A DNA stretch of 64,000 bases from assembly GCA_965216035.1 (NCBI GenBank), contig CBDCFM010000021.1:4236-68235 (forward strand), given 5' to 3'. Below are positions 1 to 64,000 of the stretch, piece after piece. The translations under genes were made by a program, and so were the position numbers. Numbering within the stretch: position 1 is the stretch's first letter; every line of letters starts with the position of its first letter. The stretch comes from Terriglobia bacterium. GTDB lineage: Bacteria > Acidobacteriota > Terriglobia > 20CM-2-55-15. The notes under the pieces are model-generated. The model had not been told where the DNA came from, did no database searches, and worked only from the letters and a program-made list of their open reading frames with translations.

Positions 1-619
1 GGAGCCGCCCGCCACTAACGGGAACTGTCGTTTTCGGACGAGGTCGGCAATCGCGCCGTCTTTGGAAAACGTGGTTTGGGGACCATATAGGCTTCCATAC
101 CTCAAGACCACACCTTCGAGGTCCGACGTCGCCAACACCAGGCGCTCAAGTTCGGGCAAGCGCCTCAACTGTTCGGCGCCAGGGCCAGGACGCGTTGAGC
201 CACAGAGGGGCAGTTTCATCCTGTACGGGTCCGCCCTCGGGGATGTATGCGAACGCGATACTCTGGGCGACAATGCGGCCGACACCTGCCATTGCGGCGG
301 CCTCGACCAGGTTACGGGTGCCCTCGACACGAATTCGGTCGTTTTCCGGGAGCTGGGTTTCGATCTTTCTGGGATCGATGGCTTTGGGTAACGACGTCAG
401 CTCGTGGATGAGTTCCTCAGGCTGCGCCTTTCGCACCGCTTCTTTAAGGCTGCTCAAGTCGTAGACGTTGCATACCACCGCCTGTATGCCGCGCGAAGCA
501 AGCTCTTCGGCCCGAGACACGTTGCGTGTCATCGCGGTTACGGTATGGCCTGCTTCGATCAGGTGGGGTAGGAGCGACCGCCCGATCACGCCGGTCGCAC
601 CAGCAACGAATACTCTCAT
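1..619 (-). pseudogene. NAD(P)-binding SDR/NmrA-like epimerase-type protein; reading frame broken near 146-215 and 3'-partial at the window edge
   Basis: The ORF 146..619 opens with a Rossmann motif (MRVFVAGATGVIGRSL) but stops after 157 aa. The minus-strand continuation in another frame (2..~240) reads ...ELERLVLATSDLEGVVLRYGSLYGPQTTFSKDGAIADLVRKRQFPLVAGG, a typical C-terminal half of this family. This is a frameshift or a sequencing error. Confidence 0.45.
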
Positions 620-622
620 GAC

Positions 623-1063
623 TCACGGCCGCTCTGTTGGCGGCTTGTCTCCGGGCCCCGGCAAGTGGGCTTTTCGTCTCGACCCTGAAACTTCCTGGTC
701 GATCAGCGTTTCCAGATCGGCGTAGGCATAAATGACGGGCGTATTGTTCTGCATGAGTCCACCGGTGTCGGCAGTCGGCCAGTAATTGCTATGCAGGTCC
801 CTGTTGAGCATCCGCAACATGGCCATCTGCTGTCCCCTGTGATGCGCAGTGTGCGCGACTCTCCGCACGAAAACCCAGGCCCGCGACCGTTCCACATTGA
901 AGAACTCGGCCGGTGTCTCCCACCAGTCCTCGCCCTGACTGCGGAGGGCATCCAGTCGCTTTCCGGAGTCGTCCAGGTATCGCTCGATGAAACCGAGGCG
1001 CGTTTCTTCGACAGGCAACGGCGGCGCGGCGACATCGATGTCCAGCATCCGGCAGAACCAGAG
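623..1063 (-). pseudogene. DinB/YfiT-like (DinB_2 family) protein, C-terminal fragment separated from its N-terminus by IS481-family copy 1
   Basis: The flank-encoded part of ORF 623..1105 carries the HxxxH metal-binding motif (VAHTAHHRGQ). Its first 14 codons (MCLDYSVNDVPGRS) are encoded by the IS end. Confidence 0.6.
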
Positions 1064-2381
1064 TGAACGGCCGGGAACATCATTGACAGAATAGTCCAGG
1101 CACATCCTTTACAGTTTGTACCTCTTTCTCATTCTATTCCCCAAAGCATCTTGAATGGTAAAGGTCCGTTCGTCCATTTGTCCGAGACGAACGGTGCCGA
1201 AGTAGACATCCCAGACGCCGTCGTCGACTTCCTCGAGTCCGACGTACTCACCTTCAAGGGTGTGGGTGATTGGAACACGATGGGCCGACCACCGGAATCC
1301 CCCGTTCCGACTGACCAGTCGCGTTTCGAAATGAGACGGATACTCGATGGGAGGCAGGCCCAACGGAAACTCCCGTGAAGAGGTTTGATAGCGGGAGTCG
1401 GGCGTTTCCTGGTCCAGCGCCTCATGGGGACGCACAGTGTTGAATTCCTCAACAAAACGATTGAACCGGAATTGCTGAGCCCGCATCGTGGCCGCTGGCG
1501 GCCGAGTGGTCTCTTGTTTCAAGGTTTTGTGCATGCGTTCGTGTCGGCCGTTTTGATCTGGCCGGCCGGGCTGAATCAATTCGGGGAAGATTCCGAGGCG
1601 GATCCACCAGACCGATAGCCGGCTCAGTCGCCCGATGGCCGTGGTGGCGAACGGCGGCCCGTTATCGGTCCGGATGATTGCAGGGAGACCGAAGTTCCGG
1701 AAGACACTCTTGAATACGGACTTCGCGCGAACATGATTAGTCGAGTAGAGGCCCTTACATGCGAGCAGATACCGGGTGCAACCGTCGGTGATCGTCAACG
1801 GATAGCAATAGATGCCATCCCCAGTTTTAAACTCGCCTTTATAGTCCGCACACCAGACATCATTGGACCGATCCATTGAAGTCACGGGCTTGCCCGGATG
1901 ACCCGGATAGGTGCGTCTCCGCTTCTTCTCCACAAGCCCATGACGTTTCAGCAGTTCCGAGATCGTCGATCGGGCGGGCCAGTCGACCTCGGGATGCCGG
2001 GTATTCAAGATCTTAAGAAGCTTCTTGGCCCCCCAGTGAGGATGTTTGCGGCGCAGATCGATCACCCGCCGCACCACATCGTCTGACGTCCGATGCGGGC
2101 AGCCGACAGGACGACGGGAACGCTCCTCCAATCCGGATTGGCCATTCTCCAAGAATCTGTCAATCCACTTATATCCGGTGGGCCGGCTCACCCCGTAGCG
2201 CGCACACAGTTCGACGATCGAGAAAGATCGAGTAAGATAATCGGCAATAAATAATCGTTTTTGATCCATGGTCGTTGATTGATCCCAGGGCATATGAAGT
2301 CCTCCACGGAGGACTTCATCGTGATCGATCTGTAAACCATGTACCCGGACAGATATGTAAACGATGTACCCGGACCGTACC
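1064..2381 (-). mobile_element. IS481-family insertion sequence, copy 1 (1318 bp) with imperfect ~26-bp terminal inverted repeats and 3-bp target duplication GAG
   Basis: Identical to 51759..53076. The ends TGAACGGCCGGGAACATC... and ...GATGTACCCGGACCGTACC are imperfect inverted repeats. The flanking triplet gag occurs at 1061-1063 and 2382-2384. Confidence 0.85.
1109..2293 (-). CDS. IS481-family DDE transposase (HTH plus rve integrase core)
   Basis: The N-terminal HTH MDQKRLFIADYLTRSFSIVELCARYGVSRPTGYKWIDRF and the integrase-core region are typical of IS481. The start is set at the first Met inside the IS (MPWDQ...), because the ORF-track N-termini of the two copies differ exactly where they extend beyond the IS boundary. 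Confidence 0.85.
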   Translation of the reverse strand: MPWDQSTTMDQKRLFIADYLTRSFSIVELCARYGVSRPTGYKWIDRFLENGQSGLEERSRRPVGCPHRTSDDVVRRVIDLRRKHPHWGAKKLLKILNTRHPEVDWPARSTISELLKRHGLVEKKRRRTYPGHPGKPVTSMDRSNDVWCADYKGEFKTGDGIYCYPLTITDGCTRYLLACKGLYSTNHVRAKSVFKSVFRNFGLPAIIRTDNGPPFATTAIGRLSRLSVWWIRLGIFPELIQPGRPDQNGRHERMHKTLKQETTRPPAATMRAQQFRFNRFVEEFNTVRPHEALDQETPDSRYQTSSREFPLGLPPIEYPSHFETRLVSRNGGFRWSAHRVPITHTLEGEYVGLEEVDDGVWDVYFGTVRLGQMDERTFTIQDALGNRMRKRYKL

Positions 2382-2558
2382 GAGGTCCTCGCTGACACAT
2401 TGGTGCACCATCTGCTCGTGAACGCTTCGACCGCGCGGATCCCCGGCTTGGGGCCGGATCGTCAGATCGTTGTCGTCGAACATGCTCCAGACACTGAGCG
2501 TCTTGAGCCGCTCGGTGTCGTAGGTATCGATCAGGAACTGGTAGCGCACGACACGCAC
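2382..2558 (-). pseudogene. DinB-like protein, N-terminal fragment (probable original start at Met 2483)
   Basis: ...YQFLIDTYDTERLKTLSVWSMFDDNDLTIRPQAGDPRGRSVHEQMVHQCVSEDL matches the DinB_2 N-terminus with its first conserved His. The fragment is in frame with 623..1063 once the IS and one copy of the GAG duplication are removed. Confidence 0.55.
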
Positions 2559-3196
2559 TCCGTATTCACGAAATCGCCTTCGAACGAGTCAGGAGTCAGA
2601 CCTGCGTCGCGAAGCTGAGATTCCAGCCGTGCGACACGATTCTGAAGCTCCCGGACGACGGGCGACATCTCCTCTTCGGTAAAGCGTGACTGGATGTGCT
2701 GCGGGCAGTTCACATCCCAGGCCAGGACCCGAAATACGAGGGCGCGCTCCGGCTTCGCCTGGTATTCCGCGTCGCGAAGGCTGTTCAGCAGTTCAGGGTC
2801 GTCCTCAACGAATTCAGCCTCACCCCAGATCTTGATTCGGCGGCGGTTGGGATAATCCATCAGGAAGATGAACGCCTTGTTGTTCTCGCTCAGGTTGCCC
2901 AGGGAGATGTACTGGGCGTTTCCGGCGAAGTCAGCCAGAGCGAGGGTTCGGTCGTCCAAGATCTTGAGGAAACCCTTCGGGCCTCCCCGATGCTGGATGT
3001 AAGGTTGGCCCGAGGCGTTTGCGGTACCCAGATACAGCGAGTCTCTCTGGGCGATGAAGTCCCGGAGTTCCGGAGTGACAACGTCGGCCCACCCTCCCCT
3101 CTGTTCCATCTTCGAGTAGGAGCGCCGAGACCCCCGAGCGTCCTGGGCCGTTTTGACTGCAGGCGTGAATGCAATGTCGCTGATTGGATGTTCCAT
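2531..3196 (-). CDS. pyridoxamine 5'-phosphate oxidase-like FMN-binding (split-barrel) family protein
   Basis: Family-level resemblance only, with no diagnostic motif checked. The start was moved to the internal Met (MEHPISD) to remove overlap with the upstream hydrolase gene. Confidence 0.55.
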   Translation of the reverse strand: MEHPISDIAFTPAVKTAQDARGSRRSYSKMEQRGGWADVVTPELRDFIAQRDSLYLGTANASGQPYIQHRGGPKGFLKILDDRTLALADFAGNAQYISLGNLSENNKAFIFLMDYPNRRRIKIWGEAEFVEDDPELLNSLRDAEYQAKPERALVFRVLAWDVNCPQHIQSRFTEEEMSPVVRELQNRVARLESQLRDAGLTPDSFEGDFVNTECVSCATSS

Positions 3197-3224
3197 TTCG
3201 ATCTCTCCCTTCGGACCTCTTCGC

Positions 3225-4139
3225 TCATGCCACGCTATGGCCACGGTCTCGATGAACCACTTTGCGGTCGAGAAACTCGCGAATTCGCGTTGCAATCACA
3301 TCGCCGTCCTCCTCCAACGCGAAGTGCCCGGTGTCAAGCAGATGGAACTCGAGGTCTTTCAAATCACGTCGATAGGGCTCGGCACCTTCACTGGGGAAGA
3401 TGAAGTCATTCTTTCCCCACACCACAAGCGTCGGTGGTTGTTCGCGCCTGAGAAATTCCTGCCACGCAGGATAGTGCGGTGGGTTCGATCCGTAGTCGTA
3501 GAACAACTGCAACTGGATTTGCTTGTTTCCGGGCCGCTCGAGAAGAAACTGGTCGTGATACCAGTTATCTGGAGCAATCGCTGTTGGATTCCGAACACCG
3601 TGCGTGTACTGCCACCGAGTGGCTTCCAGCGTCAAGAGCGAATCCTGAAGGGTTTTCGCCTGCTCCTCGGACCGGTCTTGCCAGTATGCCTTGATCGGGT
3701 CCCAGAATTCGCGCAGCCCTTCCTCGTAGGCGTTGCCATTCTGAACGATGAGTGCCTCGACGCGCTCCGGATGCTTCAATGCCAGCCGATAGCCGACCGG
3801 GGCTCCATAGTCCATCAGGTACAGACTGTACCGATCTATTCCAAGCTGCGACACGAGTTGGTCGATGACTTCGGCGAAGGTATCAAACGTGTAATCGAAT
3901 TCCTCTGGGCTGGGCATGGAACTTGCCCCGAAACCCGGATAGTCTGGTGCGACGACGTGGAAGCGATCGGAAAGGGCCGGAATCAGGTTCCTAAACATGT
4001 GTGACGATGTCGGGAATCCGTGCAGTAAGAGCACGGTCGGGCCATCCACCGGACCCGCCTCTCGGAAGAAGATGTCGAGATCGCCGACTTTGATCGTGCG
4101 GTGCTGTGTCTGCGTTTTGGGCTTGCCGTCAGTAGACAT
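3225..4139 (-). CDS. alpha/beta-fold hydrolase (epoxide hydrolase / haloalkane dehalogenase-like)
   Basis: The [17 protein letters not shown]... and LMDYGAPVG nucleophile-elbow context is typical of the family, and the length (304 aa) fits. Confidence 0.75.
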
Positions 4140-4200
4140 TGCTGATCCTCTATTTTTGTTGGTTGAGCTGCCTTAATTGAGACTCGCATCCGCCGTCGAG

Positions 4201-4905
4201 TCAGTTACCGACGGCGACCGCCTCGGTGGCCTGCTGTAGCTTTGCGACGGCCTCTGGGGTCGTCCAGACGGCACTCGCGATATAGCGGTAGTTCACCAGG
4301 GCCGCTTCATAGCCGTCGCCTTCGGGCACTCTCGCCCCGGCGGTGGCGTCTGACACGACGGCGACTTCGAACCCCTGTTCGGTCAACTCCCGCATGTGGC
4401 TCTCGGTGCAGAGATTGGCCGACATCCCGGCCAGTATCACCCGCGAGATTCCACGCTTTCGCAACTGGAGAACCAAATCGTTGGTCTCGGGTCCGAAGAC
4501 TTTATGGGGACTGGCTACAATGGTGTCGCCATCGTTGATATAGGGCTTGTACTGTTCCAGCCAGTCGGCGCCGGAGTTCTCGAAGCCGTCCAGCTTGAGA
4601 GACCCGGCCCGGTCGAACATTCCGATGTTGTGCATCAGGGTTTCCAGCGCCCCCTCGAACTTCCAGCCGTGGTCGGTTGGATAGTAGTAGTGAGGCGAGA
4701 CGAAAACAGGGATACCGGTGGCCTTGGCGGCCTTGAACAGCGACTCGATGTTCGCGACGGTGTTGTTCTCGGTTACGCTCTCACCCACCACACCCCAGGC
4801 CACGCCATCCGGGCTGAGAAAATCGTTCTGCGGATCTGTGATCAGCAGAGCAGTGTTGGAGCTATCAATTTGCATTCCCGGTACGGGTAGAAACGATGAA
4901 GTCAT
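4201..4905 (-). CDS. isochorismatase-family cysteine hydrolase
   Basis: TALLITDPQNDFLSP is the family signature. The start is set at MTSSFLPV (ATG 4905), which has an AGGAGA Shine-Dalgarno 8 nt upstream and lies downstream of the sigma-54 promoter. Confidence 0.75.
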   Translation of the reverse strand: MTSSFLPVPGMQIDSSNTALLITDPQNDFLSPDGVAWGVVGESVTENNTVANIESLFKAAKATGIPVFVSPHYYYPTDHGWKFEGALETLMHNIGMFDRAGSLKLDGFENSGADWLEQYKPYINDGDTIVASPHKVFGPETNDLVLQLRKRGISRVILAGMSANLCTESHMRELTEQGFEVAVVSDATAGARVPEGDGYEAALVNYRYIASAVWTTPEAVAKLQQATEAVAVGN

Positions 4906-4953
4906 GTCAGTGTCTCCTGTTGAGTTGTTGATGTTGCGATCGCCCAACTGACC

Positions 4954-4968
4954 GCAAGTTCACGTCCA
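4954..4968 (-). promoter_or_regulatory. sigma-54 (-24/-12) promoter TGGACG-N5-TTGC driving the isochorismatase / hydrolase / PNPOx (/DinB) operon
   Basis: Minus-strand TGGACGTGAACTTGC has GG and GC separated by exactly 10 bp, as in the TGGCAC-N5-TTGC consensus. It is divergent from a sigma-54 activator gene. Confidence 0.5.
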
Positions 4969-5060
4969 TTTCGATTTGTTCGTGTAACGCATTGTTTTTA
5001 AAATCTTTAAAAGAAATTAGGCTCGCCAGCGATTGGCATGATATTTCGTAGAGATACGAA

Positions 5061-6728
5061 ATGTCGGCAGCCACCAACGATATTTCGATAGAATGGCGCG
5101 CGATGGACACGACCGTATCGAGTTTCAACGCCGACAATATTCGGCAGTTGCTGCTGGACATGGCTCAGGAACGGAGGGTTGACGGTGTATTGTCCCTAGT
5201 GGTTGAAAGAGTGTCGGAGGAATCCGATGTCGCGCTGGCTCGAGTCTGGCTCAAGGGCCCCGGGGACATCTGCAAGGAATGCGGAATGCTACCGGAATGT
5301 CCCGACCAGTCCGAATGCCTGCACCTGGTGGCCAGCGCCGGTCATTCATCCGCCGAGGACGGCCTTCACTGGCAGCGACTGGACGGATCCTTTCGACGGA
5401 TGCCGATGGGTGTTCGCAAGGTCGGCCACATCGCCGCGACAGGAGCACCGGTCGAGATCGCCGACGTTACCGTGGACGGAAAGTGGATCGCCAGGCCCGA
5501 CTGGGTGGCGGCAGAAAAGATCCGGGGATTCGGCGGACAACTGTTAATCCACCAGGGCGACGTCCTCGGCGTCCTGGCGGTATTCGCCCGCTGTGTGATG
5601 ACACACGATAACCTGATATGGCTGCGTATGATCGCCAACCACGCGGCAACCGCCATCGCGAATGCCAGGGCCTTTGAAGAGATCGACCGTCTGCAGAAGC
5701 GCTTGGAAGACGAGAACGAATACTTGCGCGAAGAAGTTCGTGTGGCTCACGGATTCAGCGAAATCATCGGCGAGAGCGCAGCACTGAAGAAGGTGCTGAC
5801 TCAAGTCGAATTGGTGGGCCCGACGGATACGAGTGTTCTCGTGACCGGGGAGTCCGGGACCGGCAAGGAGTTGATTGCCCGGGCGATTCATCAGATCAGC
5901 CGTCGAAGCAGCCAGCCGATGGTCAGCGTCAACTGCGCGTCGATCCCCCGTGAGTTGTTCGAAAGCGAGTTTTTCGGGCACGTCAAGGGGGCTTTCACTG
6001 GTGCGGTTCGAGATCGGGTCGGTCGTTTTCAATTGGCAGACGGCGGAACGATCTTTCTGGACGAAGTGGGAGAGATCCCGATCGAGCTTCAGAGCAAGTT
6101 GCTGCGAGTGCTCCAGGAAGGTGCCTTCGAGCGTGTTGGCGATGATCGAACCCGTCGGATCGACGTCCGGATCGTAGCGGCGACGAACCGAGATCTCAAG
6201 GCCGATGCTGCCGCGGGCCGATTCCGGGAAGATCTCTACTATCGGCTCGGGGTGTTTCTGATCGAGTCCACGCCGCTTCGAGAACGGACTGAGGACATTC
6301 CGCTACTCGCGATGCGATTCGTCCGGGACATCGGTCAGCGCCTGGGTATCCCCACCCCAAAACTGAAACGCCGTCACATTCTGGCACTCAAAGGCTACGG
6401 TTGGCCCGGCAACGTGCGTGAACTCCAGAATGTCATCGAGCGCGCCGTGATCGTTGCGCGGTCAGGAGTCCTGGACTTCAATTTGCCGAATCAGAGCCGG
6501 CCCAGCCACGAATCACGGACAGATAAAGATAGTCGCTCCGGCGTCGTCAACTATGAGGAACTTCATCGGAGGGAACGGGACAATCTGATAGCTGCTCTCA
6601 AAGAGACGAACTGGCGGATTTCTGGCCCCGAGGGTGCGGCCGTGCTTCTTGGCGTTAAACACACGACGCTGGCATCCAAGATCAAGGCGATGAAGATCGA
6701 GCGATCGAACAGGGAACACCGAGATTGA
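5061..6728 (+). CDS. sigma-54-dependent transcriptional activator with N-terminal GAF domain and C-terminal Fis-type HTH
   Basis: Walker [16 protein letters not shown], the sigma-54 contact motif GAFTGA, and a C-terminal HTH ([12 protein letters not shown] ... [11 protein letters not shown]). Confidence 0.85.
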
Positions 6729-7631
6729 CCGCTAGCGATGTATTTCGGCCGGGATAAGCCTCGATCCTACTCACTCTCATTTGTCCTCCATCCCCTTGAG
6801 GACTTCTCAGGGTCTCCCAATAAAACGCTAGGTGCGGTGCCCCGCCGGGTAGACCCGTCTGCCGACACGAGCAGAGAATCGCGCCGCTCGGTAGGCTCGC
6901 CTCTTCCATTTGTGCGCCACCTGAACGGCTCGCATGCTCTTGTAAAACGCCTTGACCTTCGCACGCAGACGAAAGTGCCGAACACTCTCTTTTAAGTGGA
7001 CGCTTCCGGCGCGCCACGGACGCCGAGCCCGTCGACCGTTTTCGAGACGATCCGGAATCACCGCTGTGCTTTCCAGTCCACGGGTCACGCCACGATCCCT
7101 TATACAGAACCCGATACGAACTCCCACGCTTCCTGCTGGCCATTTTTCTGTGCTCCTTTCGTGCTCCATTCCCACGAGTGCAAATGAAGCATTCTTGAAA
7201 ATCAGTGACATACGATGTCCAGAACAGCACGCCATACACGCTATGTAGTTGATTCTCAAACTCCGGCCAGTTTCCCAAGCTGGACGTCGATTCCTACGGT
7301 CCTCCCTTGGGCCACGACTCGTTCGGTCTTTCTTGAGGATCCGAACCGTTCGGTCTCTCGGACAGGATCCTCGGTATTTGGTTTCGGCCTCGAAAGGTCC
7401 GTAGCCCCAGGCCGATTCTATCCCGCCTTTAGTGAGTAGCACCGGGTAGCACCCGGATCTCGCCGGGACGTTCACCGACAACGAACCGGCACTGTATAGG
7501 AAGGGCCGGCTTCGCCCGTCTGTGCGTCCCGACCATCAGTAAAGGCCTTCGGGTGTTATATTTGCTTGTTCGGCCTCTGTCCGGATTGCCCCCTCCGACA
7601 GAGTGTTGTTCACCTTAACAATCGGTCGACC

Positions 7632-8762
7632 ATGCGCAAAGAGATCCAACAAGCCCAGCGGATCGTTATTAAGTTGGGAACGCGTCTACTGACCAAAGAG
7701 GACGGTGCAGTGGCCGCCTCCCGGCTGGGGAAGCTTGTGTCTCAATGCGCCCGGCTGGTCCAGGAAGACGGGAAGAAGATAATTTTAGTCTCTTCAGGTG
7801 CCGTCGGTTTGGGTCGGATCTCGCTCGGGATCGAAAAGCTGTCGGACGTCTCGGTGAAACAGGCGTGTGCGGCGGTGGGACAGGGCCTGTTGATGCAACG
7901 CTACGAACGGCACTTTGGCCGCCACGGCTTGATGACGGCCCAGCTGCTTGTGACGGCCGACGATTTTTCCGACCGCCGACGCTACCTGAACCTTCGCGAG
8001 ACCTTCGAGCGGCTGCTTTCCTTCAATGTGATTCCGGTCGTGAACGAAAACGATTCCGTATCAACGATGGAGCTCCAGGAAGACGTCCGGACTCACAGTT
8101 TCGGTGACAACGATCTGCTTTCCGCGCTGGTGGCTTCCAAGTTGGGTGCGGACCTGCTTCTCATACTCACCGACGTTGATGGAATTTACGACAGCCACCC
8201 GAAGAAGAATCCCAACGCGAAGCCGATCGAAGAACTGGATGATTTCGACGATCTGCGAAAACTTGACCTGAAAGGCCAATCCGCCTACGGTCGGGGTGGG
8301 GTCACGTCAAAGGTCGAAGCGGCCCGCTTGGCATCGCTCGGCGGCGTCAGCACCGTGATCGCCTCCGGGCTCAAGAAAGATGCCATCCTGCGTTGCACGG
8401 GCACGCTGGTCAGGCCGAAGTTGAAACTCAAGGACCGGCAGCGCTGGATCGGTCTGTCGTCCGGTTTTGGCGGAGTGATCCGGGTCAACCTTGGCGCAGC
8501 CGAAGCCTTAATAAAGAAAAATGCCAGTCTCCTGCCCAGCGGGGTGACCGGTGTCCGCGGCGCGTTCAACGCAAACGAGGTCGTCAGCGTTGAAACCGAG
8601 CAGGGCCGCGAGATCGGCCGGGGTATCGTTTACTTCTCTTCCCACCAGATCACCGAGATTCAGGGCTGTCATAGCCGGGAAATCTCTGAGAAACTCGGAG
8701 AAACAGACCATCAGGAAATTATTCACAGGGATCACCTGGTGATCTTTGGAGAGATCGGATGA
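7632..8762 (+). CDS. proB: glutamate 5-kinase (with PUA domain)
   Basis: MRKEIQQAQRIVIKLGT...ILVSSGAV is typical ProB. The start is set at the internal ATG at 7632. Confidence 0.85.
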   Translation: MRKEIQQAQRIVIKLGTRLLTKEDGAVAASRLGKLVSQCARLVQEDGKKIILVSSGAVGLGRISLGIEKLSDVSVKQACAAVGQGLLMQRYERHFGRHGLMTAQLLVTADDFSDRRRYLNLRETFERLLSFNVIPVVNENDSVSTMELQEDVRTHSFGDNDLLSALVASKLGADLLLILTDVDGIYDSHPKKNPNAKPIEELDDFDDLRKLDLKGQSAYGRGGVTSKVEAARLASLGGVSTVIASGLKKDAILRCTGTLVRPKLKLKDRQRWIGLSSGFGGVIRVNLGAAEALIKKNASLLPSGVTGVRGAFNANEVVSVETEQGREIGRGIVYFSSHQITEIQGCHSREISEKLGETDHQEIIHRDHLVIFGEIG

Positions 8763-10081
8763 CGACGCCTAGTGAATCCAGGCAACGGACCAAGGTCGAC
8801 ACTGCGGCGCTTCTAAAGCAATCCAAGGACGCCTTCTACAAAATCAGCACGCTGGGCGAAGAGATTCGCAACAGGGCTCTGGAGACCTTTGCACGACTTA
8901 CAGAAGAAGCCGGCGGTTTTCTTCTGGCCGAGAACGCCAGGGATCTCGAGGCTTCTCATGGAAAGATCAAGAACAGTCTCTACCAGAGACTTCAGCTCGA
9001 TGCGGGAAAGCTGGCGCAGGGCGTTCAGGGAATTCGTGACGTTGCCGCCCTCCCGGATCCGATAGGCCGTGTGCTCGAACGCACCACACTGAATTCCGGG
9101 CTTGAATTGGAAAAGGTGTCCGTTCCCCTCGGGGTGATTGCCATGGTGTTTGAGTCCCGGCCCGACGTCATTCCTCAAATCCTGTCGCTGGCTCTCAAGA
9201 GTGGGAACGCAGTGGTTCTAAAAGGCGGCCGGGAGGCGCGCCACTCCAACCACGCGTTCATGGCGATTGTGTCAAAGTTGGAAGAGCAGGTTCCGGAGCT
9301 GCCATCCGGGTGGGCTCAATTTGTCGATACACGGGAAGATTTTCAGGAACTGCTGTCCTACCCGGAATGGGTCGACCTGGTCATTCCGCGGGGCTCCAAT
9401 GAACTGGTCCAGCAGATCATGAATTCGACCCAGATCCCGGTCCTTGGGCATGCCGAAGGTATCTGTCATATCTACGTTCACAACAAGGCGGATATCCGTA
9501 CGGCCGTTGAAGTCGCCATCGACGCCAAGGCTCAGTATCCGGCGGTGTGCAACGCTATCGAGACCCTGCTGGTGGACGAGAAGATCGCTGACGAGTTTCT
9601 GCCTGTCTTTGGCCAGGCTGCGGCAAAAGCGAATGTTCGGCTCAAGGGGTGCGCGCGTACCCGCCAGGTTTTGCCTCAAGCCGGTGCGGTGACCGAGGCA
9701 GACTGGACTACGGAGTATGGAGACCTGACGCTTTCAATTCGCGTTGTGGGTGGTCTTGAAGAAGCGGTTTCTCACATCAATCGTTTCGGTTCGCATCACA
9801 CGGATGGAATCATTTCCGAGGACGCCGAAGTTCGGGAACGATTCCTTCAGACAGTGGATTCGGCTACGGTCGTGGCGAACGCGTCCACGCGGTTTGCAGA
9901 TGGATTCCGGTTCGGACTCGGGGCCGAAGTCGGCATCAGCACGCTGAAGACACACGCCCGCGGTCCCGTCGGAGTCGAAGGCCTGACTATCTATAAGTAT
10001 GTCTTACGCGGAGAGGGCCAGGTGGTGGCAGAGTACGTGGGTGAGAACGCGACGCCGTTCTTGCACGAGAAGCACCTCTAG
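8759..10081 (+). CDS. proA: gamma-glutamyl phosphate reductase
   Basis: ProA-family sequence. Its start overlaps the proB stop (ATGA at 8759-8762). Confidence 0.85.
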   Translation: MTTPSESRQRTKVDTAALLKQSKDAFYKISTLGEEIRNRALETFARLTEEAGGFLLAENARDLEASHGKIKNSLYQRLQLDAGKLAQGVQGIRDVAALPDPIGRVLERTTLNSGLELEKVSVPLGVIAMVFESRPDVIPQILSLALKSGNAVVLKGGREARHSNHAFMAIVSKLEEQVPELPSGWAQFVDTREDFQELLSYPEWVDLVIPRGSNELVQQIMNSTQIPVLGHAEGICHIYVHNKADIRTAVEVAIDAKAQYPAVCNAIETLLVDEKIADEFLPVFGQAAAKANVRLKGCARTRQVLPQAGAVTEADWTTEYGDLTLSIRVVGGLEEAVSHINRFGSHHTDGIISEDAEVRERFLQTVDSATVVANASTRFADGFRFGLGAEVGISTLKTHARGPVGVEGLTIYKYVLRGEGQVVAEYVGENATPFLHEKHL

Positions 10082-10124
10082 AAGCAGCGACAAGTGATGA
10101 GCACGAGTTGAGAACTTCTGTTCT

Positions 10125-10140
10125 GGAATGGATTCCTTTT
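10125..10140. terminator. candidate bidirectional terminator hairpin between convergent proA and leuD
   Basis: GGAAT-GG-ATTCC followed by TTTT, with a second small hairpin AGAAC-TTCT-GTTCT just upstream. The stem is weak and AT-rich. Confidence 0.25.
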
Positions 10141-10161
10141 ACTTGTCACCGGTCACTTACC

Positions 10162-10737
10162 TCAGTTCCTCGCTTCAAACGCCGCTATGTCTCCCTCGTG
10201 CTGCAGGATGTACTCGAGGTCGTCGATGCCCTGTAACAGGCACTTGCGCGCGAACGGGTCGATATTGAACTCGAACGTAAGGGAATCCGTGGTGACGGTG
10301 TTGGTTTCCAGGTCTACGGTAAAGTTGGCGCCCGTTGCCGCGGCCTCCAGGCAAGCCTCGTGCGTGGGTGCATCCACTGTGATCGGCAGCAGGCCGTTCC
10401 GCAAGGAATTCTTGTGAAAGATGTCTGCGAAACCGGGTGCGATCACCGCGTCGATTCCATAGTCCATCAGGGCCCAGACCGCGTGCTCTCTGGAGCTCCC
10501 GCAGCCGAAGTTCTTGCCGGTAATCAGTAACCGGGCGTCGTTCAAGCTGGGATCATTCAGGAGAAAACCTTCCCGTGGCTGACCGTCGGCATCATAGCGC
10601 CAGTCATGAAACAGGTGTTTGCCCAGACCTGTCTTTTCAATGGTCTTCAGGTATCGGGCGGGGATGATCTGATCGGTGTCGATATTCTCCAGAGGAAGAC
10701 ACGCTGCCGGCGAAACCATTTTTTCAAATTTCTTCAT
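10162..10737 (-). CDS. leuD: 3-isopropylmalate dehydratase small subunit
   Basis: MKKFEK...ENIDTDQIIPARYLK. The start is set at the internal Met so it does not overlap leuC. Confidence 0.85.
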   Translation of the reverse strand: MKKFEKMVSPAACLPLENIDTDQIIPARYLKTIEKTGLGKHLFHDWRYDADGQPREGFLLNDPSLNDARLLITGKNFGCGSSREHAVWALMDYGIDAVIAPGFADIFHKNSLRNGLLPITVDAPTHEACLEAAATGANFTVDLETNTVTTDSLTFEFNIDPFARKCLLQGIDDLEYILQHEGDIAAFEARN

Positions 10738-10759
10738 CGTCGGAACCTGCTTTGGAACC

Positions 10760-12190
10760 TTACTCAACCGCTTCGTGGGAAATGAACTCTCTCGGGTCCG
10801 CAACTTTTCCGGCCACTGCGGATGCCGCTGCTGTCAGGGGAGAACCCAGCATGGTCCGGCCGCCCTGCCCCTGCCGGCCCTCAAAGTTTCGATTGCTTGT
10901 GCTGACCGCCCGTTGCCCGGGCTCGAGCTGGTCCCCGTTCATTGCCAGGCACATGCTGCATCCGGGCTGACGCCACTCGGCGCCGGACTCTTCAAAAATG
11001 CGATCCAGCCCTTCGCTCTCGGCCTCGGCCCGGACTTGCTCTGATCCCGGAACGATCAAGGCGCGGACACCTTCGCTCACCTTTCGACCTTTGAGAACCC
11101 TTGCAGCTTCCCGCATGTCGGAAATCCGCGAGTTGGTGCAGCTCCCGATGAAGACCACATCCACCTTCTGCCCGATCAAGGGTTCTCCGGCTAGCAGGCC
11201 CATATACTTAAGTGACGCTTCGAGTTGATCGCGTTCTACGGGGTTGTCTATGTCTGCGGGGCTCGGTATCCCTTCCCGGATGGGCGCGCACATTGAGGGG
11301 TTGGTACCGAAGCTGATCATCGGCTCCAGCGCCGACGTATTGATCGTTACGGTCTTGTCGTACAACGCTTCCGGATCGCTGGGTAACTGGTGCCATTTTT
11401 CCACGGCGCGATCCCAATCTTTCCCTTTGGGTGCGAATTCCCGTCCGGACATGTACGCGTAGGTCGTGTCGTCCGGTGCGACGAGTCCGGCGCGCGCGCC
11501 GCCTTCAATGGACATGTTGCAAATCGTCATCCGGGCTTCCATCCCGAGACTCCGAATCGCCGAACCCGTGTATTCGATGACGTGGCCCGTGCCGCCTCCG
11601 ATGCCGATCTTTGAGATCAACCCGAGAATCATGTCCTTGCTGGAAACGCCGGGTTGGAGCCGGCCCTGGAAATCCACCTTGAAGTTGCCAACCTTGCGTT
11701 CAAGCAGGCACTGAGACGCAAGCACATGCTCGACCTCGGTGGTCCCGATGCCGAAGGCCAGGGTCCCAAAGGCGCCATGCGTCGAGGTATGGCTGTCGCC
11801 GCAAACCAAGGTCAGGCCGGGCTGGGTCAGTCCGAGCTCCGGACCAATGACGTGAACGATGCCGCGCCGGCTGTCCCCGATTGTGTATAGGCGCACACCA
11901 AAGTCCGCACAACTCTGCTCGAGGCTCCGGAGCTGTTCAACGGCCAGCTCGCCCGCGTCAGCGATGTTCCGGCTGATGGTCGGAGTGACATGGTCTGCCG
12001 TCGCCAGGGTTCGATCCGGCCGGCGGACCTTGAGTCCCCGATTGCGGATCCCTGTAAATGCTTGAGGAGAAGTGACTTCATGGATCAGATGAAGATCGAT
12101 GTAAAGGATCGAGGGCTTCTCGTCGCCGTCCACCACAACGTGGCTATCCCAGATTTTGTCGTAGAGCGTCCTGGCTTTTGGGTCCGTCAT
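10760..12190 (-). CDS. leuC: 3-isopropylmalate dehydratase large subunit
   Basis: Aconitase-family LeuC sequence throughout, 476 aa. Confidence 0.9.
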
Positions 12191-12257
12191 ATCAGTGAAT
12201 ATTATTGCGCTTCGGTGCGGCTTCTTGATAATCTACCTACCGATCGGTCGGTAGGTT

Positions 12258-12905
12258 ATGGCAATTCGGAACGGTACTTCAAAATCGAAGCAGAAATCAA
12301 CTGCGCCGCGGGACAAAGTATACGAGATCGCGGCAGAAGTTTTTCACCGAAAGGGATACGACAACACTTCGATGAATGATATCGCCGAGGCTGTCGGTCT
12401 GACCAAGGCCGGTTTATATCACCACGTCTCCAGCAAGGAAAGCCTGCTCTTTACCATTCTTGACTACGGAATGGACATGACCGAGGCCTACGTTGTCGAT
12501 CCCTTGGACGCCATCGCAGACCCGGTGCGTCGCCTGAAGAAGATGATCGAACTGCACCTCAAGCTGATCCTGGAGGGGCGGAAGTTGGCTGTAACCGGGC
12601 TCTTGCATGAATGCCAGGGTCTTTCGAGGCCGCACCAGGCCAAGGTCAACCGCCGGAAGAAGCAATATGTCCGGCTCGTCACCGGGCTCGTGAGTGAGGT
12701 GATGCAAAAATCGAATTGCAAAGCCGCCGAACCTGCAGACCCCAAGGTTGCCGCGCTGGCGTTGCTTGGGATGTTGAACTGGACCTACCAGTGGTACAAA
12801 CCTTCAGGTTCGGTCAAACCGGACGAAGTCGTGCGTGAGTTCCAGGATTTATTTATCCACGGCGTTCTTGGAACCCCGGAGTTAAGGGAGACAGAGGCAC
12901 AATAG
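12258..12905 (+). CDS. TetR/AcrR-family transcriptional regulator
   Basis: N-terminal TetR HTH (YDNTSMNDIAEAVGLTKAGLYHHVSSKESLLF). It is divergent from leuCD and upstream of leuA. Confidence 0.8.
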   Translation: MAIRNGTSKSKQKSTAPRDKVYEIAAEVFHRKGYDNTSMNDIAEAVGLTKAGLYHHVSSKESLLFTILDYGMDMTEAYVVDPLDAIADPVRRLKKMIELHLKLILEGRKLAVTGLLHECQGLSRPHQAKVNRRKKQYVRLVTGLVSEVMQKSNCKAAEPADPKVAALALLGMLNWTYQWYKPSGSVKPDEVVREFQDLFIHGVLGTPELRETEAQ

Positions 12906-13000
12906 GCCGGCGTGTCGGGCTTGGAAGAGGCCGAACGTCGATCAACCGTATTTAGCATGGACCCAGATGGATCCAGGGCCCACAGGCTCAAAGCTAAGGA

Positions 13001-14539
<1,539 letters not shown>

Positions 14540-14544
14540 AGAAT

Positions 14545-15621
14545 ATGGAAGGCCGCATCGCATTTCTGCCGGGAGACGGCATCGGTCCGGAGGTTCTAGG
14601 CGAAGCACGGCGTGTGCTGGAAGCGATCGGAGAGGCTTACGGCCACCGATTCGAAATTGTCGAAGGTGCGATGGGGGCTGGAGCTATAGAGAGTGCGGGT
14701 GACCCGCTACCGGGGCCAACACGCGAGCTGGTAACCCAGGTCGATGCCGTTCTCCTCGGAGCAGTCGGATTCGCTACGCCCCCAACCGATCCCACCGTTC
14801 CCGATGCCGCAAAAGGGCTGTTGGATCTTCGGAAGCTCCTTGGAAACTACGCCAACATTCGTCCCGTTGCGGTGCCTGATGCAATCGTGAATCAATCTCC
14901 GTTTCGAGCGGAGCACATCCGCGGTGTGGACCTGGTGGTTGTGCGCGAGTTGTTGGGTGGCATTTATTTCGGACTGCCGCGGGGCCTTGACGACGGGATC
15001 GCGCACAACACCGAGGTGTACACGGAAGAAGAGGTTCGCCGCATTACCAAGATGGCGTTCGAAATTGCCCGGAAACGCCGGAACAAGGTGGTCTCGATTG
15101 ACAAAGCGAACGTTCTGGAATCGTCGGTTCTGTGGCGCCGGGTCGCGACCGACGTTGCGCGCGAATATGCCGACGTCGAATTCAGCAGCATGTTGGTCGA
15201 CAACTGTGCGATGCAACTGATTGCCAACCCGCGCCAGTTCGACGTCATCCTGACGAACAACATCTTCGGAGACATATTGAGCGACGAAGCTTCGGTTCTG
15301 GCCGGGAGCCTGGGCATGTTGCCATCTGCCAGCATCGGGGCCACGATCGGGTTGTATGAGCCGGTGCACGGCACGGCGCCCGACATAGCGGGACAAGGGA
15401 TTGCCAACCCGATCGGAGCCATTCTATCGGTCGCAATGATGCTTGAACTGACCTTCAAGCTTTTCGCGGAAGCAGCCGCCATCCGTGGGGGTGTGGACCG
15501 CGCTCTCACTGAAGGCTGCTGGACGGCCGATCTTCGATCCGACGGAGATCGGCCGCCTGTTTCGACCTCCGAAATGGGGTCGTTTGTCGTGGGGTCGCTC
15601 AAGGCATTGAAGGCCAGTTAA
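14545..15621 (+). CDS. leuB: 3-isopropylmalate dehydrogenase
   Basis: MEGRIAFLPGDGIGPEV. The start is 6 nt after the leuA stop. Confidence 0.9.
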   Translation: MEGRIAFLPGDGIGPEVLGEARRVLEAIGEAYGHRFEIVEGAMGAGAIESAGDPLPGPTRELVTQVDAVLLGAVGFATPPTDPTVPDAAKGLLDLRKLLGNYANIRPVAVPDAIVNQSPFRAEHIRGVDLVVVRELLGGIYFGLPRGLDDGIAHNTEVYTEEEVRRITKMAFEIARKRRNKVVSIDKANVLESSVLWRRVATDVAREYADVEFSSMLVDNCAMQLIANPRQFDVILTNNIFGDILSDEASVLAGSLGMLPSASIGATIGLYEPVHGTAPDIAGQGIANPIGAILSVAMMLELTFKLFAEAAAIRGGVDRALTEGCWTADLRSDGDRPPVSTSEMGSFVVGSLKALKAS

Positions 15622-15805
15622 GTGAAATTTCTAAGGTGAGTGCTTCGAAGCGTACTCTAAGTTTGTGGGATCTTTTCAAATTTCACCGTGATCGTCTTCT
15701 GTAGGTGCGCTCTGTGAGCGCGCATTCGAACCCTGCGGTCATAAACGTCGATTACAGGGCCCGCAATCACGGAGGGGTGGGTATTTTCCAGGGAGCCAAT
15801 AGCGA

Positions 15806-17503
15806 ATGCCCGACAACGCGGAAACAAAAGAGCTGAACCGTTTCAGCAGGCATCTGACCCAGGCCTATGACCGTCCCGCGGCCCGGGCAATGTTGCTCGG
15901 GGCCGGCTTGTCGGAATCGGACCTCAATCGGGCGCAGGTCGGGATTACCAGCGCGGGATATGAAGGCAATCCCTGCAACATGCACTTGAACCGCCTGGCT
16001 ATGGCGGCCAAGGAAGGTGTGCGGTCATCCGACCTGGTGGGGCTGGTTTCCAATACCATCGGTGTCAGCGATGGCATCTCGATGGGGACCTTCGGAATGC
16101 GGTATTCGCTGCCGTCGAGAGATCTGATTGCGGACTCCATAGAGACGATCGCCTCAGCCCAGCACTACGACGGCCTGATCACTATCATGGGCTGCGACAA
16201 GAACATGCCGGGTGCGATGATCGCCATGGAACGTCTCAACCGTCCCGCGCTCATGATCTATGGCGGGACCATTGCTCCCGGACATCTCAATGGAGACAAG
16301 CTCGATGTGATTTCCTCCTTCGAGGCGTTGGGTGAGCACCTTGCCGGGAAGATCACGTTGGAACGGTTTCAGGACGTCGTCCGTCAGAGTTGTCCCGGTG
16401 CAGGTGCCTGCGGGGGGATGTTTACGGCCAATACGATGGCCAGCGCGATCGAGGTTATGGGAATGAGCCTGCCCTACAGTTCTTCCAATCCCGCCGAAAG
16501 TAACGAGAAGGTTGCCGAGTGCCGCAGCGCGGGGCCAGCGCTTCGAGGGCTTTTAGAAAAAGACCTGCGGCCGCGGGATATCTTGACGCGCAAGTCTTTT
16601 GAAAATGCCATTACGCTTGTGACCGTTCTGGGTGGATCAACCAACGCCGTCCTCCATCTTCTGGCCATGGCTAGAACGGTCCAGGTCGATCTCACGGTCG
16701 ATGATTTTCAGGAAATCAGCAGCCGGGTACCTGTCCTGGCCGATTTCAGGCCGAGCGGCCCGTACTTGATGGAAGACCTCCATGCCATCGGTGGAACGCC
16801 GGCCGTCGTCAGAATGCTCTTGGAACAGGGACTGCTGCATGGCGACTGCATGACCGTTACCGGTGCCACGCTCGCCGAAAACGTGGCCGACCTACCCCCC
16901 CTCAAGAGCGGACAGGAGGTCGTCCGTAGCCCGGAGGATCCGATCAGCGCGTGCGGCCATTTGAGAATCCTCTACGGGAACCTTGCTGAGAGAGGTGCCG
17001 TAGCGAAAATTACCGGTAAGGAAGGCGAGACTTTCGAAGGCCCGGCCCGAGTTTTCGACAGCGAGGCGGATGCGAATGCGGGTATTGCCGAGGGAGGCGT
17101 AAAAGCCGGCGACGTTGTTGTGATTCGGTACGAGGGCCCCAGGGGCGGACCCGGGATGCCGGAGATGCTGACTCCGAGTTCGATGATCATGGGAGCCGGC
17201 CTGGGTAAGGACGTCGCGTTGATTACGGACGGCCGTTTTTCGGGTGGAACACATGGTTTTGTCGTGGGCCATATCACTCCGGAAGCTCAGGATGGCGGTC
17301 TGATTGCGTTCCTCAAGGATGGCGATCGCATACGCATCGATGCCGTCAACAACACGATCGATCTGGACCTGGCACCCGACGCAATAGCAGCGCGCCGGGC
17401 CGGGTGGTCGGCGCCGCCGTTACGCGTGACCTCGGGCGCTCTCTACAAATATGCCCGGGCGGTGTCATCCGCGTCCGAAGGCTGTACTACAGACGGAGCG
17501 TAA
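15806..17503 (+). CDS. ilvD: dihydroxy-acid dehydratase
   Basis: IlvD/EDD-family sequence, 565 aa. Confidence 0.9.
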
Positions 17504-17504
17504 G

Positions 17505-19286
17505 ATGTCGCGAAGCAAGACGACGGTAAGCGGGGAAGAAGAAACACTGAGCGCTCTAGAGCCAGAAGCCATAGCGCCAGAAGGTTTCCTCCAACCACCA
17601 CAGACAGTGTCGGGATCCGAAGCACTTGTGCTTTCGTTGTTGCAGGGAGGCGTCCGCACGGTCTTCGGTTACCCGGGTGGAGCGATCATGCCCGTGTACG
17701 ACGCCCTGTTCGAGTACGACCATCAGATTCGACATATTCTCGTCCGTCACGAACAGGGATCGATCCATGCTGCCCAAGGCTACGCGCGCGCCTCGGGAAG
17801 GCCCGGCGTCTGTATTGCCACGTCCGGCCCTGGAGCGACAAACCTGATCACGGGCATTGCAGACGCAAAAATGGACAGCACACCCGTGGTGTGTATTACC
17901 GGACAAGTGCCCTCGAGGATGCTGGGTTCGGACGCGTTTCAGGAGACGGACATCATCTCGGTGAGCGCGCCCCTGACAAAGTGGAATTACCAGATCACGC
18001 AGCCCGAAGAGATCCCCGAAGTGATTGCCAAAGCCCTCTATATCGCACGGTCGGGACGTCCTGGACCCGTGTTGATCGATGTCACAAAGGACGCACAGAT
18101 CGGGAATCTCGACTACCGGCCGGTGATCATACCCGAGATCCGGGGTTACCGGCCGCGGCCCGCATTGGAACCTGGGAATGTTGAGGCAGCAGCCCGGTTG
18201 ATCGACCAGTCGCGAAAACCATTCGTTCTGGTGGGACAGGGCGTCCTGCTGTCGGAGGCACAGGCCGAACTGAAGGCCTTTGTCGAGAAGGCCCAGCTCC
18301 CGTTCGCGTGCACACTGCTGGGACTGTCGGCCCTACCGCGCCGTCACCGGCTGCACACCGGCATGCTGGGAATGCATGGAAACTACGGACCGAACATCAA
18401 GACCAACCAGTGCGATCTCTTGATAGCGGTCGGGATGCGGTTCGATGACCGGGTGACCGGTGATCTTTCCAAGTATGCGCGGCAAGCTAGGGTCATTCAT
18501 ATAGATATCGATCGGTCCGAAATCGACAAGAACGTCAAGACCGATGTTGCTATCGTCGCCGACGCCAAGGAGGCTCTTCGGGCTCTCGTTGACGCGGTCG
18601 GGCCAGCAAATCGTGAGGAGTGGCTGGCTGAGTTTCGAGAGTGCGACAGGATCGAAATCGATCGGGTCATTCAAAAAGATATTCATCCCGACTCTCCCGG
18701 TCTCCGGATGGCGGAAGTCATTCATCAGTTGTCCGAGCGCAGTGATGGAAAAGCCATCATCGTCTCCGACGTTGGACAACACCAGATGGCTGCGGCCCGC
18801 TATTACAAGTTCGAAGAAGGCAGCGGCACTATAACCTCCGGGGGCCTCGGGACGATGGGTTTTGCCCTGCCGGCGGCGATTGGCGCGGCCATCGCACGGC
18901 AGGACCGACCCGTTATCGCCATTATTGGTGACGGTGGGTTCCAGATGACACTTCAGGAGTTGGGCACGATTTCCCAGGCGAAGATTCCGGTCAAGATGAT
19001 GATCCTGAACAACGAGTACCTGGGAATGGTGCGCCAGTGGCAACAGTTGTTCTTTTCACGCCGTTATTCGGCGACCGAATTGATGAATCCGGACTTCGTG
19101 GCCATTGCGGCGGCTTACGGTATGGAAGGAATTCGGGTGACTGAAAGAGGAAAGCTCGGTGAGTCGATTGAAGCGATGTTGGGAGCGGAGTCGTCGTTCC
19201 TTCTGGAAGTGCTAGTGGAACGGGAGGACAACGTGTTCCCGATGGTCCCTTCCGGTTCGGCCTGTTCCGAGATTCGCTTGGAATAG
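17505..19286 (+). CDS. ilvB: acetolactate synthase large subunit (TPP/FAD)
   Basis: The ATG at 17505 follows the ilvD TAA by 1 nt, and the TPP-enzyme motifs are present. Confidence 0.9.
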   Translation: MSRSKTTVSGEEETLSALEPEAIAPEGFLQPPQTVSGSEALVLSLLQGGVRTVFGYPGGAIMPVYDALFEYDHQIRHILVRHEQGSIHAAQGYARASGRPGVCIATSGPGATNLITGIADAKMDSTPVVCITGQVPSRMLGSDAFQETDIISVSAPLTKWNYQITQPEEIPEVIAKALYIARSGRPGPVLIDVTKDAQIGNLDYRPVIIPEIRGYRPRPALEPGNVEAAARLIDQSRKPFVLVGQGVLLSEAQAELKAFVEKAQLPFACTLLGLSALPRRHRLHTGMLGMHGNYGPNIKTNQCDLLIAVGMRFDDRVTGDLSKYARQARVIHIDIDRSEIDKNVKTDVAIVADAKEALRALVDAVGPANREEWLAEFRECDRIEIDRVIQKDIHPDSPGLRMAEVIHQLSERSDGKAIIVSDVGQHQMAAARYYKFEEGSGTITSGGLGTMGFALPAAIGAAIARQDRPVIAIIGDGGFQMTLQELGTISQAKIPVKMMILNNEYLGMVRQWQQLFFSRRYSATELMNPDFVAIAAAYGMEGIRVTERGKLGESIEAMLGAESSFLLEVLVEREDNVFPMVPSGSACSEIRLE

Positions 19287-19305
19287 GCTCGTCTACAGGA
19301 AACCA

Positions 19306-19833
19306 TTGGATCCGCAATTTACAGTTTCGGCACTCACCGAGAACGACTCGAGTTCACTGCTTCGTCTGGCGGCCTGCCTGGGGCGCCACCGAGTGAAGAT
19401 TGAAAGCTTCACCTGCACGAACGGCGGTAAATCCAAGCTGTACCAGCATACCATCGTTGTTCGGGCCACTCCGGAGCGGGTACGCCGGGCCGTCAAGCAG
19501 ATTGGTGCGGCTATGGGTGTGCTCGACGTGAACTTTCACCGCGATGAGGAAACCCACGAACGGCAAGTGGCCCTGTTCAAGCTTTCCCTCGACGCGACAG
19601 CAATTGGAAGTTCTCTTGGAAAGATTGTGCGGACGAGCCGCGCGCGGATCCTCGTGGCGGGATCGGGCTACGTCGTTGTGGAAAAGACCGGGTCGCAGCG
19701 CGAGATCGAAGAGTTATTAGGCAGTTTGGAGCCTTTCGGCGTAATGGAGTTCGTGAGGTCGGGCAGTATCTCCGTCACGAAGCCTTCTCTCGCCCAAATC
19801 GATGCGTCAGCTGACGCGAAAAACGGAGGTTAA
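19306..19833 (+). CDS. ilvN: acetolactate synthase small (regulatory, ACT-domain) subunit
   Basis: ACT-domain pattern colinear with IlvH/IlvN. The likely TTG start has an AGGAAA Shine-Dalgarno. Confidence 0.7.
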   Translation: MDPQFTVSALTENDSSSLLRLAACLGRHRVKIESFTCTNGGKSKLYQHTIVVRATPERVRRAVKQIGAAMGVLDVNFHRDEETHERQVALFKLSLDATAIGSSLGKIVRTSRARILVAGSGYVVVEKTGSQREIEELLGSLEPFGVMEFVRSGSISVTKPSLAQIDASADAKNGG

Positions 19834-19839
19834 AGCAGC

Positions 19840-20949
19840 ATGGCAAAGATACGCTTCGGCGACGTCGAGGAAAACGTGACGACGCGAGAAGAATGGCCTT
19901 TGGATAAGTCTCGCGCATGTTTGAAGGATGAAATGATTGCTGTTCTGGGTTACGGGATCCAGGGACCCGGACAGGCGCTGAATTTGAAGGACAACGGATT
20001 CAACGTGATTGTAGGGCAGCGGAAAGACTCGCGCTCGTGGGACAAGGCTGTCCAAGACGGATGGGTCGAAGGCGAGAGTCTTTTTGAGATCGAAGAAGCG
20101 GCCGACCGTGGAACGATCATCCAGTATCTCCTCTCCGATGCCGGTCAGATCGCCCAATGGGATAAGGTGCGGCCGAATCTAAAGGCAGGCAAGTGTCTTT
20201 ACTTCTCCCACGGTTTTGCGGTGACGTTCAAGGATCAGACCCATGTCATTCCTCCAGATGACATCGACGTCATTCTGATCGCCCCTAAAGGTTCCGGGAC
20301 TTCTCTCCGACGGCTATTTGTTGAAGGGAAGGGTTTGAATTCGAGCTACGCAATTTTCCAGGATGCCACTGGACGCGCGCTGGAGCGCGTGATGTCGCTG
20401 GGCATTGGCGTGGGTTCCGGCTACCTCTTCGAGACCGACTTCCGGAAGGAAGTCTATTCGGATCTGACCGGGGAGCGCGGCGTATTGATGGGGGCGATTG
20501 CGGGAGTTTTCGAAGCGCAGTTCAACACCCTTCGAAAGAACGGCCACTCTCCCTCAGAGGCCTTCAATGAGACAGTCGAAGAATTGACCCAGAGTTTAAT
20601 GCCGCTTGTGGCCGAAAACGGCATGGACTGGATGTATGCCAATTGTTCCACTACGGCTCAGCGCGGAGCCCTGGATTGGCGTCACAAGTTTCGTGAAGCC
20701 GTGACACCGGTGTATGAAGAGCTCTACGAAAGCGTACGCTCGGGGAAGGAAGCCGAAATTGTCATCGAATCCTGCAGCAAGGATGATTACCGGGTCCGGC
20801 TCGAAGCGGAGTTGGACGAGTTGGGGAATCAAGAGATCTGGCGTACCGGGAAGCAAGTCCGGCAGTTGCGGCCCGAAGCAAAGGGGGGTCGCCCTGTGAA
20901 GGAAACCATCGGAGCAGCGGCCGCAAAGGAAGCACACGTAGCCAAGTGA
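19840..20949 (+). CDS. ilvC: ketol-acid reductoisomerase
   Basis: Rossmann GYGIQGPGQALNLKDNG plus the KARI C-terminal domain. Confidence 0.85.
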   Translation: MAKIRFGDVEENVTTREEWPLDKSRACLKDEMIAVLGYGIQGPGQALNLKDNGFNVIVGQRKDSRSWDKAVQDGWVEGESLFEIEEAADRGTIIQYLLSDAGQIAQWDKVRPNLKAGKCLYFSHGFAVTFKDQTHVIPPDDIDVILIAPKGSGTSLRRLFVEGKGLNSSYAIFQDATGRALERVMSLGIGVGSGYLFETDFRKEVYSDLTGERGVLMGAIAGVFEAQFNTLRKNGHSPSEAFNETVEELTQSLMPLVAENGMDWMYANCSTTAQRGALDWRHKFREAVTPVYEELYESVRSGKEAEIVIESCSKDDYRVRLEAELDELGNQEIWRTGKQVRQLRPEAKGGRPVKETIGAAAAKEAHVAK

Positions 20950-22220
20950 CACGGTCCGACTCTCCTGAACTGACCTGGCGTCCGGGGACGGACGCCATTG
21001 GGAAGGCTGCGAACCGTGTGAAGAACGTCGTCGTCCGCACTCCCATGGAGCGCGATGCCAGCCTTTCCGAAGATTACGAAGCCAACGTCCTGCTCAAGCG
21101 AGAAGATCTGCAGGTTGTCCGTTCCTACAAAATTAGGGGCGCCTACAACAAGATCCGCAGTTGTTCGGATGAGGAACTCTCAAGGGGCGTTTCATGTGCA
21201 AGCGCCGGTAACCATGCCCAGGGCGTCGCTTACGCTGCCAAGAGCCTCGGCATTCACGCGACAATCTATATGCCGCTGACCACACCAAGTCAGAAGATTG
21301 AACGCGTGCGTGCGCTTGGCGGATCGAGGGTTGATATCGAGATGGTTGGCGATGTCTTTGACGATGCTGAACGGGAGGCTGTCCGTCGGACGACGTCCGA
21401 CGGTTCCATCTACGTGCACCCGTTTGAGGATCCCATCGTGATCGAAGGTCAGGCAACCGTCGGCATGGAGATGCTCGAAGACGCGGGTCACACCATCGAC
21501 ATCATGTTTGTGCCCGTAGGAGGGGGTGGCCTGGCCGCCGGCGTGGGCAGTTGGGTCAAAGCGAAATCTCCAGAAACCGAGATCATCGGTGTGCAGCCCG
21601 AAGGTGCACCCTCGATGGTCGAAGCATTTCGTGCTGGCCATCCGGTCCAGCTCGAAACGATCGACGTATTCACTGATGGAGCGGCCGTTCAGCGGGTGGG
21701 GGAGTTGACCTACCAGATCTGCAGGGAGGTGCTCGACGAGGTTGTGACCGTTCCTGAAGGACGGTTGTGCGCCACTATTCTCAGCCTTTACAACGATCAT
21801 GGAATCATTGTCGAACCTGCCGGCGCCTTAGCGATTTCCGCGCTCGAAGACTGTCGGGATCGCATCAGGGAAAAGACCGTTGCCTGTCTGATCAGCGGCG
21901 GCAATAACGACTTTCGGAGAATCGAAGAGATCCGAGAGCGAGCGCTGATCTACGAAGGCTTGAAGCACTACTTCATCGTGCGATTCCCGCAGCGTGCCGG
22001 TGCGCTCCGTGAGTTCGTTGTTGATGTCCTGGGACCGGGCGATGACATCACACACTTTTCATACTCCAAAAAGACCGACCGGGACAGGGGCCCCGCGGTG
22101 ATCGGAGTGGAATTGAGAAATAAGGAAGATCTGGAACCTCTGATCCGTCGAATGAAAGGTTCAGGTTTCTTTGGAGAGTACCTGAACGACAGTCCCGACC
22201 TACTCCACTACCTCGTCTAG
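20946..22220 (+). CDS. ilvA: threonine ammonia-lyase (biosynthetic, with C-terminal regulatory domain)
   Basis: PLP-fold threonine dehydratase. It is ATGA-coupled to ilvC. Confidence 0.85.
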   Translation: MTRSDSPELTWRPGTDAIGKAANRVKNVVVRTPMERDASLSEDYEANVLLKREDLQVVRSYKIRGAYNKIRSCSDEELSRGVSCASAGNHAQGVAYAAKSLGIHATIYMPLTTPSQKIERVRALGGSRVDIEMVGDVFDDAEREAVRRTTSDGSIYVHPFEDPIVIEGQATVGMEMLEDAGHTIDIMFVPVGGGGLAAGVGSWVKAKSPETEIIGVQPEGAPSMVEAFRAGHPVQLETIDVFTDGAAVQRVGELTYQICREVLDEVVTVPEGRLCATILSLYNDHGIIVEPAGALAISALEDCRDRIREKTVACLISGGNNDFRRIEEIRERALIYEGLKHYFIVRFPQRAGALREFVVDVLGPGDDITHFSYSKKTDRDRGPAVIGVELRNKEDLEPLIRRMKGSGFFGEYLNDSPDLLHYLV

Positions 22221-22227
22221 AAATGGG

Positions 22228-22289
22228 GTCAGAGCCCTGTTTCGTCTCACGTTTTTTCAACAATTCAATAGGGGAAACAGGGCTCTGAC
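22228..22289. repeat. perfect 16-bp inverted repeat with a ~30-nt loop immediately after ilvA (terminator or REP-like element)
   Basis: GTCAGAGCCCTGTTTC ... GAAACAGGGCTCTGAC, followed by ccattttcg. Confidence 0.35.
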
Positions 22290-22487
22290 GCCATTTTCGA
22301 GGGCCGTTAGCCGGGCATTGAAGGGACTCGGATCAAGATCCTGGAAAAAACCTCCCTTCCACCCGGCTGACAGACAGCAGGGGTGGACGACCTGTGGGAC
22401 AAGACTGTGGAACAGGCTTTTCGAGATATCATTAACGAGGACGGACACGCAACTGGAACACAGTATCGAAAAGGCAGGCCACACCCG

Positions 22488-23387
22488 ATGCCACTTTCTA
22501 AATCGATAGTCACAGCTGAATACGACGTCGTATATCAGGGGCAGCCTGGTGCATTCAGCGAGGATGCCGCTTTCGATTTTGTATCCAGGGATTCCCGGCT
22601 CCTCGGATTAAAGACGCTCCAGGAGGTGTTCGACCGTATCGCTCAGGGTCAGGCCCAGTACGCGGTCATTCCGGTCGAGAACACGCTCGCCGGCCCGATC
22701 GATGAAACATACGATCTGCTTGCACAGAACGATCTGGTCATCATCGACGAGGCCGTGCAGACCATTTCGCATTGCCTGATTGTTCCATCGGGGACGCCGA
22801 TCGAAGACGTCCGGCGGGTCCTATCCCATCCGATCGCGTTGGCCCAGTGCGAGCAATCTTTGAAAACCCAGCTTAAGATGGATCCCGTGCCCGCCTTCGA
22901 CACGGCGGGCGCGGTCGAACTGGTGATCCGAGAGAGGACACCCCATACGGGAGCAATCGGGAGCGCGCGCAGTGCGGCGGTCTACGGTGGAGAGATTTTG
23001 CGGTCGGGAATCCAGGACCATCCCGAAAATTACACACGCTTTCTGCTCATGTGCGCTGATAACAATCTCAAATCGGATAGATCCTCAAGCGATTCACTGA
23101 AGACCAGCATTTGTTTTCAGGTGCCGCATTCCGAGCGGCGAGACTCGGGCGTACTCCGGCCGTTTGTCGAGGGCGGGATTCCGCTGACCAACGTCGTGTC
23201 ACGGCCTGTCCAGGGGTCCGATTCCGAGTCGGTCTATCATGTGGATTTTATTGGCACGATGGAGAGCCCCGGAGTCGGGAAGGCGATTGCAGAGCTTAGA
23301 CGGGGATTGCGTGCCGTGAAAGTGATCGGAACCTATCCCCTGCGTGTTGCGACGATCCGAGAGGTCGTTCGTAGCGGTTTACCTTAA
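22488..23387 (+). CDS. pheA: prephenate dehydratase (PDT plus ACT domains, no chorismate mutase domain)
   Basis: AVIPVENTLAGPIDETYDLL ... C-terminal ACT domain. The start is set at the internal ATG (MPLSKS). Confidence 0.8.
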   Translation: MPLSKSIVTAEYDVVYQGQPGAFSEDAAFDFVSRDSRLLGLKTLQEVFDRIAQGQAQYAVIPVENTLAGPIDETYDLLAQNDLVIIDEAVQTISHCLIVPSGTPIEDVRRVLSHPIALAQCEQSLKTQLKMDPVPAFDTAGAVELVIRERTPHTGAIGSARSAAVYGGEILRSGIQDHPENYTRFLLMCADNNLKSDRSSSDSLKTSICFQVPHSERRDSGVLRPFVEGGIPLTNVVSRPVQGSDSESVYHVDFIGTMESPGVGKAIAELRRGLRAVKVIGTYPLRVATIREVVRSGLP

Positions 23388-23440
23388 ACCCCGTCGGGAC
23401 CACCTCAAGCACGCGGCGGTATAACGAGTAGAAGCACTGC

Positions 23441-24253
23441 ATGGATATTGAAGCGAATGCCGTCCTTATTCAAAAGATTGAGGTTGCCCCAGGGCTAGCG
23501 ATCTTTCGAGTCGTACCCGAGGGCTGGAACCTGTCTGATTTTGTGCCTGGACAGTTCGCGGTCTTGGGACTTCCCGGCAGCGCTCCACGCTGTGACGGAT
23601 GTGATCCTGAAGAGAAAGCAGTCCAAGCCGACAAGCTGGTCAAGCGTGCGTTCTCGATCGCCTCATCGCCGTCAGCGAAAGAATACATGGAGTTCTACGT
23701 CGTTCTGGTTCCTGCTGGCGCCCTCACCCCCCGTTTGTTCGCGCTGTCGGGCGGAGATCGACTGTGGTTGTCGCCGAAGGTTACCGGCAATTTTACGCTC
23801 GAGAATACGCCCTCCGAAAAGCACGTCGTACTGATCTCCACGGGCACCGGCCTCGCTCCCTATGTCAGTATGCTTCGAACCCAACTGACATGCGGAGACA
23901 CGCGAAAGTTTGCCATCCTCCACGGCGTTCGTCATTCGTGGGATTTGGGCTACCGAAGTGAGCTGATGGCTTTGAACAGGATGTGCCCCAACTTCACCTA
24001 CATTCCCATTATCAGCCGACCTAAAGAAGAAGCCGCTCCCTGGGGCGGTGCGACCGGTTATGTTCAGGACCTCTGGGGAAGCCCGGCTCTAACAGACGCC
24101 TGGGGACTGAACCCGTCACCCGAAGACACGCACGTCTTCGTCTGTGGCAATCCGGCCATGATCGAGGACGTGGTGGAGATATTGGAAGGGGAAGGATTTC
24201 GGGAACATAAAAAGAAAGCCCCGGGCCAGATTCACACCGAAAAATACTGGTAG
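23441..24253 (+). CDS. fpr: ferredoxin-NADP+ reductase (bacterial Fpr type)
   Basis: RAFSIASSP FAD site, ISTGTGLAP NAD(P) site, and C-terminal ...EKYW. Confidence 0.8.
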   Translation: MDIEANAVLIQKIEVAPGLAIFRVVPEGWNLSDFVPGQFAVLGLPGSAPRCDGCDPEEKAVQADKLVKRAFSIASSPSAKEYMEFYVVLVPAGALTPRLFALSGGDRLWLSPKVTGNFTLENTPSEKHVVLISTGTGLAPYVSMLRTQLTCGDTRKFAILHGVRHSWDLGYRSELMALNRMCPNFTYIPIISRPKEEAAPWGGATGYVQDLWGSPALTDAWGLNPSPEDTHVFVCGNPAMIEDVVEILEGEGFREHKKKAPGQIHTEKYW

Positions 24254-24359
24254 CTGTAGGGAATGTCGCCTCCCGGAGACGGCATATAAACGGCAAGCGA
24301 CAGAACAGTCAAGAGGCACGCACCTACGTTTTAAGAAATAGTCACCGGAAGTGAAGGCG

Positions 24360-24512
24360 TCAGAATGGAGCCGTCACAGCACGAGCCAACCCGCCGCCCA
24401 AACTCTTGAAGAATCTGCCGACCTTCTGAGTCCACATGTCGCGGATGTCCTCGTTGGAAAGCATGCTTCGGTAGTTGTGCGAGTTCCATGAGGGGAACCA
24501 GACTGTATTGAG
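24360..24512 (-). pseudogene. displaced original C-terminal coding segment (about 50 codons) of the ABC1/UbiB-like kinase gene, cut off by the IS21-family insertion
   Basis: It is in frame with 27471..29162 once 24513..27465 plus one TTGAG copy is removed. The duplicated Leu codon sits at both junctions. Confidence 0.45.
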
Positions 24513-24700
24513 TGCGTATTCCGGACCATCCTGAACACTGATTCCGATCCATCGTGAACACCGATTCCGGGATCGTGAACGCGGATTCCGGGATCCTGAA
24601 CAGTGATTCCGGTGATCCTGAACACCGATTCCGGCCATCGTGATCACTCGTCGGTAGCGAAGTTTGGAGCTTTTAGGTTCTCCTGAAGCACAGGAGGGCC

Positions 24701-26260
24701 TTGATGGCAACGAAACGACTACCGATGAGACAGATACGCGAGATTCTACGACTCAAACACGACCAACAGCTCAGCCACCGGGCGATCGCCAGCGCATGTC
24801 GCGTGGGCTTGGGCACCGTTGCGGACTACTTGGGACGGGCCAAGCAGGCCGGACTGGAATGGCCGCTGCCCGAAGACCTGGACGAGGCAGCGCTTGAAGC
24901 GCGGCTGTTTCCCCGCGCGGGACCGGGCTCCCGGGAACGGGTGGCTCCGGATGTAGAACGGATCCACCAGGAGTTGAAGCGTGTTGGAGTCACCCTGCAC
25001 CTGCTGTGGGAAGAGTACCGAGAAGCGAATCCAAAGGGATATGCCTACAGCCAGTTCTGTGAGATCTACCGGCGTTGGGCCCAGAAATTGAAGCCCTCGA
25101 TGCGACAGGTGCACCGCGCCGGAGAGAAGACCTTCATCGACTTTTCCGGCAAACGGCCACAGCTGACGGATCCACGGACGGGCAAAGCTATTCCAGTCGA
25201 GTTGTTCGTCGCTGTTCTGGGCGCCAGCGGTTACACCTACGCGGAAGCGACACCGAGCCAGAAACTCCCCGATTGGGTCGGCGTGCATATCCGCATGGTG
25301 GAGTTCTTCGGCGGATCGAGCCGGATCTGGGTTCCCGACCAACTCAAGAGTGCCATTACCCAGCCCTGCCGCTATGAAGCAGGCGTCAACCGTACCTACC
25401 AGGATGAGGCCGAACACTACGGCGCCGTTGTCATACCGGCCCGACCGCGGAAAGCTCGGGACAAAGCGAAAGTTGAATCGACCGTCCTGGTCGCACAGCG
25501 GTGGATCCTGGCCAGGATCCGGAATCGCACGTTCTTCAGTCTGGCCGACTTGAACGGAGCCATTCGAGAGTTGCTGGTGGAACTGAACCAGCGGCCGATG
25601 CAGAAGCTTCGAGTATCCCGCCTGGAACTCTACGAGCGGCTGGATCGACCGGCATTACAGCCCCTCCCGACCAACCGGTATGAACAGGCCGAGTGGAAGG
25701 ACTGTCGTGTCAGCATCGATTACCACATTACCGTGGACCGCCATCCTTACAGCGTGCCCTGCCAGTTGATCCATGAGAGGGTGGAAGCACGTTACACGGC
25801 GTCCATTGTCGAGGTCTACTACAAAGGCCGGCGCGTGACGTCCCATCGCCGTCGCTACGATCACAAGCCGTCGACTCTGTCCGAACATATGCCCAGTGCC
25901 CATCGGGCCCATGCGGAATGGACACCGTCCCGGCTGATTAGTTGGGCGGAGAAAACTGGCCCCAAGACCGGCCGCCTGGTCGAGGAGATCATGAAACGGT
26001 GGCCGCATCCGGAACAGGGGTACCGGGCCTGCCTGGGATTGATGAGTCTAGGTCGCCGCTCCGGCGCCGAGCGGCTCGAAGCCGCCAGTGCGCGGGCGCT
26101 GCACTTGCAGTCCTATAGCTACCGCACCGTCAAGAACATCCTGTCGTCGGCCCAGGACCGGTTGCCTTTCGGGGACACCGAAACCCCACCGACGCCCCAT
26201 CACGACAACATTCGCGGCGCCGCCTACTATGCGGACCCCGAGGAGACGCACTCATGCTAA
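24701..26260 (+). CDS. istA: IS21-family transposase IstA
   Basis: N-terminal HTH MRQIREILRLKHDQQLSHRAIASA and the IstA integrase core, 519 aa. Confidence 0.85.
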   Translation: MMATKRLPMRQIREILRLKHDQQLSHRAIASACRVGLGTVADYLGRAKQAGLEWPLPEDLDEAALEARLFPRAGPGSRERVAPDVERIHQELKRVGVTLHLLWEEYREANPKGYAYSQFCEIYRRWAQKLKPSMRQVHRAGEKTFIDFSGKRPQLTDPRTGKAIPVELFVAVLGASGYTYAEATPSQKLPDWVGVHIRMVEFFGGSSRIWVPDQLKSAITQPCRYEAGVNRTYQDEAEHYGAVVIPARPRKARDKAKVESTVLVAQRWILARIRNRTFFSLADLNGAIRELLVELNQRPMQKLRVSRLELYERLDRPALQPLPTNRYEQAEWKDCRVSIDYHITVDRHPYSVPCQLIHERVEARYTASIVEVYYKGRRVTSHRRRYDHKPSTLSEHMPSAHRAHAEWTPSRLISWAEKTGPKTGRLVEEIMKRWPHPEQGYRACLGLMSLGRRSGAERLEAASARALHLQSYSYRTVKNILSSAQDRLPFGDTETPPTPHHDNIRGAAYYADPEETHSC

Positions 26261-27012
26261 TGGAACAAACCCTGGAGAAGATGAACCAGATGAAGCTATC
26301 GGCCATGGTCGAGGCCCTGGAGCAGCAACGCCGCTCGAATCAGTACACGGATCTCGGCTTCGAGGAACGTCTGGGCCTACTGGTGGATGAGGAGTGGACG
26401 GCCCGGGAGCACCGCAAGCTCACCCGACGCCTGCGCGCGGCGAAGCTGCGCGACGCGACGGCATCGCTGGAAAACGTCGACTTCAAACATCGTCGCCGTC
26501 TGGACCGTTCCCAAGTCCTCGCCCTGGGCTCCTGCGGGTGGATCCAAGACCGGCACAATCTTCTCATCACCGGTCCGACCGGCATCGGAAAGAGTTTTCT
26601 GGCTTCGGCTTTCGTCGAACGCGCCTGCCGGCGGGGTTTTAACGCCACCTACGTCCGCATGCCTCGGCTCTTGCACCAACTGGCGGTCGGCCGTGGCGAC
26701 GGCTCCTACACCCGAGTCCTGGCCCGTCTGGCCAAAACCGATCTGCTGGCCATCGACGACTGGCTCCTGGCCCCGCTGCGCGACGCTGAACGCCGGGACC
26801 TGATCGAAGTCGTCGAGGAACGGAGCGAACGTTCCGCCATCTTGATCGCCAGCCAGCTCCCGGTCCCCGACTGGCACGGCGTCATTGGCGACCCGAACCA
26901 GGCCGACGCCATCTGCGATCGCCTCCTCCACAATGCGCACCGTATCGAACTGAAAGGGGCATTGATGCGGCAAACCAAGACCCAACCCAAGACGTTGAAG
27001 GAGTCCCGATGA
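26254..27012 (+). CDS. istB: IS21-family helper ATPase IstB
   Basis: Walker A LLITGPTGIGKSFLA. It overlaps the end of istA. Confidence 0.85.
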   Translation: MLMEQTLEKMNQMKLSAMVEALEQQRRSNQYTDLGFEERLGLLVDEEWTAREHRKLTRRLRAAKLRDATASLENVDFKHRRRLDRSQVLALGSCGWIQDRHNLLITGPTGIGKSFLASAFVERACRRGFNATYVRMPRLLHQLAVGRGDGSYTRVLARLAKTDLLAIDDWLLAPLRDAERRDLIEVVEERSERSAILIASQLPVPDWHGVIGDPNQADAICDRLLHNAHRIELKGALMRQTKTQPKTLKESR

Positions 27013-27401
27013 TCGGCGCACCGATGCATCCACACGCCGCCGCCAGGGGGTACTCCAGGCCGGCCCCGGACCCAATCGTCGCTCCTGCGCAATCCTCGCG
27101 CGAAGGAAGTGCGGGAATCCGGGTCCGGGCGCGGAACGCGCGCCTCACGCAGGGCACGGGGCCTGTGGAAACTGCCGCAGCCGTGCAAATGGGAATGGTG
27201 GCCTTCGGCCGACTTTCTCTTGATCATTTCCACCGCTGCTTGCAAAAGCCTCCGCAAAAAACGCTCCCGGCTTTCGCACAGTTACACACAGGCCGGCGGC
27301 GATTTATCACAATAATTTTGGAAAGGACTAAAACAGAGAAAACCTGGACTCTGAAAGGAATAAACTGAGACGCTAACCCGTCGCTTCGCTCCGGCGAGTG
27401 T

Positions 27402-29162
27402 TCACGATGGCCGGAATCGGTGTTCATGATTCCGGAACTGGTGTTCACGATCAGCGGAATACCCATTGAGCACGTGCTTGGGGAATTCCCTCCAGACCAA
27501 AGCCCTCGCCCGATCCAACATGTATTCATCCTGATCGAAATCGGGATCCAGTTCCAGCAGGATGCCCGCGATGGTGATCTGTGACTTAATAAAGAGCGCA
27601 ATGTTGAAGCGGGTTTGAAATCCGGCTGTGGCCAGGTCAACGATCAGCCTCTGAAGGGTCGGGAATACCTCGGACTTCTGCCCCACCGCTCGGTCCACGA
27701 TTTCACCTATCTTTTCGTGTTCTGCAGCAGACGCCGGTGGCCATTCCTCAATCAGCGCCCCCACATTATTCACGATACGCTTGGTGTTTCCGAGATGGAC
27801 TCCGAGGACCAGTTGAACGAGTTGTGCTCGCTGCGCCCGAGGGAAACTGCCGTAGAGTCCCCAATCCAAAAGGGCAATTTGGTACGGATTCGAGGCGTCT
27901 TCAGAAACATGGAAGACGTTGCCGGCGTGGGGATCACCGTGGAAGATGGCCTCTTCTGCTGAGGAAAATATTACATCGACCGTGAGAACGTCACTTAGAC
28001 GCTGGGCCATTTCCTTACGGTCACCCGGCTGGCCGGTGTGCGCATCCGTGATCTTATTTCCAGGGACAAACTCCATCGCTGTCACGTTTGGTGTTGAAAG
28101 CGGGTACAGATGAGGTACCCGGACTGCGGGGTTGCCGGCGTAGTAGGTTTCGGCCAAAGCCAAGTTCCGCTGCTCATCCACAATGCGGATTTCGCTCGAG
28201 AGTGCTGTTTTGACATCCCGAAAGGTGTCGGAGAGCGGAATGTCGCCAAGACCGTAGGCGCTGCTGTTTTCCTCGAAGAACAGGGAGAGTTGATCGAGTA
28301 TTTCAAGTTCCCGCGGCAGCGATTCCAGGACGTAGGGCTTGACGACCTTGAAAACGATATCTTCTTCGCTTTCTCTCTCTGCCTGGATGAGGGTGGCGCG
28401 GATCACGGCTCCGACGCTGGCTTCGGCCAAGATATCTTCAGCGAATCGGACTTGAAATGTGTCGATAGCTTCTTGACCGATGTCCTCCTCGATCAATCCG
28501 ACTATTTCTTCAGGATCTGAAGTCGCAATGCCGTTTTCCAGGGTCTGCAAAGCCATGCGGAGGTCCGGCGACAGGTCTGGATTACGAGCCAGAATCTGAC
28601 CAATCTTTTGCAGCGAGGGTGTCCTGTCAGTGAACTTGAGCAGCCGGTCTGCCCTGCCCGTACCTGCGGGCAGATAGGTCAAGTTTAAAATTCGCTCGAA
28701 AATCCGTTCGTCGCCCAACCCATCCAGGAAAAACAAGAGTGAATCGTGGACAACGGGAATCCAATCTGATGCGCTACCCGGGACAAGGTCGAGAATACTG
28801 GAATGGTGGATCAGCAATTCCAGAATCTCCCTACGGAACGGTTCCAGGTCGAGTGATCGAAGCAAGGTCAAGGCTTCAGAACGATGTACTTGCGGCGTAG
28901 TCCCGGCTGAGCGAGGACTGAGGAACTGCTGAACTATCGCCTGAGATTCGACATCCAATTCCGGCAGCAATGTATTCAGCAGACGGATGCCTGCCAGGTC
29001 GGCGTCGAAACGTGTGTAATGGGCGGGTGGCGTCGGCAGCTCCAGGTCGGCACCATCCGCCATGGGAGCGAGGCACAGGAGGGGGAGGATTACAGCATTT
29101 GAAAGAAATCGTCGCGTCATTAGTCGGTTTTTACAAAAACAACGGAAAGTCTTCCTCTGCAT
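27402..29162 (-). CDS. ABC1/UbiB-family atypical protein kinase; the last ~21 codons and the stop are derived from the IS21 end
   Basis: Kinase-like motifs KVVKP, HGDPHAGNV and LDWG. The N-terminus looks like a signal peptide (MTRRFLSNAVILPLLCLAPMA). Confidence 0.7.
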   Translation of the reverse strand: MQRKTFRCFCKNRLMTRRFLSNAVILPLLCLAPMADGADLELPTPPAHYTRFDADLAGIRLLNTLLPELDVESQAIVQQFLSPRSAGTTPQVHRSEALTLLRSLDLEPFRREILELLIHHSSILDLVPGSASDWIPVVHDSLLFFLDGLGDERIFERILNLTYLPAGTGRADRLLKFTDRTPSLQKIGQILARNPDLSPDLRMALQTLENGIATSDPEEIVGLIEEDIGQEAIDTFQVRFAEDILAEASVGAVIRATLIQAERESEEDIVFKVVKPYVLESLPRELEILDQLSLFFEENSSAYGLGDIPLSDTFRDVKTALSSEIRIVDEQRNLALAETYYAGNPAVRVPHLYPLSTPNVTAMEFVPGNKITDAHTGQPGDRKEMAQRLSDVLTVDVIFSSAEEAIFHGDPHAGNVFHVSEDASNPYQIALLDWGLYGSFPRAQRAQLVQLVLGVHLGNTKRIVNNVGALIEEWPPASAAEHEKIGEIVDRAVGQKSEVFPTLQRLIVDLATAGFQTRFNIALFIKSQITIAGILLELDPDFDQDEYMLDRARALVWREFPKHVLNGYSADREHQFRNHEHRFRPS

Positions 29163-29670
29163 TCGACCTGAAGAACCAGAGGCTCGCCCGGTTGCTGTGT
29201 GATCCGATTCGTTCTTAGACCCACCTTAGATCCACAAGAAACCGCGGCTTCTGCCCCTCCAGAGTAACGCTAGGGAGGATCTCGTCGGCGAGTTGGGCGA
29301 TTGATGTATTGCGTGCACTCGCAGAAAACTTTGCTGAAAGTCCCCGCCAGCAGCGTTCTCCAGTGACCCCGAATCCTGGGTGGGTTCCGGCGGGAAGTCC
29401 AGCCACCTCTCGTGTTCGACCCACACGATCCACTCATCAGTGATAGTCATCATTGTGCCTCGTATAGGCACTGTCAACCAAACTTTAAGCACAGTTTCTC
29501 TACGAGAAAACGATGTCGGGCGCTTCCTGTCAGCACATTGAGAAAGTCGCCCGGATCCCCGCCGCGGACGATGAAGCTCAGGTCAAGGTGGAGAACGAGC
29601 GGGCCCAGCGCAACCGACCTGTGCGGCTGCTATTCCCACGGACAGCCCGAAACCTGTAGTATCCGGTCTG

Positions 29671-30951
29671 ATGACAGCGATCATACAACCGACTGCGGAG
29701 GACCTTATCGAGGATCTGCGCGAAGCGCGTGAGAGAGAGCTTACGCTCTTCACGGATCTCTCCGAGGCGCAATTGTTGGGTCCGAAGGATCACTTCCTCG
29801 AACCTCCAATCTGGGAAGCAGGTCACGTCGGCTGGTTTCAGGACTACTGGATCCTCCGGAACCTCGGGAAGGCGACACCAATTCTCGAAGACGGGGACGA
29901 TATTTACGATGCGTTCAACGTGTCTTACAAGAGTCGCTGGGATCACGACTACATGTCACGTGACCAGACGCTGGATTATCTACACACCGTCCTCGATCGC
30001 TCGATCGCCCGCCTGGAGGGACGCGACACCAATGAGACGGAGAGATACTTCTATTGGTTGACGACACAACACGAATACATGCACTCGGAAAACCTTTGTA
30101 TGGTGCGGCAGACCCTGGGATACCCCAGACCGAAGTTTACAGAGATAGCCGTTTTGCCGGACCCGAGCTTCGAACCCGGGGATGTGGAGATTCCAGGCGG
30201 AACGTATTCCCATGGGGCCAGGAGCGATGATTGCTTCGTCTTCGACAACGAAAAATGGGCACACGAAATCGAGATCACTCCATTCCGTATTGCCAACGCG
30301 CCCGTGACGAACGCCGAGTTTCTTCGCTTCGTCGATGCTGGAGGATACGGTGTGAGGCGGTTCTGGGGGAAGCACGGTTGGGAGTGGCGCCGCCGGGAAG
30401 GCGCAACCCGTCCGTTGTTCTGGCGCAAGTCGAACCGCGGTTGGGTACAGAAACGATTCGACGGTAGCTTTCCGCTGAGGCCGAACGATCCGGTCGTGCA
30501 CATCAACTGGTATGAGGCACGGGCGTATTGTGCGTGGTCCGGTCGCAGGCTTCCGACCGAGTCTGAATGGGAAGTGACTGCCGCAGGCTATGAGAAGCGT
30601 CGGTTCCCGTGGGGCGGGGAGCCCCCGAGGGTGGAGCACGCCAATCTGGATTGGAACCATCTGGATGTCGTGGATGTCAGCGCCTATCCGGAAGGGGACA
30701 GTGCTTTTGGCTGCCGACAGATGATTGGCAACATCTGGGAATGGACCGACAGCGTGCTGGAACCGTACCCGGGGTTTTCGCCGGACCCGTATAAGGAGTA
30801 TTCCCAGCCTTGTTTTGGGCAGAAGCCTGTCCTTCGCGGAGGCGGGTTCGCGTCGCGTTCCAAGATGATCCGAAACACCTGGCGGAACTTCTTCATGCGG
30901 CATCGCCGCAACATTGTCGCCGGATTTCGAACCTGCGCCCTGCAGGGCTGA
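29671..30951 (+). CDS. EgtB-like sulfoxide synthase (DinB_2 N-domain plus FGE-sulfatase C-domain non-heme iron enzyme)
   Basis: HVGWFQDYW and HEYMHSEN iron-ligand motifs, and a C-terminal FGE-sulfatase domain (RGGGFASR...), 426 aa. Confidence 0.7.
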   Translation: MTAIIQPTAEDLIEDLREARERELTLFTDLSEAQLLGPKDHFLEPPIWEAGHVGWFQDYWILRNLGKATPILEDGDDIYDAFNVSYKSRWDHDYMSRDQTLDYLHTVLDRSIARLEGRDTNETERYFYWLTTQHEYMHSENLCMVRQTLGYPRPKFTEIAVLPDPSFEPGDVEIPGGTYSHGARSDDCFVFDNEKWAHEIEITPFRIANAPVTNAEFLRFVDAGGYGVRRFWGKHGWEWRRREGATRPLFWRKSNRGWVQKRFDGSFPLRPNDPVVHINWYEARAYCAWSGRRLPTESEWEVTAAGYEKRRFPWGGEPPRVEHANLDWNHLDVVDVSAYPEGDSAFGCRQMIGNIWEWTDSVLEPYPGFSPDPYKEYSQPCFGQKPVLRGGGFASRSKMIRNTWRNFFMRHRRNIVAGFRTCALQG

Positions 30952-31011
30952 TGCGATTGACTCCCATCCCCGTTCGTACGGGAAGCCGTCCCTCCGATGC
31001 CGCCGTTTAAG

Positions 31012-31351
31012 TTAGCAGCCCGTGGCAGAAGTCCCAAGGACCGCGCGCAGGGGTCTTCGGGTTGCAGGCGCGAAGTGAGGAGTGGGCACCGAGGTTTGAA
31101 ATCGAGGCCGCGGGCGCCGTCTTTTCATCGTGACCGGCCTTATCAATGCCGGACAAAGCCTGCGGGGCGCCTGCGGCCTCCGTTTGATACGTCGGTGGCC
31201 CCCCTGCGCCCGAAGGGTTACGGCGAAACGGGGCCGTCTTCGTTGTCGCCGACTCCTCCCAATGAATGCGCATTGTCTCGACGTCGTCTCCTAGAATCCG
31301 GCCCCGTTTGGCCGTAACGCGGTCCTTGGGACTTCTGCCACGGGCTACTAA
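31012..31351. mobile_element. MITE-like non-autonomous element (~340 bp) with 34-bp terminal inverted repeats (1 mismatch)
   Basis: TTAGCAGCCCGTGGCAGAAGTCCCAAGGACCGCG at 31012-31045 and its reverse complement, with TAGTAG for TAGCAG, at 31318-31351. The interior has nested complementarity and no coding capacity. Confidence 0.45.
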
Positions 31352-32631
31352 GCTTCGAGCGGTTGACCGCTCCTGTCGGGAAGCGTGAACACCAAAAGCG
31401 CGGCCAGAAGAAAGAATCCCGACGTCACGCCGAGCGCCAGCCCGATACCGATACCCGGCAACGCCCCCAGATAACCGATAACGAAAGGAGCGAGACCTCC
31501 GACCAGGCGTCCCAGGCTGAAGCTCGTTCCCTGGCCGGTCGCCCGCACCGATGTCGGAAACAGTTCGGCGATGAAACTGCCGAACATTGAAAGGTAACCG
31601 TGGCCGACGTAGCCGAGGAAGGGTCCGAGCAGCAAGAGGATCAGCGGGCTGCGCGCCATCTGTCCATATATCGGCACCAAAATGGCCGCCGCGAGCATGA
31701 AGAGGACAAAGGTGCGCCGGCGTCCGATTTCGTCCGCAATGAACCCGAAGGTGAGGTAGCCAAGGTATGCGCCGATCTGAACGGGAACAATCCACCCGAG
31801 TGAACCGACCACGCCCATACCCGCGCCCCCGTCCTCAATGGGTCGGGAGAGAAAAGCCGGTAGCCAGAAGAAGACGCCCCAGTAGGCGAACTGGACTGTG
31901 GAGCTGAGCAGGATGATCAAAAGCGTCCGGCCAATCAGGTCTCGACCGAAAATCACAGCGAACTGATTTCGGCCTTGAGTCCGCGGAGCGGCACGGTGTT
32001 CAGTCCAGAGATCCGGCTCGGGAACACTGCGCCGCACCCACAGCACCAGCAACGCCGGAGCCGCTCCCAGGGCAAACAACAGGCGCCAAGAGTCGTCGCC
32101 CAGCCAGGCCGGGCCCAGTATGACGGCACCGAGAACCGCGGCCAGGAGGTAGCCCAATGCCCAGCCTGTTTGCATGATGCTGATTGCCTTGTTGCGATGC
32201 GCGGGCGGCCACGTCTCGCTGATCAGCACGGCGCCTGTGGCCCATTCGCCACCCATACCGATTCCGAGCAAGGCGCGCCACAGCAACAGTTGGAGTAACG
32301 ATTGCGAAGTAGCGGTCCCGAGCGAGGCCAGCGAGAAGATCAGGATCGTGAACATCAGTGCGCGTGTCCGGCCGACGCGGTCTGCCACGAAACCGAAAGT
32401 GATGCCTCCGACAGCGGACGTTGCGAGCGCGACCGTCCCCAGGATGCCGGCAGTGGCGTCGCTGAACCCGAAGTAGACTGTGAGTTCGCTGACCGCGATT
32501 GCGTAGAGCATGAAATCCATCGCGTCCAACATCCAACCCAGCTTTGCTGCGAGCAGGATCTTCCATTGGTATCGCGAGATGGTCGAGTACCAGCGCATGG
32601 GTACCGAGATATCTGCTTCTACTCGGCTCAC
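31348..32631 (-). CDS. MFS transporter
   Basis: 12-TM MFS pattern (GxLaDrxGrR-like motif DRVGRTRAL). The stop codon lies within the MITE terminus. Confidence 0.8.
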   Translation of the reverse strand: MSRVEADISVPMRWYSTISRYQWKILLAAKLGWMLDAMDFMLYAIAVSELTVYFGFSDATAGILGTVALATSAVGGITFGFVADRVGRTRALMFTILIFSLASLGTATSQSLLQLLLWRALLGIGMGGEWATGAVLISETWPPAHRNKAISIMQTGWALGYLLAAVLGAVILGPAWLGDDSWRLLFALGAAPALLVLWVRRSVPEPDLWTEHRAAPRTQGRNQFAVIFGRDLIGRTLLIILLSSTVQFAYWGVFFWLPAFLSRPIEDGGAGMGVVGSLGWIVPVQIGAYLGYLTFGFIADEIGRRRTFVLFMLAAAILVPIYGQMARSPLILLLLGPFLGYVGHGYLSMFGSFIAELFPTSVRATGQGTSFSLGRLVGGLAPFVIGYLGALPGIGIGLALGVTSGFFLLAALLVFTLPDRSGQPLEA

Positions 32632-32742
32632 CGGGATTTCGTCTCTTGTTCCATGGCCAGCTGTGTATGACCCGCAATTGTGTTGACTCGATTGAAGAGG
32701 GCTCCACGCGTCCGGATACTACACCAATCTGAAACTGGAGAG

Positions 32743-35178
32743 TCAGACAAACGGCGGAAATTTCATCGGATCGTGGCGGTGCATCAGCCCGTAGACCGCC
32801 TCGACGACCTGTTCTCGATTGGGTTTTGAAAAATAGTCCCCATCGGAACCGTAGGCCGGGCGATGCGCTTGGCCGGACAGTGTCAGCGGCGGGCTGTCGA
32901 GCCACTCGAAGCCCCCTTGGTGCTCCAATACTTCCTGCATCATGTACGCGGTCGCCCCACCGGGGCAGTCCTCGTCGAGGAAAAGTATTCGATTGGTCTT
33001 CTTGAGCGACTTGCAGATCACGCCATCGATATCGAATGGCAGGAGGGTGCGCACATCGACTATCTCGGCCTCGATACCGACCGTTTGGAGCAGCGTGGCC
33101 CCTGCTTCGGCAACGGCGCAGCACGCGCCGTAGGTGACGATCGTGATATCTCTACCCTCCCGTATAATCTCGGGCACTCCCAGCGGGAGAGTAAAGTCGC
33201 CGATATTTTCCGGAATTGCTTCTTTCTTGCGATAGCCGTTCAGAACCTCGACTACTAAGACCGCGTCATCGGAACGCAGGATCGTGTTGTAGAACCCGGC
33301 GGCCTGGACAGAGTTTCTGGGGACACAGACGTAGATGCCGCGAACGAGGTTGATGATTCCGGACATGGGTGAGCCCGAATGCCATATGCCCTCGAGCCGA
33401 TGGCCTCGCGTCTTAATAATGACCGGAGCTTTCTGTCCCCCTCGCGTGCGCCAGCGAAGAGATGCCAGATCGTCGGAGATAATCTGGAGTGCGTAGAGGA
33501 AGTAGTCCAAGTATTGAATCTCAGCGATGGGGCGGAGGCCCCGCAAGGCCATCCCGATTGCCTGTCCGACTATTGTGGTCTCACGGATGCCGGTATCTGT
33601 GATTCGTGCGGGACCGTATTTTTCCTGCAGGTGCGCCCAACCTTGGTTGACGCCTCCGAGGAGGCCGACATCTTCACCGAGGGCAATCAGGTTCGGAAAT
33701 CGCGAAAAAGCGGCGTCCATGCAGGCCTGAATGATTTCGAAACCTTTTAGAACTGGGGGCTCGGCCAAATACCGGGCCGGCACGATCGGGACGGCCAGCG
33801 CGGATTTAGAGGATTCGCTATAGAGATCTGAACCGTAACGCCGTTCGTTGACGAGGCCCTGCTCCCGCTTCCAGTGCCGCAATGCCTCTGTGTCCAGGCC
33901 TTCTTCTTTCACGGCAAGAAGAATCTCCCCTACGGTCGCCATGATGTCCCTGCGCCCGACTGTGGGTATCTGCTCAAGCGATTCCCTCGGAGCGGTGATC
34001 TTATTCGGGTCGCGGGATTCTTGTTCGAGCGCCTTCGCCATCGACAGCACGGTGTGTCGCTCATTTTCGATCGGATCCCGGAATTCCAACCACGCCTTGT
34101 CGCGCGCCGCCACGACGGTCTGTCTCTCAATATTGTCGAGCGCGTCCAATTCCTCTGAACGGGCGAAGCCCTTTTCCAGAATCCATTCCCGCATCTTGGA
34201 CAGGCAATCGTGTGCCTTTTCCCAGTCCAGCCGTTCCTGCGACTTATAGCGCTCATGGTTTCCTGAGGTGGAATGGCCCAGCGGCTGCGTCAGCTCAGTG
34301 ACATGAATAATCCCCGGTCCATGGTCTTCCCGGGTCCGTCTGGACGCTTCCAGATACGTGGTACAGAGCTCCGGGTAGTCCCACCCTGTCGCCACATAGA
34401 TGTCGAGCCCCGGCCGTCCGCCGGGCCGACGGCGAAAGCCATCCAGAATCCGGCCGATATCCCCTTTCGTCATCTGAAATGCGTTGGGGACGGAGATCCC
34501 GAAACCGTCGTCCCATATCGACAGCAACATCGGGACCTGCAGAACGCCCACTGCGTTGACCGCTTCCCAGAACACGCCCTCGGCACAGCTGGCGTTTCCG
34601 ATCGTACCGAAAGCGATCTCGTCACCGTTGCTAGAAAAATTTGCTCCTATTTCCTTCAGGCTGTCCAAATCCCTATAGAGTTTCGATGCGTAGGCGAGCC
34701 CCACAAGTCGGGGCATCTGGGCACCCGTGGGCGACAGATCGGCGGAGGAGTTATAACGATCGTTCTGTGGAATAAATGCCCCGGTCTCGTCCAGAAGCCT
34801 GGTGGCAAAGTGACCCGACATCGACCGGCCGCCGAAAGCGGGCTCCGCCGCCAAATCCGCATGGGCATAGAGTTGGGCAAAGAACTGTTCGGGAGTCAGG
34901 AGGTTCAAGGCAAACATCAGCGTCTGGTCCCGGTAGTAACCCGACCGGAAATCACCCTTTTTGAAGGCGTACGCCATGGCCATCTGGGCCACTTCTTTCC
35001 CGGCACCGAAGATTCCGAATTTTGCTTTGCCCGAAAAAACTTCTTTCCGTCCCAGGACACTGCAGGCGCGGCTTCGGATCCCGACGCGATAGTCCCGCAG
35101 GACAGCGTCCCGGTTCCACGTCACCACCTCAGGTCCTTTTTTGAATGGGCTTGTCAGGGACATAGTCGAGGGATCCAT
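32743..35178 (-). CDS. 2-oxoacid dehydrogenase E1 component, fused alpha-beta (TPP-dependent)
   Basis: An N-terminal E1-alpha TPP-binding region is followed by a transketolase-like pyrimidine-binding domain and C-terminal domain, 811 aa. Confidence 0.75.
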   Translation of the reverse strand: MDPSTMSLTSPFKKGPEVVTWNRDAVLRDYRVGIRSRACSVLGRKEVFSGKAKFGIFGAGKEVAQMAMAYAFKKGDFRSGYYRDQTLMFALNLLTPEQFFAQLYAHADLAAEPAFGGRSMSGHFATRLLDETGAFIPQNDRYNSSADLSPTGAQMPRLVGLAYASKLYRDLDSLKEIGANFSSNGDEIAFGTIGNASCAEGVFWEAVNAVGVLQVPMLLSIWDDGFGISVPNAFQMTKGDIGRILDGFRRRPGGRPGLDIYVATGWDYPELCTTYLEASRRTREDHGPGIIHVTELTQPLGHSTSGNHERYKSQERLDWEKAHDCLSKMREWILEKGFARSEELDALDNIERQTVVAARDKAWLEFRDPIENERHTVLSMAKALEQESRDPNKITAPRESLEQIPTVGRRDIMATVGEILLAVKEEGLDTEALRHWKREQGLVNERRYGSDLYSESSKSALAVPIVPARYLAEPPVLKGFEIIQACMDAAFSRFPNLIALGEDVGLLGGVNQGWAHLQEKYGPARITDTGIRETTIVGQAIGMALRGLRPIAEIQYLDYFLYALQIISDDLASLRWRTRGGQKAPVIIKTRGHRLEGIWHSGSPMSGIINLVRGIYVCVPRNSVQAAGFYNTILRSDDAVLVVEVLNGYRKKEAIPENIGDFTLPLGVPEIIREGRDITIVTYGACCAVAEAGATLLQTVGIEAEIVDVRTLLPFDIDGVICKSLKKTNRILFLDEDCPGGATAYMMQEVLEHQGGFEWLDSPPLTLSGQAHRPAYGSDGDYFSKPNREQVVEAVYGLMHRHDPMKFPPFV

Positions 35179-35406
35179 TTTGCCACGGCTGGCGCGGTTT
35201 GATGCACCGGGTTCCGATCCAAGGCTGCCATTGACCTTAACTCCTCCAATTCTATAGACTTCACGTTGTTTTCAATCGCTGTGACTCCGATCTGGTGTCG
35301 GGAACCGTGTGATTGATTTTCTAGCGCTGAAATTGTTCATGCGGAAACAAGTGCGAAACACCGCCTTCGAGCATGTCCGCTTCTTCTTGGGGAGTTAATT
35401 AAGACT

Positions 35407-36309
35407 ATGGAATTTCTGGCCGAACAGGTTGGGTTTATCAACTCTACGGTGGTTCCCTGGGTGCTCCGTCTCGTCATGCTGGGTTTGGGCCTGTCCTTGA
35501 CTTTAGCCGACTTCAGACGCGTGATCACGTTTCCGAAGGCTGCGGCGATTGGACTGACGGCTCAACTGATCGGTCTGCCTGTCACGGCGTTCGCTCTGGC
35601 ATGGATATTTGGCCCGGTGCCGGCGGTTGCCGTCGGCCTGGTCATTCTGGCGATATGCCCCAGTGGAGTGACGTCCAACGCCTACACCTTTGCGGCGCGA
35701 GGCGACGTCCCCTTGTGCGTCACACTGGCGGCGGTCACAAGCGTCATTACGGTGTTCACGATTCCATTCCTGACATTTTTGGCGCTTCAGACCTTTATGG
35801 GTCAGGATCAACGACCCGAGTTGCCCGTGCTGCAGATGCTTGGAGGATTGATGACGCTGACGCTGTTTCCAATTGCGATCGGTATGATCATTCGCTACCG
35901 ATGGTCCGGGCTTGCCAAGCGCGCCGAGGAACCCATCCGGAAAATGGTTCTGGTCCTGCTCTACATTGTGCTGATCCTCGGTGTCCTTTCCAGCTGGCAG
36001 GTCATCGTGGACCAGATCACGACCGTGGGGTTGCTCGTCATCACGATGAATCTGCTGACGATGGGCCTGGGTTACGGACTGGGCCGGCTGTTTAAGCTGC
36101 CCGCGCCTCAGGTCGTCACCATCACATACGAGGTGGGTGTGCAGAACCTGGCTCTGGCTTTTGCGATCACGTTTAACATCCTCCAGAATCCGGACCTCGC
36201 AGTTGCGGCGTTGATTTATGCGGCGATCATGCCGTTGACCGCCTTGATTTTTATCCGTTTTGCGCGGCGATTAATCGAATCCGAGCAAGCGACCCAGGCC
36301 GCAGCATAA
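35407..36309 (+). CDS. bile acid:sodium symporter (BASS) family transporter
   Basis: Family-level resemblance only, 300 aa; no motif checked. Confidence 0.7.
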   Translation: MEFLAEQVGFINSTVVPWVLRLVMLGLGLSLTLADFRRVITFPKAAAIGLTAQLIGLPVTAFALAWIFGPVPAVAVGLVILAICPSGVTSNAYTFAARGDVPLCVTLAAVTSVITVFTIPFLTFLALQTFMGQDQRPELPVLQMLGGLMTLTLFPIAIGMIIRYRWSGLAKRAEEPIRKMVLVLLYIVLILGVLSSWQVIVDQITTVGLLVITMNLLTMGLGYGLGRLFKLPAPQVVTITYEVGVQNLALAFAITFNILQNPDLAVAALIYAAIMPLTALIFIRFARRLIESEQATQAAA

Positions 36310-36385
36310 ATTGGCCGCCGCTGAATAACAGCAAGCCTTCCGGCAGAGGAGCTCTCTCGGCAAGCTGTTTGCGGACCCGGCCAAA

Positions 36386-36895
36386 TCAGAGGTCGTCCGC
36401 AGGCGGGTCCGCCAGCTCCCCGCGTTGCTTCTTCCGTTCACCGGTGGTGGAATAGCCGCGTTCCCGGTCGATGTCCTGTACGTGAACCGTGACGGACCCC
36501 AATGCCGGAAGACCTGCCACGAAGCTGTCGATCGCATTTCCGAGGGTTTCGGCGGCGTGCCTGCGAACCTCCCCCGTGCGTCCCGGCGTATCGTTGCCGG
36601 CCGCGAATGTGAGGTGAAGAAAACCCTTGGAGAGATCGCCTCCAACACCTGAGTGATAAACAGGGATCACGGCGTGTTTGAGGTTGCGTTTATTGATCAT
36701 CGGAACCCATTCGGGTGTGGGGCCATCGGCGCCTGGGAAGTGTGGCCCCTGTCCTTCAGCCGCAGCTTTCTCCATACGGAGACCGGCGACGACCTCTACA
36801 AGGTGATCGAGAAGTTTTCGGGCATCAAAGCCTGTGGCTAGGATGAAATCGTCGCTCAACCAGTCTTCGGGAACTTCCAGTCTCAAATGCGGCAT
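36386..36895 (-). CDS. 5-carboxymethyl-2-hydroxymuconate isomerase (CHMI/HpaF)-family protein
   Basis: MPH... start, and FLHLTFAAGNDTPGRTGEVRRHAAETL is colinear with HpcD FVHMTLKIGAGRSLESRQQAGEMLFE. Confidence 0.5.
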   Translation of the reverse strand: MPHLRLEVPEDWLSDDFILATGFDARKLLDHLVEVVAGLRMEKAAAEGQGPHFPGADGPTPEWVPMINKRNLKHAVIPVYHSGVGGDLSKGFLHLTFAAGNDTPGRTGEVRRHAAETLGNAIDSFVAGLPALGSVTVHVQDIDRERGYSTTGERKKQRGELADPPADDL

Positions 36896-37830
36896 CAGGA
36901 CTCCCGGAAATCGTAAAGCTTGCGCGGGTTGACCACGAGAATCTGTTCCAATATGCCGGGATCGTGATGTGCCACGGGCCAGATCCAGTAGTTCGCAATG
37001 TCGCCATCATTGGGCATCTTGTTTGGCGGGTCCGGTTTGGGAGTAATGATCACAGTGTTCATATTCGGGCGTGGCCGGTCGGTGCCGCTAATGACGTTTC
37101 CCGGAAAGTGCTTCAGTAACGCGTGCGCGAACCCCAGGGCGAGGGCCCAGTCCTCAGGGCGCGCGGACCGCGTGTGCCGGTCCGGTGATGTCACTTTCCA
37201 GAAGATGTCGTCCCGGTGTCCACCCAGCTCGAGCAGTCGTTCAAAGTAGTCGTTCTCTTCGACCGGTACATGCACGTCGGGCCGCCCCATGTGATCAATG
37301 ATCACGGGCGTGGGCAGCGACCGTATCAACGGTTCCATCTGGTCAAAGGTATCCGGCAGGAAATAGAGTTCCGTGTGCCAACCCAGCGGTGCGATTCTTT
37401 CTGAGATGCGCAGGATGATGTCCGTCTCCGGCGCTTCGCTCGTGATGTGTGGCAGGAAAGCAAAGCGCACGCCGCGGACGCCGACTTCATGCATGCGCCG
37501 GAGTTCTTCTGCAGTCACATCTTCTGTGACGCTGACCACACCGGCGGCGCGCCCATCCATCTGTTCCAGCGCATCGACGACGACATCGTTGTCGGTGCCG
37601 TGGCAGGTCGCAGCCACCACGACGAAACCCCAGAATCCCATCCGGTCGATCAGAACTTCTTTTTGTTCCGCCCAGGTGGCGGCGAAGGGTCGATATTTCG
37701 ACTTTGCCGACAGAGGAAACAGGTCGAACGGCCCGATCACGTGCATGTGGGCGTCAATTGCCCTCTCCGGCATCTCGAAGATGAGAGGCGCGGGGTTGGG
37801 ATCTTGCTTTACGTATGGCTCAGCGCCCAT
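36895..37830 (-). CDS. amidohydrolase-2 family metal-dependent hydrolase (ACMSD/LigI-like TIM barrel)
   Basis: AIDAHMHV metal-binding start; 1-nt overlap with the CHMI-like gene. Confidence 0.7.
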   Translation of the reverse strand: MGAEPYVKQDPNPAPLIFEMPERAIDAHMHVIGPFDLFPLSAKSKYRPFAATWAEQKEVLIDRMGFWGFVVVAATCHGTDNDVVVDALEQMDGRAAGVVSVTEDVTAEELRRMHEVGVRGVRFAFLPHITSEAPETDIILRISERIAPLGWHTELYFLPDTFDQMEPLIRSLPTPVIIDHMGRPDVHVPVEENDYFERLLELGGHRDDIFWKVTSPDRHTRSARPEDWALALGFAHALLKHFPGNVISGTDRPRPNMNTVIITPKPDPPNKMPNDGDIANYWIWPVAHHDPGILEQILVVNPRKLYDFRES

Positions 37831-38362
37831 ATCCGCCTAGTCTATTCCCCGGTTCGTCCTTCTGCCGCACCATCCCGCAATATCGCACAACTGGATGCCG
37901 GAACAAAATGGTTGCCCGGCATCGCCTCAAGCTGATCGTGTGCGCTGGCATGGGGAAGTAAACTATTTGTCCGCCCGCCCGCTTCCCACGTCAGAAGTGA
38001 GTTGCCTGATAGTTTCGTCATGATCCGAATCGATCGTCTGTGTACGCTGGACGCCTCCGCTCCAATGCGGTGCCCTCACCGTCAAATCTCGACGAGTCGT
38101 TCTGGCCCGGCATCTCTCTGGGAAAGGCTTGCGATTTTTCAACGAGAGTGCGGATCGAAGGTAGATCGACCGGATACGCCCCCAAGTCTACGCCGTGATA
38201 ATATTTGTGTGAGTAGGTGTAGACCTGCATTCAGAACGCCCCCTTCCGAATTTGTGTCGCCGCCGCCCATGCCATTGATGTCCCTGACAGGCGAGGGGGC
38301 CGCTATCAAGATCACGCGACCGAAACCGGGGGTCTTGGGAGCGACAGACCGATTGTGCAATC

Positions 38363-39298
38363 GTGAAACACAGCATGCAACCTGCGAACAGTCAGCCGAA
38401 CTTCGATGTTACCGTCCGCGTGGGATGCAGTCTCGTCTACGAAGTCACAGGCACGGCTTCGCTGCTGCTGAATCTTAGACTGAGTCCGGATCCCAGTCGC
38501 TCCGTACTCTTCGAGGCGCTGACGCTGGGCAGTGACCTTCCGTCTGAGGTATTTAGTGACAGCCACGGTAACCGCGTATGTCGCGTCACTCTCGCGCCGG
38601 GCACCAACTGTATCCGGCACGACGCAATCGTTGCGGTGTCCTCCCAAGTGGACAACCATGGTCTGATCACCAGCGTTCCGCAGGCTCCGGGGGATCTCCC
38701 GGCTCCGTTGCTGCGCTATACACTACCCAGCCGGTATTGCGACTCCGACAAGATGACTAATTTCGCCTGGGAGAAATTCGGCCCGGTCGAGCACGGAATC
38801 GGGCGAGTTCAGGCGATCAGCCGCTGGATTCACGAAAATTTCGAATATCGCTATATGTCGGGTAGCTCCAATTTGTCGGCATGGGACGCATTGCAGCGGG
38901 GTTACGGCGTTTGCCGTGATTTTGCGCACATCGCCGTCGCGCTCAATCGCACGTTCAACCTCCCAGCGCGCTATGTGACGGGGCACCTACCCGACATCGG
39001 TTTCCCCGAACCGGACAACCACATGGATTTCCATGCATATGCCGAAGTCTACATCGGTGGAACCTGGTTCACGACCGACCCCCGCTTCCATGTCCCGCGC
39101 ATCGGCCGCATCAGGGTTGGCTGGGGGCAAGATGCCGTAGATGCGGCGTTCTCGACAATCTTTGGCGGCGCCACGATGACGTACTTTCAGGTGTGGGCCT
39201 ACCAGGTGGCGCGTGGGTCTGTGAATGTGGGTGATCCAATCGATCTCACGCAGCGTCTGGACAATGCCTGGACGGTCCGGACGGACCCGGTGGGGTGA
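38363..39298 (+). CDS. transglutaminase-like cysteine protease superfamily protein with N-terminal Bact_transglu_N-like region
   Basis: Catalytic triad context GYGVCRDFAHIAVAL ... DFHAYAEVYIGGTWFTTDP. Confidence 0.75.
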   Translation: MKHSMQPANSQPNFDVTVRVGCSLVYEVTGTASLLLNLRLSPDPSRSVLFEALTLGSDLPSEVFSDSHGNRVCRVTLAPGTNCIRHDAIVAVSSQVDNHGLITSVPQAPGDLPAPLLRYTLPSRYCDSDKMTNFAWEKFGPVEHGIGRVQAISRWIHENFEYRYMSGSSNLSAWDALQRGYGVCRDFAHIAVALNRTFNLPARYVTGHLPDIGFPEPDNHMDFHAYAEVYIGGTWFTTDPRFHVPRIGRIRVGWGQDAVDAAFSTIFGGATMTYFQVWAYQVARGSVNVGDPIDLTQRLDNAWTVRTDPVG

Positions 39299-39450
39299 TT
39301 TGGTGCCCCGCTTTGAAGGTTGGACAAGGCAAGGGCGGCGGTTGCGGTTAAGTTCAGAGGAATTCTGGTGGCAGGTTCCTTGTCAGAGGGCGGGGTCGTT
39401 CATACGGCCATCCATGGCCGAATGGCCTTTGCCTCTCGTCATCATCAAAA

Positions 39451-40176
39451 TTGTCGGCGGCTATGTTTGACCGAATCGTGTTGACTTGTGAACACGGCGG
39501 CAATCATATTCCGGCGAGATACGCGCCTCTCTTTAGTTCCGCTGCCGCAGAACTGGAAGGGCATCGAGGCTACGATGTGGGGGCTCTGGAGGTAGCCCGT
39601 TTCCTGGCGCGAAAGCTCGGGGTGGGGCTGTTCTCAGGCAGGGCGTCCAGATTGCTCGTCGATCTCAACCGGTCACTGGGCCACACGGGGCTCTTCTCCG
39701 AGTACGTGCAGGACCTCGATTCCGTAGAGCAGATGCGGATACTCCGACGCCATTACCATCCGTACAGAGACCGGGTTGAGAATGCGCTCCGGAGCGAGAC
39801 GAACCGTCGTCGCGTGTTACACCTCAGCATTCACAGTTTCACGCCGGAGTGGGATGGGGCACCGCGTCGGGCGGATGTCGGGCTGCTATACGATCCCCAG
39901 CGCAGCATCGAACGCCAGGCCTGCGCACGTCTGTTGGGCCGACTCAATGGTATTGATCCGACACTCACTGTGCGCCGCAACTATCCCTATCGCGGAACAG
40001 GCGATGGCTTCACCACCCATCTTCGAAAGACGCTGGCTTCAGATCGATATGCGGGTATCGAGATTGAACTGAATCAGGGAGGAGTCGCCTCGGGTCCGGG
40101 GCGTCGGCACATCGGGGCAGTTCTGGAAAACGCTATCCGACAGGAGCTGAGCCCCAGCCCTCGGCCCCCAGACTGA
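39451..40176 (+). CDS. N-formylglutamate amidohydrolase (FGase)-family zinc hydrolase
   Basis: LTCEHGGNHIP ... LHLSIHSFTP ... GIEIELNQ is typical of the family. Confidence 0.65.
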   Translation: MSAAMFDRIVLTCEHGGNHIPARYAPLFSSAAAELEGHRGYDVGALEVARFLARKLGVGLFSGRASRLLVDLNRSLGHTGLFSEYVQDLDSVEQMRILRRHYHPYRDRVENALRSETNRRRVLHLSIHSFTPEWDGAPRRADVGLLYDPQRSIERQACARLLGRLNGIDPTLTVRRNYPYRGTGDGFTTHLRKTLASDRYAGIEIELNQGGVASGPGRRHIGAVLENAIRQELSPSPRPPD

Positions 40177-40261
40177 CGGATTCAATCCTGTCGTTTAGCT
40201 AATAAGTCATTAATGGCACTGGACATCGAAGGGCCGTATCGTGCATAGAGTAGAAGGGGTG

Positions 40262-40430
40262 GCCCTGGCAGGCTTGGGGGGAAAAGGCTCGTTTTTCGGC
40301 AGTCCGCCATGCGGCACAGGATGTGCCACGATTTTCGATGGCTGTAAGCCATGCGAGAATTACACGTCTCGGATGGCGATGCTGAAAAAGTCATGGATGG
40401 CTTTTCGAGCATCCTGTTAGTGGGCTTGCC
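40262..40430. repeat. conserved ~150-nt intergenic element, copy A (palindrome GGCAC-N5-GTGCC at 40313-40327)
   Basis: Most positions are identical to 43875..44025 over more than 100 nt, with two short indels. Confidence 0.5.
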
Positions 40431-40448
40431 TGAGAGATCCCGTACGCT

Positions 40449-42977
40449 TTGAGGCCGCTGGCTGGAATCAGAGATCGCGCTATGGTGAACGTAAAAAATT
40501 TGGCATACGAGCCCTTACCGGGCCATTACGATGAATTGATGGCCCCCGACGGCTCCGTTCGCCCCCACTGGCGTCCTCTTGTTGACGTCCTGGAAGGCTT
40601 GGGCCCCGATGAATTGAATCGGAGGGTGCATGAGAGTGTGAGGATGGTTCGCGACAACGGAGCCACCTTTCAGTTCCAGAAGGATGTCGGCGTCCAAAGG
40701 GAACGTCCCTGGCCGCTGGACCTGATTCCCATGGTCATCGACAGGGCGGAGTGGGATGCTCTAGCTCAGGGCGTGGCCCAGCGTGCTCGGTTACTCAACA
40801 TGATTCTGGCTGATCTTTACGGTCCGCAGAAACTGCTCCGGGATCGGTTGCTTCCAGCGGAACTGCTCTACGCCCACCCAAGGTTTCTCCGGCCATGTTC
40901 GGGTATCGAGCCCATTGATGGTGTGTGGTTGACGGTATACGCCCTCGATCTTGCCCGTTCTGAGGACGGGAGCTGGTGGATCCTTAGCGATCGGACCGAT
41001 GCGCCTACGGGATCCGGATTTGCCCTGGAGAATCGGCTCGTGACGAATCGGGCCCTGTCCGAAGCATTTGAAGCATCGAGCGTCCGGCGGCTATCAGGAT
41101 ACTTTCGAACACATCGGTCCACCCTGGCCCGATTGGCGCCTCGGAACCAGGAAAACCCGCGCATCGTGCTCCTCTCGCCCGGACCCGAGACCGAAACCTA
41201 CTTTGAGCAAGCACTGCTGTCACGATACCTGGGCTACACACTGGTTGAAGGATCCGACCTCGTCGTCAGGGACCACCGTGTTTTTCTCAAGACGCTCGGT
41301 GGTTTGCTGCCCGTGGACGTCGTTTGGCGCCGCCAGGATTCCGAGTCGTGCGATTCGCTGGAACTGGGAGGTGGATCCTCCGCTGGTGCTCCCGGGCTGC
41401 TGGACTGTGTCCGTGGAGGTCACGTCACCATTGCCAATGCCCTGGGAAGCGGACTGGCGGAGTCGCCCGCGCTGATGGCATTCCTTCCCAACCTGGCGAA
41501 TCACCTCATCGGCGAAGACCTCCGAATTCCGTCCGTAGCGACCTGGTGGTGTGGGCAAGAGGGCCCGCGCACAGAAGTCCTGGACCGGCTGGGCGAGTTG
41601 GTGATCAAACCGGCCTTCCCGGGCCCGCGGAGGGAGCGTCGGTTCGGTCACGAGCTGGGGGGCGAAGAACGCATGGCTCTCAGAGACGACATCCTCGGAG
41701 AACCCCGCGCCTATCTCGCACAAGAGCAAATACCTCTCTCGACTACTCCCGTCGGAATCCCCGGTTCGCTGTCTCCACGGTTCATGGTCATCCGGGCGTT
41801 TGCAGTCTCCGACGGCCAATCCTACGCGGTTATGCCCGGCGGGCTCGGACGGGTTTCGCCGAGCACCGCGTCCTACGATGTGACGGTCCTCGGCGGGGGC
41901 AGCAGCAAGGACATCTGGGTTGTGGGCGAGTCCGATGAACTACCCGTCACGCTCCTGCCGAGCGCGCCACGTCCGATCGATGTCAGTCGCGCCACATTCG
42001 ATCTGCCCAGCCGCGTGGCTGAGAATCTCTACTGGCTTGGGCGTTACGCGGAACGACTGGACGCAGCCGCACGGCTGATTCGGGCGACCCTCCCCCTCCT
42101 GTTTGGAGAATCATCTCGTTCGTCTTCCGCATTGAGCGGCGCTCTCAGCTTTCTGGAAGAACTCGGATACGCTGAACACAAGGCCGAATGGTCAACCACC
42201 CGGGAGCTCGAAGACGCTTTGGAACGTGCGATCGGGTTGGCTGTGGCGGAGTCGGACCGTAAGGGGAGTTTCGGGTGGCAGATTTTCCATCTTCACCGGA
42301 AGGCCCGCTCGCTGGGTGATCGGCTTTCAGTGGACGCGTGGAACATAATCTCGCAGCTCGAATCCGACTATGCGGCTGGAAACTCGCTTCCCCTCGAACG
42401 GGGACTCCCCGAACTACTCGACCGCATCGTTATTGCCCTGACCGGCTTCAGTGGTGCTGTGGGGGACGCGATGACCCGGGGTCACGGCTGGCGCTTTCTG
42501 GATATCGGACGGAGGATCGAGCGTGCTCTGCAGGTGATCGAGCTGTTGCGACATGGGTTGTTTCGTGTGGCCGAAGACGAAAGGGCGCGGATCGAGCTGC
42601 TCTTGGTTGCCGCTGACAGCACAATGACCTATCGATCTCGATACTTGACCTCACTGCAGGCGAATCTCACGATGGATCTCTTGCTGATCGATGAAGCCAA
42701 CCCTCGCGGGCTGGCCTTCCAGCTGCGCCGCCTCAAGGAGCATGTCGAAAGGTTGCCGGACGTCGATACGGTGGCCCGCCGTTCTGCCGAATCGTGGCGC
42801 CTGACCGACGCGATGGCGGCGGTCGAACTCGCTGAAATCGAGTTGCTGGCACGGGTGGAGGATGGGCGACGCGACGGCCTCGGGCAATTACTCGATCGCG
42901 TCAGCGGCGATCTCTCCCAACTCTCGGAGCACTTGACACGCGACTACCTGACCCATGCCCGGCCGTCGCCCCAGTGA
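40449..42977 (+). CDS. fused circularly permuted ATP-grasp type 2 (N-terminal) and alpha-E domain (C-terminal) protein
   Basis: The N-terminal ~480 aa are colinear with the standalone CP-ATP-grasp at 45035..46504. The C-terminus starts with the alpha-E motif SRVAENLYWLGRYAER, 842 aa. The ATG at 40482 is an alternative start. Confidence 0.75.
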   Translation: MRPLAGIRDRAMVNVKNLAYEPLPGHYDELMAPDGSVRPHWRPLVDVLEGLGPDELNRRVHESVRMVRDNGATFQFQKDVGVQRERPWPLDLIPMVIDRAEWDALAQGVAQRARLLNMILADLYGPQKLLRDRLLPAELLYAHPRFLRPCSGIEPIDGVWLTVYALDLARSEDGSWWILSDRTDAPTGSGFALENRLVTNRALSEAFEASSVRRLSGYFRTHRSTLARLAPRNQENPRIVLLSPGPETETYFEQALLSRYLGYTLVEGSDLVVRDHRVFLKTLGGLLPVDVVWRRQDSESCDSLELGGGSSAGAPGLLDCVRGGHVTIANALGSGLAESPALMAFLPNLANHLIGEDLRIPSVATWWCGQEGPRTEVLDRLGELVIKPAFPGPRRERRFGHELGGEERMALRDDILGEPRAYLAQEQIPLSTTPVGIPGSLSPRFMVIRAFAVSDGQSYAVMPGGLGRVSPSTASYDVTVLGGGSSKDIWVVGESDELPVTLLPSAPRPIDVSRATFDLPSRVAENLYWLGRYAERLDAAARLIRATLPLLFGESSRSSSALSGALSFLEELGYAEHKAEWSTTRELEDALERAIGLAVAESDRKGSFGWQIFHLHRKARSLGDRLSVDAWNIISQLESDYAAGNSLPLERGLPELLDRIVIALTGFSGAVGDAMTRGHGWRFLDIGRRIERALQVIELLRHGLFRVAEDERARIELLLVAADSTMTYRSRYLTSLQANLTMDLLLIDEANPRGLAFQLRRLKEHVERLPDVDTVARRSAESWRLTDAMAAVELAEIELLARVEDGRRDGLGQLLDRVSGDLSQLSEHLTRDYLTHARPSPQ

Positions 42978-43872
42978 TTCCACGATGAGCGTTACGGCCG
43001 GGGAACGGACTCTGATCGTCTCACACCGAACGCGATATACATACGCCGAGCTTGTCTCACATTCGCTCCACAGGGGCTTTCTGACACCCCGGACGACTCC
43101 GTACCAGGACGTACGCGTCAGCCGATTTACCATCGATCCTCCGCCTGCGGGCTCGACGACCCATGATGACTATTTCGGAAACCGAGTCTCGCTGTTCATG
43201 ATCGATGCGCCTCATAACGAGTTGATCGTTGAGGCCCAGAGCGAGCTGACCATCCGTCCGAACCCGCTCCTGCATTCGGAGATTCCGACCTGCAATCTGA
43301 ATATCGAGAGCGTTCGCCAGCGGATCCACCAGCCGGAGTCGCCCGAAGACCTGCAAGTCTATGAATTCTGCTTCAACTCGCCCCACGTGTCTCAGAGTTC
43401 GGAGTTGGCCCGCTACGCGTCTTCCTGCTTCACCCAACATGAAGACTTTCTGGCCGGCGTGGGGGCGCTGATGCACCGAATCCATTCTGGATTTCGCTAC
43501 GATCCCACGGTTACGACCGTTTCGACCCCGGTTTCCGAAGTGTTCGTCCACAAACACGGCGTGTGCCAGGATTTTGCGCATCTCATGATCGCGTGTCTGC
43601 GGTCCCTTGGCCTGGCTGCGCGATACGTCAGCGGTTACCTCGTGCCCGGCCCCGATGTAATCGGGGCCCAGGCTTCCCACGCCTGGGTCGCGGCTTACTG
43701 TTCGGGAATCGGATGGACGGATTTCGATCCGACCAACGACGTGGCGCCCTCGGGGAGTCACATTACTCTGGCCTGGGGTCGCGACTACTCCGATGTCAGC
43801 CCGTTCCGGGGCGTTATTTTTGGGGGCGGGGAACACCGGGTATCGGTCGAAGTCTCCGTGTCGCCAGAATAG
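42955..43872 (+). CDS. transglutaminase-like protein (Bact_transglu_N plus TGase core)
   Basis: IVSHRTRYTYAELVSHSL N-domain, HGVCQDFAHLMIA, SHAWVAAYCSGIGWTDFDPTND. The ATG at 42985 is an alternative start 8 nt after the upstream stop. Confidence 0.8.
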   Translation: MPGRRPSDSTMSVTAGERTLIVSHRTRYTYAELVSHSLHRGFLTPRTTPYQDVRVSRFTIDPPPAGSTTHDDYFGNRVSLFMIDAPHNELIVEAQSELTIRPNPLLHSEIPTCNLNIESVRQRIHQPESPEDLQVYEFCFNSPHVSQSSELARYASSCFTQHEDFLAGVGALMHRIHSGFRYDPTVTTVSTPVSEVFVHKHGVCQDFAHLMIACLRSLGLAARYVSGYLVPGPDVIGAQASHAWVAAYCSGIGWTDFDPTNDVAPSGSHITLAWGRDYSDVSPFRGVIFGGGEHRVSVEVSVSPE

Positions 43873-43874
43873 GA

Positions 43875-44025
43875 GGCTGGGGAAAAACGCTCGTTTTTCC
43901 TCGAGTCTGCTATGCGGCACAAGATGTGCCACGATTTTCGATGGCTGTCAGCCATTGAAAATGTGAGCCATGCGGGAATCACACTTCTCGGATGGCTTTT
44001 TCAGCATCCTGATAGTGCCCACCAC
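43875..44025. repeat. conserved ~150-nt intergenic element, copy B (palindrome GGCAC-N5-GTGCC at 43916-43930)
   Basis: It starts 3 nt after the TG2 stop and is the same element as copy A. Confidence 0.5.
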
Positions 44026-44052
44026 AGAGCAAATGCAGGTGACGCTGTCGGT

Positions 44053-45030
44053 TTATTCGGTTTGCGATCCTTCGTCCGCCGGTGCCGCCTCAGCCGGTTC
44101 GGGATCGGCGCAAAACGTTTCCAGGATCGCAGAGCTGGCATCATTCAGCTTCGTCTGCAGGACGTCGATGAAGTCGTGCACCCCCTCGGCTATGATCTCA
44201 TCCACGTGCATATAGTCCAGGTAGGCCCGCAGTCGGCCGAGTACCTGTTCGGCACGATTCTGGAACGTCGAGCCGGGCGTCTCTGAGATCGCTCGCACCG
44301 CTTCTTCCGCCTCGGTAACGCAGTGCCGGATGGACCGCGGGAACGCCCTGTCGAGAACCAGAAAAGCGACGAGGCGTTCCGGAATGATCCGTTGGTGCCG
44401 CTTTCTGTACATCTGCAACGCGCTGGTGGACCGCAACAGCGCCGCCCAAAGAATGTCGCCGTAGGGCCGGACAACCGACGGATCCTCCGGCAGCGAAAAC
44501 AGGTATCGCACGTCGAGCATACGGGAAGTCTTATCGGCCCGCTCGATCATCCGGCCCAGACGAAAGAAATGCCAACCCTCGTCATGAGACATCGTAGTGT
44601 CAGTAATGCCACTGATCAACCGGCAGGTCCGGACGACGCCTCTAAAGAAATCCTGAGACGAATTCATCGTCTCGGTAGCGGTTCGAAGCTTCAAATGTAA
44701 GAAGTTCAACTCCTCCCACATTGCAAGGGTGATGAAGTCACGCGCGGTATTGGCATTCGACCGTGCGGCATTGACACTGAACAGGATCGAGTTGGGGTTG
44801 TTGAGATCGTAAGTCATGAACCGGATGACGTTGTCGGCACTGATCACGTCGTACTTCGACTCAAACAGCTCACGGACTCCCAGCGCTTTAACCAGAGGCT
44901 CCCAATGACCGACATCCGATGGCAAATCCAGGGTCAGGTACGAATTCACGGAAATCAGCCGCGCGGTGTTTTCAGCGCGCTCCAGGTATCGGCTGCACCA
45001 GTACAGGGATTCGGCAACGCGGCTGAGCAT
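44053..45030 (-). CDS. alpha-E domain protein
   Basis: MLSRVAESLYWCSRYLERAENTARL is the alpha-E signature. Confidence 0.75.
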   Translation of the reverse strand: MLSRVAESLYWCSRYLERAENTARLISVNSYLTLDLPSDVGHWEPLVKALGVRELFESKYDVISADNVIRFMTYDLNNPNSILFSVNAARSNANTARDFITLAMWEELNFLHLKLRTATETMNSSQDFFRGVVRTCRLISGITDTTMSHDEGWHFFRLGRMIERADKTSRMLDVRYLFSLPEDPSVVRPYGDILWAALLRSTSALQMYRKRHQRIIPERLVAFLVLDRAFPRSIRHCVTEAEEAVRAISETPGSTFQNRAEQVLGRLRAYLDYMHVDEIIAEGVHDFIDVLQTKLNDASSAILETFCADPEPAEAAPADEGSQTE

Positions 45031-45034
45031 CAGG

Positions 45035-46504
45035 TCACGGACCTCTGCCAGGAAGATTCTGGGCCTTCGCCGTTTCTCCCGACAACACCCAGGTGTCCTT
45101 ACTGCCGCCGCCCTGAGACGAATTGACGACGAGGGATCCTTTCTTCAGTGCAACTCGGGTCAGTCCTCCAGGCATGACATAAATGTCTTCGCCATAAAGA
45201 ACGTACGGCCTCAAGTCGACGTGGCGCCCTTCGAACCCGCTCCCGGTGATCACCGGCACCCGCGACAGCGACAGAGTGGGTTGAGCAACATAGTTTCGCG
45301 GATTCTCTCGGATCAAGCGGCGAAAAGATTCGCAGTCGGCCTTGCTCGCATGCGGGCCAACGAGCATGCCGTATCCCCCGGCTTCGTTGGCGCTCTTGAC
45401 AACCAGGGTTTCCAGATGTTCCAGGACGTGTTGACGGTCTTTGCTATCCCAGCAGACAAATGTTGGAACGTTGGCCAGGACGGGATCCTCTCCGAGGTAG
45501 TATCGGATGACTTTCGGTATGTATGCATAGACAGCCTTGTCATCCGCGATCCCGCAGCCCGGGGCGTTCGCCAGCGCCACACGCCCCTTTCTATAGGCTG
45601 CAAAGATCCCGGGTACGCCGAGGCAGGTGTCTTTCCGGAATGCCAGCGGGTCAAGGAAGTCGTCATCGATCCTCCGATAGAGCACGTCGACCCGCCTGGG
45701 GCCCCGGGTCGTCCGCATGATCAGGTCGCCATCCAGGATCGCCAGATCACTCCCCTCGACGAGCTCGACACCCATTTCCCTTGCAAGAAAGGAGTGTTCA
45801 AAGTATGCGGAGTTGTAGATTCCGGGAGTCAAAACCGCAACGGTGGGGTTCTCCTGGCCCACGGCCAGCGATTCAAGGGTGGACAGCAAATGGCTCGGGT
45901 AGTCGCTCACCGGTCGGACGTTCGAATTCTGGAAGGCGACGGGAAACGTTTCCTTGAGAACCCTTCGATTTTCCAGAACATAGGAGACTCCGGAAGGACA
46001 GCGGAGGTTGTCTTCGAGCACGTAGTACTGCCCGTCCGTATCGCGCACGAGGTCCGCACCGTTGATATGACTCCAGACGCTCCGCGGCGGATCGAGGCCC
46101 ATGCAAACTTCGCGGAAAGACTGCGAGGACAGGATCAGTTCCCGAGGCACGACCCCGTCCTTCAGGATCTTCTGATCATGGTAGAGGTCATCAATGAAGA
46201 GGTTCAGTGCCAGCATACGCTGGCAAAGGCCACGCTCAAGGGTTTCCCATTCGGGGGCCTCGACGATCCGGGGAATGATGTCGAACGGAAAGATGCGCTC
46301 CGTCCCCGCGTTGTCTTCATACACCGTGAAGGTCACGCCTGCTCCGTAGAAAGCCTGTTCTGCGGCCTTCTGTCGAGCATGGATTTCCGAAATCGGAAGT
46401 CCCCGGATCCGTTCCGCAAGGGGGCGGGCTCCGGCGCGGGGTTGCCCGCGCGATACAAACATTTCGTCGTGGAAACCCGTCGGATCGTATTGACTGAACG
46501 GCAT
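45035..46504 (-). CDS. circularly permuted ATP-grasp type 2 protein
   Basis: 489 aa, colinear with the CP_ATPgrasp_2 family and with the N-terminal half of 40449..42977. Confidence 0.8.
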   Translation of the reverse strand: MPFSQYDPTGFHDEMFVSRGQPRAGARPLAERIRGLPISEIHARQKAAEQAFYGAGVTFTVYEDNAGTERIFPFDIIPRIVEAPEWETLERGLCQRMLALNLFIDDLYHDQKILKDGVVPRELILSSQSFREVCMGLDPPRSVWSHINGADLVRDTDGQYYVLEDNLRCPSGVSYVLENRRVLKETFPVAFQNSNVRPVSDYPSHLLSTLESLAVGQENPTVAVLTPGIYNSAYFEHSFLAREMGVELVEGSDLAILDGDLIMRTTRGPRRVDVLYRRIDDDFLDPLAFRKDTCLGVPGIFAAYRKGRVALANAPGCGIADDKAVYAYIPKVIRYYLGEDPVLANVPTFVCWDSKDRQHVLEHLETLVVKSANEAGGYGMLVGPHASKADCESFRRLIRENPRNYVAQPTLSLSRVPVITGSGFEGRHVDLRPYVLYGEDIYVMPGGLTRVALKKGSLVVNSSQGGGSKDTWVLSGETAKAQNLPGRGP

Positions 46505-47195
46505 GGCAGCTCCAAATTATTCTATTTCTGTAGGTCCTTGCAAATTGTCGTGGGTTTTCTCAGACCCGTCATTGAACCGCGGAAGAGAACGGACGCGTCG
46601 AGCACGGAACATCAAACCCTGGGGAGAGAGGTCGCTTTGACGCACATACACGTTCCGATAGATCACCTGTAGTACACATCGACTGGAACACCCCATTGCA
46701 GACGTTCAAACATTCCTCCCTGGGATGGATCGGTGTCGGGGCCGGACTCGTTTCGTGTTGGAGCTGCCGTCTCGGAAGGCCATGGATAGCCTGTTCCTGG
46801 CGGAATGCCCCACGCGGCTCAATACAGACCTGCCATTGTCGTACATTGTCAAAACCAATGAAGTTTTCTGAACTCACCCCGGAGCACCCGATCAAGGTTG
46901 AGAAGAACGCCGTCAGAAGTACAGTTTCTAGAGTGTGGTGTGGACACGGCTGCATTCCGATTGCACGCCATGATGGACACAGCAATGTCGGTGGCGGGAC
47001 CCCTCATCCTGATGGCCACTCGAAGCTCACTTCTACCATTCGTGAACTCACGGCGTGATGTTTCGTACAATAGAAACCGAACTTTCACAGAATCGGCGCA
47101 TGTGCGGTTCCCGGAAAGCTGTCATTCCCGAAAGCCGGGATGTCGTGTGTGAATCGCTGTAAACTTTTACTTGATGTAACCATGTGAGGCTGAAC

Positions 47196-47342
47196 AATGT
47201 CGCAGTTGAATGGTGATAAATCCCGCCATAACCGTCAGCGGAAAGAAAAACTTCGGAAGAGGGTTCTACTTCGGGATTTACGCGGAGACCCGCGGGCCCA
47301 GGCCAAGGACCCTCCGAAAAAGACCAAAAAGCCCGCCGAGTG
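47196..47342 (+). CDS. unannotated 48-aa highly basic small protein (MSQLNGDKSRHNRQRKEKLRKRVLLRDLRGDPRAQAKDPPKKTKKPAE)
   Basis: ATG with a GAGG Shine-Dalgarno 7 nt upstream. It falls below the 60-aa cut-off of the ORF track and sits in a 930-bp gap otherwise free of credible ORFs. Confidence 0.35.
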
Positions 47343-47431
47343 AGGTTTGGCGAGTGAGGTTTGGACGGAGTCGTCGGTTTTGATCGGAAGCCGGCCAGGA
47401 CGCATCGTGAGTGTCGCGCCCTGGCCCCTGT

Positions 47432-48601
47432 TTATATGGATTCCGCCGAAAGCTGCGGAAAGATCCGTTCGATGTTGTCCCGGTAGAGTTGCTCGAACTC
47501 CTGCGTATCGAACACACCTGCATCGGTAAGTCCTTTAACATCGTTGACCATGTTGCTGTAGGGGAAATCGGTTCCGAACACCATCTGGTCGATGCCCACA
47601 ACCTGCCGGAGCGCACGCATCGCCACCCCATTCGCGGTGGCCGCACAGTCGTAATAGAAGCCCCGGAGCTGGTCGAGCTCCGAACCGGGTTCCGCCGTCT
47701 GCCGCAGATACGAGTCGAGATCGCCGCGGTGTCCGACAATGCGCTGGACAAGGAATGGCATCGTGCCGCCCGCATGCGAGAAAATCCAATTGATGTTGGG
47801 GAACCTCGTTGGCACGTCGTTGACGATGAGGCTCATGATCATCCGGGTCGTGTCGGTCCCGTACTCAATCGTGTTCGGGCGCATGTTCTTGACGATGTTG
47901 ATGCAGCAGGCCGCATCCGTCGGATGCGTGTAGACGGTCAGGCTACGGCGATTGAGTTCCTCCAGGAGTGGGGTGAATTGCGGTTCGCCGATGTATTGAT
48001 CGCCGTTGCTCGTCGCCAGGAACGCACCGCCCGCCCCAAGGGTGTCAATAGCATACTCCAGTTCTAGGAGGCTGTTGTCGACGTCGGGCATTGGCATCGA
48101 CGCCATCAAGACGAAACGGCCGGGGTAGTCCGCAACCATCTGCGTGCCGTATTCGTTTCCCTCGCGTGCCAGCCGACGGATGGTCTCCGCACCCTGGGCC
48201 TCGGAGACGCCCCGCTGTTGGAGCCTGTCCGGGGTAAAAGCCCCGCCGGCCTGTCCCGTCGAAATCAGCGCCGTCGCCGTCCCCGTGCTGTCCATTGCCT
48301 CGATCGATCTGTCGGGCGTCCAACCAATTCTGGCGTTGGGTGCCAGATTGACCGCCTCGAGCTCCTCGAACCAGCCGGCCGACGTGAAGTGATGATGGAC
48401 ATCGACCCGGCGGCCCGCGGCGACATCTATTCCCGCCGTTGACGTCGGCGCCTCCCCGCCTGGAGCCTCCGTCCCCTGTTCGCTGCTGCCACAGCTTGAT
48501 AGCCACACCCCCGCTCCCGCAGCCGCGAGCCCGGTCAGAAACTGCCTCCGCGGTTGGACCGGGTTCACGCCGTTCGGTCCATTCACATCGTCACACTTCA
48601 T
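47432..48601 (-). CDS. amidohydrolase-2 family hydrolase, Tat-exported lipoprotein
   Basis: Tat motif RRQFLTGLAAAGAGV plus lipobox LSSCG, then HHHF... Confidence 0.65.
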   Translation of the reverse strand: MKCDDVNGPNGVNPVQPRRQFLTGLAAAGAGVWLSSCGSSEQGTEAPGGEAPTSTAGIDVAAGRRVDVHHHFTSAGWFEELEAVNLAPNARIGWTPDRSIEAMDSTGTATALISTGQAGGAFTPDRLQQRGVSEAQGAETIRRLAREGNEYGTQMVADYPGRFVLMASMPMPDVDNSLLELEYAIDTLGAGGAFLATSNGDQYIGEPQFTPLLEELNRRSLTVYTHPTDAACCINIVKNMRPNTIEYGTDTTRMIMSLIVNDVPTRFPNINWIFSHAGGTMPFLVQRIVGHRGDLDSYLRQTAEPGSELDQLRGFYYDCAATANGVAMRALRQVVGIDQMVFGTDFPYSNMVNDVKGLTDAGVFDTQEFEQLYRDNIERIFPQLSAESI

Positions 48602-49089
48602 GTTCGACCTCCAAAGATACGAAAAGGGCGCCGTGAGACCATTTACGTCGTTTCAAATAGATGCATCCGGGGGCCGGCCTGTACCGGTTCACATCACCGG
48701 ATGCGGCAAAAGGGCACGCCCTCACCACGACCGAAAAGCCTACGCTGTTGACCGCATTCCGAACAAAGTACCGCCCGAGCGTAGTCAAAATAAGCGCACA
48801 ATTGCAATGAAAATAGGATGATGTGTGACGTTTGCGAGACACGAAATTGGGCCGCGAAGTCGCAATCAAGACACTGCCCGAAAAGTACTCCGCCGACAAA
48901 GTGCCTCAAGTGCAGTTTCGGGCCGCACGCCGCACCTGACCAAAAATTCAGAAATTCTTAAGTTGTATGTACCCTCCTGTGGGACCTAGCGTTTATCTTG
49001 ATGATCAGGCTGAGGTACTAAACTGTGTGGCTGGCATTTGTAGTTGGCAATGGATACATTAGGACCCGCATTATGAGAGGAGACTGTCG

Positions 49090-51543
49090 ATGAGCCATGC
49101 ATATTGCCGGGGCCGACTCCTAGCCCTTCTGTTCATATTCTTGTTGTGTGGACCGCCGGTTACGGAACTGAGGGCCCAGGCTGCCCAGACGGGAAACATT
49201 GAAGGCAGCGTCGTCGACCGAGTCACCGGTGAGGCGCTTTCGGACGCGCTGATCAGCATTGAAGGAACTGATGTCAGCACCACCGCGAACGCCATCGGAC
49301 GCTTTGAATTGCTGGGAATCTCGACTGGAGAGGCCGTCGTCCTGATCGAAGCGCCAGGTTTTCTCCCGCTACGCATCCCCGAACTCCGGGTCGGCGCTGA
49401 GGCCAGCTTGCAGCTCGAAGTCGGCATGGAGCGAACGCCAAACATATTTCAACAGATTCAGGTGACGGCGACCAAAGATGCCGTCAGCATCGGCGATCTT
49501 GCCGTCCCCGCGACCATACTCGACAGTGAGTCGATAGAACGTCGAGGCGACCTCGAACTGACGAACGCTCTGGAAAATGTGCCGGGTATGATTGTCAGCG
49601 GACAGCTCGGACCCTTCGAATCCATTCTCATGCGAGGGATGCCAAGATCCGGCAACGAGAACGAGACCACGCTCCTGCTCATCGACGGTGTCCCACAGAC
49701 CGACTCGAGAAACAGCGCGCGTGTGATCAATCTCCCGATCCACGATGCCAGCAGAGTCGAAATCATCCGTGGCCCCAATTCTGCGCTTTATGGCCGAACT
49801 GCGATCGGCGGATCGGTCAACGTGATTACCGGCAACCCCACGCCGACGCCGAGATTCTCCGTCGATCTGACGGGTGGGAGCTTTGGAACGTTCAAAGCCG
49901 TCGCGACGGCCTCCGGGCCGATTTCCGATTGGGGTGGCTATTACGTGTCGACGGCGGGCAACCGTGACCACGGTTACTACGAAAAAGACTTCAATTTCGG
50001 CGTGGAAGAATCGTCGCATTTCGGCAAGTTCACTTTTATTCCGGATGAACGGTCTCTGGGCAGCGTCAGTTTCAATCGCGTGCTCTCCGACAACAGCACT
50101 GCAACCAACGAACCGATCGTAACCGATCCCGCCACGGGTGAATTCGAGCTGCTGCACAAGGTTGATCCGGATTTTGTCCGCCTGAGCAACCTGAACATTC
50201 CTGTGACGAATTACCATCAGGAAGAAACTCGAGCAACGCTGAACTACACGCGGGAGTTGGCCCCCTGGGTGAGTCTGACCGAAATACTCGGTTACCGAAA
50301 AATCCAGTACAAGTTTATCGACGACGGAGATTTTATCGGGTCACCGTTCGACTTGACGGCCCAGACCCTCTCCATGTATCCGTTCGAGCAGCAAACGGAT
50401 GAAGACATCTGGTATCAAGAGTTGAGGTTCAACGTCGACCATAGCTTCGGAAATATCGAAGGTGATTTAATCGCGGGCTGGTCGTATGAAAACACCAACG
50501 GTTACAAACTGGGTAACCTGATATTTACGGACGAAGATCTCTTCGGTATCCCGCTCAACTACGTCGATCCTGTCATTCCTCCCCGAAAAGACTGGCAGTA
50601 TTTCCAAATCGGCGGACGGGACTACGATCTGGGCAATCACGGAGTCTTTGGTCAGTACACTATTGAGCCCGGCCGATTCATTCTTTCGGGAGGGGGGCGC
50701 TACGATCGGCTCCGACTCGACAACGTGCGCACGCTCGATGCTGGACAGCCGAGTTTCAGCGAGACTTTCGAAGCCTTCAGCCCCAAGGCCAGCGCGACGT
50801 TCAAGCTACTGGGAGCCGACGGGATCGGACCGTCAGTCAACGTCTATGGCGCATACTCAGAAGCGTTTCGACCGCCTCGAGTTCCGAGTTCTCTATCGCT
50901 CAGCACGGATGAGGAACAGCTGGACCCCGAAAACGTCCGCAACTACGAAGCGGGTGTCAAGGCCAGCCTCCTGGATGATCGTCTCTCCCTGGAAGGCGGG
51001 TTCTTTTGGATGGACCGGGAGGGCATCGTGATCTCGATTCGAAGGGGCGCATTCTTTGAAGACGCGAATGCCGGAGCGCACGAATATAAAGGGCTCGAGT
51101 TCGGGGCTAGTTTTGCGGCGACCGACGAAGTGTCCGTCTTCGGAAACGCTGCGTTCTACCGAAATAAATTCGCGGATTTCGTTGTCGAAACCGAAAACAG
51201 CGTGACCGATTTGACTGGCAATCGGCTCAACCTCTCTCCCGAATACATCGTTAACTGGGGTGTCCTCTACTCGCCGCTGCTTCAGGTGGATCTCACTCTG
51301 GACGTCAAGCATGTCGGCGACACATTTGTGGATATCGGAAATCAGTTCCTGCTGGATCCATATACGATCGTCGATGCGGCCGTCGCTTGGAGTGTCGGGC
51401 CAGCGCGGTTCACACTCTCGGCGACCAACCTGTTCGATAAGGAGTACTACTGGGGTGGCGGGAGTTCGTCGGTCGAGGTCGCCGATCCGGGACGCCCAAG
51501 GCAGATTCTGTTGCGGACGTCTTTTGAGTTCGGGCCCGAATAA
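49090..51543 (+). CDS. TonB-dependent outer-membrane receptor (carboxypeptidase-regulatory-like N-domain plus plug plus barrel)
   Basis: Signal peptide, then the plug and 22-strand barrel pattern ending with a C-terminal F, 817 aa. Confidence 0.85.
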   Translation: MSHAYCRGRLLALLFIFLLCGPPVTELRAQAAQTGNIEGSVVDRVTGEALSDALISIEGTDVSTTANAIGRFELLGISTGEAVVLIEAPGFLPLRIPELRVGAEASLQLEVGMERTPNIFQQIQVTATKDAVSIGDLAVPATILDSESIERRGDLELTNALENVPGMIVSGQLGPFESILMRGMPRSGNENETTLLLIDGVPQTDSRNSARVINLPIHDASRVEIIRGPNSALYGRTAIGGSVNVITGNPTPTPRFSVDLTGGSFGTFKAVATASGPISDWGGYYVSTAGNRDHGYYEKDFNFGVEESSHFGKFTFIPDERSLGSVSFNRVLSDNSTATNEPIVTDPATGEFELLHKVDPDFVRLSNLNIPVTNYHQEETRATLNYTRELAPWVSLTEILGYRKIQYKFIDDGDFIGSPFDLTAQTLSMYPFEQQTDEDIWYQELRFNVDHSFGNIEGDLIAGWSYENTNGYKLGNLIFTDEDLFGIPLNYVDPVIPPRKDWQYFQIGGRDYDLGNHGVFGQYTIEPGRFILSGGGRYDRLRLDNVRTLDAGQPSFSETFEAFSPKASATFKLLGADGIGPSVNVYGAYSEAFRPPRVPSSLSLSTDEEQLDPENVRNYEAGVKASLLDDRLSLEGGFFWMDREGIVISIRRGAFFEDANAGAHEYKGLEFGASFAATDEVSVFGNAAFYRNKFADFVVETENSVTDLTGNRLNLSPEYIVNWGVLYSPLLQVDLTLDVKHVGDTFVDIGNQFLLDPYTIVDAAVAWSVGPARFTLSATNLFDKEYYWGGGSSSVEVADPGRPRQILLRTSFEFGPE

Positions 51544-51758
51544 CCTAGATGAAAGCGACAGATTATTGTCTTGTAGGTGCGGGCATCCATTAGCATGGGG
51601 CCCACCGTCCTTCGGCCGGTCCCCCCATATGCTCTATCTCTGTGGCCCCTGAGCGCGCCAAACCAGGCGCGACATTTACGACATGCGTCGGAAGACCCCA
51701 CCTGCAGCTGAACGGAAGCCCCTACCCGATAAATCCACCGCTGGCGCAAAGGCGAATC

Positions 51759-53076
51759 TGAACGGCCGGGAACATCATTGACAGAATAGTCCAGGCACAT
51801 CCTTTACAGTTTGTACCTCTTTCTCATTCTATTCCCCAAAGCATCTTGAATGGTAAAGGTCCGTTCGTCCATTTGTCCGAGACGAACGGTGCCGAAGTAG
51901 ACATCCCAGACGCCGTCGTCGACTTCCTCGAGTCCGACGTACTCACCTTCAAGGGTGTGGGTGATTGGAACACGATGGGCCGACCACCGGAATCCCCCGT
52001 TCCGACTGACCAGTCGCGTTTCGAAATGAGACGGATACTCGATGGGAGGCAGGCCCAACGGAAACTCCCGTGAAGAGGTTTGATAGCGGGAGTCGGGCGT
52101 TTCCTGGTCCAGCGCCTCATGGGGACGCACAGTGTTGAATTCCTCAACAAAACGATTGAACCGGAATTGCTGAGCCCGCATCGTGGCCGCTGGCGGCCGA
52201 GTGGTCTCTTGTTTCAAGGTTTTGTGCATGCGTTCGTGTCGGCCGTTTTGATCTGGCCGGCCGGGCTGAATCAATTCGGGGAAGATTCCGAGGCGGATCC
52301 ACCAGACCGATAGCCGGCTCAGTCGCCCGATGGCCGTGGTGGCGAACGGCGGCCCGTTATCGGTCCGGATGATTGCAGGGAGACCGAAGTTCCGGAAGAC
52401 ACTCTTGAATACGGACTTCGCGCGAACATGATTAGTCGAGTAGAGGCCCTTACATGCGAGCAGATACCGGGTGCAACCGTCGGTGATCGTCAACGGATAG
52501 CAATAGATGCCATCCCCAGTTTTAAACTCGCCTTTATAGTCCGCACACCAGACATCATTGGACCGATCCATTGAAGTCACGGGCTTGCCCGGATGACCCG
52601 GATAGGTGCGTCTCCGCTTCTTCTCCACAAGCCCATGACGTTTCAGCAGTTCCGAGATCGTCGATCGGGCGGGCCAGTCGACCTCGGGATGCCGGGTATT
52701 CAAGATCTTAAGAAGCTTCTTGGCCCCCCAGTGAGGATGTTTGCGGCGCAGATCGATCACCCGCCGCACCACATCGTCTGACGTCCGATGCGGGCAGCCG
52801 ACAGGACGACGGGAACGCTCCTCCAATCCGGATTGGCCATTCTCCAAGAATCTGTCAATCCACTTATATCCGGTGGGCCGGCTCACCCCGTAGCGCGCAC
52901 ACAGTTCGACGATCGAGAAAGATCGAGTAAGATAATCGGCAATAAATAATCGTTTTTGATCCATGGTCGTTGATTGATCCCAGGGCATATGAAGTCCTCC
53001 ACGGAGGACTTCATCGTGATCGATCTGTAAACCATGTACCCGGACAGATATGTAAACGATGTACCCGGACCGTACC
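51759..53076 (-). mobile_element. IS481-family insertion sequence, copy 2 (identical to copy 1), target duplication ATC
   Basis: Same 1318 bp as 1064..2381. The triplet atc occurs at 51756-51758 and 53077-53079. Confidence 0.85.
51804..52988 (-). CDS. IS481-family DDE transposase
   Basis: Identical to 1109..2293. Confidence 0.85.
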   Translation of the reverse strand: MPWDQSTTMDQKRLFIADYLTRSFSIVELCARYGVSRPTGYKWIDRFLENGQSGLEERSRRPVGCPHRTSDDVVRRVIDLRRKHPHWGAKKLLKILNTRHPEVDWPARSTISELLKRHGLVEKKRRRTYPGHPGKPVTSMDRSNDVWCADYKGEFKTGDGIYCYPLTITDGCTRYLLACKGLYSTNHVRAKSVFKSVFRNFGLPAIIRTDNGPPFATTAIGRLSRLSVWWIRLGIFPELIQPGRPDQNGRHERMHKTLKQETTRPPAATMRAQQFRFNRFVEEFNTVRPHEALDQETPDSRYQTSSREFPLGLPPIEYPSHFETRLVSRNGGFRWSAHRVPITHTLEGEYVGLEEVDDGVWDVYFGTVRLGQMDERTFTIQDALGNRMRKRYKL

Positions 53077-53194
53077 ATCTTTTAACTAACATCTAGGTGG
53101 ATCGCCCGGTGCGGATCGGTTCGGCACGCACAAGGTCGTGGGCGGACATCGAATCAAAGAGTACGTATCAAACCAGAAACAGGGGAGACGCATC

Positions 53195-53884
53195 GTGAGC
53201 TATAAACAGATCGTTCTTGCTGCAGTGGCCGCCATCGGTTTGAGTTCGGCCGCTGATTTGGCCCAGGGCCAGGAATCTCAGTTTCCGCTGGGTTTCTTTG
53301 TCACCAGCACCACACACAGTGGCAATCTCGGTGGCCTCGCTGGTGCCGACGCCGAGTGCCAACGCCTGGCGGCCGCCGTCGGTGCGGGCAATCGCACCTG
53401 GCGCGCTTATCTCAGCACCCAGGGCACCCAGAGCGCACCTGCCGTCAACGCACGTGATCGCATTGGCAATGGGCCTTGGTACAATGCCAGCGGGACTATG
53501 GTAGCGGGCAGCCTTGCAGGTCTGCATGGCGACGTTCAACGTGCCAGCAACCTGATCAATGTCAGAACTGCGTTAACGGAAGCGGGCGAGCTCGTGAACG
53601 GGTTCGGCCGTGCCGAAGGCACGCCGCAAGAACACGACATGCTGACGGGATCGGATTCGCATGGCCGGGCGTTTCCGCCGGGCATGTCCAACCAGGCCGA
53701 CGACCGCACGTGCAACAACTGGACGTCCGATAGCCGCGACGCCCATGCCATGATCGGCCACCATGACCGGATGAGCGGCTGGAACACATCCTGGAATTCA
53801 TCGCACTCAACCGCGGGCTGCAGCCTGGAGGCGTTTAACGACACTGGCGGCGCTGGACGCTTTTATTGCTTCGCTGCGGACTGA
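53195..53884 (+). CDS. secreted endostatin-like (collagen XV/XVIII NC1 / C-type-lectin-fold, DUF1554-type) protein
   Basis: GTG start with an AGGGGAG Shine-Dalgarno; signal peptide IVLAAVAAIGLSSAADLA. GNLGGLAGADAECQRLAAAVGAGNRTWRAYLST parallels human endostatin [32 protein letters not shown], and the Cys pattern is conserved. Confidence 0.5.
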   Translation: MSYKQIVLAAVAAIGLSSAADLAQGQESQFPLGFFVTSTTHSGNLGGLAGADAECQRLAAAVGAGNRTWRAYLSTQGTQSAPAVNARDRIGNGPWYNASGTMVAGSLAGLHGDVQRASNLINVRTALTEAGELVNGFGRAEGTPQEHDMLTGSDSHGRAFPPGMSNQADDRTCNNWTSDSRDAHAMIGHHDRMSGWNTSWNSSHSTAGCSLEAFNDTGGAGRFYCFAAD

Positions 53885-54318
53885 TACAGAGCGACCCGGG
53901 TATCGCTCGCCAGTAGTATCGCTGCTAGACCGATCACGTGTGGGCCGAACCGCACCACTTCCGTGGGCGCGGTTCGGCACACATGGGCCAATCCCCACCG
54001 AGCGCCCGGGCGGGACTGCCCGAATTCGTATCGTCGCAGTTCCCGCTCCGGTGCATCACGGGTCCGCGCTATCTGCTGGCCGGGGATGTCGATCACGTCG
54101 CCGTCTGGATCCACCCCACGACTCAGATATAGCCGCTCATCGTCGAAGGTGACGCAGACCCGCGATAGAGGAGTCGGATTTCATGCCGCAAGTCTGGGAG
54201 TATCTCACCCGGTGGAGGGTTCCTATCTCGATCCGACTGGCCTTCCAGGGACCTTGTGTCATACACTTCGTGTTATATATCAACGTTTCACAGGCCAACT
54301 GGATAAAAGCGAGGGAGC

Positions 54319-55029
54319 ATGAATGAACAGAAGTTGAATTCACCACTCGAACGGCGATCGTTTCTCTCACGCCTGGGTGCAGGCGCAGCAGCCGTCGGTG
54401 CGGTTTTTGCCTCAGGTGTCCAGCCGGTGCAGGCGCAGTCGCTCGGAGGGCGAAGCTGGCAACCGACGCGTCACGCTGAAGACGACTGGTTCGACGAGCT
54501 GCCCGGCAAGCACCGGTTTATGTTCGACAACATTAACGCTGGAGGCTTCGGGCAGGCGATGCGTTTCGCCAACAATTTCATCAACGTCAACATGGATGCC
54601 TACGGAGTCGAATCGAGCGACCTTGCCGTGGTCATCGTGGCGCGCAGTCGGTCCACGGCGTTCGCATTCAACGACGCGATCTGGGAAAAATACGGTGTCC
54701 CAATGGCAGCACGAACCGGCCTCAACGACCCGAAAACGGATCAACCACCCACGGTGAACTTGTTCAATGCCCCCGACTATGGCGGGGAACTCCCCAACGG
54801 AGGACTGATGCTCGAGACGCTGTTCGAGAGAGGCCTACGTTTAGCCGTGTGCCGAGTGGCGACGCGGGGCTATGCGCGTCGGGTGGCCGCGGCAGTCGAT
54901 GGGGACGTAGACAGCATCTTTGAGGAGATGTCAGAAAATCTGATCGAGAACTCCACCATGGTCCCGGCCGGTATTGTTGCCGTCAATCGGGCACAGGAGC
55001 GTGGCTACGCGTTCTCATACGTGGCATAA
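54319..55029 (+). CDS. Tat-signal protein of unknown function
   Basis: Twin-arginine motif RRSFLSRLGAGAAAVGA. No confident family assignment. Confidence 0.5.
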   Translation: MNEQKLNSPLERRSFLSRLGAGAAAVGAVFASGVQPVQAQSLGGRSWQPTRHAEDDWFDELPGKHRFMFDNINAGGFGQAMRFANNFINVNMDAYGVESSDLAVVIVARSRSTAFAFNDAIWEKYGVPMAARTGLNDPKTDQPPTVNLFNAPDYGGELPNGGLMLETLFERGLRLAVCRVATRGYARRVAAAVDGDVDSIFEEMSENLIENSTMVPAGIVAVNRAQERGYAFSYVA

Positions 55030-55299
55030 ACGGCCCCTTGCCCATCGTGCGCCGCCGGCGTCGAAGCCGACGGCCGAGCGGCCCCCGGGGGTTCGGATCT
55101 GTGTAATGCGCGCGAAACGACCCGGCAGCCTCGGCTGGGACCCTGTCTACTAAAGCGGTTGGGTCGCGTTATCGCCGCCCTCTACCCGCTCTGTGTCTGT
55201 GATCCGGGTATCGGCTCCGGCAAACTCCATCCCCAGAACCGCCGGATTTTGGTAGTGGCGTCTTTTTGACCCCCTCTGTGTGAAGATCCCTTTTCCCTG

Positions 55300-56694
55300 A
55301 TGAAGACGGACACCCAATATGACGTGCTGGTCGTGGGGGGCGGAAACGCCGGGCTCTGCGCCGCGATCGCCGCGAGCAGTTCCGGCGCCCGGGTCCTGGT
55401 CCTCGAGGTCGCACCCCGCTCCTTGCGTGGCGGCAACAGCCGGCACACGCGAAACCTTCGCTGCATGCATGAGGGGCCAGAGGACGTCCTGACAGGCGCC
55501 TATTCCTTTGCTGAGTACTGGGACGACCTGATCGAGGTGACGGGGGGAGAAACCAACGAAACGCTGGCCCGCATCACGCTTGAGGAGTCCGCAACCTGCC
55601 GCGAATGGATGATGCGGCATGGCGTTCGGTTTCAGCCTGCGCTCGGCGGCACGCTCCACCTCTCCAGAACGAACGCCTTTTTCCTAGGGGGTGGCAAAGC
55701 CCTGCTGAACGCCTACTACCGAGCGGCCGAGACCATGGGTGTCGACATCGAGTATGACGCCGAGGTCCAGGCCCTGGATATCCGGGATGGGCGGTTTGAC
55801 TCGGCCACAGTCCGCCGCAACGGCGCGTGTCAGGAGGTCTCGGCCGCATCCCTCGTCGCCGCGGCCGGGGGTTTTCAGGGGAACCTCGACTGGCTCCGCG
55901 AGGTCTGGGGCGAGGCGGCGGACAACTTCATAATCCGGGGGACGCCTTACGACACCGGGACAATTCTGCGTGCCCTCCAGGGGTGTAGTGCCAAGACCGT
56001 TGGGGACCCGGCCCAGTGCCATGCGATCGCTGTCGATGCGCGGTCCCCACGCTTCGACGGCGGCATTGTGACACGGGTGGACTCGGTGTCTCTCGGGATC
56101 GTTGTGAATCAGGACGGTGTTCGTTTCTACGACGAAGGTGAAGACTTCTGGCCCAAAAGGTATGCCATCTGGGGCCTTCTGATTGCCGGGCAGCCGGGGC
56201 AGATCGCCTATTCGATCGTCGATTCCAAGTCCATGGGCCTGTTTCTGCCGTCACTCTATCCCCCGATCAAAGGTGCGTCGGTCGCCGAACTCGCACGCGC
56301 GCTTTCAGTGGATGCAGCCACACTCGAGAACACGGTCATGGAATTCAACGCCTCCGTTCAGGATGGTGCGTTCGATCACACGGTGCTCGACAACTGCCGG
56401 ACGGAAGGGCTGACGCCTTCCAAAAAACACTGGGCCCGGACCCTGGATCGGCCTCCGTTCTTCGCCTATCCCCTGCGGCCCGGCATCACCTTCACCTATC
56501 TGGGTGTCGCCGTGAACGAGCGTGCCCAGGTTCTGATGGAAAACAGGGAACCGTCGGACAACGTGTTCGCGGCCGGCGAGATCATGGCTGGCAACATTCT
56601 CGGCAAGGGCTACCTGGCGGGGATAGGGATGACAATCGGCACGGTATTCGGCCGGATCGCGGGGAGGGAGGCTGCAGCCAATGTCCGTCACTGA
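55300..56694 (+). CDS. tcuA: tricarballylate dehydrogenase flavoprotein
   Basis: Colinear with TcuA: YDVLVVGGGNAGLCAAI, HTRNLRCMHEG, LSRTNAFFLGGGKAL, AAGEIMAGNILGKGYLAGIGMTIG. Confidence 0.8.
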   Translation: MKTDTQYDVLVVGGGNAGLCAAIAASSSGARVLVLEVAPRSLRGGNSRHTRNLRCMHEGPEDVLTGAYSFAEYWDDLIEVTGGETNETLARITLEESATCREWMMRHGVRFQPALGGTLHLSRTNAFFLGGGKALLNAYYRAAETMGVDIEYDAEVQALDIRDGRFDSATVRRNGACQEVSAASLVAAAGGFQGNLDWLREVWGEAADNFIIRGTPYDTGTILRALQGCSAKTVGDPAQCHAIAVDARSPRFDGGIVTRVDSVSLGIVVNQDGVRFYDEGEDFWPKRYAIWGLLIAGQPGQIAYSIVDSKSMGLFLPSLYPPIKGASVAELARALSVDAATLENTVMEFNASVQDGAFDHTVLDNCRTEGLTPSKKHWARTLDRPPFFAYPLRPGITFTYLGVAVNERAQVLMENREPSDNVFAAGEIMAGNILGKGYLAGIGMTIGTVFGRIAGREAAANVRH

Positions 56695-57802
56695 GCTAAA
56701 ACTCCTGACGCTGATTGAGGATGGTGAGCGCGCGATGAGCATCTGTAACGCCTGTCGTTACTGTGAGGGCTTTTGCGCGGTCTTCCCGGCCATGGAAAAG
56801 AGATTGACGTTCCCGCCCGAGCAACTCGGCTATCTTGCGAATCTCTGCCACGACTGCCGCGAGTGTTACTACTCCTGTCAATACGCGCCACCTCACGAAT
56901 TCAGTCTGAATCTCCCCAAAACGCTCGCAGGCCTGAGACGGGAGAGTTATCGCCGTTATGCGTGGCCCGGGTTTCTCGTGCGCATACTTGGAAACGCCGG
57001 TCCCGCTCTGATGGTGAGCTTCCTACTGAGTCCGGTCCTGTTTCTGCTGGCAACGCTCGCGTTTCAGGATCCGGACATCGTGTTCGCGGCCCACTCTGTT
57101 GAGGCAGGCTCCTTCTACCGGGTTATTCCCCATACCGCCATGGTTCTGTGCTTCGGCGTCGTCGGTGTATTCGTGGTCCTGGCGCTCGGGATGGGGTTTC
57201 GCAATTTCTGGCGGGAGTCGAATTCAGGGGGCTTCACCTGGGGCGACCTCACCGCAATCGGGGACGCGCTTCGGGATAGTGCGCGCTTGCGCTACCTGGG
57301 CGGGGGCGGAGCGGGTGGGGACGGCTGCGCATACCCTGAAGAACGGACGTCCAATAGCCGGCGCGTCTACCACCACCTGACGTTCTACGGATTTATGCTC
57401 TGCTTTGCCTCGACGACGATCGCCGCCCTCTATCACAACATTCTCGGCTGGGAAGCGCCCTATGATTTCCGTAGCCTGCCCGTTGTCCTCGGTTCCCTCG
57501 GAGGCGTCGGGCTCCTGGTCGGCCCCGCAGGCCTGCTTGGACTCAAGTCGATCCGAGACCCCGAGCCCTCGGATCCGCTGCAGAGCAGGATGGATGTCGC
57601 CTTTCTCATCCATCTGTTTCTGACGAGCCTCACAGGCCTATTGATTCTGTGGCTGCGAGAGACCCCGGCGATGGGTGTCACGCTGGCTGTTCACCTGGGC
57701 GTGGTGATGGGACTCTTTTTGACCATGCCCTACGGCAAGTTCGTCCACGGGATTTACCGATTCGGTGCCCTCATCCGTTTTGCGAAGGAGAAACAGCAGT
57801 GA
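56681..57802 (+). CDS. tcuB: tricarballylate utilisation membrane Fe-S protein
   Basis: CNACRYCEGFCAVFPAM and LCHDCRECYYSCQYAPPHEF cysteine clusters plus TM segments; overlaps tcuA. Confidence 0.75.
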   Translation: MSVTELKLLTLIEDGERAMSICNACRYCEGFCAVFPAMEKRLTFPPEQLGYLANLCHDCRECYYSCQYAPPHEFSLNLPKTLAGLRRESYRRYAWPGFLVRILGNAGPALMVSFLLSPVLFLLATLAFQDPDIVFAAHSVEAGSFYRVIPHTAMVLCFGVVGVFVVLALGMGFRNFWRESNSGGFTWGDLTAIGDALRDSARLRYLGGGGAGGDGCAYPEERTSNSRRVYHHLTFYGFMLCFASTTIAALYHNILGWEAPYDFRSLPVVLGSLGGVGLLVGPAGLLGLKSIRDPEPSDPLQSRMDVAFLIHLFLTSLTGLLILWLRETPAMGVTLAVHLGVVMGLFLTMPYGKFVHGIYRFGALIRFAKEKQQ

Positions 57803-58788
57803 TCACTATCCGAACATGCACAATCAGGCATGCCATAGCCCCTCTGGCCGCGGCCGCCCTCTTTCTCGGCGCCCCAGGTTGCGGTCTCCCACCACCGGCA
57901 TCGGACACCCTGACGCTGCTTGCGCCGGCCGCGCCTGGCGGCGGCTGGGATCAGACCGCCCGCGCGATGCAGCAGGTTCTAGCGAGCACGGGTGTTGCAC
58001 CCGCGGTACAGGTGATCAATGTCCCAGGTGCCGGTGGGATCATCGGTCTGGCGCAGGTGGCGAACGCATATGAGGGTGATCCCAATCTTCTGATGATGAC
58101 GGGGCTGATCATGATGGGGGCCATCCTAACCAATGACTCACCGGTCACCCTCGATGAGGTCACGCCGATCGCGCGGCTTCTCGGAGAGTGCGAGGTTCTC
58201 GTTGTGCCGAGTGATTCGCCGTATCAAACGCTCGAGGACTTCGTGGCCGGGTGGAGAGAGGATCCCGGGGCGTTCGCCATTGCAGGTGGCTCTGCCGGGG
58301 GGACCGACCACATGCTGACCGGTCTGCTCGCCCGGGCCGTTGGCATCGATCCCACGGCGATCAACTATCTGCCGCACTCGGGGGGCGGAGAGTCGTTGGC
58401 ATCAATTCTGGGCGGCCACGTGGCCGCCGGCATCAACGGTTATGCGGAACTCAATCCGTTTATCGACGCGGGCCGGTTGACGCCACTGGGAATCTCCAGC
58501 GACGAACCGATCGCGGGAGTCGACATTCCCACGTTCCGGGAGCAGGGTTTCGACGTCGCGCTTGCGAACTGGCGTGGGGTCGCCGCGCCTCCCGGCATCA
58601 CCGATGCAGAGCAATCCCGTCTCATCGCGTTGCTGGATCAGATGCATGCCTCCAGGGAATGGCGTGTGGCGCTGGAGGCCAACAACTGGTTCGATCTCTA
58701 TCTGACCGGTGAGGAATATGGGGCTTTTCTGAACGAGGAAGACGGGCGCACGATGGCCGTTCTCGAGTCCATCGGCCTGCTCAACTGA
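57799..58788 (+). CDS. tctC: tripartite tricarboxylate transporter substrate-binding protein (TctC/Bug family)
   Basis: GTG start overlapping the tcuB stop (GTGA), with a GAAGGAG Shine-Dalgarno 8 nt upstream, and the Bug-family core. Confidence 0.75.
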   Translation: MITIRTCTIRHAIAPLAAAALFLGAPGCGLPPPASDTLTLLAPAAPGGGWDQTARAMQQVLASTGVAPAVQVINVPGAGGIIGLAQVANAYEGDPNLLMMTGLIMMGAILTNDSPVTLDEVTPIARLLGECEVLVVPSDSPYQTLEDFVAGWREDPGAFAIAGGSAGGTDHMLTGLLARAVGIDPTAINYLPHSGGGESLASILGGHVAAGINGYAELNPFIDAGRLTPLGISSDEPIAGVDIPTFREQGFDVALANWRGVAAPPGITDAEQSRLIALLDQMHASREWRVALEANNWFDLYLTGEEYGAFLNEEDGRTMAVLESIGLLN

Positions 58789-58804
58789 AGGGGACATTGC
58801 TGTC

Positions 58805-59287
58805 GTGCATTCGGACCCAACCGAATCCGGACGCGATAAGGTTGAAGTCGCAGTAGCGGCTGGCGTGATCGCGCTGGGACTCGTCGTTGTCGGAGGCGCG
58901 TTCACAATCGGTTTCGGGGTGCGCTACGACCGGATCGGCCCGCGTTTCTTTCCCTATCTCGTCGCCGCCGGCTTGCTGGTGTCCGGAGTTTTTCTTCTCC
59001 GGGAAGTCCTCCGCTCGAAGACCACCCCCGGCATTCGCAGCAGCAGTCGCGTATCGAACCTGGGAATCCTGACGATTGCCCTGGCTTCGGGAGTGCTGGG
59101 TCTGGAATCGGCCGGGTTCATCCTTACGTCTGTCGTCGTGTTCTGGCTGGTCGCTCGCGCCTTCGGGAGCCGGCGGCCATGGCGGGATGTCCTCGTGGGA
59201 ACGCTGCTGTCGGTCATCGTCTACTTCGCCTTCACGCGAGGCCTGGGCCTGCCCTTGCCCGGGGGTATTCTTCAGGGGCTAAACTGA
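58805..59287 (+). CDS. tctB: tripartite tricarboxylate transporter small permease
   Basis: Four-TM small protein between tctC and tctA. Confidence 0.65.
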   Translation: MHSDPTESGRDKVEVAVAAGVIALGLVVVGGAFTIGFGVRYDRIGPRFFPYLVAAGLLVSGVFLLREVLRSKTTPGIRSSSRVSNLGILTIALASGVLGLESAGFILTSVVVFWLVARAFGSRRPWRDVLVGTLLSVIVYFAFTRGLGLPLPGGILQGLN

Positions 59288-60778
59288 ATGGATTCCCTGC
59301 AGCTGCTCGCCGAAGGCTTTACCGTCGCCCTCCAGCCCGCAAACATCCTATGGGCGTTCCTCGGAGTTCTGCTGGGCACCGTCGTCGGCATCCTGCCGGG
59401 CATCGGTCCGGCCCTTACCGTGGCGCTGCTCCTGCCGGTCACCTACGGCCTCCCTCCGGTGGCGGCCTTCATTATGTTCGCAGGCATCTACTACGGTGCG
59501 ATGTACGGCGGGTCGACGACGTCCATCCTGATGAATACACCCGGCGAGAGTGGAAGCATCATCACTGCGCTGGAAGGCAACCGGATGGCCCGTGCCGGCC
59601 GCGCTTCGGCCGCGCTGGCAACCGCGGCAATCGGCTCCTTCGTGGCTGGAACGATCGGCACGCTGGCGCTGACCTTCGCTGCACCGGCTCTGGCGGACCT
59701 TGCACTCGCATTCGGTCCTGCGGAGTACTTCGCGCTGATCGTCGTAGGCTTCACCACGATCGCATCGGTGCTGGGAGATACGCCGTCGCGCGGGTTTGCC
59801 AGCCTGTTCTTCGGTCTTGCGCTCGGTCTTGTCGGCATCGATCTGCAAACCGGCCAGGCGCGCTACACAATGGGCTTCCCCCAGCTGCTTGACGGCATCC
59901 ACGTTGTCGTGGTGGCTGTCGGTCTTTTCGCAGTCGGCGAGACTCTTTTTCTCGCCTCCCGCCCCCACGGTCGGGACGCGGTGATTCCGGTCCGTGGCTG
60001 GACGTGGCTGTCGCGGAAAGAACTGGCGCGGTCCTGGAAACCGTGGCTGAGAGGAACGCTGCTCGGCTTTCCCATCGGCGGATTGCCCACCGGGGGCGCG
60101 GAGATCCCGACGTTTCTGTCCTATTCACTGGAACGGCGACTCTCCCCTCACCCCGAAGAGTTCGGTCACGGCGCCATCGAAGGCGTTGCAGGCCCCGAAG
60201 CCGCCAACAACGCCGCAGCCGCCGGAGTCCTCGTCCCCTTGCTTACGCTCGGGCTGCCCACTTCCTCAACCGCGGCGATCATGCTGGCGGCATTCCAGCA
60301 GTTCAACCTTCAGCCCGGCCCCCTGATATTTACAGCCAATCCGGAACTGGTGTGGGGACTGATCGCGAGCCTGTACCTGGGCAACACGATGCTGTTGCTG
60401 CTGAACCTCCCGCTGGCGCCGTTGTGGGCGCGGCTGCTCCGGATCCCCGCGCCCCTGTTGTACGGGGGCATCCTCGTCTTCGCGACGCTCGGCACCTACA
60501 GCCTGAAAAACTCCGTGTTCGATGTCGGACTGATGTACCTGATCGGAATGATCGGCTTCCTGATGCGCCGGGTCGACATCCCCGTGGCCCCAGCCATCAT
60601 TGGCATGATTCTCGGACCGATGGTAGAACAGCAGTTCCGGCGGGCGTTGGCCATCTCCGAAGGCGACCTGTCCGTCTTCCTCACGCGCCCCATCTCCGCA
60701 ACACTTCTTCTCCTGGCACTGGTCGCACTGCTCGCCGTTCCGCTGGCTCGCGCATACCGGGGCCGGAAGCGGGCATAG
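59288..60778 (+). CDS. tctA: tripartite tricarboxylate transporter large permease
   Basis: TctA-family sequence, 496 aa. Confidence 0.85.
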
Positions 60779-60851
60779 AAACGGGCACGTTCCCGGAGCA
60801 GGATTGGTGGATGCCCGCGGTCGCGTCGGCGAAGGCACGACGATCCAGCGC

Positions 60852-61573
60852 TTAACGGAGTCCTCGACCAGGCCAGGAAGTTGAGTCTCGGCACAGACAA
60901 TCGTCGTTCCACCTTTCGGAGACTATGTCTTTTTCCGATAAGACTCGCTCAATGAGCGCAAACTTTCCCTTGAGTTGCTCCTCATCGATTGCGGGATTCG
61001 AGATGTTCTTGTGAATCCGCTTCCCCGTGTCAACCGTGGCGTCAAGACCGAGAAAGCGCCTGAGCTTGTCCTGCCAGTTTTTGTCCTCACAGACGTTAAT
61101 AACCAGGAGCTTCTCTAAGCCTTCAACCGAAAAGAATTCCAAGACATCGCGGTGATAGGCTTCGCGGTTTTCAATCCAGCGGGCTAGGGCCCGTCTTTCG
61201 CCGTTGAGGAACTCCACCGCCATCGCCCCAAGCTGCCCCGATCGGACCCGGCGAAAGTGATACAGGCGGGAGGACCACTTCGTCAAGAATGAATCGTTAT
61301 CTCCGATGAGCCGAATGCCGCCCGGGCGAAAGACGTGCTTCACACGACTCTCCAACCAGCTCTTCATGCTGCGCGTATTGAGCAGGAAAATACTTTCCGG
61401 GTAGAGCCTCGAGAGTCTTCTGAAATCAGCCATCTCCCCGTCAGAGTAGGCGTCGTGCGGTGCTAGATACTTCATCAGCTGCTCATCGCTGAACTCTCGC
61501 GTGCGCTGCGGCCATTCAACGTTATGCGTCGACTTGATTCCAACCCACTCAAGCCAGCAATGAAGTGTCTTAG
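60852..61573 (-). pseudogene. hypothetical protein (possibly sulfotransferase-like), 5'-truncated by the IS3-family insertion
   Basis: Only the C-terminal ~240 codons of the 493-aa track ORF lie outside the IS. The upstream 250 codons read antisense through IS3 orfA. Confidence 0.3.
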
Positions 61574-61644
61574 TGAGAAGTGGACCCCAAATTTCGGACA
61601 GCGTTGTAAGGTGGGCTCTGCACAGATGAGAGGACGTTACAACG

Positions 61645-61926
61645 ATGGCAAAACGACGGAATTTTTCTGCGGACTTCAAAGCGAAGGTGGCGTTGGCCGC
61701 GATGCGCGGCGACGGGACGATGGCGGAGTTGGCGGCGCGGTACAAAATCCACCCGAACATGATCACGAAGTGGAAGCGCGATGCGCTGGATGGGGTCAAG
61801 GAGACGTTCCAGCGGGGAAAGGACCGGTCCGTCCGGAACCACGAGGAGGAGATCAAAGATCTGCAAGCCAAGATCGGGGAACTCGTGGTGGAGCGGGATT
61901 TTTTAGCCAAAACCTTCAATCGGTGA
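61645..61926 (+). CDS. IS3-family transposase OrfA (HTH)
   Basis: MAKRRNFSADFKAKVALAAMRG... Confidence 0.8.
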   Translation: MAKRRNFSADFKAKVALAAMRGDGTMAELAARYKIHPNMITKWKRDALDGVKETFQRGKDRSVRNHEEEIKDLQAKIGELVVERDFLAKTFNR

Positions 61927-62687
61927 GCCTGGATCGAAGGCGCGAGATGGTCCAACCCGACCATCATGAGCTCAGCGTCGTGCGGCAGTGCGAGTTGATC
62001 AGGATGAGCCGATCCAGTTGGTACTATCGGCCCCGGGGTGAGAGTGAGCGCAATCTCGAGCTGATGCGCGTGATTGACGAAGCGTATCTGAAGATGCCCT
62101 GGTACGGTTCGAGGCAGATGGTGCGTCATCTGAACCGTCTCGGCTATGGTGTCGGCCGGAAGCGGGTGCGGCGGCTGATGCGGCTGATGGGACTGCGGTC
62201 GGTGGCGCCGCAACCGCACACGTCCCGGCGAAACCCGGGTCATCCGGTCTACCCGTATCTGTTGAACGACATTACCGTAGATCGGGCCAATCAGGTTTGG
62301 TGCACCGACCTCACCTATATCCCGATGGCGCACGGCTTCCTTTATCTAGTTGCGATCATGGACTGGCACACGCGCAAGGTGCTGTCGTGGCGGCTATCCA
62401 ACACGCAGGACACGACATTCTGCGTCGAGGCCGTCGACGAGGCTATCGAGCAATACGGCTGTCCGGAAATCTTCAACACCGATCAAGGCAGCCAGTTCAC
62501 CAGCAGCACCTGGACCGATCCACTCAAAGATCAAGGAATCCGGATCTCCATGGACGGCAAGGGGCAATGGATGGACAATGTTTTCATCGAACGCTTATGG
62601 CGCTCGATGACGTACGAATGCGTTTATCTAAGCGCTTTCACTGACTTCAAAGAGAGTTATAACCGAATCTGGTGTTTGAGGGATTGA
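61899..62687 (+). CDS. IS3-family transposase OrfB (DDE/rve), reached by -1 programmed frameshift; C-terminally truncated
   Basis: The slippery heptamer T TTT TTA lies at 61899-61905 in the orfA frame. The -1 frame reads FFSQNLQSVSLDRRREM... into the rve core. It ends prematurely at ...SYNRIWCLRD. Confidence 0.7.
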   Translation, partial: FFSQNLQSVSLDRRREMVQPDHHELSVVRQCELIRMSRSSWYYRPRGESERNLELMRVIDEAYLKMPWYGSRQMVRHLNRLGYGVGRKRVRRLMRLMGLRSVAPQPHTSRRNPGHPVYPYLLNDITVDRANQVWCTDLTYIPMAHGFLYLVAIMDWHTRKVLSWRLSNTQDTTFCVEAVDEAIEQYGCPEIFNTDQGSQFTSSTWTDPLKDQGIRISMDGKGQWMDNVFIERLWRSMTYECVYLSAFTDFKESYNRIWCLRD

Positions 62688-62756
62688 AGAAAAGCGGCGT
62701 ATCTGGTTGATTTGTTGTTTACAAGACTTCAAAGCAACCAAAGGAGATACGCCACT

Positions 62757-64000
62757 ATGAGTAAGAGTATCGTTATTGAACTGGAAGATCGAGAAGCGAT
62801 TGCAGACCCAGTGACCGACCTGCTACGAGCCGGGGCGCAAGAGCTGATCCAACGCGCTGTGGAAGCCGAACTGTCCGAACTGCTATCCCAGCACGGCGAT
62901 CGGCGAACCGAGACGGGGAAGGCTGGAGTGGTGCGCAACGGTTATCTGCCTGAACGCGAGCTGCAGACCGGCCTGGGTCCGGTAACGGTGCAAATCCCGA
63001 AGGTTCGCGCCAAGACGGGCGAAGCTGTGACGTTCCGCTCGGCCCTGGTACCCCCCTACATTCGGAAGACGCAGTCGATGGAAGCCGCCGTGCCGTGGTT
63101 GTATTTGAAAGGCGTCTCCAGTGGCGAGATGGGTGAGGCCCTGAAAGTTCTTGTCGGTCCGAAGGCGCAGGGCTTGTCAGCGAGCACGGTATCGCGCTTG
63201 AAACGGGTCTGGGCTGAAGAGTACCGCATCGGGTGCGACCAGCGTTTGGACGCCGACCGCTGGGTCTATGTCTGGGCCGACGGTATCTACAGCGGACTTC
63301 GAGCTGAACAAACCAAGTTGTGTGCGTTGGTCGTGATCGGCGTGAATGAACGCGGAGAGAAGCGTTTTCTGGCGATCGAAGACGGTGTACGGGAATCGAC
63401 ACAGAGTTGGCGTGAGGTCTTGTTGAAGCTGAAGTCCCGAGGGATGAATATTCCGAAGTTGGCCATCGGTGACGGGGCGATGGGGTTCTGGGCCGCACTG
63501 GAGGAAATCTATCCCGAGACACACCAACAACGCTGCTGGATGCACAAGACCATGAATGTGCTCAACTGCTTACCCAAGTCGGTCCAGGCGAAAGCGAAAC
63601 AGGCACTGCACGCGATCTGGAAGGCTGAGACACACGCAGATGCCGAGAAGGCATTCGATCTGTTCATTGAAACCTATGAGCCGAAGTATCCGAAAGCCAC
63701 TGTCTGCCTGCAGAAAGACAGAGAAGAACTGCTGGCCTTTTACGGCTTTCCGGCCAAGCACTGGCAGAGCATCCGAACGACTAATCCCATTGAATCGACC
63801 TTTGCCACCATTCGACACCGAACCAAGCGATCCAGAGGCTGCCTGACACGGGATGGAATGCTGCACATGATGTTCAAGCTGGGTCAGTGCGCTGAGAAGA
63901 ACTGGCGACGATTACGAGGATTCGATGATCTGGTCAAGGTGATTACTGGAGTGAAATTTAACGATGGAATCGAAGTGACAAAGCTCGATCAGACCGCCGC
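62757..64000 (+). CDS. IS256-family (Mutator-like) transposase, intact ORF running off the window end; not in the ORF track
   Basis: Codon-by-codon translation from ATG 62757 shows no stop through the last complete codon in the window, about 414 codons. The product is MSKSIVIELEDREAIADPVTDLLRAGAQELIQRAVEAELSELLSQHGDRRTETGKAGVVRNGYLPERELQTGLGPVTVQIPKVRAKTGEAVTFRSALVPPYIRKTQSMEAAVPWLYLKGVSSGEMGEAL...CWMHKTMNVLNCLPKSVQAKAKQALHAIW...TNPIESTFATIRHRTKRSRGC..., typical of IS256. Confidence 0.8.
   Translation, partial: MSKSIVIELEDREAIADPVTDLLRAGAQELIQRAVEAELSELLSQHGDRRTETGKAGVVRNGYLPERELQTGLGPVTVQIPKVRAKTGEAVTFRSALVPPYIRKTQSMEAAVPWLYLKGVSSGEMGEALKVLVGPKAQGLSASTVSRLKRVWAEEYRIGCDQRLDADRWVYVWADGIYSGLRAEQTKLCALVVIGVNERGEKRFLAIEDGVRESTQSWREVLLKLKSRGMNIPKLAIGDGAMGFWAALEEIYPETHQQRCWMHKTMNVLNCLPKSVQAKAKQALHAIWKAETHADAEKAFDLFIETYEPKYPKATVCLQKDREELLAFYGFPAKHWQSIRTTNPIESTFATIRHRTKRSRGCLTRDGMLHMMFKLGQCAEKNWRRLRGFDDLVKVITGVKFNDGIEVTKLDQTA

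Follow-up and report, generated by a model that had tools for sequence, protein, structure and literature searches.

On the minus strand of the 64,000-nucleotide stretch analysed here (the window), an isochorismatase-like gene (4201-4905, assigned from Pfam), an alpha/beta hydrolase gene (3225-4139) and a PNPOx-like gene (2531-3196) form an operon whose fourth gene, of the DinB family, is interrupted by an insertion sequence (IS). Codons 1-56 of the DinB gene lie at 2382..2549, the IS at 1064..2381, and codons 56-201 plus the stop at 623..1063, all on the same strand. The N-terminal fragment was delimited from the ORF list and from intact orthologues, which begin MRYQFL at the ATG corresponding to 2549; this likely real start gives a protein of 201 aa and moves the split codon, previously numbered Leu59, to Leu56. 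The ORF that carries the N-terminal fragment runs 21 codons further into the IS, with its stop at 2316.

The order of the genes upstream of DinB is unchanged in the related contigs L001-L003 and L015/L016. The preliminary description took DinB to be the last gene of the operon, but a co-oriented SDR/NmrA-like ORF (N-terminal half at 146..619, minus strand) begins 4 nt after the DinB stop, and DinB is last only in the operon core that is conserved among more distant Terriglobia genomes. Divergent from the operon lies a gene for a GAF / sigma-54-interaction AAA+ / HTH_8 activator (5061..6728, plus strand; PF00158, 237.9 bits), which adjoins the operon in L015/L016 too. A candidate sigma-54 promoter read by eye, TGGACG-TGAAC-TTGCG (4954..4968, minus strand), has the correct GG-N10-GC spacing and three mismatches to the 16-mer consensus TGGCAC-N5-TTGCW; in a pattern scan of the window allowing two mismatches or fewer, which misses this candidate, matches were no commoner than in shuffled sequence. 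The sigma-54 control ascribed to the operon is thus plausible in view of the divergent activator, while a promoter candidate with three mismatches leaves it unproven.

The IS is 1318 bp long and is present twice in the window. The second copy (51759..53076, minus strand) is intergenic and identical to the first over all 1318 bp, the identity ending exactly at these borders; elsewhere in related contigs the same IS occupies other sites with 0-1 substitutions, two copies carrying a 1-nt insertion. A single ORF (1109..2293, minus strand) encodes a transposase of 394 aa plus stop, with Pfam matches to HTH_32, HTH_28, LZ_Tnp_IS481, rve and rve_3; the identical protein is found on 49 contigs of the protein collection and in 61 index blocks. 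The terminal inverted repeats are imperfect and each contains two 18-nt repeats. At the transposase-5' end (2331..2381, minus strand), which begins 5'-GGTACGG, these are copies of CCGGGTACATSGTTTACA (2356-2373 and 2331-2348), and at the transposase-3' end (1064..1113, minus strand), which finishes with GCCGTTCA-3', they lie at 1071-1088 and 1096-1113. Just 5' of the transposase ATG, a perfect 12-bp hairpin (ATGAAGTCCTCC-gtg-GGAGGACTTCAT; 2293..2319, minus strand; minimum-free-energy fold) contains the GGAGGA ribosome-binding site. Hairpins occur at the equivalent position in the relatives L095 and L096, that of L096 with a different sequence, and in elements of the IS3 type, hairpins that cover this ribosome-binding site are a classical feature.

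The assignment of the element to the IS481 family is borne out. The NCBIfam IS481 model (NF033577) scores 214.7 bits, just below its curated cut-off of 224, leads the next model by 100 bits and is covered from position 2 to 284 of 284; among the Pfam matches, LZ_Tnp_IS481 (PF13011) reaches 28.9 bits (cut-off 22.2), rve 49 bits and rve_3 54.8 bits. Because it matches the best model by such a lead and over its full length, the element is, as judged from its sequence, a divergent IS481 member and does not belong to a different family. With the family, whose type element is IS481 of Bordetella pertussis, it shares a DDE transposase encoded by one ORF, with a helix-turn-helix and leucine zipper at the N terminus and an rve core, and homologues of its transposase carry the NCBI name 'IS481 family transposase'. 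It differs in that no copy in the plasmid collection shares more than 48% identity with its transposase, which is longer by ∼90 C-terminal residues. IS481-family terminal inverted repeats begin with TGT. Where the family has TGT...ACA ends, this element has GGTAC... and ...GTTCA; in full, 5'-GGTACGGTCC... and ...GGCCGTTCA-3', with the TG/CA dinucleotide at one end only and no TGT start. We considered whether a TGTTAG hexamer, in keeping with the TGT rule, could be the true terminus; this was rejected because the empty sites show the hexamer to belong to the native DinB gene, and the reading also fails in that the target duplication abuts GGTACGG. TGT-type termini are found in eukaryotic relatives of the IS481 family (PMC10045372), and according to the ISfinder values quoted there the family's target duplications are mostly of 6 bp, with a range of 2-15, so that the 3-bp duplication described below is of a minority length within the published range. 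Duplications of 3 bp are produced by the IS3 family (PMC10045372), in which IS3 and IS911 have a related rve-type DDE core; the NCBIfam IS3 model scores 113 bits against a cut-off of 160, and in contrast to the one continuous ORF found here, IS3-family elements use two overlapping ORFs and a programmed -1 frameshift. The ISAzo13 family, also with 3-bp duplications, was rejected as absent among the NCBIfam hits.

Both copies in the window lie between 3-bp direct repeats: GAG for copy 1 (2382..2384 on the transposase-5' side, where GAG is CTC, Leu56, on the minus strand, and 1061..1063) and ATC for copy 2 (51756-51758 and 53077-53079). The element borders and GAG duplication reported earlier hold throughout, and the duplication does encode Leu at both junctions of the split gene. 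Excision of 1064..2384 in silico restores an open 615-nt frame, and three related metagenome contigs (L001-L003) carry the uninterrupted 201-aa gene (P0001, P0002; 98% identity) with gene order unchanged and the empty site ...GAGGAC CTC TGGTTC..., identical to the excised window; the GAG repeat is therefore a true 3-bp target duplication. Perfect 3-bp duplications occur at nine independent sites, six of the same element and three of a relative that is 69% identical. The claim that the gene is split exactly in frame stands in so far as the duplication coincides with the Leu codon, a coincidence that has odds of 1 in 3 and is at the level of chance. Repeats often break or mis-join metagenome assemblies, and a misplaced repeat could in principle have produced the interrupted gene; given identical junctions in three independent assemblies, a perfect duplication and an exact empty-site complement, we consider such an artefact scarcely credible.

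The identity of the interrupted gene is equally clear. Across the junction, the restored ORF aligns, as the preliminary description required, with both Pfam DinB over residues 16-144 (30.5 bits against a cut-off of 23) and DinB_2 over residues 14-136 (29.1 bits against 24.8). A sequence search of the PDB gave only one marginal match, 3di5 (E 0.08). AlphaFold modelled the intact orthologue P0001 (pLDDT 82, pTM 0.79) as a four-helix bundle (helices 4-21, 43-61, 77-96 and 116-140), for which Foldseek returned the DinB/YfiT structures 3di5 (E 2e-4, target TM 0.78), 3dka, 6iz2 and 1rxq. The restored gene shares with the DinB/YfiT family (PF05163/PF12867; 3di5, 1rxq, 6iz2) the four-helix bundle and the conserved histidines, and falls into a subfamily of its own, of 200-aa proteins that have a conserved extension at the C terminus (SNYGPTADTGGLMQN...LPGPG..TERP). 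This subfamily is abundant in Acidobacteriota; we know of no biochemical function for it. The nearest named genomes in the genome scan were Terriglobia MAGs, with 77% identity in DinB; the host is an uncultured and probably acidobacterial soil bacterium.

Among 34 homologues, His49, His126, His129 and His130 do not vary. In the model the insertion cuts inside helix 2, parting His49, which remains with helix 1 and most of helix 2 in the N-terminal fragment, from His126/129/130, and we infer that neither fragment would be able to fold or bind metal alone. The C-terminal fragment carries the substitutions G150W (779-781) and A163T (740-742) at columns that are invariant in 119 homologues, while another carrier allele, L004, has G150W only. 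With three amino-acid differences in all, the pattern suggests that the gene is now decaying. We conclude, with a probability of about 90%, that an IS481-like element disabled a 201-aa DinB/YfiT-family gene by inserting at codon 56, an ordinary pseudogenising insertion. The element would have transposed into this codon with a 3-bp target duplication, at a position probably selected by the motif preference of its transposase (see below), inactivating the gene by cutting helix 2 and separating His49 from the other histidines, after which the interrupted fragments would be expected to decay.

The window shares 99.92-99.94% identity with the carrier alleles L004 and L007 but 98.5-99.0% with the empty alleles L001-L003, and sample ERZ25069191 contains both empty and occupied alleles. 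The insertion is thus recent and polymorphic, the carriers being 99.9% alike and diverged by ∼1% from strains with the intact gene. Its presence in three assemblies (the window, L004 and L007), together with a 14x coverage of the carrier contig as against 2x for the empty allele in one sample, might be taken to mean that it is kept as useful, either because loss of DinB is selected or because the IS alters downstream expression, as IS481 does in B. pertussis; transcription from IS481 into adjacent genes is established, both read-through and outward promoters being on record (PMC6161684). We judge this improbable. The sole downstream gene, SDR/NmrA-like, already has a +1 frameshift whether the strain carries the IS or not, which leaves nothing obvious to regulate, and the difference in coverage reflects strain abundance rather than selection on the locus. 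Nor was a promoter-like site found at the IS end: a consensus scan for outward sigma-70-like promoters or terminators detected none at the IS ends, with counts at the level of shuffled sequence, although acidobacterial promoters may differ from the consensus. With a pseudogenising insertion as the preferred reading, the locus cleanly illustrates how an IS inactivates a gene, occupied and empty alleles occurring within one environmental population, and may be used as a strain marker.

The preliminary description drew attention to an outward-facing ATG at the IS end as a means of creating fusion ORFs. The first 14 codons of ORF 623..1105 (MCLDYSVNDVPGRS, 1105..1064) are indeed IS sequence, and the same peptide opens ORF 51447..51800 beside copy 2. 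The former encodes 160 aa, these 14 residues followed by DinB residues 56-201, and starts MCLDYSVNDVPGRS-LWFCRML. The ATG (1103-1105), however, is the ACAT core of an 18-nt terminal repeat on the opposite strand, within a terminal repeat that also includes the transposase stop TAA (1109-1111); from its sequence, it is part of a transposase-binding repeat and not an evolved start. The ORFs behind the outward ATG range from 8 to 219 aa, their length set only by the downstream DNA. Two of the three outward frames at the IS end are open and have an ATG, so that a fusion ORF is expected in about two-thirds of intragenic hits. ORF 51447..51800 is not a gene fusion: copy 2 is intergenic, and the ORF, which overlaps the 3' end of a TonB-dependent receptor gene on the opposite strand, is a chance ORF in intergenic DNA.

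Could the IS end nevertheless act as a portable start codon, so that the 160-aa ORF is translated, for example by reinitiation after the transposase stop, with function kept or gained? The ATG lies 3 nt past the transposase TAA (TAA-AGG-ATG) and is in frame with DinB; in L010, gene callers began an SLT_2 fragment at this same start; and the IS is co-oriented with the operon, which means that the ORF would be included in any read-through transcript. On the other hand, helix 1 and the greater part of helix 2, with His49, are missing from the 160-aa product, which has the two substitutions at invariant columns; AAGG directly abuts the ATG with no spacer, unlike a ribosome-binding site; the outward frame is closed after four codons by TAG in the 69%-identical relatives and after eight codons by a 1-nt indel in L005 and L008; and with two of three frames open, such ORFs arise by chance. 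We regard this explanation as very improbable. Because its ATG belongs to a transposase-binding repeat, we infer that the 160-aa ORF is an accidental by-product of the insertion, although read-through transcription and termination-reinitiation at TAA-AGG-ATG may still take place. Gene callers will make false 'fusion' proteins from IS ends of this kind, and P0012 is already in public protein collections.

The disruption of DinB is in itself of small importance; the target preference of the element could matter more. In the clade to which the element belongs, a GTTAGGC-like motif precedes the GGTACGG end by 14-16 nt, in fixed orientation, at 24 of 39 distinct sites, as compared with a background of 4.2% (binomial P ∼1e-23); aligning these 24 sites gave the insertion-site consensus cTGCAnCnnnnT-GTTAGGC. 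At the DinB locus the motif is native DNA (2390..2407, minus strand), reads TGCACCAATGT-GTCAGCG, ends 8 nt before the IS end and is present in the empty sites of L001-L003; the full target, TGCACCAATGT-GTCAGCG-AGGAC-CTC, fits the clade consensus. Copy 2 has GTTAGTT 14 nt from its GGTACGG end. A random insertion point, at a DinB site that resembles the consensus only by coincidence, is in our view unlikely: the site agrees with the consensus at each of the six conserved upstream positions (T, G, C, A, C, T), it lies at the modal distance of 15 nt from the duplication, and GTT occurs at -15 or -14 in five of the nine sites of the identical element, where ∼3% is expected per site. A random point is nevertheless favoured by the DinB core GTCAGCG, which matches GTTAGGC at only four of seven positions, and by two of those nine sites (L006 and L009), from which the motif is absent; because of these same observations, the motif preference is a bias and not a strict specificity. 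As far as the motif and its spacing indicate, the landing spot in DinB was probably set by the target preference of the transposase.

In metagenomes, relatives of the element adjoin attC-like repeats, 7-8 nt from the GTTAGGC end of the palindromes. The set of metagenome relatives is heterogeneous, with 47-79% transposase identity, truncated copies and miniature elements included (miniature derivatives of the clade are of ∼105 nt); some have their GGTACGG end on the transposase-3' side, and the 3' ends were mostly not recovered by regular expression. Flanks of relatives show the features of attC sites: an imperfect palindrome, RYYYAAC and GTTRRRY ends, and bulged bases. One relative lies inside an eight-site attC-like cassette array (L164), in which eight repeats of ∼135 nt each fold over their whole length, GCCTAAC...GTTAGGC, at minimum free energies from -63 to -84 kcal/mol; 450-900 nt separate the sites, and the intervening ORFs share one strand, their stop codon being the TAA of GCCTAAC. 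The ends pair as in L164 in L118, L122, L134, L150 and L192. An ungapped search for inverted partners of the GTTAG arm found none, because attC stems are bulged; the partners were found by folding. No Rfam match was obtained for the loci with the 'class 1' repeat or the attC-like array, and the contigs with attC-type sites are of 7.6 kb or less.

From these observations we put forward, tentatively and at somewhat less than even odds, that a widespread and undescribed IS481-like DDE branch, with 3-bp duplications, GGTACGG ends, two binding repeats per end and ∼105-nt miniatures, targets T-GTTAGGC, the attC core, inserting in one orientation 14-16 nt beyond it, and that the hit in DinB was an off-target event at a look-alike. 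If this is so, a GTTAGGC-reading DDE transposase would explain the build-up of the clade beside gene-cassette recombination sites and would offer a new route for breaking, rearranging or mobilising cassette arrays in soil and sediment bacteria. IS1111-attC elements and group IIC-attC introns insert at a fixed position and in a fixed orientation in integron attC sites (PMC11187229, PMC3001079), and the branch proposed here would be a third attC-seeking kind of element, mechanistically different from both. Those elements employ an RNA-guided DEDD transposase and a retrohoming ribozyme, respectively, whereas the enzyme here is a DDE transposase; and, unlike them, the present element is not confined to attC, its two copies in the window lying at degenerate motifs in ordinary DNA.

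Excision of 1064..2384, that is, the IS481-like element with one of the GAG triplets flanking it at 1061-1063 and 2382-2384, gives an open frame of 615 nt. Pfam DinB (30.5 bits) and DinB_2 (29.1 bits) each exceed their cut-off on this frame, and each alignment crosses the junction. A search of a large protein collection returned P0001 and P0002, two 201-aa proteins that are uninterrupted and 98% identical to it, together with thousands of 200-aa relatives at 65-80% identity. The contigs of P0001 and P0002 have the gene order of the window (a sigma-54 activator and, divergent from it, isochorismatase, alpha/beta hydrolase, PNPOx-like, DinB and a split SDR gene), and at the insertion point they read GAGGAC-CTC-TGGTTC, exactly as does the window after excision. 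These contigs are the empty site and prove a 3-bp duplication of the Leu56 codon (residues are counted from ATG 2549, at which the intact orthologues begin). Exact excision, the Pfam matches and the empty sites thus bear out the preliminary description, in which an IS481-like copy split a DinB-family gene with a 3-bp, leucine-encoding target duplication.

The AlphaFold model of P0001 (pLDDT 82) is a four-helix bundle (helices 4-21, 43-61, 77-96 and 116-140) that matches the solved DinB/YfiT structures 3di5, 3dka, 6iz2 and 1rxq. Because the IS cuts within helix 2, between invariant His49 and invariant Trp57/Phe58, and parts His49 from invariant His126/129/130, the model argues strongly that DinB function has been lost. 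The C-terminal fragment carries Gly150Trp (779-781, minus strand) and Ala163Thr (740-742, minus strand) relative to the intact orthologues, in columns invariant in 119 homologues; the carrier-allele protein P0012 (locus L004) has the Gly150 change without that at Ala163. These substitutions look like signs of decay in an orphaned fragment. We conclude that the insertion is real and ordinary, an IS481-like element having turned a DinB-family gene into a pseudogene.

DinB had also been described as the last gene of its operon; however, an SDR/NmrA-type ORF (N-terminal half of a reductase, 146..619, minus strand) begins 4 nt past the DinB stop. This gene can be read through only with a +1 frameshift near ...NASWP(C/W)R..., giving a ~305-aa protein (window 1-619, minus strand; 8610-9546 in the empty-allele contig L001). 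Since carriers and non-carriers share the frameshift, the SDR gene was broken already. Two Terriglobia genomes at greater distance (L015, L016) retain the cluster of activator, isochorismatase, hydrolase, PNPOx and DinB genes and lack the SDR gene, so DinB ends the conserved core. Sigma-54 control of the operon is something that we only infer, because the candidate -24/-12-like element upstream of its first gene (TGGACG-N5-TTGCG, 4968..4954, minus strand) has three mismatches.

The copies at 1064..2381 and 51759..53076, the latter flanked by ATC, are identical at 1318 of 1318 positions, and identity stops precisely at both boundaries. The minus strand of the IS holds a single long ORF, which from ATG 2293 encodes a 394-aa transposase (1109..2293) matching HTH_32, HTH_28, the IS481 leucine zipper (28.9 bits, cut-off 22.2), rve and rve_3 in Pfam. 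The best NCBIfam model is IS481, at 214.7 bits across the whole model and narrowly short of the curated cut-off of 224; the runner-up, IS3, scores 113 bits. Imperfect inverted repeats form its ends (5'-GGTACGGTCCGGGTACATCGTTTACA... and ...TGTCAATGATGTTCCCGGCCGTTCA-3'), each with two copies, 25 nt apart, of an 18-nt repeat, CCrGGnACATsnTTkACA. On folding, the transposase ribosome-binding site, GGAGGA, sits inside a perfect 12-bp hairpin (2293-2319, minus strand), found at the same place in copy 2 and in loci L095 and L096; in a 69%-identical relative its sequence differs, with GGAGG in the loop. Such hairpins are a classical protection against activation by read-through transcripts, and this one looks like an instance.

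The transposase frame meets no stop in the IS 5' end and continues into the flank (2382-2398, minus strand; protein cluster of P0121), and gene callers therefore extend copies of the same transposase at the N-terminus by varying amounts (394, 426, 432, 435, 457 and 519 aa). Miniature elements of ~105 nt, consisting of the two IS ends alone with four 18-nt repeats and short flanking duplications, occur in metagenome stretches L168 (~2851-2957) and L137 (~781-885) and are probably non-autonomous derivatives. In L110 (~240-290) a gap of 3 nt (GTA) separates one relative from a second, different related element at its ...CCCCGTTCGTTCA end; either two elements are joined there end to end, or the end of one served as target for the other.

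Sequence identity of the window is 99.92-99.94% with the other two carrier assemblies (L004, L007) and 98.5-99.0% with three empty alleles; sample ERZ25069191 contains both alleles, the carrier on a contig at 14x coverage and the empty one on a contig at 2x. For the identical transposase 49 contigs are listed, and a single contig of 1.88 Mb has at least five copies. Together with the two identical window copies, 50.7 kb apart, this spread and polymorphism point to recent activity of the IS. The same genomes repeatedly carry an IS3-family element with two ORFs (HTH_Tnp_1 plus rve; L001 14704-15932, L009 1010-2238, L095 8-1185), which once directly adjoins the IS481-like element. The window also holds 78-nt direct repeats, 79% identical and 3.6 kb apart (40275-40352 and 43878-43955), both containing the palindrome TGGCACATCCTGTGCCA, and a 40-nt inverted repeat, 93% complementary (24615-24654 and 27391-27430), bracketing 2.7 kb that may be another mobile element.

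The 'exact' in-frame features of the insertion are chance or by-products of the terminal repeats. The chance that a 3-bp duplication falls on a codon is one in three. Two of the three reading frames that exit the IS at the transposase-3' end are open, each with an ATG, so that a long ORF starting in the IS is the expected outcome of most intragenic insertions. Each of these ATGs corresponds, on the opposite strand, to the ACAT core of a terminal 18-nt repeat, which explains the start codon as binding-site sequence; the transposase stop, TAA, lies within the same repeat (TGTAAAGGATGTGCCTGG). The AAGG before the outward ATG directly abuts it without a spacer and is therefore not a normal ribosome-binding site. 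The outward frame meets TAG after four codons in the 69%-identical relative and is shut after eight by a 1-nt insertion in the near-identical copies at L005 and L008, the latter occupying the same site as copy 2. The length of the ORF that follows the ATG is set only by downstream DNA and varies between 8 and 219 aa; the two long cases are the DinB fragment and, in L010, a fragment of SLT_2. The start codon that the IS end was said to supply is thus explained as a by-product of the repeat. ORF 51447..51800, previously cited as a sign that the IS can create fusion ORFs with host DNA, is a chance ORF running antisense into the 3' end of a TonB-dependent receptor gene; copy 2 lies between that gene and the next.

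Flanks were aligned for the identical element at L005-L013 (3-bp duplications CCG, CCG, CAG, CGG, GAT and CTC) and for the 69% relative at L096-L098 (GCG, CGA and GAC), revealing a TGTTAG-like hexamer 9-10 nt ahead of the GGTACGG end. When JGI metagenomes were scanned with the IS end sequence, yielding 97 stretches, GTT[AGT][AGT] started 14-16 nt from the IS at 24 of 39 distinct sites (similar flanks collapsed), against a background of 4.2% for a 5-nt window placed at other positions in these flanks (binomial P about 1e-23). Alignment of the sites gives the consensus cTGCAnCnnnnT-GTTAGGC. The DinB site, gTGCACCAATGT-GTCAGCG-AGGAC-CTC (motif at 2390-2407, minus strand), agrees with the consensus at all six of the upstream positions that are conserved and has the modal spacing, and by flank alignment copy 2 has GTTAGTT at -14 (53080-53095). 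No mirror motif appeared on the other flank of the aligned sites. In relatives at ~47% identity GGTACGG is the transposase-3' end, so the rule is that the GGTACGG end faces the motif. Oriented, motif-directed target choice by this clade is statistically solid as a pattern and is proposed as a mechanism.

Many metagenome flanks are attC-like. L164 contains eight imperfect palindromes of ~135 nt (GCCTAAC...GTTAGGC) at intervals of 450-900 nt, with co-oriented ORFs between them ending in the TAA of GCCTAAC and an IS-like element 7 nt from one site; by its sequence it is an eight-site cassette-like array. Five further sites show the same end-to-end pairing on folding. The oriented target choice together with this association of the clade with attC-like sites is the more interesting result, solid statistically as a pattern, with a mechanism proposed. 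Folding found no attC-like palindromes around the window's own IS copies, and the signal read is for that reason most likely a short double-stranded motif. At ~40 more flanks (about 10 after collapsing near-identical ones; L102, L103, L107, L108, L119 and others) the IS lies in a different ~100-nt repeat with terminal inverted repeats of its own (GGGGATAGGGC...GCCCTATCCCC), always at one position, after GTTATGTCAAGTCCC. This repeat, which had no Rfam match, occurs intact without the IS nine times (L105, L108, L123, L127, L133, L156, L162, L190, L191).

Elements that seek attC sites include the IS1111-attC group, which has a DEDD transposase and a guide RNA (PMC11187229), and group IIC-attC introns (PMC3001079); in the open-access full-text literature we found no link between IS481-type elements and attC. 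Read-through and outward transcription are well documented for Bordetella pertussis IS481 (PMC6161684). Among plasmids of cultured bacteria, the nearest transposases reach no more than 48% identity and carry the annotation IS481 family. Target duplications in that family are 2-15 bp, mostly 6 bp (ISfinder as quoted in PMC10045372), and 3 bp is typical of IS3-type elements (PMC10045372); the element described here, in contrast to most of its family, duplicates 3 bp.

Follow-up and report, generated by a model that had tools for sequence, protein, structure and literature searches.

A degenerate candidate sigma-54 promoter between an isochorismatase operon and a divergent GAF-domain activator gene in a Terriglobia bacterium

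The 64,000 nt stretch of Terriglobia bacterium DNA analysed here (the window) contains two divergent sets of genes flanking the interval 4906–5102. On the minus strand, the first operon gene encodes an isochorismatase-family (cysteine) hydrolase of 234 aa (4201–4905; Pfam PF00857 at 1.7e-28), followed by a 304 aa alpha/beta-hydrolase (3225–4139) that is haloalkane-dehalogenase-like by weak NCBIfam matches, a 221 aa PNPOx-like FMN-binding protein (2531–3196) and a DinB-family gene. The last of these is severed into a 5′ fragment (2379–2549) and a 3′ fragment (623–1063), both on the minus strand, by an insertion sequence of the IS481 family that interrupts the operon (1064–2378, minus strand). 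An operon of isochorismatase, alpha/beta-hydrolase, PNPOx-like and DinB-like genes had been predicted; the first three stand as described, while the DinB-like gene is split in this genome. A sister strain (L082) has an empty insertion site and an intact 201 aa DinB gene with DinB and DinB_2 matches. The isochorismatase gene begins at ATG 4905→4903, 7 nt behind the Shine-Dalgarno sequence AGGAGA (4913–4918, read 4918→4913 on the minus strand), and both were correctly assigned in the original prediction. The pattern AGGAGACA..TGA.ATGAC in the Shine-Dalgarno region is kept in L091 and L093, two of the ~95 related loci (L-numbered) of the same activator family with which the window was compared.

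On the plus strand, 5103–6728 encodes an enhancer-binding protein of 541 aa made up of a GAF domain, a sigma-54 AAA+ domain and a Fis-type HTH. The N-terminal GAF domain matches PF01590 at 7.4e-10, and an AF2 model of residues 1–181 (pLDDT 87) has GAF domains as its best PDB matches, for example 3trc and fRMsr. The central domain matches Sigma54_activat (PF00158 at 6.3e-71), with intact Walker A (GESGTGKE) and GAFTGA motifs and an AAA lid domain, and Foldseek aligns it with the central domains of FleQ, FlrC and NtrC1 at TM 0.85–0.93. The divergent GAF and AAA+ activator that had been read from the sequence is thus present. Its HTH is the less secure part of that reading, since the C-terminal HTH_8 match scores 21.7 bits (E 1.7e-4), marginally below the Pfam cutoff of 22; many homologues have PF02954 on record.

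The start codon of the activator gene is ATG 5103 and not 5061. A −10-like hexamer, TAGAAT (5089–5094, plus strand), lies 8 nt before this ATG and would be part of the activator promoter, and TAnnnT hexamers are found 6–8 nt ahead of the start codon in seven loci (the window, L091, L093, L094, L095, L096 and L097). No Shine-Dalgarno sequence was found ahead of ATG 5103. Given the position of TAGAAT just 8 nt upstream, the activator mRNA is probably leaderless or nearly so.

The minus strand carries a candidate sigma-54 promoter, TGGACGTGAACTTGC (4968→4954), whose GG falls at −24/−25 and GC at −12/−13. The original prediction had identified this motif as a sigma-54 promoter; its presence and its GG-N10-GC spacing are confirmed, but it is far weaker than was implied. 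Against the extended consensus yTGGCACGrnnnTTGCw, the TGG and TTGC of TGGACGTGAACTTGC match, whereas CACG is replaced by ACGT. The −24 flank is therefore non-canonical, with ACG where CAC is expected, and all four bases 3′ of TGG depart from the family consensus CACG. Such motifs are also frequent by chance. Shuffled sequence gives 8.17 ± 2.89 occurrences of TGG-N8-TTGC and the window has 9; for TGGCAC-N5-TTGC, allowing up to 3 mismatches, 494 matches are expected and 492 were counted, a search without discriminating power. The promoter scan suggested alongside the original prediction was run with a position weight matrix built from 40 family promoters. TGGACGTGAACTTGC scored 1.0 bit, where the family promoters have a minimum of 5.0 and a median of 17.1. 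The gap is real, but it is overstated because the sites for the matrix were chosen by a regular expression favouring canonical forms. It ranked 470th of 127,954 window positions, with 469 scoring equal or higher, and about 0.7 sites as good are expected per 200 nt intergenic strand. By sequence alone, TGGACGTGAACTTGC is no better than chance; it is its position, seen against related loci, that supports it. From the usual sigma-54 spacing, the transcription start is predicted at 4941–4943 (minus strand), ~12 nt 3′ of the −12 C, and a start at ~4942 would give a 5′ UTR of ~37 nt. Motif searches of the 64 kb window (with the RpoN-box for rpoN) found no rpoN, ihfA/B or HU genes, which counts against the promoter reading. 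Scans for Rfam families and tRNAs gave no hits in the window.

The layout of the intergenic region is rigid across the family. Measured from the TGG, the centres of three ACGA-N4-TCGT dyads lie 115, 93 and 75 nt upstream; an IHF-like core follows at about −27, and then the −24/−12 promoter. In the window the dyad centres are 114, 93 and 75 nt upstream of the TGG of TGGACGTGAACTTGC, and the IHF-like core is at −26. The geometry was tested in 18 loci selected solely for possession of three dyads. Spacings between dyads were 21–23 and 17–19 nt in these loci (21 and 18 in the window), and in 16 of them the best sigma-54 match lay 73–77 nt past the proximal dyad, the modal position of the family (75 in the window). 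Most family loci have a strong TGGCACG-N4-TGC at this place, with a median of 17 bits.

A metagenome scan with the GAF domain returned only relatives of 54–58 % identity, too distant for footprinting at close range, and closer ones came from a protein search and contig look-ups. In the nearest, with activators 69–87 % identical, TGGAC...TG(C/T) is found at the same spot with a different spacer: TGGACGCGAATTTGC in L091 (activator 87 % identical), TGGACGCCGACGTGT in L093 (71 %) and TGGACACCGGCGTGT in L094 (69 %). Further out, L095, L096 and L098 (65–67 %) have TGGCCC or TGGCTC...TGC, and L097 (66 %) has CGGCCC...TGC, so that an element is kept at the orthologous position in L091 and in L093–L098. 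Three near-identical contigs (L081–L083) are too close to serve as a test of conservation; L082 differs from the window at ~9 positions, all outside the consensus positions, but this does not reach significance (p ~0.18). The placement of a sigma-54 promoter at exactly this point, facing the isochorismatase operon and divergent from the GAF activator, is upheld by the strong promoters of most relatives and the TGGAC variants of the nearest. TGGACGTGAACTTGC is very probably a genuine sigma-54 promoter, if an unusually degenerate one, since it occupies the position of strong sigma-54 promoters in dozens of relatives and has three conserved activator-type sites adjacent; it would belong to a widespread, uncharacterised stress-response switch. 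The promoter of this lineage is probably a weak, degenerate variant, with TGGAC in place of TGGCAC.

The three candidate activator sites of the window are UAS3 (ATGATATTTCGT, 5038–5049), which is proximal and has one mismatch to ACGA-N4-TCGT, UAS2 (ACGAAATGTCGG, 5056–5067), which is in the middle and includes ATG 5061, and UAS1 (ACGATATTTCGA, 5077–5088), which is distal, abuts TAGAAT and ends 14 nt before ATG 5103. All three fall within 51 bp (5038–5088), whereas the whole 64 kb holds just 18 such matches. Together with the adjacent gene and its GAFTGA and Walker A motifs, they provide the promoter with a candidate cognate activator. Of the two palindromes originally put forward as activator sites, TTTCGTA-GAGA-TACGAAA exists, although at 5044–5061 and not at 5039–5056. 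It does point to the right region, but as a unit it is composed of the right half of one dyad and the left half of the next; what is conserved across the family is ACGA-N4-TCGT in three copies at fixed spacing, while the inter-site bases, the GAGA centre included, are not. The third dyad had been overlooked because, with the start codon assumed at 5061, it was taken as coding sequence.

The other palindrome, TTTTAAAATCTTTAAAA (4996–5012), does not hold up as an activator site. It is part of an A/T-rich tract (4995–5019, 90 % A+T) beside the IHF-like core and has no conserved palindromic counterpart in the family, where conserved A and T columns are found at −41 to −32 and A+T is raised at −50 to −20. 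The IHF-like core itself, AAACAATGCGTTA (4985–4997, read 4997→4985 on the minus strand), matches 8 of the 9 specified positions of WATCAANNNNTTR, with a CAA beginning 26 nt before the TGG. In many family loci CAA-N4-TTR likewise begins at −25 to −27, and an alignment of 44 loci anchored on the TGG has conserved columns, A−29, T−28, T−20 and T−19, that fit the IHF register. The tract at 4995–5019 probably serves as a bending element on the upstream side of the IHF-like core. In its general plan the region resembles IHF-assisted promoters of the glnAp2, nifH and pspA type, which also have GG-N10-GC spacing, activator sites ~75–115 nt upstream and an A/T-rich IHF-like element in between. However, those promoters have TGGCAC where the −24 flank here is TGGACG, and IHF use is putative here.

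The GAF domain of the activator carries a loop of the form C-x2-C-x5-C-x5-C (C57, C60, C66 and C72), invariant in 68 homologues of 57–87 % identity; H74 is nearly invariant among homologues. C-x2-C-x5-C is the spacing of the cluster ligands of FNR and WhiB-like proteins. A search of PDB with the GAF-domain sequence gave a weak PtsP match only, and a fold search returned generic GAF folds, none with the cysteine loop, so that structure does not identify a ligand.

Genes divergent from the activator across the family encode AhpD-like CMD proteins, alpha/beta-hydrolases, DUF1348 proteins, PNPOx, thioredoxin, MOSC, DinB, DJ-1/PfpI, nitroreductase and isochorismatase. The two commonest target clusters are alpha/beta-hydrolase and AhpD-like CMD protein, the hydrolase cluster (n=29) having absorbed some isochorismatase ORFs. 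Isochorismatase homologues are divergent from the activator in L018, L025, L032, L044, L065, L066, L070, L073, L075 and L091–L096. No AhpC or catalase was seen among the family target genes. The composition points to a family regulon of the redox/electrophile-stress type. Such a regulon, together with the invariant Cys4 loop, suggests a redox or electrophile sensor, and a metal or thiol centre appears more likely than a small-molecule GAF ligand. The ligand envisaged in the original prediction, unspecified there, is accordingly the less likely signal. The idea of an Fe-S, Zn or thiol-switch centre draws on cysteine spacing and analogy.

Among characterised systems the nearest analogue is PexR of Myxococcus xanthus (MXAN_1565; NAR 2025), a GAF-AAA+-HTH protein with three tandem dyads, a sigma-54 promoter and a divergent, leaderless activator gene, in which the metal-loaded GAF domain has been shown experimentally to be inhibitory until oxidation (PMC12754779). 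Both systems pair a one-component GAF-AAA+-HTH activator with three tandem interrupted dyads that precede a sigma-54 promoter, a candidate one in the window. In both, the activator gene is divergent and its mRNA probably leaderless, a sigma-A-type promoter (putative in the window) overlaps the repeats, and the targets are stress-detoxification genes; in PexR, GAF inhibition is lifted when the bound metal is lost on oxidation. However, the PexR repeat is CACCG-n6-CGGTG in contrast to ACGA-N4-TCGT, and no match to it with up to 2 mismatches was found within 4721–5458. The metal ligands of PexR are H102, H120, C122 and D140, the invariant GAF residues of the present activator are those of its C-x2-C-x5-C-x5-C loop, and the PexR targets are ahpC, katB and ccp, as opposed to isochorismatase, alpha/beta-hydrolase and PNPOx. 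On repeat sequence and targets, membership of the PexR group was rejected. A myxobacterial member of the present subfamily (L045) coexists with PexR, which argues that the two are paralogous lines.

Among other group III GAF-type activators, NorR, FhlA and NifA share the domain order and the negative control of the AAA+ domain by GAF, and NorR binds three sites upstream of norV, all of which are required. Equivalence to any of these was rejected on NCBIfam scores far below cutoff (FhlA 405 against 830, NorR 369 against 476, NifA 369 against 529). Furthermore, FhlA contains two GAF domains, NorR relies on a mononuclear iron site, and all three lack the Cys4 loop and act on other target genes. 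Sensory cysteine clusters thought or shown to bind Fe-S for redox sensing are found in the sigma-54 activators VnfA and AnfA of Azotobacter and OrpR of Desulfovibrio. The VnfA/AnfA motif, however, is C-x-C-x4-C at the extreme N-terminus and the OrpR cysteines are in a PAS domain, whereas the loop here lies between two GAF beta-strands, and the regulons of those proteins (nitrogenase and orp genes) are unlike the present one.

The observed sequence elements, family-wide geometry, domain content, invariant cysteines and regulon composition can be accommodated in one model, in which the 197 nt interval 4906–5102 probably serves a one-component sigma-54 switch as its control region in both directions. 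Activator dimers are predicted to bind the three tandem dyads, and the A/T tract and the IHF-like core would bend the DNA, allowing the assembled AAA+ ring to contact sigma-54 RNA polymerase at TGGACG-N5-TTGC. ATP hydrolysis would then open the promoter, and the isochorismatase, alpha/beta-hydrolase and PNPOx genes would be transcribed, in a sigma-54-dependent manner, from the predicted start; the DinB gene would originally have been within the same transcript. The dyads overlap the putative sigma-70-type promoter of the activator gene itself, for which reason self-repression is expected and the activator is probably autoregulated. A metal or thiol centre in the cysteine loop is proposed to become oxidised, nitrosylated or alkylated, and this, more probably than a diffusible GAF ligand, would be the signal; the modified loop would free the AAA+ domain from inhibition by GAF, in the manner of PexR and NorR. 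More tentatively, by analogy, it is possible that the Cys-loop GAF holds an Fe-S or Zn centre that directly senses oxidants, NO or electrophiles, and that it controls a detoxification regulon through three dyads, an IHF-like site and a sigma-54 promoter; it would then constitute a second, independent GAF redox switch beside PexR, in a lineage that tolerates a TGGAC −24 element.

Other readings of the locus are possible. TGGACGTGAACTTGC could be a positional descendant of the family promoter that drift from TGGCAC to TGGACG has inactivated, leaving the operon silent or read from another promoter. The gap between its score and the family median, and the splitting of a gene of the same operon by the IS481-family element, are as expected of such a relic. 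However, TGGAC is common to relatives whose activators are only 69–87 % identical, the operons of L093 and L094 are intact, including DinB and thioredoxin, in a manner that looks like retention and not recent decay, and the promoter is identical in the sister strain free of the insertion sequence. With the activator, three dyads, IHF-like core and three upstream ORFs all intact, inactivation is unlikely. It is quite unlikely that the motif is a chance match, as the frequencies of TGG-N8-TTGC and of the consensus pattern in the window would by themselves allow, and that the operon is read from a sigma-70-type promoter in or near the dyads, with an activator that is here a repressor only or inactive. 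A match of this type, CCGACA-18-TATCAT (5067→5038), faces the operon and overlaps UAS2 and UAS3, and a dual arrangement is conceivable, since PexR represses a sigma-A promoter overlapping its repeats at ahpC (PMC12754779). Yet this match holds at 9 of 12 positions, of which 0.5 are expected by chance in the region, whereas only ~0.02 sites as good as TGGACGTGAACTTGC are expected in the 5 nt predicted interval, and TGG and TG(C/T) are fixed in four diverged relatives while the intervening 7–8 nt vary.

The arrangement first proposed, with the activator binding TTTTAAAATCTTTAAAA and TTTCGTA-GAGA-TACGAAA and sensing a small molecule in the GAF pocket, is very improbable. Both palindromes are present, the second overlaps the real conserved sites, and small-molecule binding is known for the GAF domains of NifA, FhlA and phosphodiesterases. 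However, the unit conserved in the family is the triplicated ACGA-N4-TCGT and not the GAGA-centred palindrome, TTTTAAAATCTTTAAAA is not kept as a palindrome, and a metal- or thiol-based sensor fits the invariant Cys4 loop and the redox-type regulon better than a pocket ligand does. The model of a sigma-54 switch with three dyads is preferred.

Members of this large subfamily come from MAGs and genomes that carry labels such as Acidobacteriota, Planctomycetota, Verrucomicrobiota, Myxococcota, Nitrospirota and Desulfuromonadales/Desulfovibrionaceae. These include hard-to-culture soil and sediment phyla in which stress regulation is largely unknown. Searches of the accessible literature found no study of the activator subfamily or its regulon and no experiment on any member, PexR being the nearest found. 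For this widespread group of sigma-54 activators the comparison defines a binding motif, an enhancer geometry, a sensory signature of four invariant cysteines and a core regulon. Within the window, a motif that is unconvincing by its statistics becomes a well-placed regulatory element, and the gene start, binding sites and operon structure are revised. The prediction is directly testable in cultivable members such as Chthoniobacter flavus Ellin428, Trichlorobacter thiogenes, Pyxidicoccus and Desulfogranum japonicum, and the TGGAC variant offers a natural case for asking how complete a −24 element must be for sigma-54.

The insertion in the operon also raises the possibility that the locus is decaying, and it was counted against the model. 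No exact repeat was found as a target-site duplication, and a 7 nt BLAST overlap is inexact. The transposase scores 214 bits with NF033577, slightly under the cutoff of 224, and has Pfam matches to rve, rve_3 and LZ_Tnp_IS481. Membership of the IS481 family is indicated by this DDE transposase, by imperfect terminal inverted repeats at 1071–1114 and 2330–2373, and by the empty site in the sister strain.

The sequence TGGACGTGAACTTGC, reported in the original prediction as a minus-strand sigma-54-type motif, is present as read at 4968 to 4954. It is followed after 36 nt by the Shine-Dalgarno sequence AGGAGA (4918 to 4913, minus strand) and then by ATG 4905, which, as anticipated, opens a 234-aa isochorismatase-family ORF (4201–4905, minus strand). 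Judged by itself, the motif is no more than chance. The window contains 9 copies of TGG-N8-TTGC as compared with 8.2 ± 2.9 in shuffled sequences, and the full sigma-54 consensus with at most three mismatches occurs 492 times where 494 are expected. The position weight matrix scan suggested as a check, using a matrix built from 40 promoters of related loci (the family matrix), locates a site at the conserved position but does not single it out: the score is 1.0 bit, 469 other window positions score as well or better, and the family sites score 5.0–21.8 bits (median 17.1), a contrast that is somewhat exaggerated because the regular expression used to pick the matrix sites, although permissive, was biased toward canonical forms. 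All four bases following TGG (ACGT) are unlike the CACG of the family. Even with the matrix bias allowed for, the window's sigma-54 element is clearly weak. The window's highest matrix scores, 12.3, 10.8 and 10.5 bits, belong not to the flagged site but to 24855, 3912 and 8492, respectively, all on the plus strand. At least two of the three are within long ORFs (3912 in the alpha/beta-hydrolase gene and 8492 in a proB-like ORF), a dyad cluster is absent upstream of all three, and these matches are probably due to chance.

Scanning a genome set with a single representative for each species returned 80 loci with activators 46–64 % identical to that of the window, labelled as Acidobacteriota, Planctomycetota, Verrucomicrobiota, Myxococcota, Nitrospirota and Desulfuromonadales/Desulfovibrionaceae, among others. 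Near the activator, approximately 40 of the 80 encode homologues of the hydrolase, PNPOx, isochorismatase or DinB proteins of the window, mostly upstream and divergent. In about 45 loci the strand opposite the activator gene bears an obvious TGGCACG-N4-TGC, 120–160 nt upstream of that gene. Upstream of this motif, family loci carry a 12-bp dyad, ACGA-N4-TCGT, which is A/T-rich at its centre and present in two or three copies. In 18 loci for which the presence of three dyads was the sole criterion of choice, neighbouring dyad centres are 21–23 and 17–19 nt apart, and the best sigma-54 match is 73–77 nt past the proximal dyad in 16. The distal (ACGATATTTCGA, 5077–5088), middle (ACGAAATGTCGG, 5056–5067) and proximal (ATGATATTTCGT, 5038–5049) dyads of the window are spaced by 21 and 18 nt, with the TGG of the flagged motif exactly 75 nt past the proximal centre, at the family mode. 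ACGA-N4-TCGT with up to one mismatch has only 18 matches in the 64 kb, three of which are these dyads, all inside 51 bp, and about 0.02 sites of at least 1.0 bit would be expected in the 5-nt predicted interval.

A protein search recovered closer relatives, on contigs L091 and L093–L098, which carry the same divergent genes, with isochorismatase and hydrolase fused in some and DinB and thioredoxin last in some. The corresponding promoter elements are TGGACGCGAATTTGC in L091 (activator 87 % identical), TGGACGCCGACGTGT in L093 (71 %), TGGACACCGGCGTGT in L094 (69 %), TGGCTCGCCAGATGC in L096 (67 %), TGGCCCACAAGATGC in L095 and CGGCCCACAAGATGC in L097 (both 66 %), and TGGCCCAGTAACTGC in L098 (65 %). 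GG and TG(C/T) are constant across these and the window, the leading T is present in all except L097, and the bases between vary; on the sequences compared, TGGAC is a feature of the window's clade, and the loci carrying it are intact in other respects. Two Bryobacterales loci (L001 and L003) have a weak form of similar kind, TGGATAGC-N4-GTGTA, with the same geometry. GT replaces GC at −12 in L001, L003, L093 and L094, again in conserved geometry (e.g. the Bryobacterales form and TGGACGCCGACGTGTA); departures from the canonical −24 and −12 elements are therefore recurrent in the regulon. The promoter of L082, a near-identical sister strain, is identical to that of the window. Because GG and TG(C/T) are fixed in relatives and weak forms recur in the same geometry, we read the window's element as a true, positionally orthologous sigma-54 promoter, degenerate yet retained. 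The central interpretation, that the divergent GAF activator acts on a sigma-54 promoter here, is thus probably right, by virtue of position and phylogenetic retention and not of motif quality.

Several details of the original prediction need correction: where the activator binds, which codon starts its gene, what the A/T palindrome does, which genes the operon contains and what signal is likely. Both palindromes proposed as activator sites exist, although TTTCGTA-GAGA-TACGAAA is at 5044–5061, five bases to the right of its first placement. The other, TTTTAAAATCTTTAAAA (4996–5012), is part of a 90 % A+T tract (4995–5019), is unconserved as a palindrome in relatives, and is more plausibly a bending element than a site for the activator. 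When 44 family loci were aligned on TGG, the sole conserved columns between dyads and promoter were A-41, A-40, TTT at −34 to −32, A-29, T-28, T-20 and T-19. The last four match the register of the IHF consensus WATCAANNNNTTR, and the others fit the position of the A/T tract that is usual beside an IHF core. CAA-N4-TTR begins at −25 to −27 in many family loci; the A+T tract of the window precedes an IHF-like core, AAACAATGCGTTA (4997 to 4985), with 8 of 9 specified positions and CAA at −26. We infer that IHF itself may be used at this promoter.

The plus-strand ORF from 5061 (555 aa) has the GAF, Sigma54_activat and AAA-lid domains, GESGTGKE and GAFTGA of the predicted activator, and its Fis-type HTH is marginal (21.7 bits versus a cutoff of 22). 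FleQ, FlrC and NtrC1 superpose on its AAA+ domain at TM 0.85–0.93, and its scores against NCBIfam equivalogs (FhlA, NorR, NifA and others) all stay below cutoff. ATG 5061, the gene callers' start, is inside the middle dyad and is not conserved: homologues are 535–545 aa, starting at the equivalent of residue 15, and L091 has ATA at this codon with an in-frame stop after it. Translation probably begins at ATG 5103, giving 541 aa. In seven loci a TAnnnT hexamer occurs directly past the distal dyad, 6–8 nt ahead of the start codon. In the window this is TAGAAT (5089–5094), with no Shine-Dalgarno sequence between it and ATG 5103, as would be expected of a sigma-70-type promoter that yields a leaderless mRNA. 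As the distal dyad would occupy the spacer of this promoter, the activator should repress its own gene; autorepression and leaderless arrangement are both predicted for the window. The same leaderless, repeat-overlapped activator promoter is described for PexR of Myxococcus xanthus (PMC12754779).

Clustering of 205 ORFs downstream of family promoters found AhpD-like CMD proteins as the first gene in 24 loci, together with clusters of alpha/beta-hydrolases (29, some isochorismatase ORFs having been absorbed), DUF1348 (19), PNPOx-like (12), thioredoxin (7) and MOSC (6) proteins. Further clusters are DinB, DJ-1/PfpI, nitroreductase, YHS-domain protein, RND adaptor and isochorismatase. Judged from these annotations, the family regulon is a thiol, oxidant or electrophile stress-response gene set. 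Within the activator, C57, C60, C66 and C72 (541-aa numbering) are invariant in 68 aligned homologues of 57–87 % identity and conserved also in a more distant genome set. AlphaFold models (full length, pLDDT 83; GAF only, pLDDT 87, pTM 0.87) place the four cysteines in a loop between two GAF beta-strands. A fold search with the GAF model returned a generic GAF fold, best matched by the PtsP GAF domain (TM ~0.6), and no solved relative with a Cys4 loop. The C-x2-C-x5-C spacing, also that of the [4Fe-4S] ligands in FNR and WhiB-like proteins, is a lead. The invariant cysteines and stress-type regulon argue for a metal or thiol redox switch over the classical small-molecule ligand originally proposed.

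PexR, the closest characterised system, is a GAF-type activator whose binding sites, three dyads in tandem, lie upstream of sigma-54 promoters. Its own gene is divergent and leaderless, and its Zn- or Fe-loaded GAF domain inhibits it until H2O2 frees the metal (PMC12754779). The window system is similar in architecture but is not PexR: repeats and targets differ, the Cys4 loop contrasts with the H/H/C/D of PexR, and the PexR repeat CACCG-n6-CGGTG is absent from the window's control region. A myxobacterial member of the window activator's subfamily (L045) exists beside PexR. A sigma-70-like match, CCGACA-18-TATCAT (5067–5038, minus strand, 9 of 12 positions; ~0.5 such matches expected by chance), overlaps the middle and proximal dyads, is directed toward the isochorismatase operon and is reminiscent of ahpC, where a sigma-A promoter lies within the PexR repeats. 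No paper on the activator subfamily was found within the literature searched, and the window system is an uncharacterised GAF-activator/sigma-54 system. What makes it interesting is chiefly the prediction of a regulon and a sensor for the whole family, along with a −24 element that departs from the canonical form and is tolerated.

Three genes of the proposed four-gene operon are intact, namely those for isochorismatase, alpha/beta-hydrolase (3225–4139) and PNPOx-like protein (2531–3196), all on the minus strand, but the fourth, of the DinB family, is split into fragments (2379–2549 and 623–1063) by an IS481-family element (~1064–2378; transposase ORF 1109–2398, minus strand; imperfect 44-nt inverted repeats 1071–1114 and 2330–2373). 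An exact target-site duplication of this element is not discernible; in the sister strain the site is empty and the DinB gene is uninterrupted (201 aa). L093 (2027–3793) and L094 (2025–3794) encode isochorismatase and hydrolase as one fused protein of 588–589 aa, and the L091 hydrolase (1358–3046, 562 aa) has an extra T4-deiodinase/redoxin-like domain. The isochorismatases of L093–L097 (e.g. L095, 3055–3810) have a hydrophobic, signal-peptide-like N-terminus, which the window protein lacks. Downstream of DinB, an NmrA/epimerase-like ORF (146–619, minus strand) is only 157 aa and may be a split or frameshifted gene; in the sister strain (5965–6705) it is directly followed by a second epimerase-like ORF. 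Between the activator stop and the proB-like gene (6729–7565, ~840 nt), the window has no Pfam-recognisable ORF, Rfam match or tRNA, and a 235-aa hypothetical protein is called in the equivalent stretch of the sister strain.

Follow-up and report, generated by a model that had tools for sequence, protein, structure and literature searches.

The 340 bp at positions 31012–31351 of the window, as the whole 64-kb stretch of DNA analysed here is called, are probably one copy of a non-autonomous transposon with terminal inverted repeats (MITE), which belongs to a large family in soil bacteria and would be mobilized in trans by a DDE transposase making 4-bp duplications of YTAR sites. MITEs are small, non-coding elements that carry terminal inverted repeats (TIRs), are flanked by a short target duplication and are dispersed in mostly intergenic positions (PMC10969869). 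The same traits are found here: the copies are small and non-coding, possess TIRs and a target duplication, and are dispersed in multiple numbers within one genome. A MITE-like mobile element had been proposed in a first-pass annotation of this DNA, and the proposal is supported: the sequence is not single-copy, but has more than 100 relatives and copies at unrelated loci. The kind of element is a known one, and the family is apparently undescribed and seems widespread in uncultivated soil bacteria.

In the window the element sits between two convergent genes, an EgtB-like gene on the plus strand and an MFS transporter gene on the minus strand. The features of this region are the following, with the evidence for each in brackets.

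29671–30951, plus strand: gene with DinB_2 and FGE-sulfatase domains (EgtB-like), the convergent neighbour (Pfam; synteny with L004–L007).
31012–31015, plus strand: left flanking tetranucleotide TTAG, at the position of the target duplication (family alignment of ends).
31016–31045, plus strand: left terminal inverted repeat, 5' strand of the outer stem, CAGCCCGTGGCAGAAGTCCCAAGGACCGCG (repeat search, covariation).
31046–31212, plus strand: left arm, a hairpin (fold, alignment with the L007 copy, covariance model on relatives).
31217–31318, plus strand: right arm, in which an inner stem (31217–31241 / 31294–31318) with a conserved G-G mismatch closes the apex (repeat search, covariance model, inner-stem covariation).
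31235–31297, plus strand: apex motif CGTCTTCG..GTCG..CAATGAATG.GCATTG..CTCCTAGAAT, common to all subfamilies (pattern match, alignments).
31318–31347, plus strand: right terminal inverted repeat, 3' strand of the outer stem (repeat search, family ends).
31348–31351, plus strand: right flanking tetranucleotide CTAA, which on the complementary strand reads TTAG and provides the TAG stop codon of the MFS gene.
31348–32631, minus strand: MFS transporter gene, 427 aa, with an intact C-terminus (Pfam MFS_1 / Sugar_tr; orthologues of equal length and C-terminus).

A repeat search confirmed the terminal inverted repeats reported at first pass: the arms of 34 nt at 31012–31045 and 31318–31351 are 97% complementary, lie 272 nt apart and differ by one mismatch. 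This sole mismatch is the A at 31347, the final base of the right repeat, where the canonical base of the family is G. Within the 64-kb window the 34-mer of the terminus occurs at just these two places with up to three mismatches (expected from shuffles, 0), and the flanking TTAG at 31012–31015 pairs with 31348–31351, lengthening the outer stem. A stretch of 354 nt folds with −213.6 kcal/mol compared with −146 ± 6.7 kcal/mol in dinucleotide shuffles (z = −10.0), and the complementary strand of the region shows similar folding. The earlier description of the element as one long hairpin holds in part. The nested inverted repeat (31217–31241 / 31294–31318, 25 nt, 88%) and the strong fold stand, but the minimum-energy structure is Y-shaped, with an outer stem, a left arm at 31046–31212 and a right arm at 31217–31318, and relatives fold either as a Y or as a rod.

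Copies of the family range from 168 to 393 bp and are built on a common plan, which comprises a flanking tetranucleotide, an outer stem of 32 bp, an inner stem of ∼19 bp and an apex of 62 nt, with one or two inner hairpins. The inner stem bears a G-G mismatch at a fixed position in all subfamilies. The conserved apex sequence is CGTCTTCG..GTCGC..CAATGAATGAGCATTG..CTCCTAGAAT (62 nt) and in all subtypes examined (A, B and W) 55 nt, including the flank, separate its end from that of the element. This apex of ∼62 nt is 75–95% identical across subfamilies with unrelated stems, a conservation that is partly ascertainment, as both large searches were seeded with the apex, and that is still common to three subtypes whose stems are unrelated. 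In the copy of locus L110 the apex tolerates an insertion of 22 nt. The three subtypes are the following.

Type B: one arm, 168 nt, beginning CTAG-TGGCGCGTAACACCC...
Type A: two arms, 278 nt, beginning CTAG-TGTTGCGTCTCATAAATAGC... or TGTCCCGTCTCC...
Window type (W): two arms, 277–364 nt, beginning CTAG-CAGCCCGTGGCAGAAG...

Termini are TG..CA in types A and B and CAG..CTG in the window type; the window-type left terminus CAGCCCGTGGCAGAAGTCCCAAGGACCGCG is also present in the copies of L007, L110, L111, L112, L114 and L115. In forms with two arms, the left one is an inverted and diverged copy of the right one, aligning to it at ∼70% in L016. Folding as a Y or as a long rod is therefore possible, and both appear as minimum-energy structures among these copies. 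With a covariance model of the right arm, the left arms of the L007 and L008 copies are matched on the opposite strand, at 25.9 and 25.7 bits, respectively. The left arm of the window copy, which is ∼63 nt longer than that of the L007 copy, is too diverged for such a match. The window subfamily is a head-to-head dimer with two arms. Applied to the window with filters off, the model recognizes 31214–31320 (100.9 bits, E = 5e-26), and no other significant match to it occurs within the 64 kb. A separate inverted repeat of 23 nt (96% complementary, 30-nt spacer) is located at 22221–22296, directly after an ORF that ends at 22220; its sequence is unrelated to the element and it scores only 11.5 bits with the model (E = 0.7).

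The interior had been described as non-coding, and this is upheld: ORFs in the element are devoid of Pfam domains and are conserved only over the DNA motif. A protein-coding element was considered and rejected, as the three subtypes have in common just the translated DNA motif (..ATTKT.PFR..), beyond which they diverge completely. The element leaves one frame open along its length, and gene callers place ORF starts at the ATG of the apex; the window copy is crossed by long spurious ORFs at 31007–31795 (minus strand) and 30997–31317 (plus strand). An attC-like site was likewise rejected, because the order GTTACGG...CCGTAAC, read from the sequence, is the reverse of R''/R'.

The distribution of the family was surveyed from the window outwards. 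The window corresponds to a contig of an ENA metagenome (ERZ25068966:ctg558481). A second sample contains the same strain as the window, with an identical element, and contigs with a 91%-identical MFS orthologue have no element behind that gene. One of these related contigs, L007, harbours a 277-nt copy elsewhere, between a NAD_binding_1 gene and a p450 gene, whose shorter left arm lowers its identity with the window element to 72% (336 aligned positions). The orthologous intergenic region of L004 and L005 is colinear with that of L007, is free of the element and contains a single CTAG. The empty allele reads GATAACG-CTAG-ATCTCC; the filled allele of L007 reads GATAACA-CTCG, followed by the element CAGCCCGTGG...CCACGGGCTG and by CTAG-ATCTCC. 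The two represent a classical filled/empty pair at a CTAG.

This pair also bears on the suggestion that the palindrome arose in place, by chance or by local inverted duplication, for example as an over-grown terminator between convergent genes. The position between two such genes is in keeping with a local origin. So is a small hairpin, GGTGGCAGAAGAAGATCTGCCAGG, at 11288–11320 of L004, downstream of the MFS stop and thus at the same place, which contains the 10-mer GTGGCAGAAG of the window-type terminal repeat; this hairpin may be what is left of a collapsed element at that site, or the match may be coincidental. A local origin is nevertheless refuted, and has practically no chance of being correct, given more than 100 homologous copies at unrelated loci, the filled/empty pair and copies 85–93% identical in related genomes.

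A wider search was made with an apex pattern, CGTCTTCGNNGTCG-N(30-55)-CTNCTAGAAT, derived from the copies in the window and in L007 and from two partial, weaker ones in L008. The pattern recovers all known copies and matches once in the window. When JGI metagenome contigs were scanned, it was found in 100 contigs, mostly from soil and rhizosphere; ∼95 of them are unambiguous homologues, in which the spacing is almost always 61–62 nt, and their flanks are mutually unrelated up to the CTAG on both sides. Many copies lie within a few bases of a contig end, the position expected of an assembly-breaking repeat, and the family interrupts short-read assemblies. In two sets of contigs (L020 and L042; L085, L095 and L028) one flank of the element is common and the other is different, which reflects either chimeric assembly across the repeat or genuine recombination of copies.

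As gene callers often call ORFs inside such repeats, a protein collection was searched with translations of the element. This yielded 169 clusters of 'hypothetical proteins', almost all without a Pfam domain and most of the window's own subtype, in the reading frame of the spurious ORFs described above and many starting at the apex ATG; the family seeds spurious proteins in databases of this kind. For 15 of the ORF clusters listed, the longest carrier is a contig of 5.87 Mb (ERZ26167216:ctg495928), and for four it is a contig of 6.47 Mb. Three of the 15 clusters were looked up and all are located on the 5.87-Mb contig, which accommodates at least four copies, at ∼1.41, 2.74 and 4.14 Mb, the two at 4.14 Mb being in inverted orientation. 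These copies are 85–93% identical to the window element, and the genome is rich in mobile DNA. The copy in L112 resides on a 551-kb contig of the window's own sample, with similar coverage. A 20-mer of the terminus found only a chance 22-nt match, in a Nitrosopumilaceae MAG, among GTDB representative genomes, in which the host species is evidently missing; two patterns gave no match in viral contigs, and PLSDB plasmids gave none either.

Some copies occur as inverted pairs 0.8–1.6 kb apart, at 1036–1400 / 3015–3319 in L115 and at 14032–14143 / 14886–15102 in L008. They enclose one or two genes (4HBT_2 and MeaB; a cytidylyltransferase) in a layout reminiscent of a composite transposon.

The nature of the target site emerges from the flanks, the 4 nt adjoining the CAG...CTG termini. 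Across 108 unique ends they are mostly CTAG (91) and otherwise YTAR-like: TTAG at five, CCAG at four, CTAA at two, CCGG at two and single others. As CTAG is palindromic, copies flanked by it cannot distinguish a duplication of two bases from one of four. Direct repeats of other tetranucleotides are present in L112/L113 (TTAG..TTAG), L036 (CTAA..CTAA) and L061 (CCGG..CCGG), and CTAA also stands at both ends of the window-type copies P0136 and P0149, as judged from translations. Direct repeats other than CTAG indicate a 4-bp target duplication of a YTAR site.

A duplication of TA only, as made by IS630, was considered for the same ends. The preferred target of IS630 is TA within CTAG (Tenzen & Ohtsubo 1991, as listed in PMC2170065), and TA alone is duplicated. 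Among the IS630/Tc1-mariner elements and their MITEs, IS630 thus has a CTAG preference in common with the element family. The IS630 model would fit the TTAG and CTAA of the window copy without any mutation. However, it predicts flanks of the form NTAG..CTAN', not the observed TTAG..TTAG and CTAA..CTAA, and it is ruled out by TTAG..TTAG and the three cases of CTAA..CTAA. In L036, P0136 and P0149, whose right flank has a terminal A, the left flank has one too, as expected of a duplication of 4 bp and not of 2 bp.

The flanks of the window copy are atypical: TTAG on the left and CTAA on the right are inverted (complementary) and not direct repeats. A TAAG target duplication, suggested in the first-pass annotation, proved to be coincidental. 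The family flanks adjoin the termini, which in the window places them at 31012–31015 and 31348–31351; moreover, the proposed right-hand copy is one base off, since 31348–31351 is CTAA and TAAG is 31349–31352. The window flanks are the outcome either of two post-insertion substitutions, which make the stem longer and leave the MFS product unaltered, or of recombination between two copies with different flanks. A recombinant origin fits the local history of the interval between the MFS gene and the neighbouring ABC1 kinase gene, because 2.2 kb of the window (29106–31331) replaces 138 bp of L004.

The position of the element on a stop codon can be related to the same target. CTAG contains TAG on both strands, and TTAG and CTAA contain it on one strand. 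Sufficient flanking sequence is available for 97 unique ends, and 27 of these directly adjoin the stop codon of an ORF with 100 codons or more; several copies do so on both sides. The orientation of the element with respect to that gene shows no bias, since 13 of 44 left and 14 of 53 right ends have such a stop next to them. Unoccupied CTAG sites in the same loci are likewise often such stops (90 of 371), and the overlap therefore follows from target choice and is not special to the window copy. The 4-bp duplication would regenerate the stop codon, so that the genes on either side would keep theirs; insertions exactly at a gene end would be harmless and would survive, which would account for the overlap with the MFS stop codon. 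A preference for YTAR/CTAG lets a transposon land exactly on stop codons without damage.

The last codons of the MFS gene had been placed within the right terminus of the element. This is correct for the stop codon TAG (31348–31350), which lies in the outermost 4 nt; just one base of the last Ala codon falls there besides. The further claim that the insertion rewrote the 3' end of the gene is contradicted by element-free orthologues: those of L004 and L007 also encode 427 aa and end in ..DRSGQPLEA followed by a stop, TAA or TAG at the DNA level. All orthologues in L004–L007 (91% identical) and in L008 (82%, ending in ..DRSGLPLEA) have 427 aa, and P0004 (90%) is of the same length. The MFS protein of the window is unchanged by the element. 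For the annotation of the window the consequences are small, as the element has left the MFS gene intact and sits on its stop codon as a neutral passenger.

A peculiar property of the family is the way in which its stems evolve. Among 33 distinct copies, 96.8% of the outer-stem cells are standard pairs, as opposed to 68% when partners are shuffled and 32–41% when the strands are slid by 1–3 columns. Thirty of the 32 pairs are altered on both sides, and the sequence differs completely between subtypes. The inner stem also covaries, and complementarity spans ∼50 bp per side, with many compensatory changes. Window-subtype copies on a single contig display half-changed pairs (G-T, A-C) alongside completed double changes; the arms are therefore kept complementary copy by copy. 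Pairing would be maintained by selection on the hairpin or by arm-to-arm correction. G-T and A-C mismatches are about equally frequent (22 versus 20), and there is therefore no sign of selection on one RNA strand.

These patterns sit uneasily with a plain MITE, as terminal repeats that differ completely between subfamilies around a conserved apex are unusual for such an element, and a transposase reading terminal sequence does not require compensatory pairing over the whole length. One alternative is a functional structured RNA or regulatory module, such as a 3'-UTR stabilizer, a bidirectional terminator, a small RNA or a protein-binding site, which has spread as a repeat and is retained by the host for the activity of its apex. 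The identity of the apex across subfamilies with unrelated stems speaks for such a module, as do the very stable folding and the location of copies directly behind genes, where they are probably co-transcribed; the MITEs Correia and ERIC act in this manner (PMC10969869, PMC2229807). However, Rfam returned no match to the element at E ≤ 1, either in the window or in loci with copies of types A, B and W. A search for promoter-like sites in the element gave none, and its two terminator-like matches are close to the 0.8 expected from shuffles. Copies are unbiased in orientation with respect to the gene whose stop they use, G-U is not in excess over A-C, the L110 apex accepts its insertion and the apex conservation is in part a product of the search patterns. 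Taken together, these observations make an RNA module unlikely as the primary explanation, and it would in any case be compatible with a MITE.

A second alternative is a structure-dependent hairpin element of the REPIN/RAYT or IS200/IS605-PATE type, moving as single-stranded DNA and recognized by the shape of its hairpin, including the G-G mismatch and the apex. REPs are described in PMC3733652 as sequences of 20–40 bp with GTAG or CGTC heads and without target duplication. REPINs and REPs with their RAYT resemble the element family in forming long hairpins of two inverted halves, in their many copies and in the compensatory evolution of their arms. A hairpin element would explain why pairing is preserved over the whole length while stem sequences are free to change, why the G-G mismatch occupies the same stem position in all subfamilies and why apex and element end are always 55 nt apart in types A, B and W; the parity of G-T and A-C mismatches points in the same direction, to DNA and not to one RNA strand. 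In contrast to REPs, the element family is flanked by CTAG, duplicates 4 bp of its target and possesses an apex that is conserved and non-palindromic. REPIN and PATE families make no target duplication, whereas copies of the element are bordered by TTAG..TTAG or CTAA..CTAA. Their ends are long perfect inverted repeats and not subterminal hairpins, neither a GTAG nor a CGTC head is present, and no RAYT, TnpA or Y1/HUH gene lies next to any copy in the neighbourhoods fetched. A hairpin element of this type is accordingly very unlikely.

A related proposition is that the apex, the G-G mismatch and the fixed apex-to-end distance are what the mobilizing machinery or a host factor recognizes, and that the stems need only pair. 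This is improbable as matters stand. If true, the family would represent either a transposon read as a hairpin that nonetheless duplicates 4 bp of its target, or a mobile vehicle for a functional module, be it an RNA or a protein-binding site. We know of no described bacterial MITE family that combines a conserved apex, a G-G mismatch, a fixed apex-to-end distance and a 4-bp duplication. A reading of the hairpin and a functional apex are each improbable, and neither is supported by the strand-symmetry and orientation tests. Free but paired stems around a conserved apex are the only feature that might lead to something new.

A MITE mobilized in trans requires an enzyme, and a parent IS was sought on the basis of the first-pass annotation. 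Neither the window nor any fetched locus contains one: an autonomous element with the same ends was absent from the window and from ∼110 loci (±10 kb around chosen genes), as were additional solitary termini. Three insertion sequences were examined as candidates and discarded. The IS21-family insertion of the window (24.5–27.5 kb) has its own 22-nt repeated ends, unrelated to the element; the ends of an IS5-like IS in L007 (1500–3270) are also unrelated, with an GCATTTCTCAAGA repeat; and an IS3 copy in L110 bears no similarity.

According to the preferred explanation, a DDE transposase encoded elsewhere in the genome, most plausibly of IS5 type, would bind both ends of the element, cut it out or copy it and insert it at a YTAR site by means of staggered cuts 4 bp apart. 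The attribution to IS5 is tentative, with less than even odds, and is the most plausible one because IS5 enzymes make 4-bp YTAR duplications. To our knowledge, the termini of the element (TG..CA, CAG..CTG) do not resemble IS5-family ends. The target duplications of IS5 are of 4 bp with the consensus YTAR (CTAG, CTAA, TTAG) (PMC5009759). The resemblance to IS5 lies in this 4-bp YTAR duplication and is one of behaviour, not of membership; the element differs in that it is without a transposase gene, and no such gene with matching ends was encountered in the fetched loci.

Among known MITEs, Correia/NEMIS of Neisseria, ERIC and YPAL of enterobacteria, Chunjie of Geobacter and Nezha of cyanobacteria are, like the element family, small, non-coding and dispersed, with TIRs, a short duplication and stable hairpins. 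Both they and the present family are mostly intergenic and located directly behind genes. The family differs from them in that no sequence similarity has been established, complementarity is nearly full-length and the centre, not the ends, is common to subfamilies. The start of type B, TAGTGG..TAAC..GGTAC, may resemble Correia. The duplication made by Correia is TA, in contrast to the 4-bp YTAR duplication of the element family.

The surroundings of the window copy have a history of rearrangement. The window MFS protein is ∼74% identical to Vicinamibacterales proteins, and the IlvC protein is ∼80% identical to its nearest named matches, from Gemmatimonadota. In L004–L006 the MFS orthologue is followed, after 138–144 bp, by an ABC1 kinase gene; in L007 a trypsin/PDZ gene occupies this place. 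The EgtB-like gene is missing at this position in the closest relatives (L004–L007). The corresponding 29106–31331 of the window contains, besides the element and the EgtB-like gene, 39 nt left over from the trypsin-gene region (29267–29305) and a shared promoter-like stretch, TTTGGTTGACAGTGC. The MFS–ABC1 interval is different in every relative examined, and the family marks rearrangement-prone spots of which this interval is an example.

Other mobile DNA was noted near copies of the element. In L110, a group II intron reverse transcriptase (RVT_1 and GIIM, 16771–17934) and IS6-like and IS3-like transposase genes all lie within 10 kb of the copy. The IS21-family insertion of the window extends over 24504–27465, with IstA at 24701–26260 and IstB at 26254–27012, and is absent at the orthologous place in L004 and L007. 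Its left end consists of five tandem 22-nt repeats (24527–24635), to which a matching inverted copy corresponds near 27391–27420.

Follow-up and report, generated by a model that had tools for sequence, protein, structure and literature searches.

The locus described here is a member of a known system, the CP-ATP-grasp, Alpha-E and transglutaminase system of the "Anbu-operon" type. In this clade the system is built from standard modules that were already known, and what is new is the presence of a transglutaminase-like gene (TG1) and an FGase-family hydrolase gene in the slot that is otherwise held by a DUF2126 protein. This slot, upstream of the gene for a fused ATP-grasp and Alpha-E protein, is the lineage-specific trait and the sole unusual feature of the locus. 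Taken as a whole, the locus is best explained as a lineage-specific variant of a widespread amidoligase system working by the mechanism proposed below, an explanation in which we have moderate confidence.

The window, i.e. the whole 64-kb stretch of DNA that was analysed, is from a soil acidobacterium. The locus is a six-gene block in which TG1, FGase, the fused gene and TG2 on the forward strand converge with the unfused Alpha-E and unfused CP-ATP-grasp genes on the reverse strand. Two anciently diverged modules adjoin in it, one made up of the fused ATP-grasp–Alpha-E gene followed by TG2 and the other of the unfused ATP-grasp gene followed by Alpha-E. No DUF2126 or Anbu gene was found anywhere in the 64-kb window. 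The features, in window coordinates, are as follows.

38375–39298, + strand: TG1, 307 aa, transglutaminase-like protein with a cysteine-protease fold, 3ISR-like clade
39463–40176, + strand: FGase, 237 aa, N-formylglutamate-amidohydrolase-like hydrolase, presumed metal-dependent
40200–40270, + strand: conserved non-coding block preceding the fused gene
40271–40429, + strand: repeat copy 1, hairpin-rich, about 150 nt, between the non-coding block and the fused-gene start
40482–42977, + strand: fused CP-ATP-grasp and Alpha-E, 831 aa (842 aa from an upstream TTG)
42985–43872, + strand: TG2, 295 aa, Bact_transglu_N and Transglut_core
43871–44018, + strand: repeat copy 2, about 150 nt, at the convergent junction of TG2 and the unfused Alpha-E gene
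44053–45030, - strand: unfused Alpha-E, 325 aa (Pfam Alpha-E, 4.2e-92)
45035–46504, - strand: unfused CP-ATP-grasp, 489 aa (Pfam CP_ATPgrasp_2, 4e-165)

The six family assignments made in the initial annotation were all backed by a Pfam profile search. In addition to the unfused pair, TG1 matched Transglut_core (7.6e-21), FGase its namesake family (6.2e-25), the fused gene CP_ATPgrasp_2 (2.3e-138) and Alpha-E (3.2e-62), and TG2 Bact_transglu_N (6.1e-23) and Transglut_core (8.3e-21). The nearest solved structures to TG1 and FGase were 3ISR (9e-43) and 2ODF (Atu2144; 1.2e-23), respectively, and the N-terminal half of the fused protein matched 3N6X (1.5e-71). The two Alpha-E motifs reported earlier were found exactly, at residue 521 of the fused protein and residue 3 of the unfused one. 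The reported Cys-His-Asp cores were present in both transglutaminase-like proteins, as GVCRDFAH, DFHAY and TTDPR in TG1 and as GVCQDFAH, SHAWV and DFDP in TG2. The longest open reading frames of TG1, FGase, the fused gene and TG2 begin at 38363, 39451, 40449 and 42955, respectively, and gene callers and orthologues favoured the listed starts, giving a fused protein of 831 rather than 842 aa.

On the basis of comparative genomics, the system is predicted to form an amide bond, of the peptide or isopeptide type, and to trim it (Iyer, Abhiman, Burroughs & Aravind 2009). Elsewhere in bacteria the genes are arranged as the 'Anbu operon', COG2308-COG2307-COG1305-Anbu (Valas & Bourne 2008). The sole activity demonstrated is the release of Pi from ATP by one operon ATP-grasp (PMC6376114, PMC5666114). 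No substrate for the system was found in the literature searched, in agreement with the earlier statement that it is known from comparative genomics alone.

A scan for relatives of the fused gene found 549, from which 80 species-level loci were kept. In almost every one of the 80 that included enough downstream sequence, the fused gene was followed by TG2. The fusion and the adjacent TG2 are therefore real but, as the standard module, are not the departure from the canonical arrangement that had been claimed. An unfused ATP-grasp and Alpha-E pair was found within 10 kb, in variable orientation, in 19 of the 40 fully flanked loci, and several other loci likewise had no transglutaminase gene after it. 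The convergent pair in the window indeed comes without its own transglutaminase gene, but co-location of fused and unfused sets at this frequency is again no departure. The slot upstream of the fused gene was different. A protein of about 1100 aa with Bact_transglu_N, Transglut_core and DUF2126 domains was encoded immediately upstream in 43 of 62 loci, while in the window and three related loci from Terriglobia (L003, L083 and L084), and nowhere else, the slot held TG1 and FGase. The upstream position of these two genes had been noted correctly; what stands out is the missing DUF2126 protein.

The term 'duplicated', used for the module in the initial annotation, is misleading because the two ATP-grasps are only 35% identical and belong to separate families, each spanning phyla. 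They are ancient paralogues rather than the product of a recent duplication. The unfused protein carries the full Lys and Gly-rich lid signature and the motif VVKSANEAGGYG; between its gene and the downstream Alpha-E gene lie 4 nt. When 80 fused and 29 unfused ATP-grasp sequences were compared, residues invariant in the unfused family proved to be missing from the fused one, among them K323 (ADDK), H428, D430, the NSSQ motif and the glycine-rich lid (E-x-GGYG) situated after the ATP-binding Lys. With the lid motif lost, it is uncertain that both are ligases. It is quite possible, though short of probable, that there is one working ligase and that the fused ATP-grasp is catalytically dead or strongly impaired, serving TG2 as a scaffold, substrate-recognition or regulatory subunit. 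In that case the locus would encode a single ligase alongside several hydrolases, in place of a pair of ligases acting on two substrates. The Pfam family text describes both active and inactive versions. Set against this, 58 positions, many of them acidic, Asn or Arg and including E267, D270, R294, D302, N330 and SKD, are invariant in both families, and the lid-strand Lys is kept in most fused members. The fused family also has a strictly conserved motif of its own, WWCGQE, which suggests that it retains an altered active or binding site.

The intergenic regions around the fused gene were also compared. The non-coding block contains long invariant runs (AAGTCAT, TGGACATCG and TCGTGCATAGAGTAGAAG) common to the window and the three related loci, and is probably a promoter or operator, judging from this conservation. 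The two copies of the repeat lie on the same strand and are about 80–87% identical with internal indels. They share an exact 26-mer core (0.00 matches expected by chance) and the palindromes GGCACA-N3-TGTGCC and ATGGCT-N3-AGCCAT. The initial annotation was right to place two copies of about 150 nt at the junctions, and implied that they were conserved functional RNA or DNA signals, such as paired 5'/3' UTR structures or operator sites. Such a role would fit their placement precisely on either side of the fused gene and TG2, their shared orientation, their conserved palindromes and their folding, which is better than that of shuffled sequence. However, the z-scores were similar on the two strands (+ strand first, -3.4 and -3.6 for copy 1, and -5.4 and -4.6 for copy 2), as for palindromic REP- or MITE-like repeats. 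There was no Rfam match, and when 1.6 Mb of related loci were searched with nhmmer the sole hint of a further copy was one weak candidate (E = 0.02), which lies in an unrelated intergenic region at 22254–22348. Both orthologous junctions in the three related loci also lack the repeat, the spacer between TG2 and the unfused Alpha-E gene being 63 nt in L083 and 10 nt in L084. A signalling role is thus very unlikely. Because both junctions lack them in the relatives, the repeats are recent, hairpin-rich insertions on either side of the fused gene–TG2 pair rather than a conserved system component.

The order and orientation of the six genes were identical in the window and the three related loci, and a convergent layout was found outside the clade in L071. 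The flanks differ, with Amidohydro_2 genes in the window and PFK ... SelR/DUF5916 in the other three. The association of TG1 with FGase was therefore seen in two genomic contexts only, within one Terriglobia clade. In L004, a strain of L083 (95–99% identical), three deletions took most of the cluster. One removed TG1 and FGase. Another took out TG2 together with the Alpha-E half of the fused gene and the greater part of the unfused Alpha-E gene, and the third removed part of the unfused ATP-grasp gene; TG1 and FGase were thus lost along with the ligase genes.

In an alignment of 28 FGase-subfamily sequences 35 positions are invariant, and the FGase protein of the window retains all of them. 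Its relatives within this cluster type are 72–75% identical and the nearest outside relatives 51–63%. Five of the six sampled outside relatives, which come from different phyla, are found in an operon encoding C39, RLAN-RimK, GCS2 and FGase proteins, and one is solitary. Outside this cluster the subfamily is found within a different amidoligase operon, so association with a ligase is its norm, and the FGase gene appears to have been recruited from a RimK/GCS2 operon.

TG1, and possibly FGase, could instead be bystanders, the system then consisting of the two standard modules after loss of DUF2126, with the adjacency a synteny inherited in one narrow clade. Whether TG1, at the block edge, belongs to the system is uncertain. 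In L090, L091 and L092, TG1 orthologues with 76–80% identity are solitary in unrelated contexts, and TG1 has more than 120 close clusters compared with only about 7 above 70% identity for FGase, which itself has the one solitary relative. The spacers separating TG1, FGase and the fused gene (107–164 nt and 121–272 nt) exceed 100 nt and a separate promoter-like conserved block precedes the fused gene, making co-transcription of the three doubtful. Nevertheless, the retention of both genes at the block edge in two wholly different contexts, their loss with the ligase genes in L004 and the amidoligase setting of the FGase subfamily make the bystander explanation unlikely, and in L061 a TG1-like gene lies directly upstream of an unfused set.

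In the favoured explanation, the unfused ATP-grasp and its Alpha-E partner would convert a carboxylate to an acyl-phosphate and then join it to an amine. The carboxylate would most likely be of the glutamate type and belong to a small metabolite or to one end of a protein. Without the Gly-rich lid, the fused paralogue may still ligate, as a second and slower enzyme, or may be a subunit that contributes specificity or regulation but no catalysis. The resulting amide would be hydrolysed or transferred by TG2 through its Cys-His-Asp residues, and an N-acyl-glutamate-type amide would be removed by the recruited FGase, as the FGase family does with N-formylglutamate. With an amide remover in the DUF2126 slot, a ligase arm would thus have been swapped for an extra 'eraser' arm in this clade. 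The replacement is positional only, since FGase, a hydrolase, does not match a DUF2126 ligase in function, and it hints at chemistry rather than function. The GCS2-type identity of DUF2126 was itself unconfirmed when compared using hhalign (probability 0.1%). The system is probably used under nitrogen limitation, as in Pseudomonas and Burkholderia, a link drawn by analogy only because a search for sigma-54 promoters gave no enrichment.

Rather than a peptide tag attached to proteins, the products might be small nitrogen-containing metabolites (such as gamma-glutamyl-amine or glutathionylspermidine-like conjugates) whose synthesis and recycling would serve nitrogen or stress metabolism. The annotation of 3N6X, the solved relative nearest the ATP-grasp, as a putative glutathionylspermidine synthase, the small N-acyl amino acid substrate of the FGase family and the response of the P. 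putida operon to nitrogen source are consistent with this. The cluster yielded neither a candidate tag gene nor a small conserved ORF, and stable protein complexes were not seen in pull-downs (PMC6376114). On the other hand, the transglutaminase-like fold and the Anbu protein (a proteasome homologue) of standard operons indicate protein or peptide substrates, and the block shows no conserved association with genes for transport or precursor supply. Lysates with Rv2411c and Rv2567 of M. tuberculosis, considered candidate ATP-binding enzymes, were negative for GABA-trehalose synthesis, the single metabolite tested (bioRxiv 10.64898/2026.04.15.718621). We regard small-metabolite products as somewhat unlikely.

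Compared with the Anbu operon system, the window shares the three domain families, the order of unfused ATP-grasp then Alpha-E, and a Bact_transglu_N/Transglut_core gene after the fused one; as in roughly half of the related loci, the fused and unfused sets lie close together. It differs in having neither the Anbu (NTN-hydrolase) gene nor the transglutaminase-DUF2126 protein, in the lack of a separate transglutaminase gene for the unfused pair, and in the FGase-family hydrolase and 3ISR-like transglutaminase that hold the DUF2126 slot. M. tuberculosis also has a fused ATP-grasp/Alpha-E and an unfused ATP-grasp paralogue in one genome. There, the sets are in separate loci, which we take to be Rv2566-Rv2567-Rv2569c and Rv2411c-Rv2410c-Rv2409c, and the fused gene presumably keeps its large transglutaminase-DUF2126 neighbour, with no involvement of FGase.

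The window FGase belongs to the same Pfam family as the HutG-type N-formylglutamate amidohydrolase (the namesake of PF05013) and keeps the conserved residues. However, it has no hut genes nearby, its context is amidoligase genes rather than histidine catabolism, and its nearest solved relative is the uncharacterised Atu2144. The Peptidase_C39_2 / RLAN+RimK ATP-grasp / GCS2 / FGase operon, also uncharacterised, occurs in Nitrosomonas, Adhaeribacter and several metagenome-assembled genomes. Its other three genes (C39, RimK and GCS2) are all missing from the window and, unlike the window, it has an ATP-grasp of the RimK type that is not circularly permuted, and no Alpha-E. The two have a common logic, combining a cysteine-peptidase-fold protein, an ATP-grasp ligase and an FGase hydrolase.

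The six-gene block is a variant of a known, uncharacterised system, and the interpretation offered for it in the initial annotation is in part supported. The ORF listing and Pfam scans bore out all of the family assignments that had been made from the sequence alone, and placed the genes and the associated non-coding features as follows.

Features of the six-gene block and its surroundings
36895–37830; minus; Amidohydro_2 gene, flanking the block in the window only
38363–39298; plus; TG1, a transglutaminase-like protein (Pfam Transglut_core, 7.6e-21); start more likely 38375 according to gene-caller models and orthologues
39451–40176; plus; FGase-family gene (Pfam FGase, 6.2e-25); start more likely 39463
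40200–40270; conserved non-coding block upstream of the fused gene (9905–9975 in L003 and ~8740–8815 in L083 and L084)
40271–40429; 150-nt element, copy 1
40449–42977; plus; fused gene, an 842-aa ORF (CP_ATPgrasp_2, 2.3e-138; Alpha-E, 3.2e-62); gene-caller models and orthologues start at the ATG at 40482, giving 831 aa
42955–43872; plus; TG2, a transglutaminase-like protein (Bact_transglu_N and Transglut_core); start more likely 42985 (295 aa)
43871–44018; same strand as copy 1; 150-nt element, copy 2
44053–45030; minus; unfused Alpha-E gene (4.2e-92), converging on TG2
45035–46504; minus; unfused CP-ATP-grasp gene (4e-165), 4 nt from the Alpha-E gene
47432–48601; minus; Amidohydro_2 gene, flanking the block in the window only

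Both Alpha-E motifs quoted in the annotation were exact matches (ER motifs), and the Cys-His-Asp residues are kept in both transglutaminase-like proteins. TG2, with its triad intact, adjoins the ligase genes, directly after the fused gene, and the unfused ATP-grasp/Alpha-E pair has no transglutaminase gene of its own. The closest solved structure for the CP-ATP-grasp was 3N6X (1.5e-71), and the best genome matches of the fused protein were found in Terriglobia (Acidobacteriota) metagenome-assembled genomes at 81–82% identity. Searches of NCBIfam and PADLOC left all six proteins without a match. It is established which domain families are present, that the catalytic residues are intact and that the gene linkage is conserved.

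The organisation of the system in other genomes was examined using 549 confirmed relatives of the fused protein, from which 80 species-level loci were fetched and charted with tblastn and phmmer. TG2 was found directly after the fused gene in almost all loci with enough downstream sequence, and a protein of ~1100 aa combining Bact_transglu_N, Transglut_core and DUF2126, a "putative amidoligase" by its Pfam label, lay immediately upstream of the fused gene in 43 of the 62 loci with enough flank. Of 40 fully flanked loci, 19 had an unfused ATP-grasp and Alpha-E pair no more than 10 kb away, sometimes followed by a transglutaminase gene of its own. Its placement relative to the fused gene varied, being upstream on the same strand in 14 loci, downstream on the same strand in eight, downstream and convergent in three, and upstream and divergent in two. 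With TG2 near-universal and the unfused pair this common, the fusion, the TG2 that follows it and the second unfused set, all initially described as departures, are normal features of the system. Nor is the module a recent duplication, as the two ATP-grasp paralogues in the window share a mere 35% identity and each belongs to a family that spans phyla. The picture available to annotators is thereby corrected: a fused gene followed by TG2, with a co-located unfused pair, is the norm, and the exchange of DUF2126 for TG1 and FGase is alone special. Many loci also carried a second, divergent transglutaminase-like gene (31–35% identity to TG2) in tandem after TG2 (L031, L039, L049, L056, L057, L064, L065, L067, L069, L072 and L074); these are mostly from Verrucomicrobiota, with L049 labelled Proteobacteria.

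The only special feature of the locus is that TG1 and FGase occupy the slot upstream of the fused gene, the usual position of the DUF2126 protein; the presence of this additional pair had been correctly recognised. DUF2126 is absent throughout the 64-kb window and also from L003, L083 and L084, the Terriglobia relatives that carry TG1 and FGase, and no Anbu or other proteasome-family gene was found among the 46 ORFs scanned across the window. Among the 80 genome loci, L003 alone had TG1 and FGase in this slot, while L083 and L084, two metagenome contigs with the same arrangement, were found via their FGase homologues (72–75% identity). Relative to the standard system, we infer that this clade dropped the DUF2126 arm and gained a hydrolase.

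In L003, L083 and L084 the block lies between PFK and SelR/DUF5916 (94–97% protein identity). In the window the six genes are the same and are arranged identically, in order as well as orientation, but the block lies between two unrelated Amidohydro_2 genes, which are not paralogues of one another (BLASTP E = 0.25) and are missing from the context shared by the three relatives. No remnants of PFK, SelR, DUF5916 or any gene of the locus were found in the gaps at 37831–38374 and 46505–47431. The block has thus stayed intact across a change of genomic context.

Several other features were seen in the surrounding sequence. Upstream of the unfused ATP-grasp gene is a 930-nt gap, empty except for a small ORF (47197–47343, plus strand) encoding a highly basic 48-aa product (MSQLNGDKSRHNRQRKEKLRKRVLL...KKTKKPAE), which was predicted as a gene in each of the three metagenome contigs; no homologue was found in the related loci. 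An IS481-family element (HTH_32/rve transposase) of 1318 bp is present in two 100% identical copies, at 1064–2381 and 51759–53076 in direct orientation, which flank ~49 kb that includes the cluster and the leu/ilv genes. An IS21-type element (24585–27460) with a Mu-transposase/rve ORF (24701–26260) and IstB (26254–27012) is bounded by 79-nt inverted terminal repeats with 84% identity (24585–24662 and 27384–27460).

A natural deletion derivative was found in L004 (OZ253554.1, 9729–13237), a complete chromosome that is near-identical to L083 in the flanks (95–99% nucleotide identity). One deletion has removed TG1 and almost the whole FGase gene, with 96 nt in their place. A second, with an overlap of ~10 nt at its junction, extends from the Alpha-E half of the fused gene through TG2 into the unfused Alpha-E gene, most of which is lost, and a third took 202 nt out of the unfused ATP-grasp gene. 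L004 is therefore a natural knock-out that lost TG1 and FGase along with the ligase genes, and it shows that the system is dispensable. Near-isogenic natural strains with (L083-type) and without (L004-type) the cluster provide a practical lead. The deletions also bear on TG1, whose relatives fall into more than 120 clusters at 74–84% identity and whose closest solved relative is 3ISR. The three orthologues sampled (76–80% identity) were all solitary and in unrelated contexts, and the only other TG1-like gene among 89 loci was in L061, directly upstream of an unfused set. The case for the membership of TG1 in the system therefore comes from its having moved as part of the block and been co-deleted with it, and its membership is uncertain.

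The non-coding block upstream of the fused gene is near-invariant across four lineages, the window and its three relatives (AAGTCAT..GGC..TGGACATCG....TCGTGCATAGAGTAGAAG.CGTGGC), and probably serves the fused gene and TG2 as a promoter or operator. The 150-nt repeat was confirmed to be present in two copies, one between this block and the start of the fused gene and the other just after the TG2 stop codon, so that they bracket exactly the fused gene and TG2. It had been described as a conserved element, but it is not a conserved part of the system: neither copy is present at the orthologous junctions in L003, L083 or L084, where only 10–150 nt separate TG2 from Alpha-E. The element is built of palindromes nested within one another, and on either strand its folding is stronger than that of shuffled sequence (z −3.4 to −5.4). 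Rfam 15 gave nothing for it at gathering score over the whole window and only a chance-level match (E = 0.9) in a permissive search, and two exact-pattern scans of JGI metagenome contigs with the repeat core gave 0 matches. An nhmmer search of 1.6 Mb of related DNA recovered the two copies and one weak candidate (E = 0.02) at 22254–22348. The latter lies in the ilvA-pheA intergenic region, has the core ATTTTCGAgGGCcGTtAGCC in common and a long hairpin of its own, and may represent a degenerate member of the family. The 64 kb thus contain two copies and the weak candidate, and no clear TIR or TSD was seen. The element is most plausibly interpreted as a REP/MITE-like hairpin repeat, specific to the lineage, that was inserted twice, and it may influence how the fused gene and TG2 are expressed.

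The idea of a sigma-54 promoter came from a GGCACA-N3-TGTGCC palindrome within the repeat and from the operon being under NtrC control elsewhere. The pattern TGGCAC-N5-TTGCW with up to two mismatches was matched 23 times against 25.5 expected, and since this is no enrichment the idea was dropped. A GAF-domain sigma-54 enhancer-binding protein is encoded at 5061–6728 (plus strand), 32 kb from the cluster, and no link to the cluster was found. In Pseudomonas putida, expression of the operon is higher on nitrate than on ammonium, and its promoter is among the candidate nitrogen-sensitive promoters (PMC8050072); by analogy only, the present system may be linked to nitrogen limitation.

The ATP-grasp active sites were compared in an alignment of 80 fused and 29 unfused domains, in which 58 positions are invariant in both families. 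The unfused family has the strand lysine followed by a glycine-rich lid (VVKaanExGGYG), the classic ATP-grasp signature, with further invariant polar residues in ADDK, RHvDLRP and VNSSQGGGSKDTW. Most members of the fused family retain the lysine, and the family also retains many of the common acidic, Asn and Arg positions. It has lost the Gly-rich loop as well as K323 and H428/D430, and shows its own motifs, for example WWCGQE. Given these losses, the fused paralogue may work as a ligase that is slow or altered, or may be a subunit without catalytic function. ATP-dependent amide-bond formation is predicted at the level of motifs only, from the lysine and Gly-rich lid of the unfused protein; the fused protein lacks the lid. 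In such a scheme, the unfused ATP-grasp and Alpha-E would form an acyl-phosphate and then an amide bond, TG2 would hydrolyse or transfer that bond, FGase would remove an N-acyl-glutamate-type amide, and the fused protein would act as a second ligase or specificity subunit. The substrate could be a protein, a peptide or a small metabolite.

The founding paper of the CP-ATP-grasp/Alpha-E/transglutaminase system is that of Iyer et al. 2009. The system is very widespread, occurring in Proteobacteria, Actinobacteria (including Mycobacterium tuberculosis), Cyanobacteria, Acidobacteriota and Verrucomicrobiota; its genes accompany the proteasome relative Anbu, and its reaction has been unsolved since it was described in 2008–2009. 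The ATP-grasp, Alpha-E and transglutaminase genes are often in an operon with Anbu, and no physiological substrate or product is known (PMC5666114, PMC6376114, PMC3235984), in agreement with the initial annotation. The literature searched contained no functional work on the system, and the sole activity demonstrated is release of orthophosphate from ATP by the Yersinia bercovieri ATP-grasp (PMC5666114, PMC6376114). Expression of the M. tuberculosis homologues Rv2411c and Rv2567 did not yield GABA-trehalose (2026 preprint, bioRxiv 10.64898/2026.04.15.718621). The value of the present locus lies in the recruitment of FGase and in the natural deletion strain L004; the fusion, the supposed duplication and the repeats do not contribute to it.

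FGase-family enzymes cleave N-acyl-glutamate amides. The FGase gene scored 89.1 bits against a gathering cut-off of 28.9 (Pfam PF05013), and its product has no substitution at any of the 35 positions (among them E10, H11, H34, D38, R63, N69, R70, H124, E200 and E202) that were invariant when 28 subfamily sequences were aligned. No hut-type families were found in the window, and there is thus no histidine-utilisation context to imply N-formylglutamate as the substrate. The subfamily of ~235-aa proteins is very large (5510 matches at E ≤ 1e-10), and the contexts in which its members were seen involve RimK/GCS2 or CP-ATP-grasp genes. In a sample of six relatives with 51–63% identity, five were in one conserved operon, Peptidase_C39_2, RLAN+RimK ATP-grasp, GCS2 and FGase in that order, and the sixth was solitary. 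The sources were Nitrosomonas, Adhaeribacter and several metagenome-assembled genomes. This four-gene operon (L085, L087, L088, L089 and L093, with FGase at ~5.6–8 kb in each) is conserved across phyla, and its stop and start codons often overlap; no experimental literature on it was found. Given this distribution, the FGase in the window is a close branch of an FGase whose usual role lies in another amidoligase operon.

Relationships involving DUF2126 were also considered. FGase as a split-off piece of DUF2126 was rejected (hhalign probability 1.7%). The assignment of DUF2126 as a GCS2-type ligase, which would have supported an architectural analogy between the two amidoligase systems and comes solely from the Pfam label, is unconfirmed (hhalign probability 0.1%, with shallow alignments and a possible circular permutation). 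No solved structure covering DUF2126 or Alpha-E was found.

The FGase family chemistry narrows the bond types that are worth testing. It is conceivable, though we consider it improbable, that the RimK/GCS2 and CP-ATP-grasp/Alpha-E systems write the same kind of bond, namely an amide of the N-acyl- or gamma-glutamyl type carried by a protein or metabolite, with FGase as the dedicated eraser and the six-gene block as a minimal glutamylation-like writer/eraser; if true, this would be the first chemical clue to what the "Anbu operon" ligases do, a question that has long been unsolved. RimK, RLAN, GCS2 and C39 had no matches in the window, which has only FGase in common with the C39/RLAN-RimK/GCS2/FGase operon. 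The recruitment of FGase ties the two amidoligase systems together and points to a glutamate-type amide.
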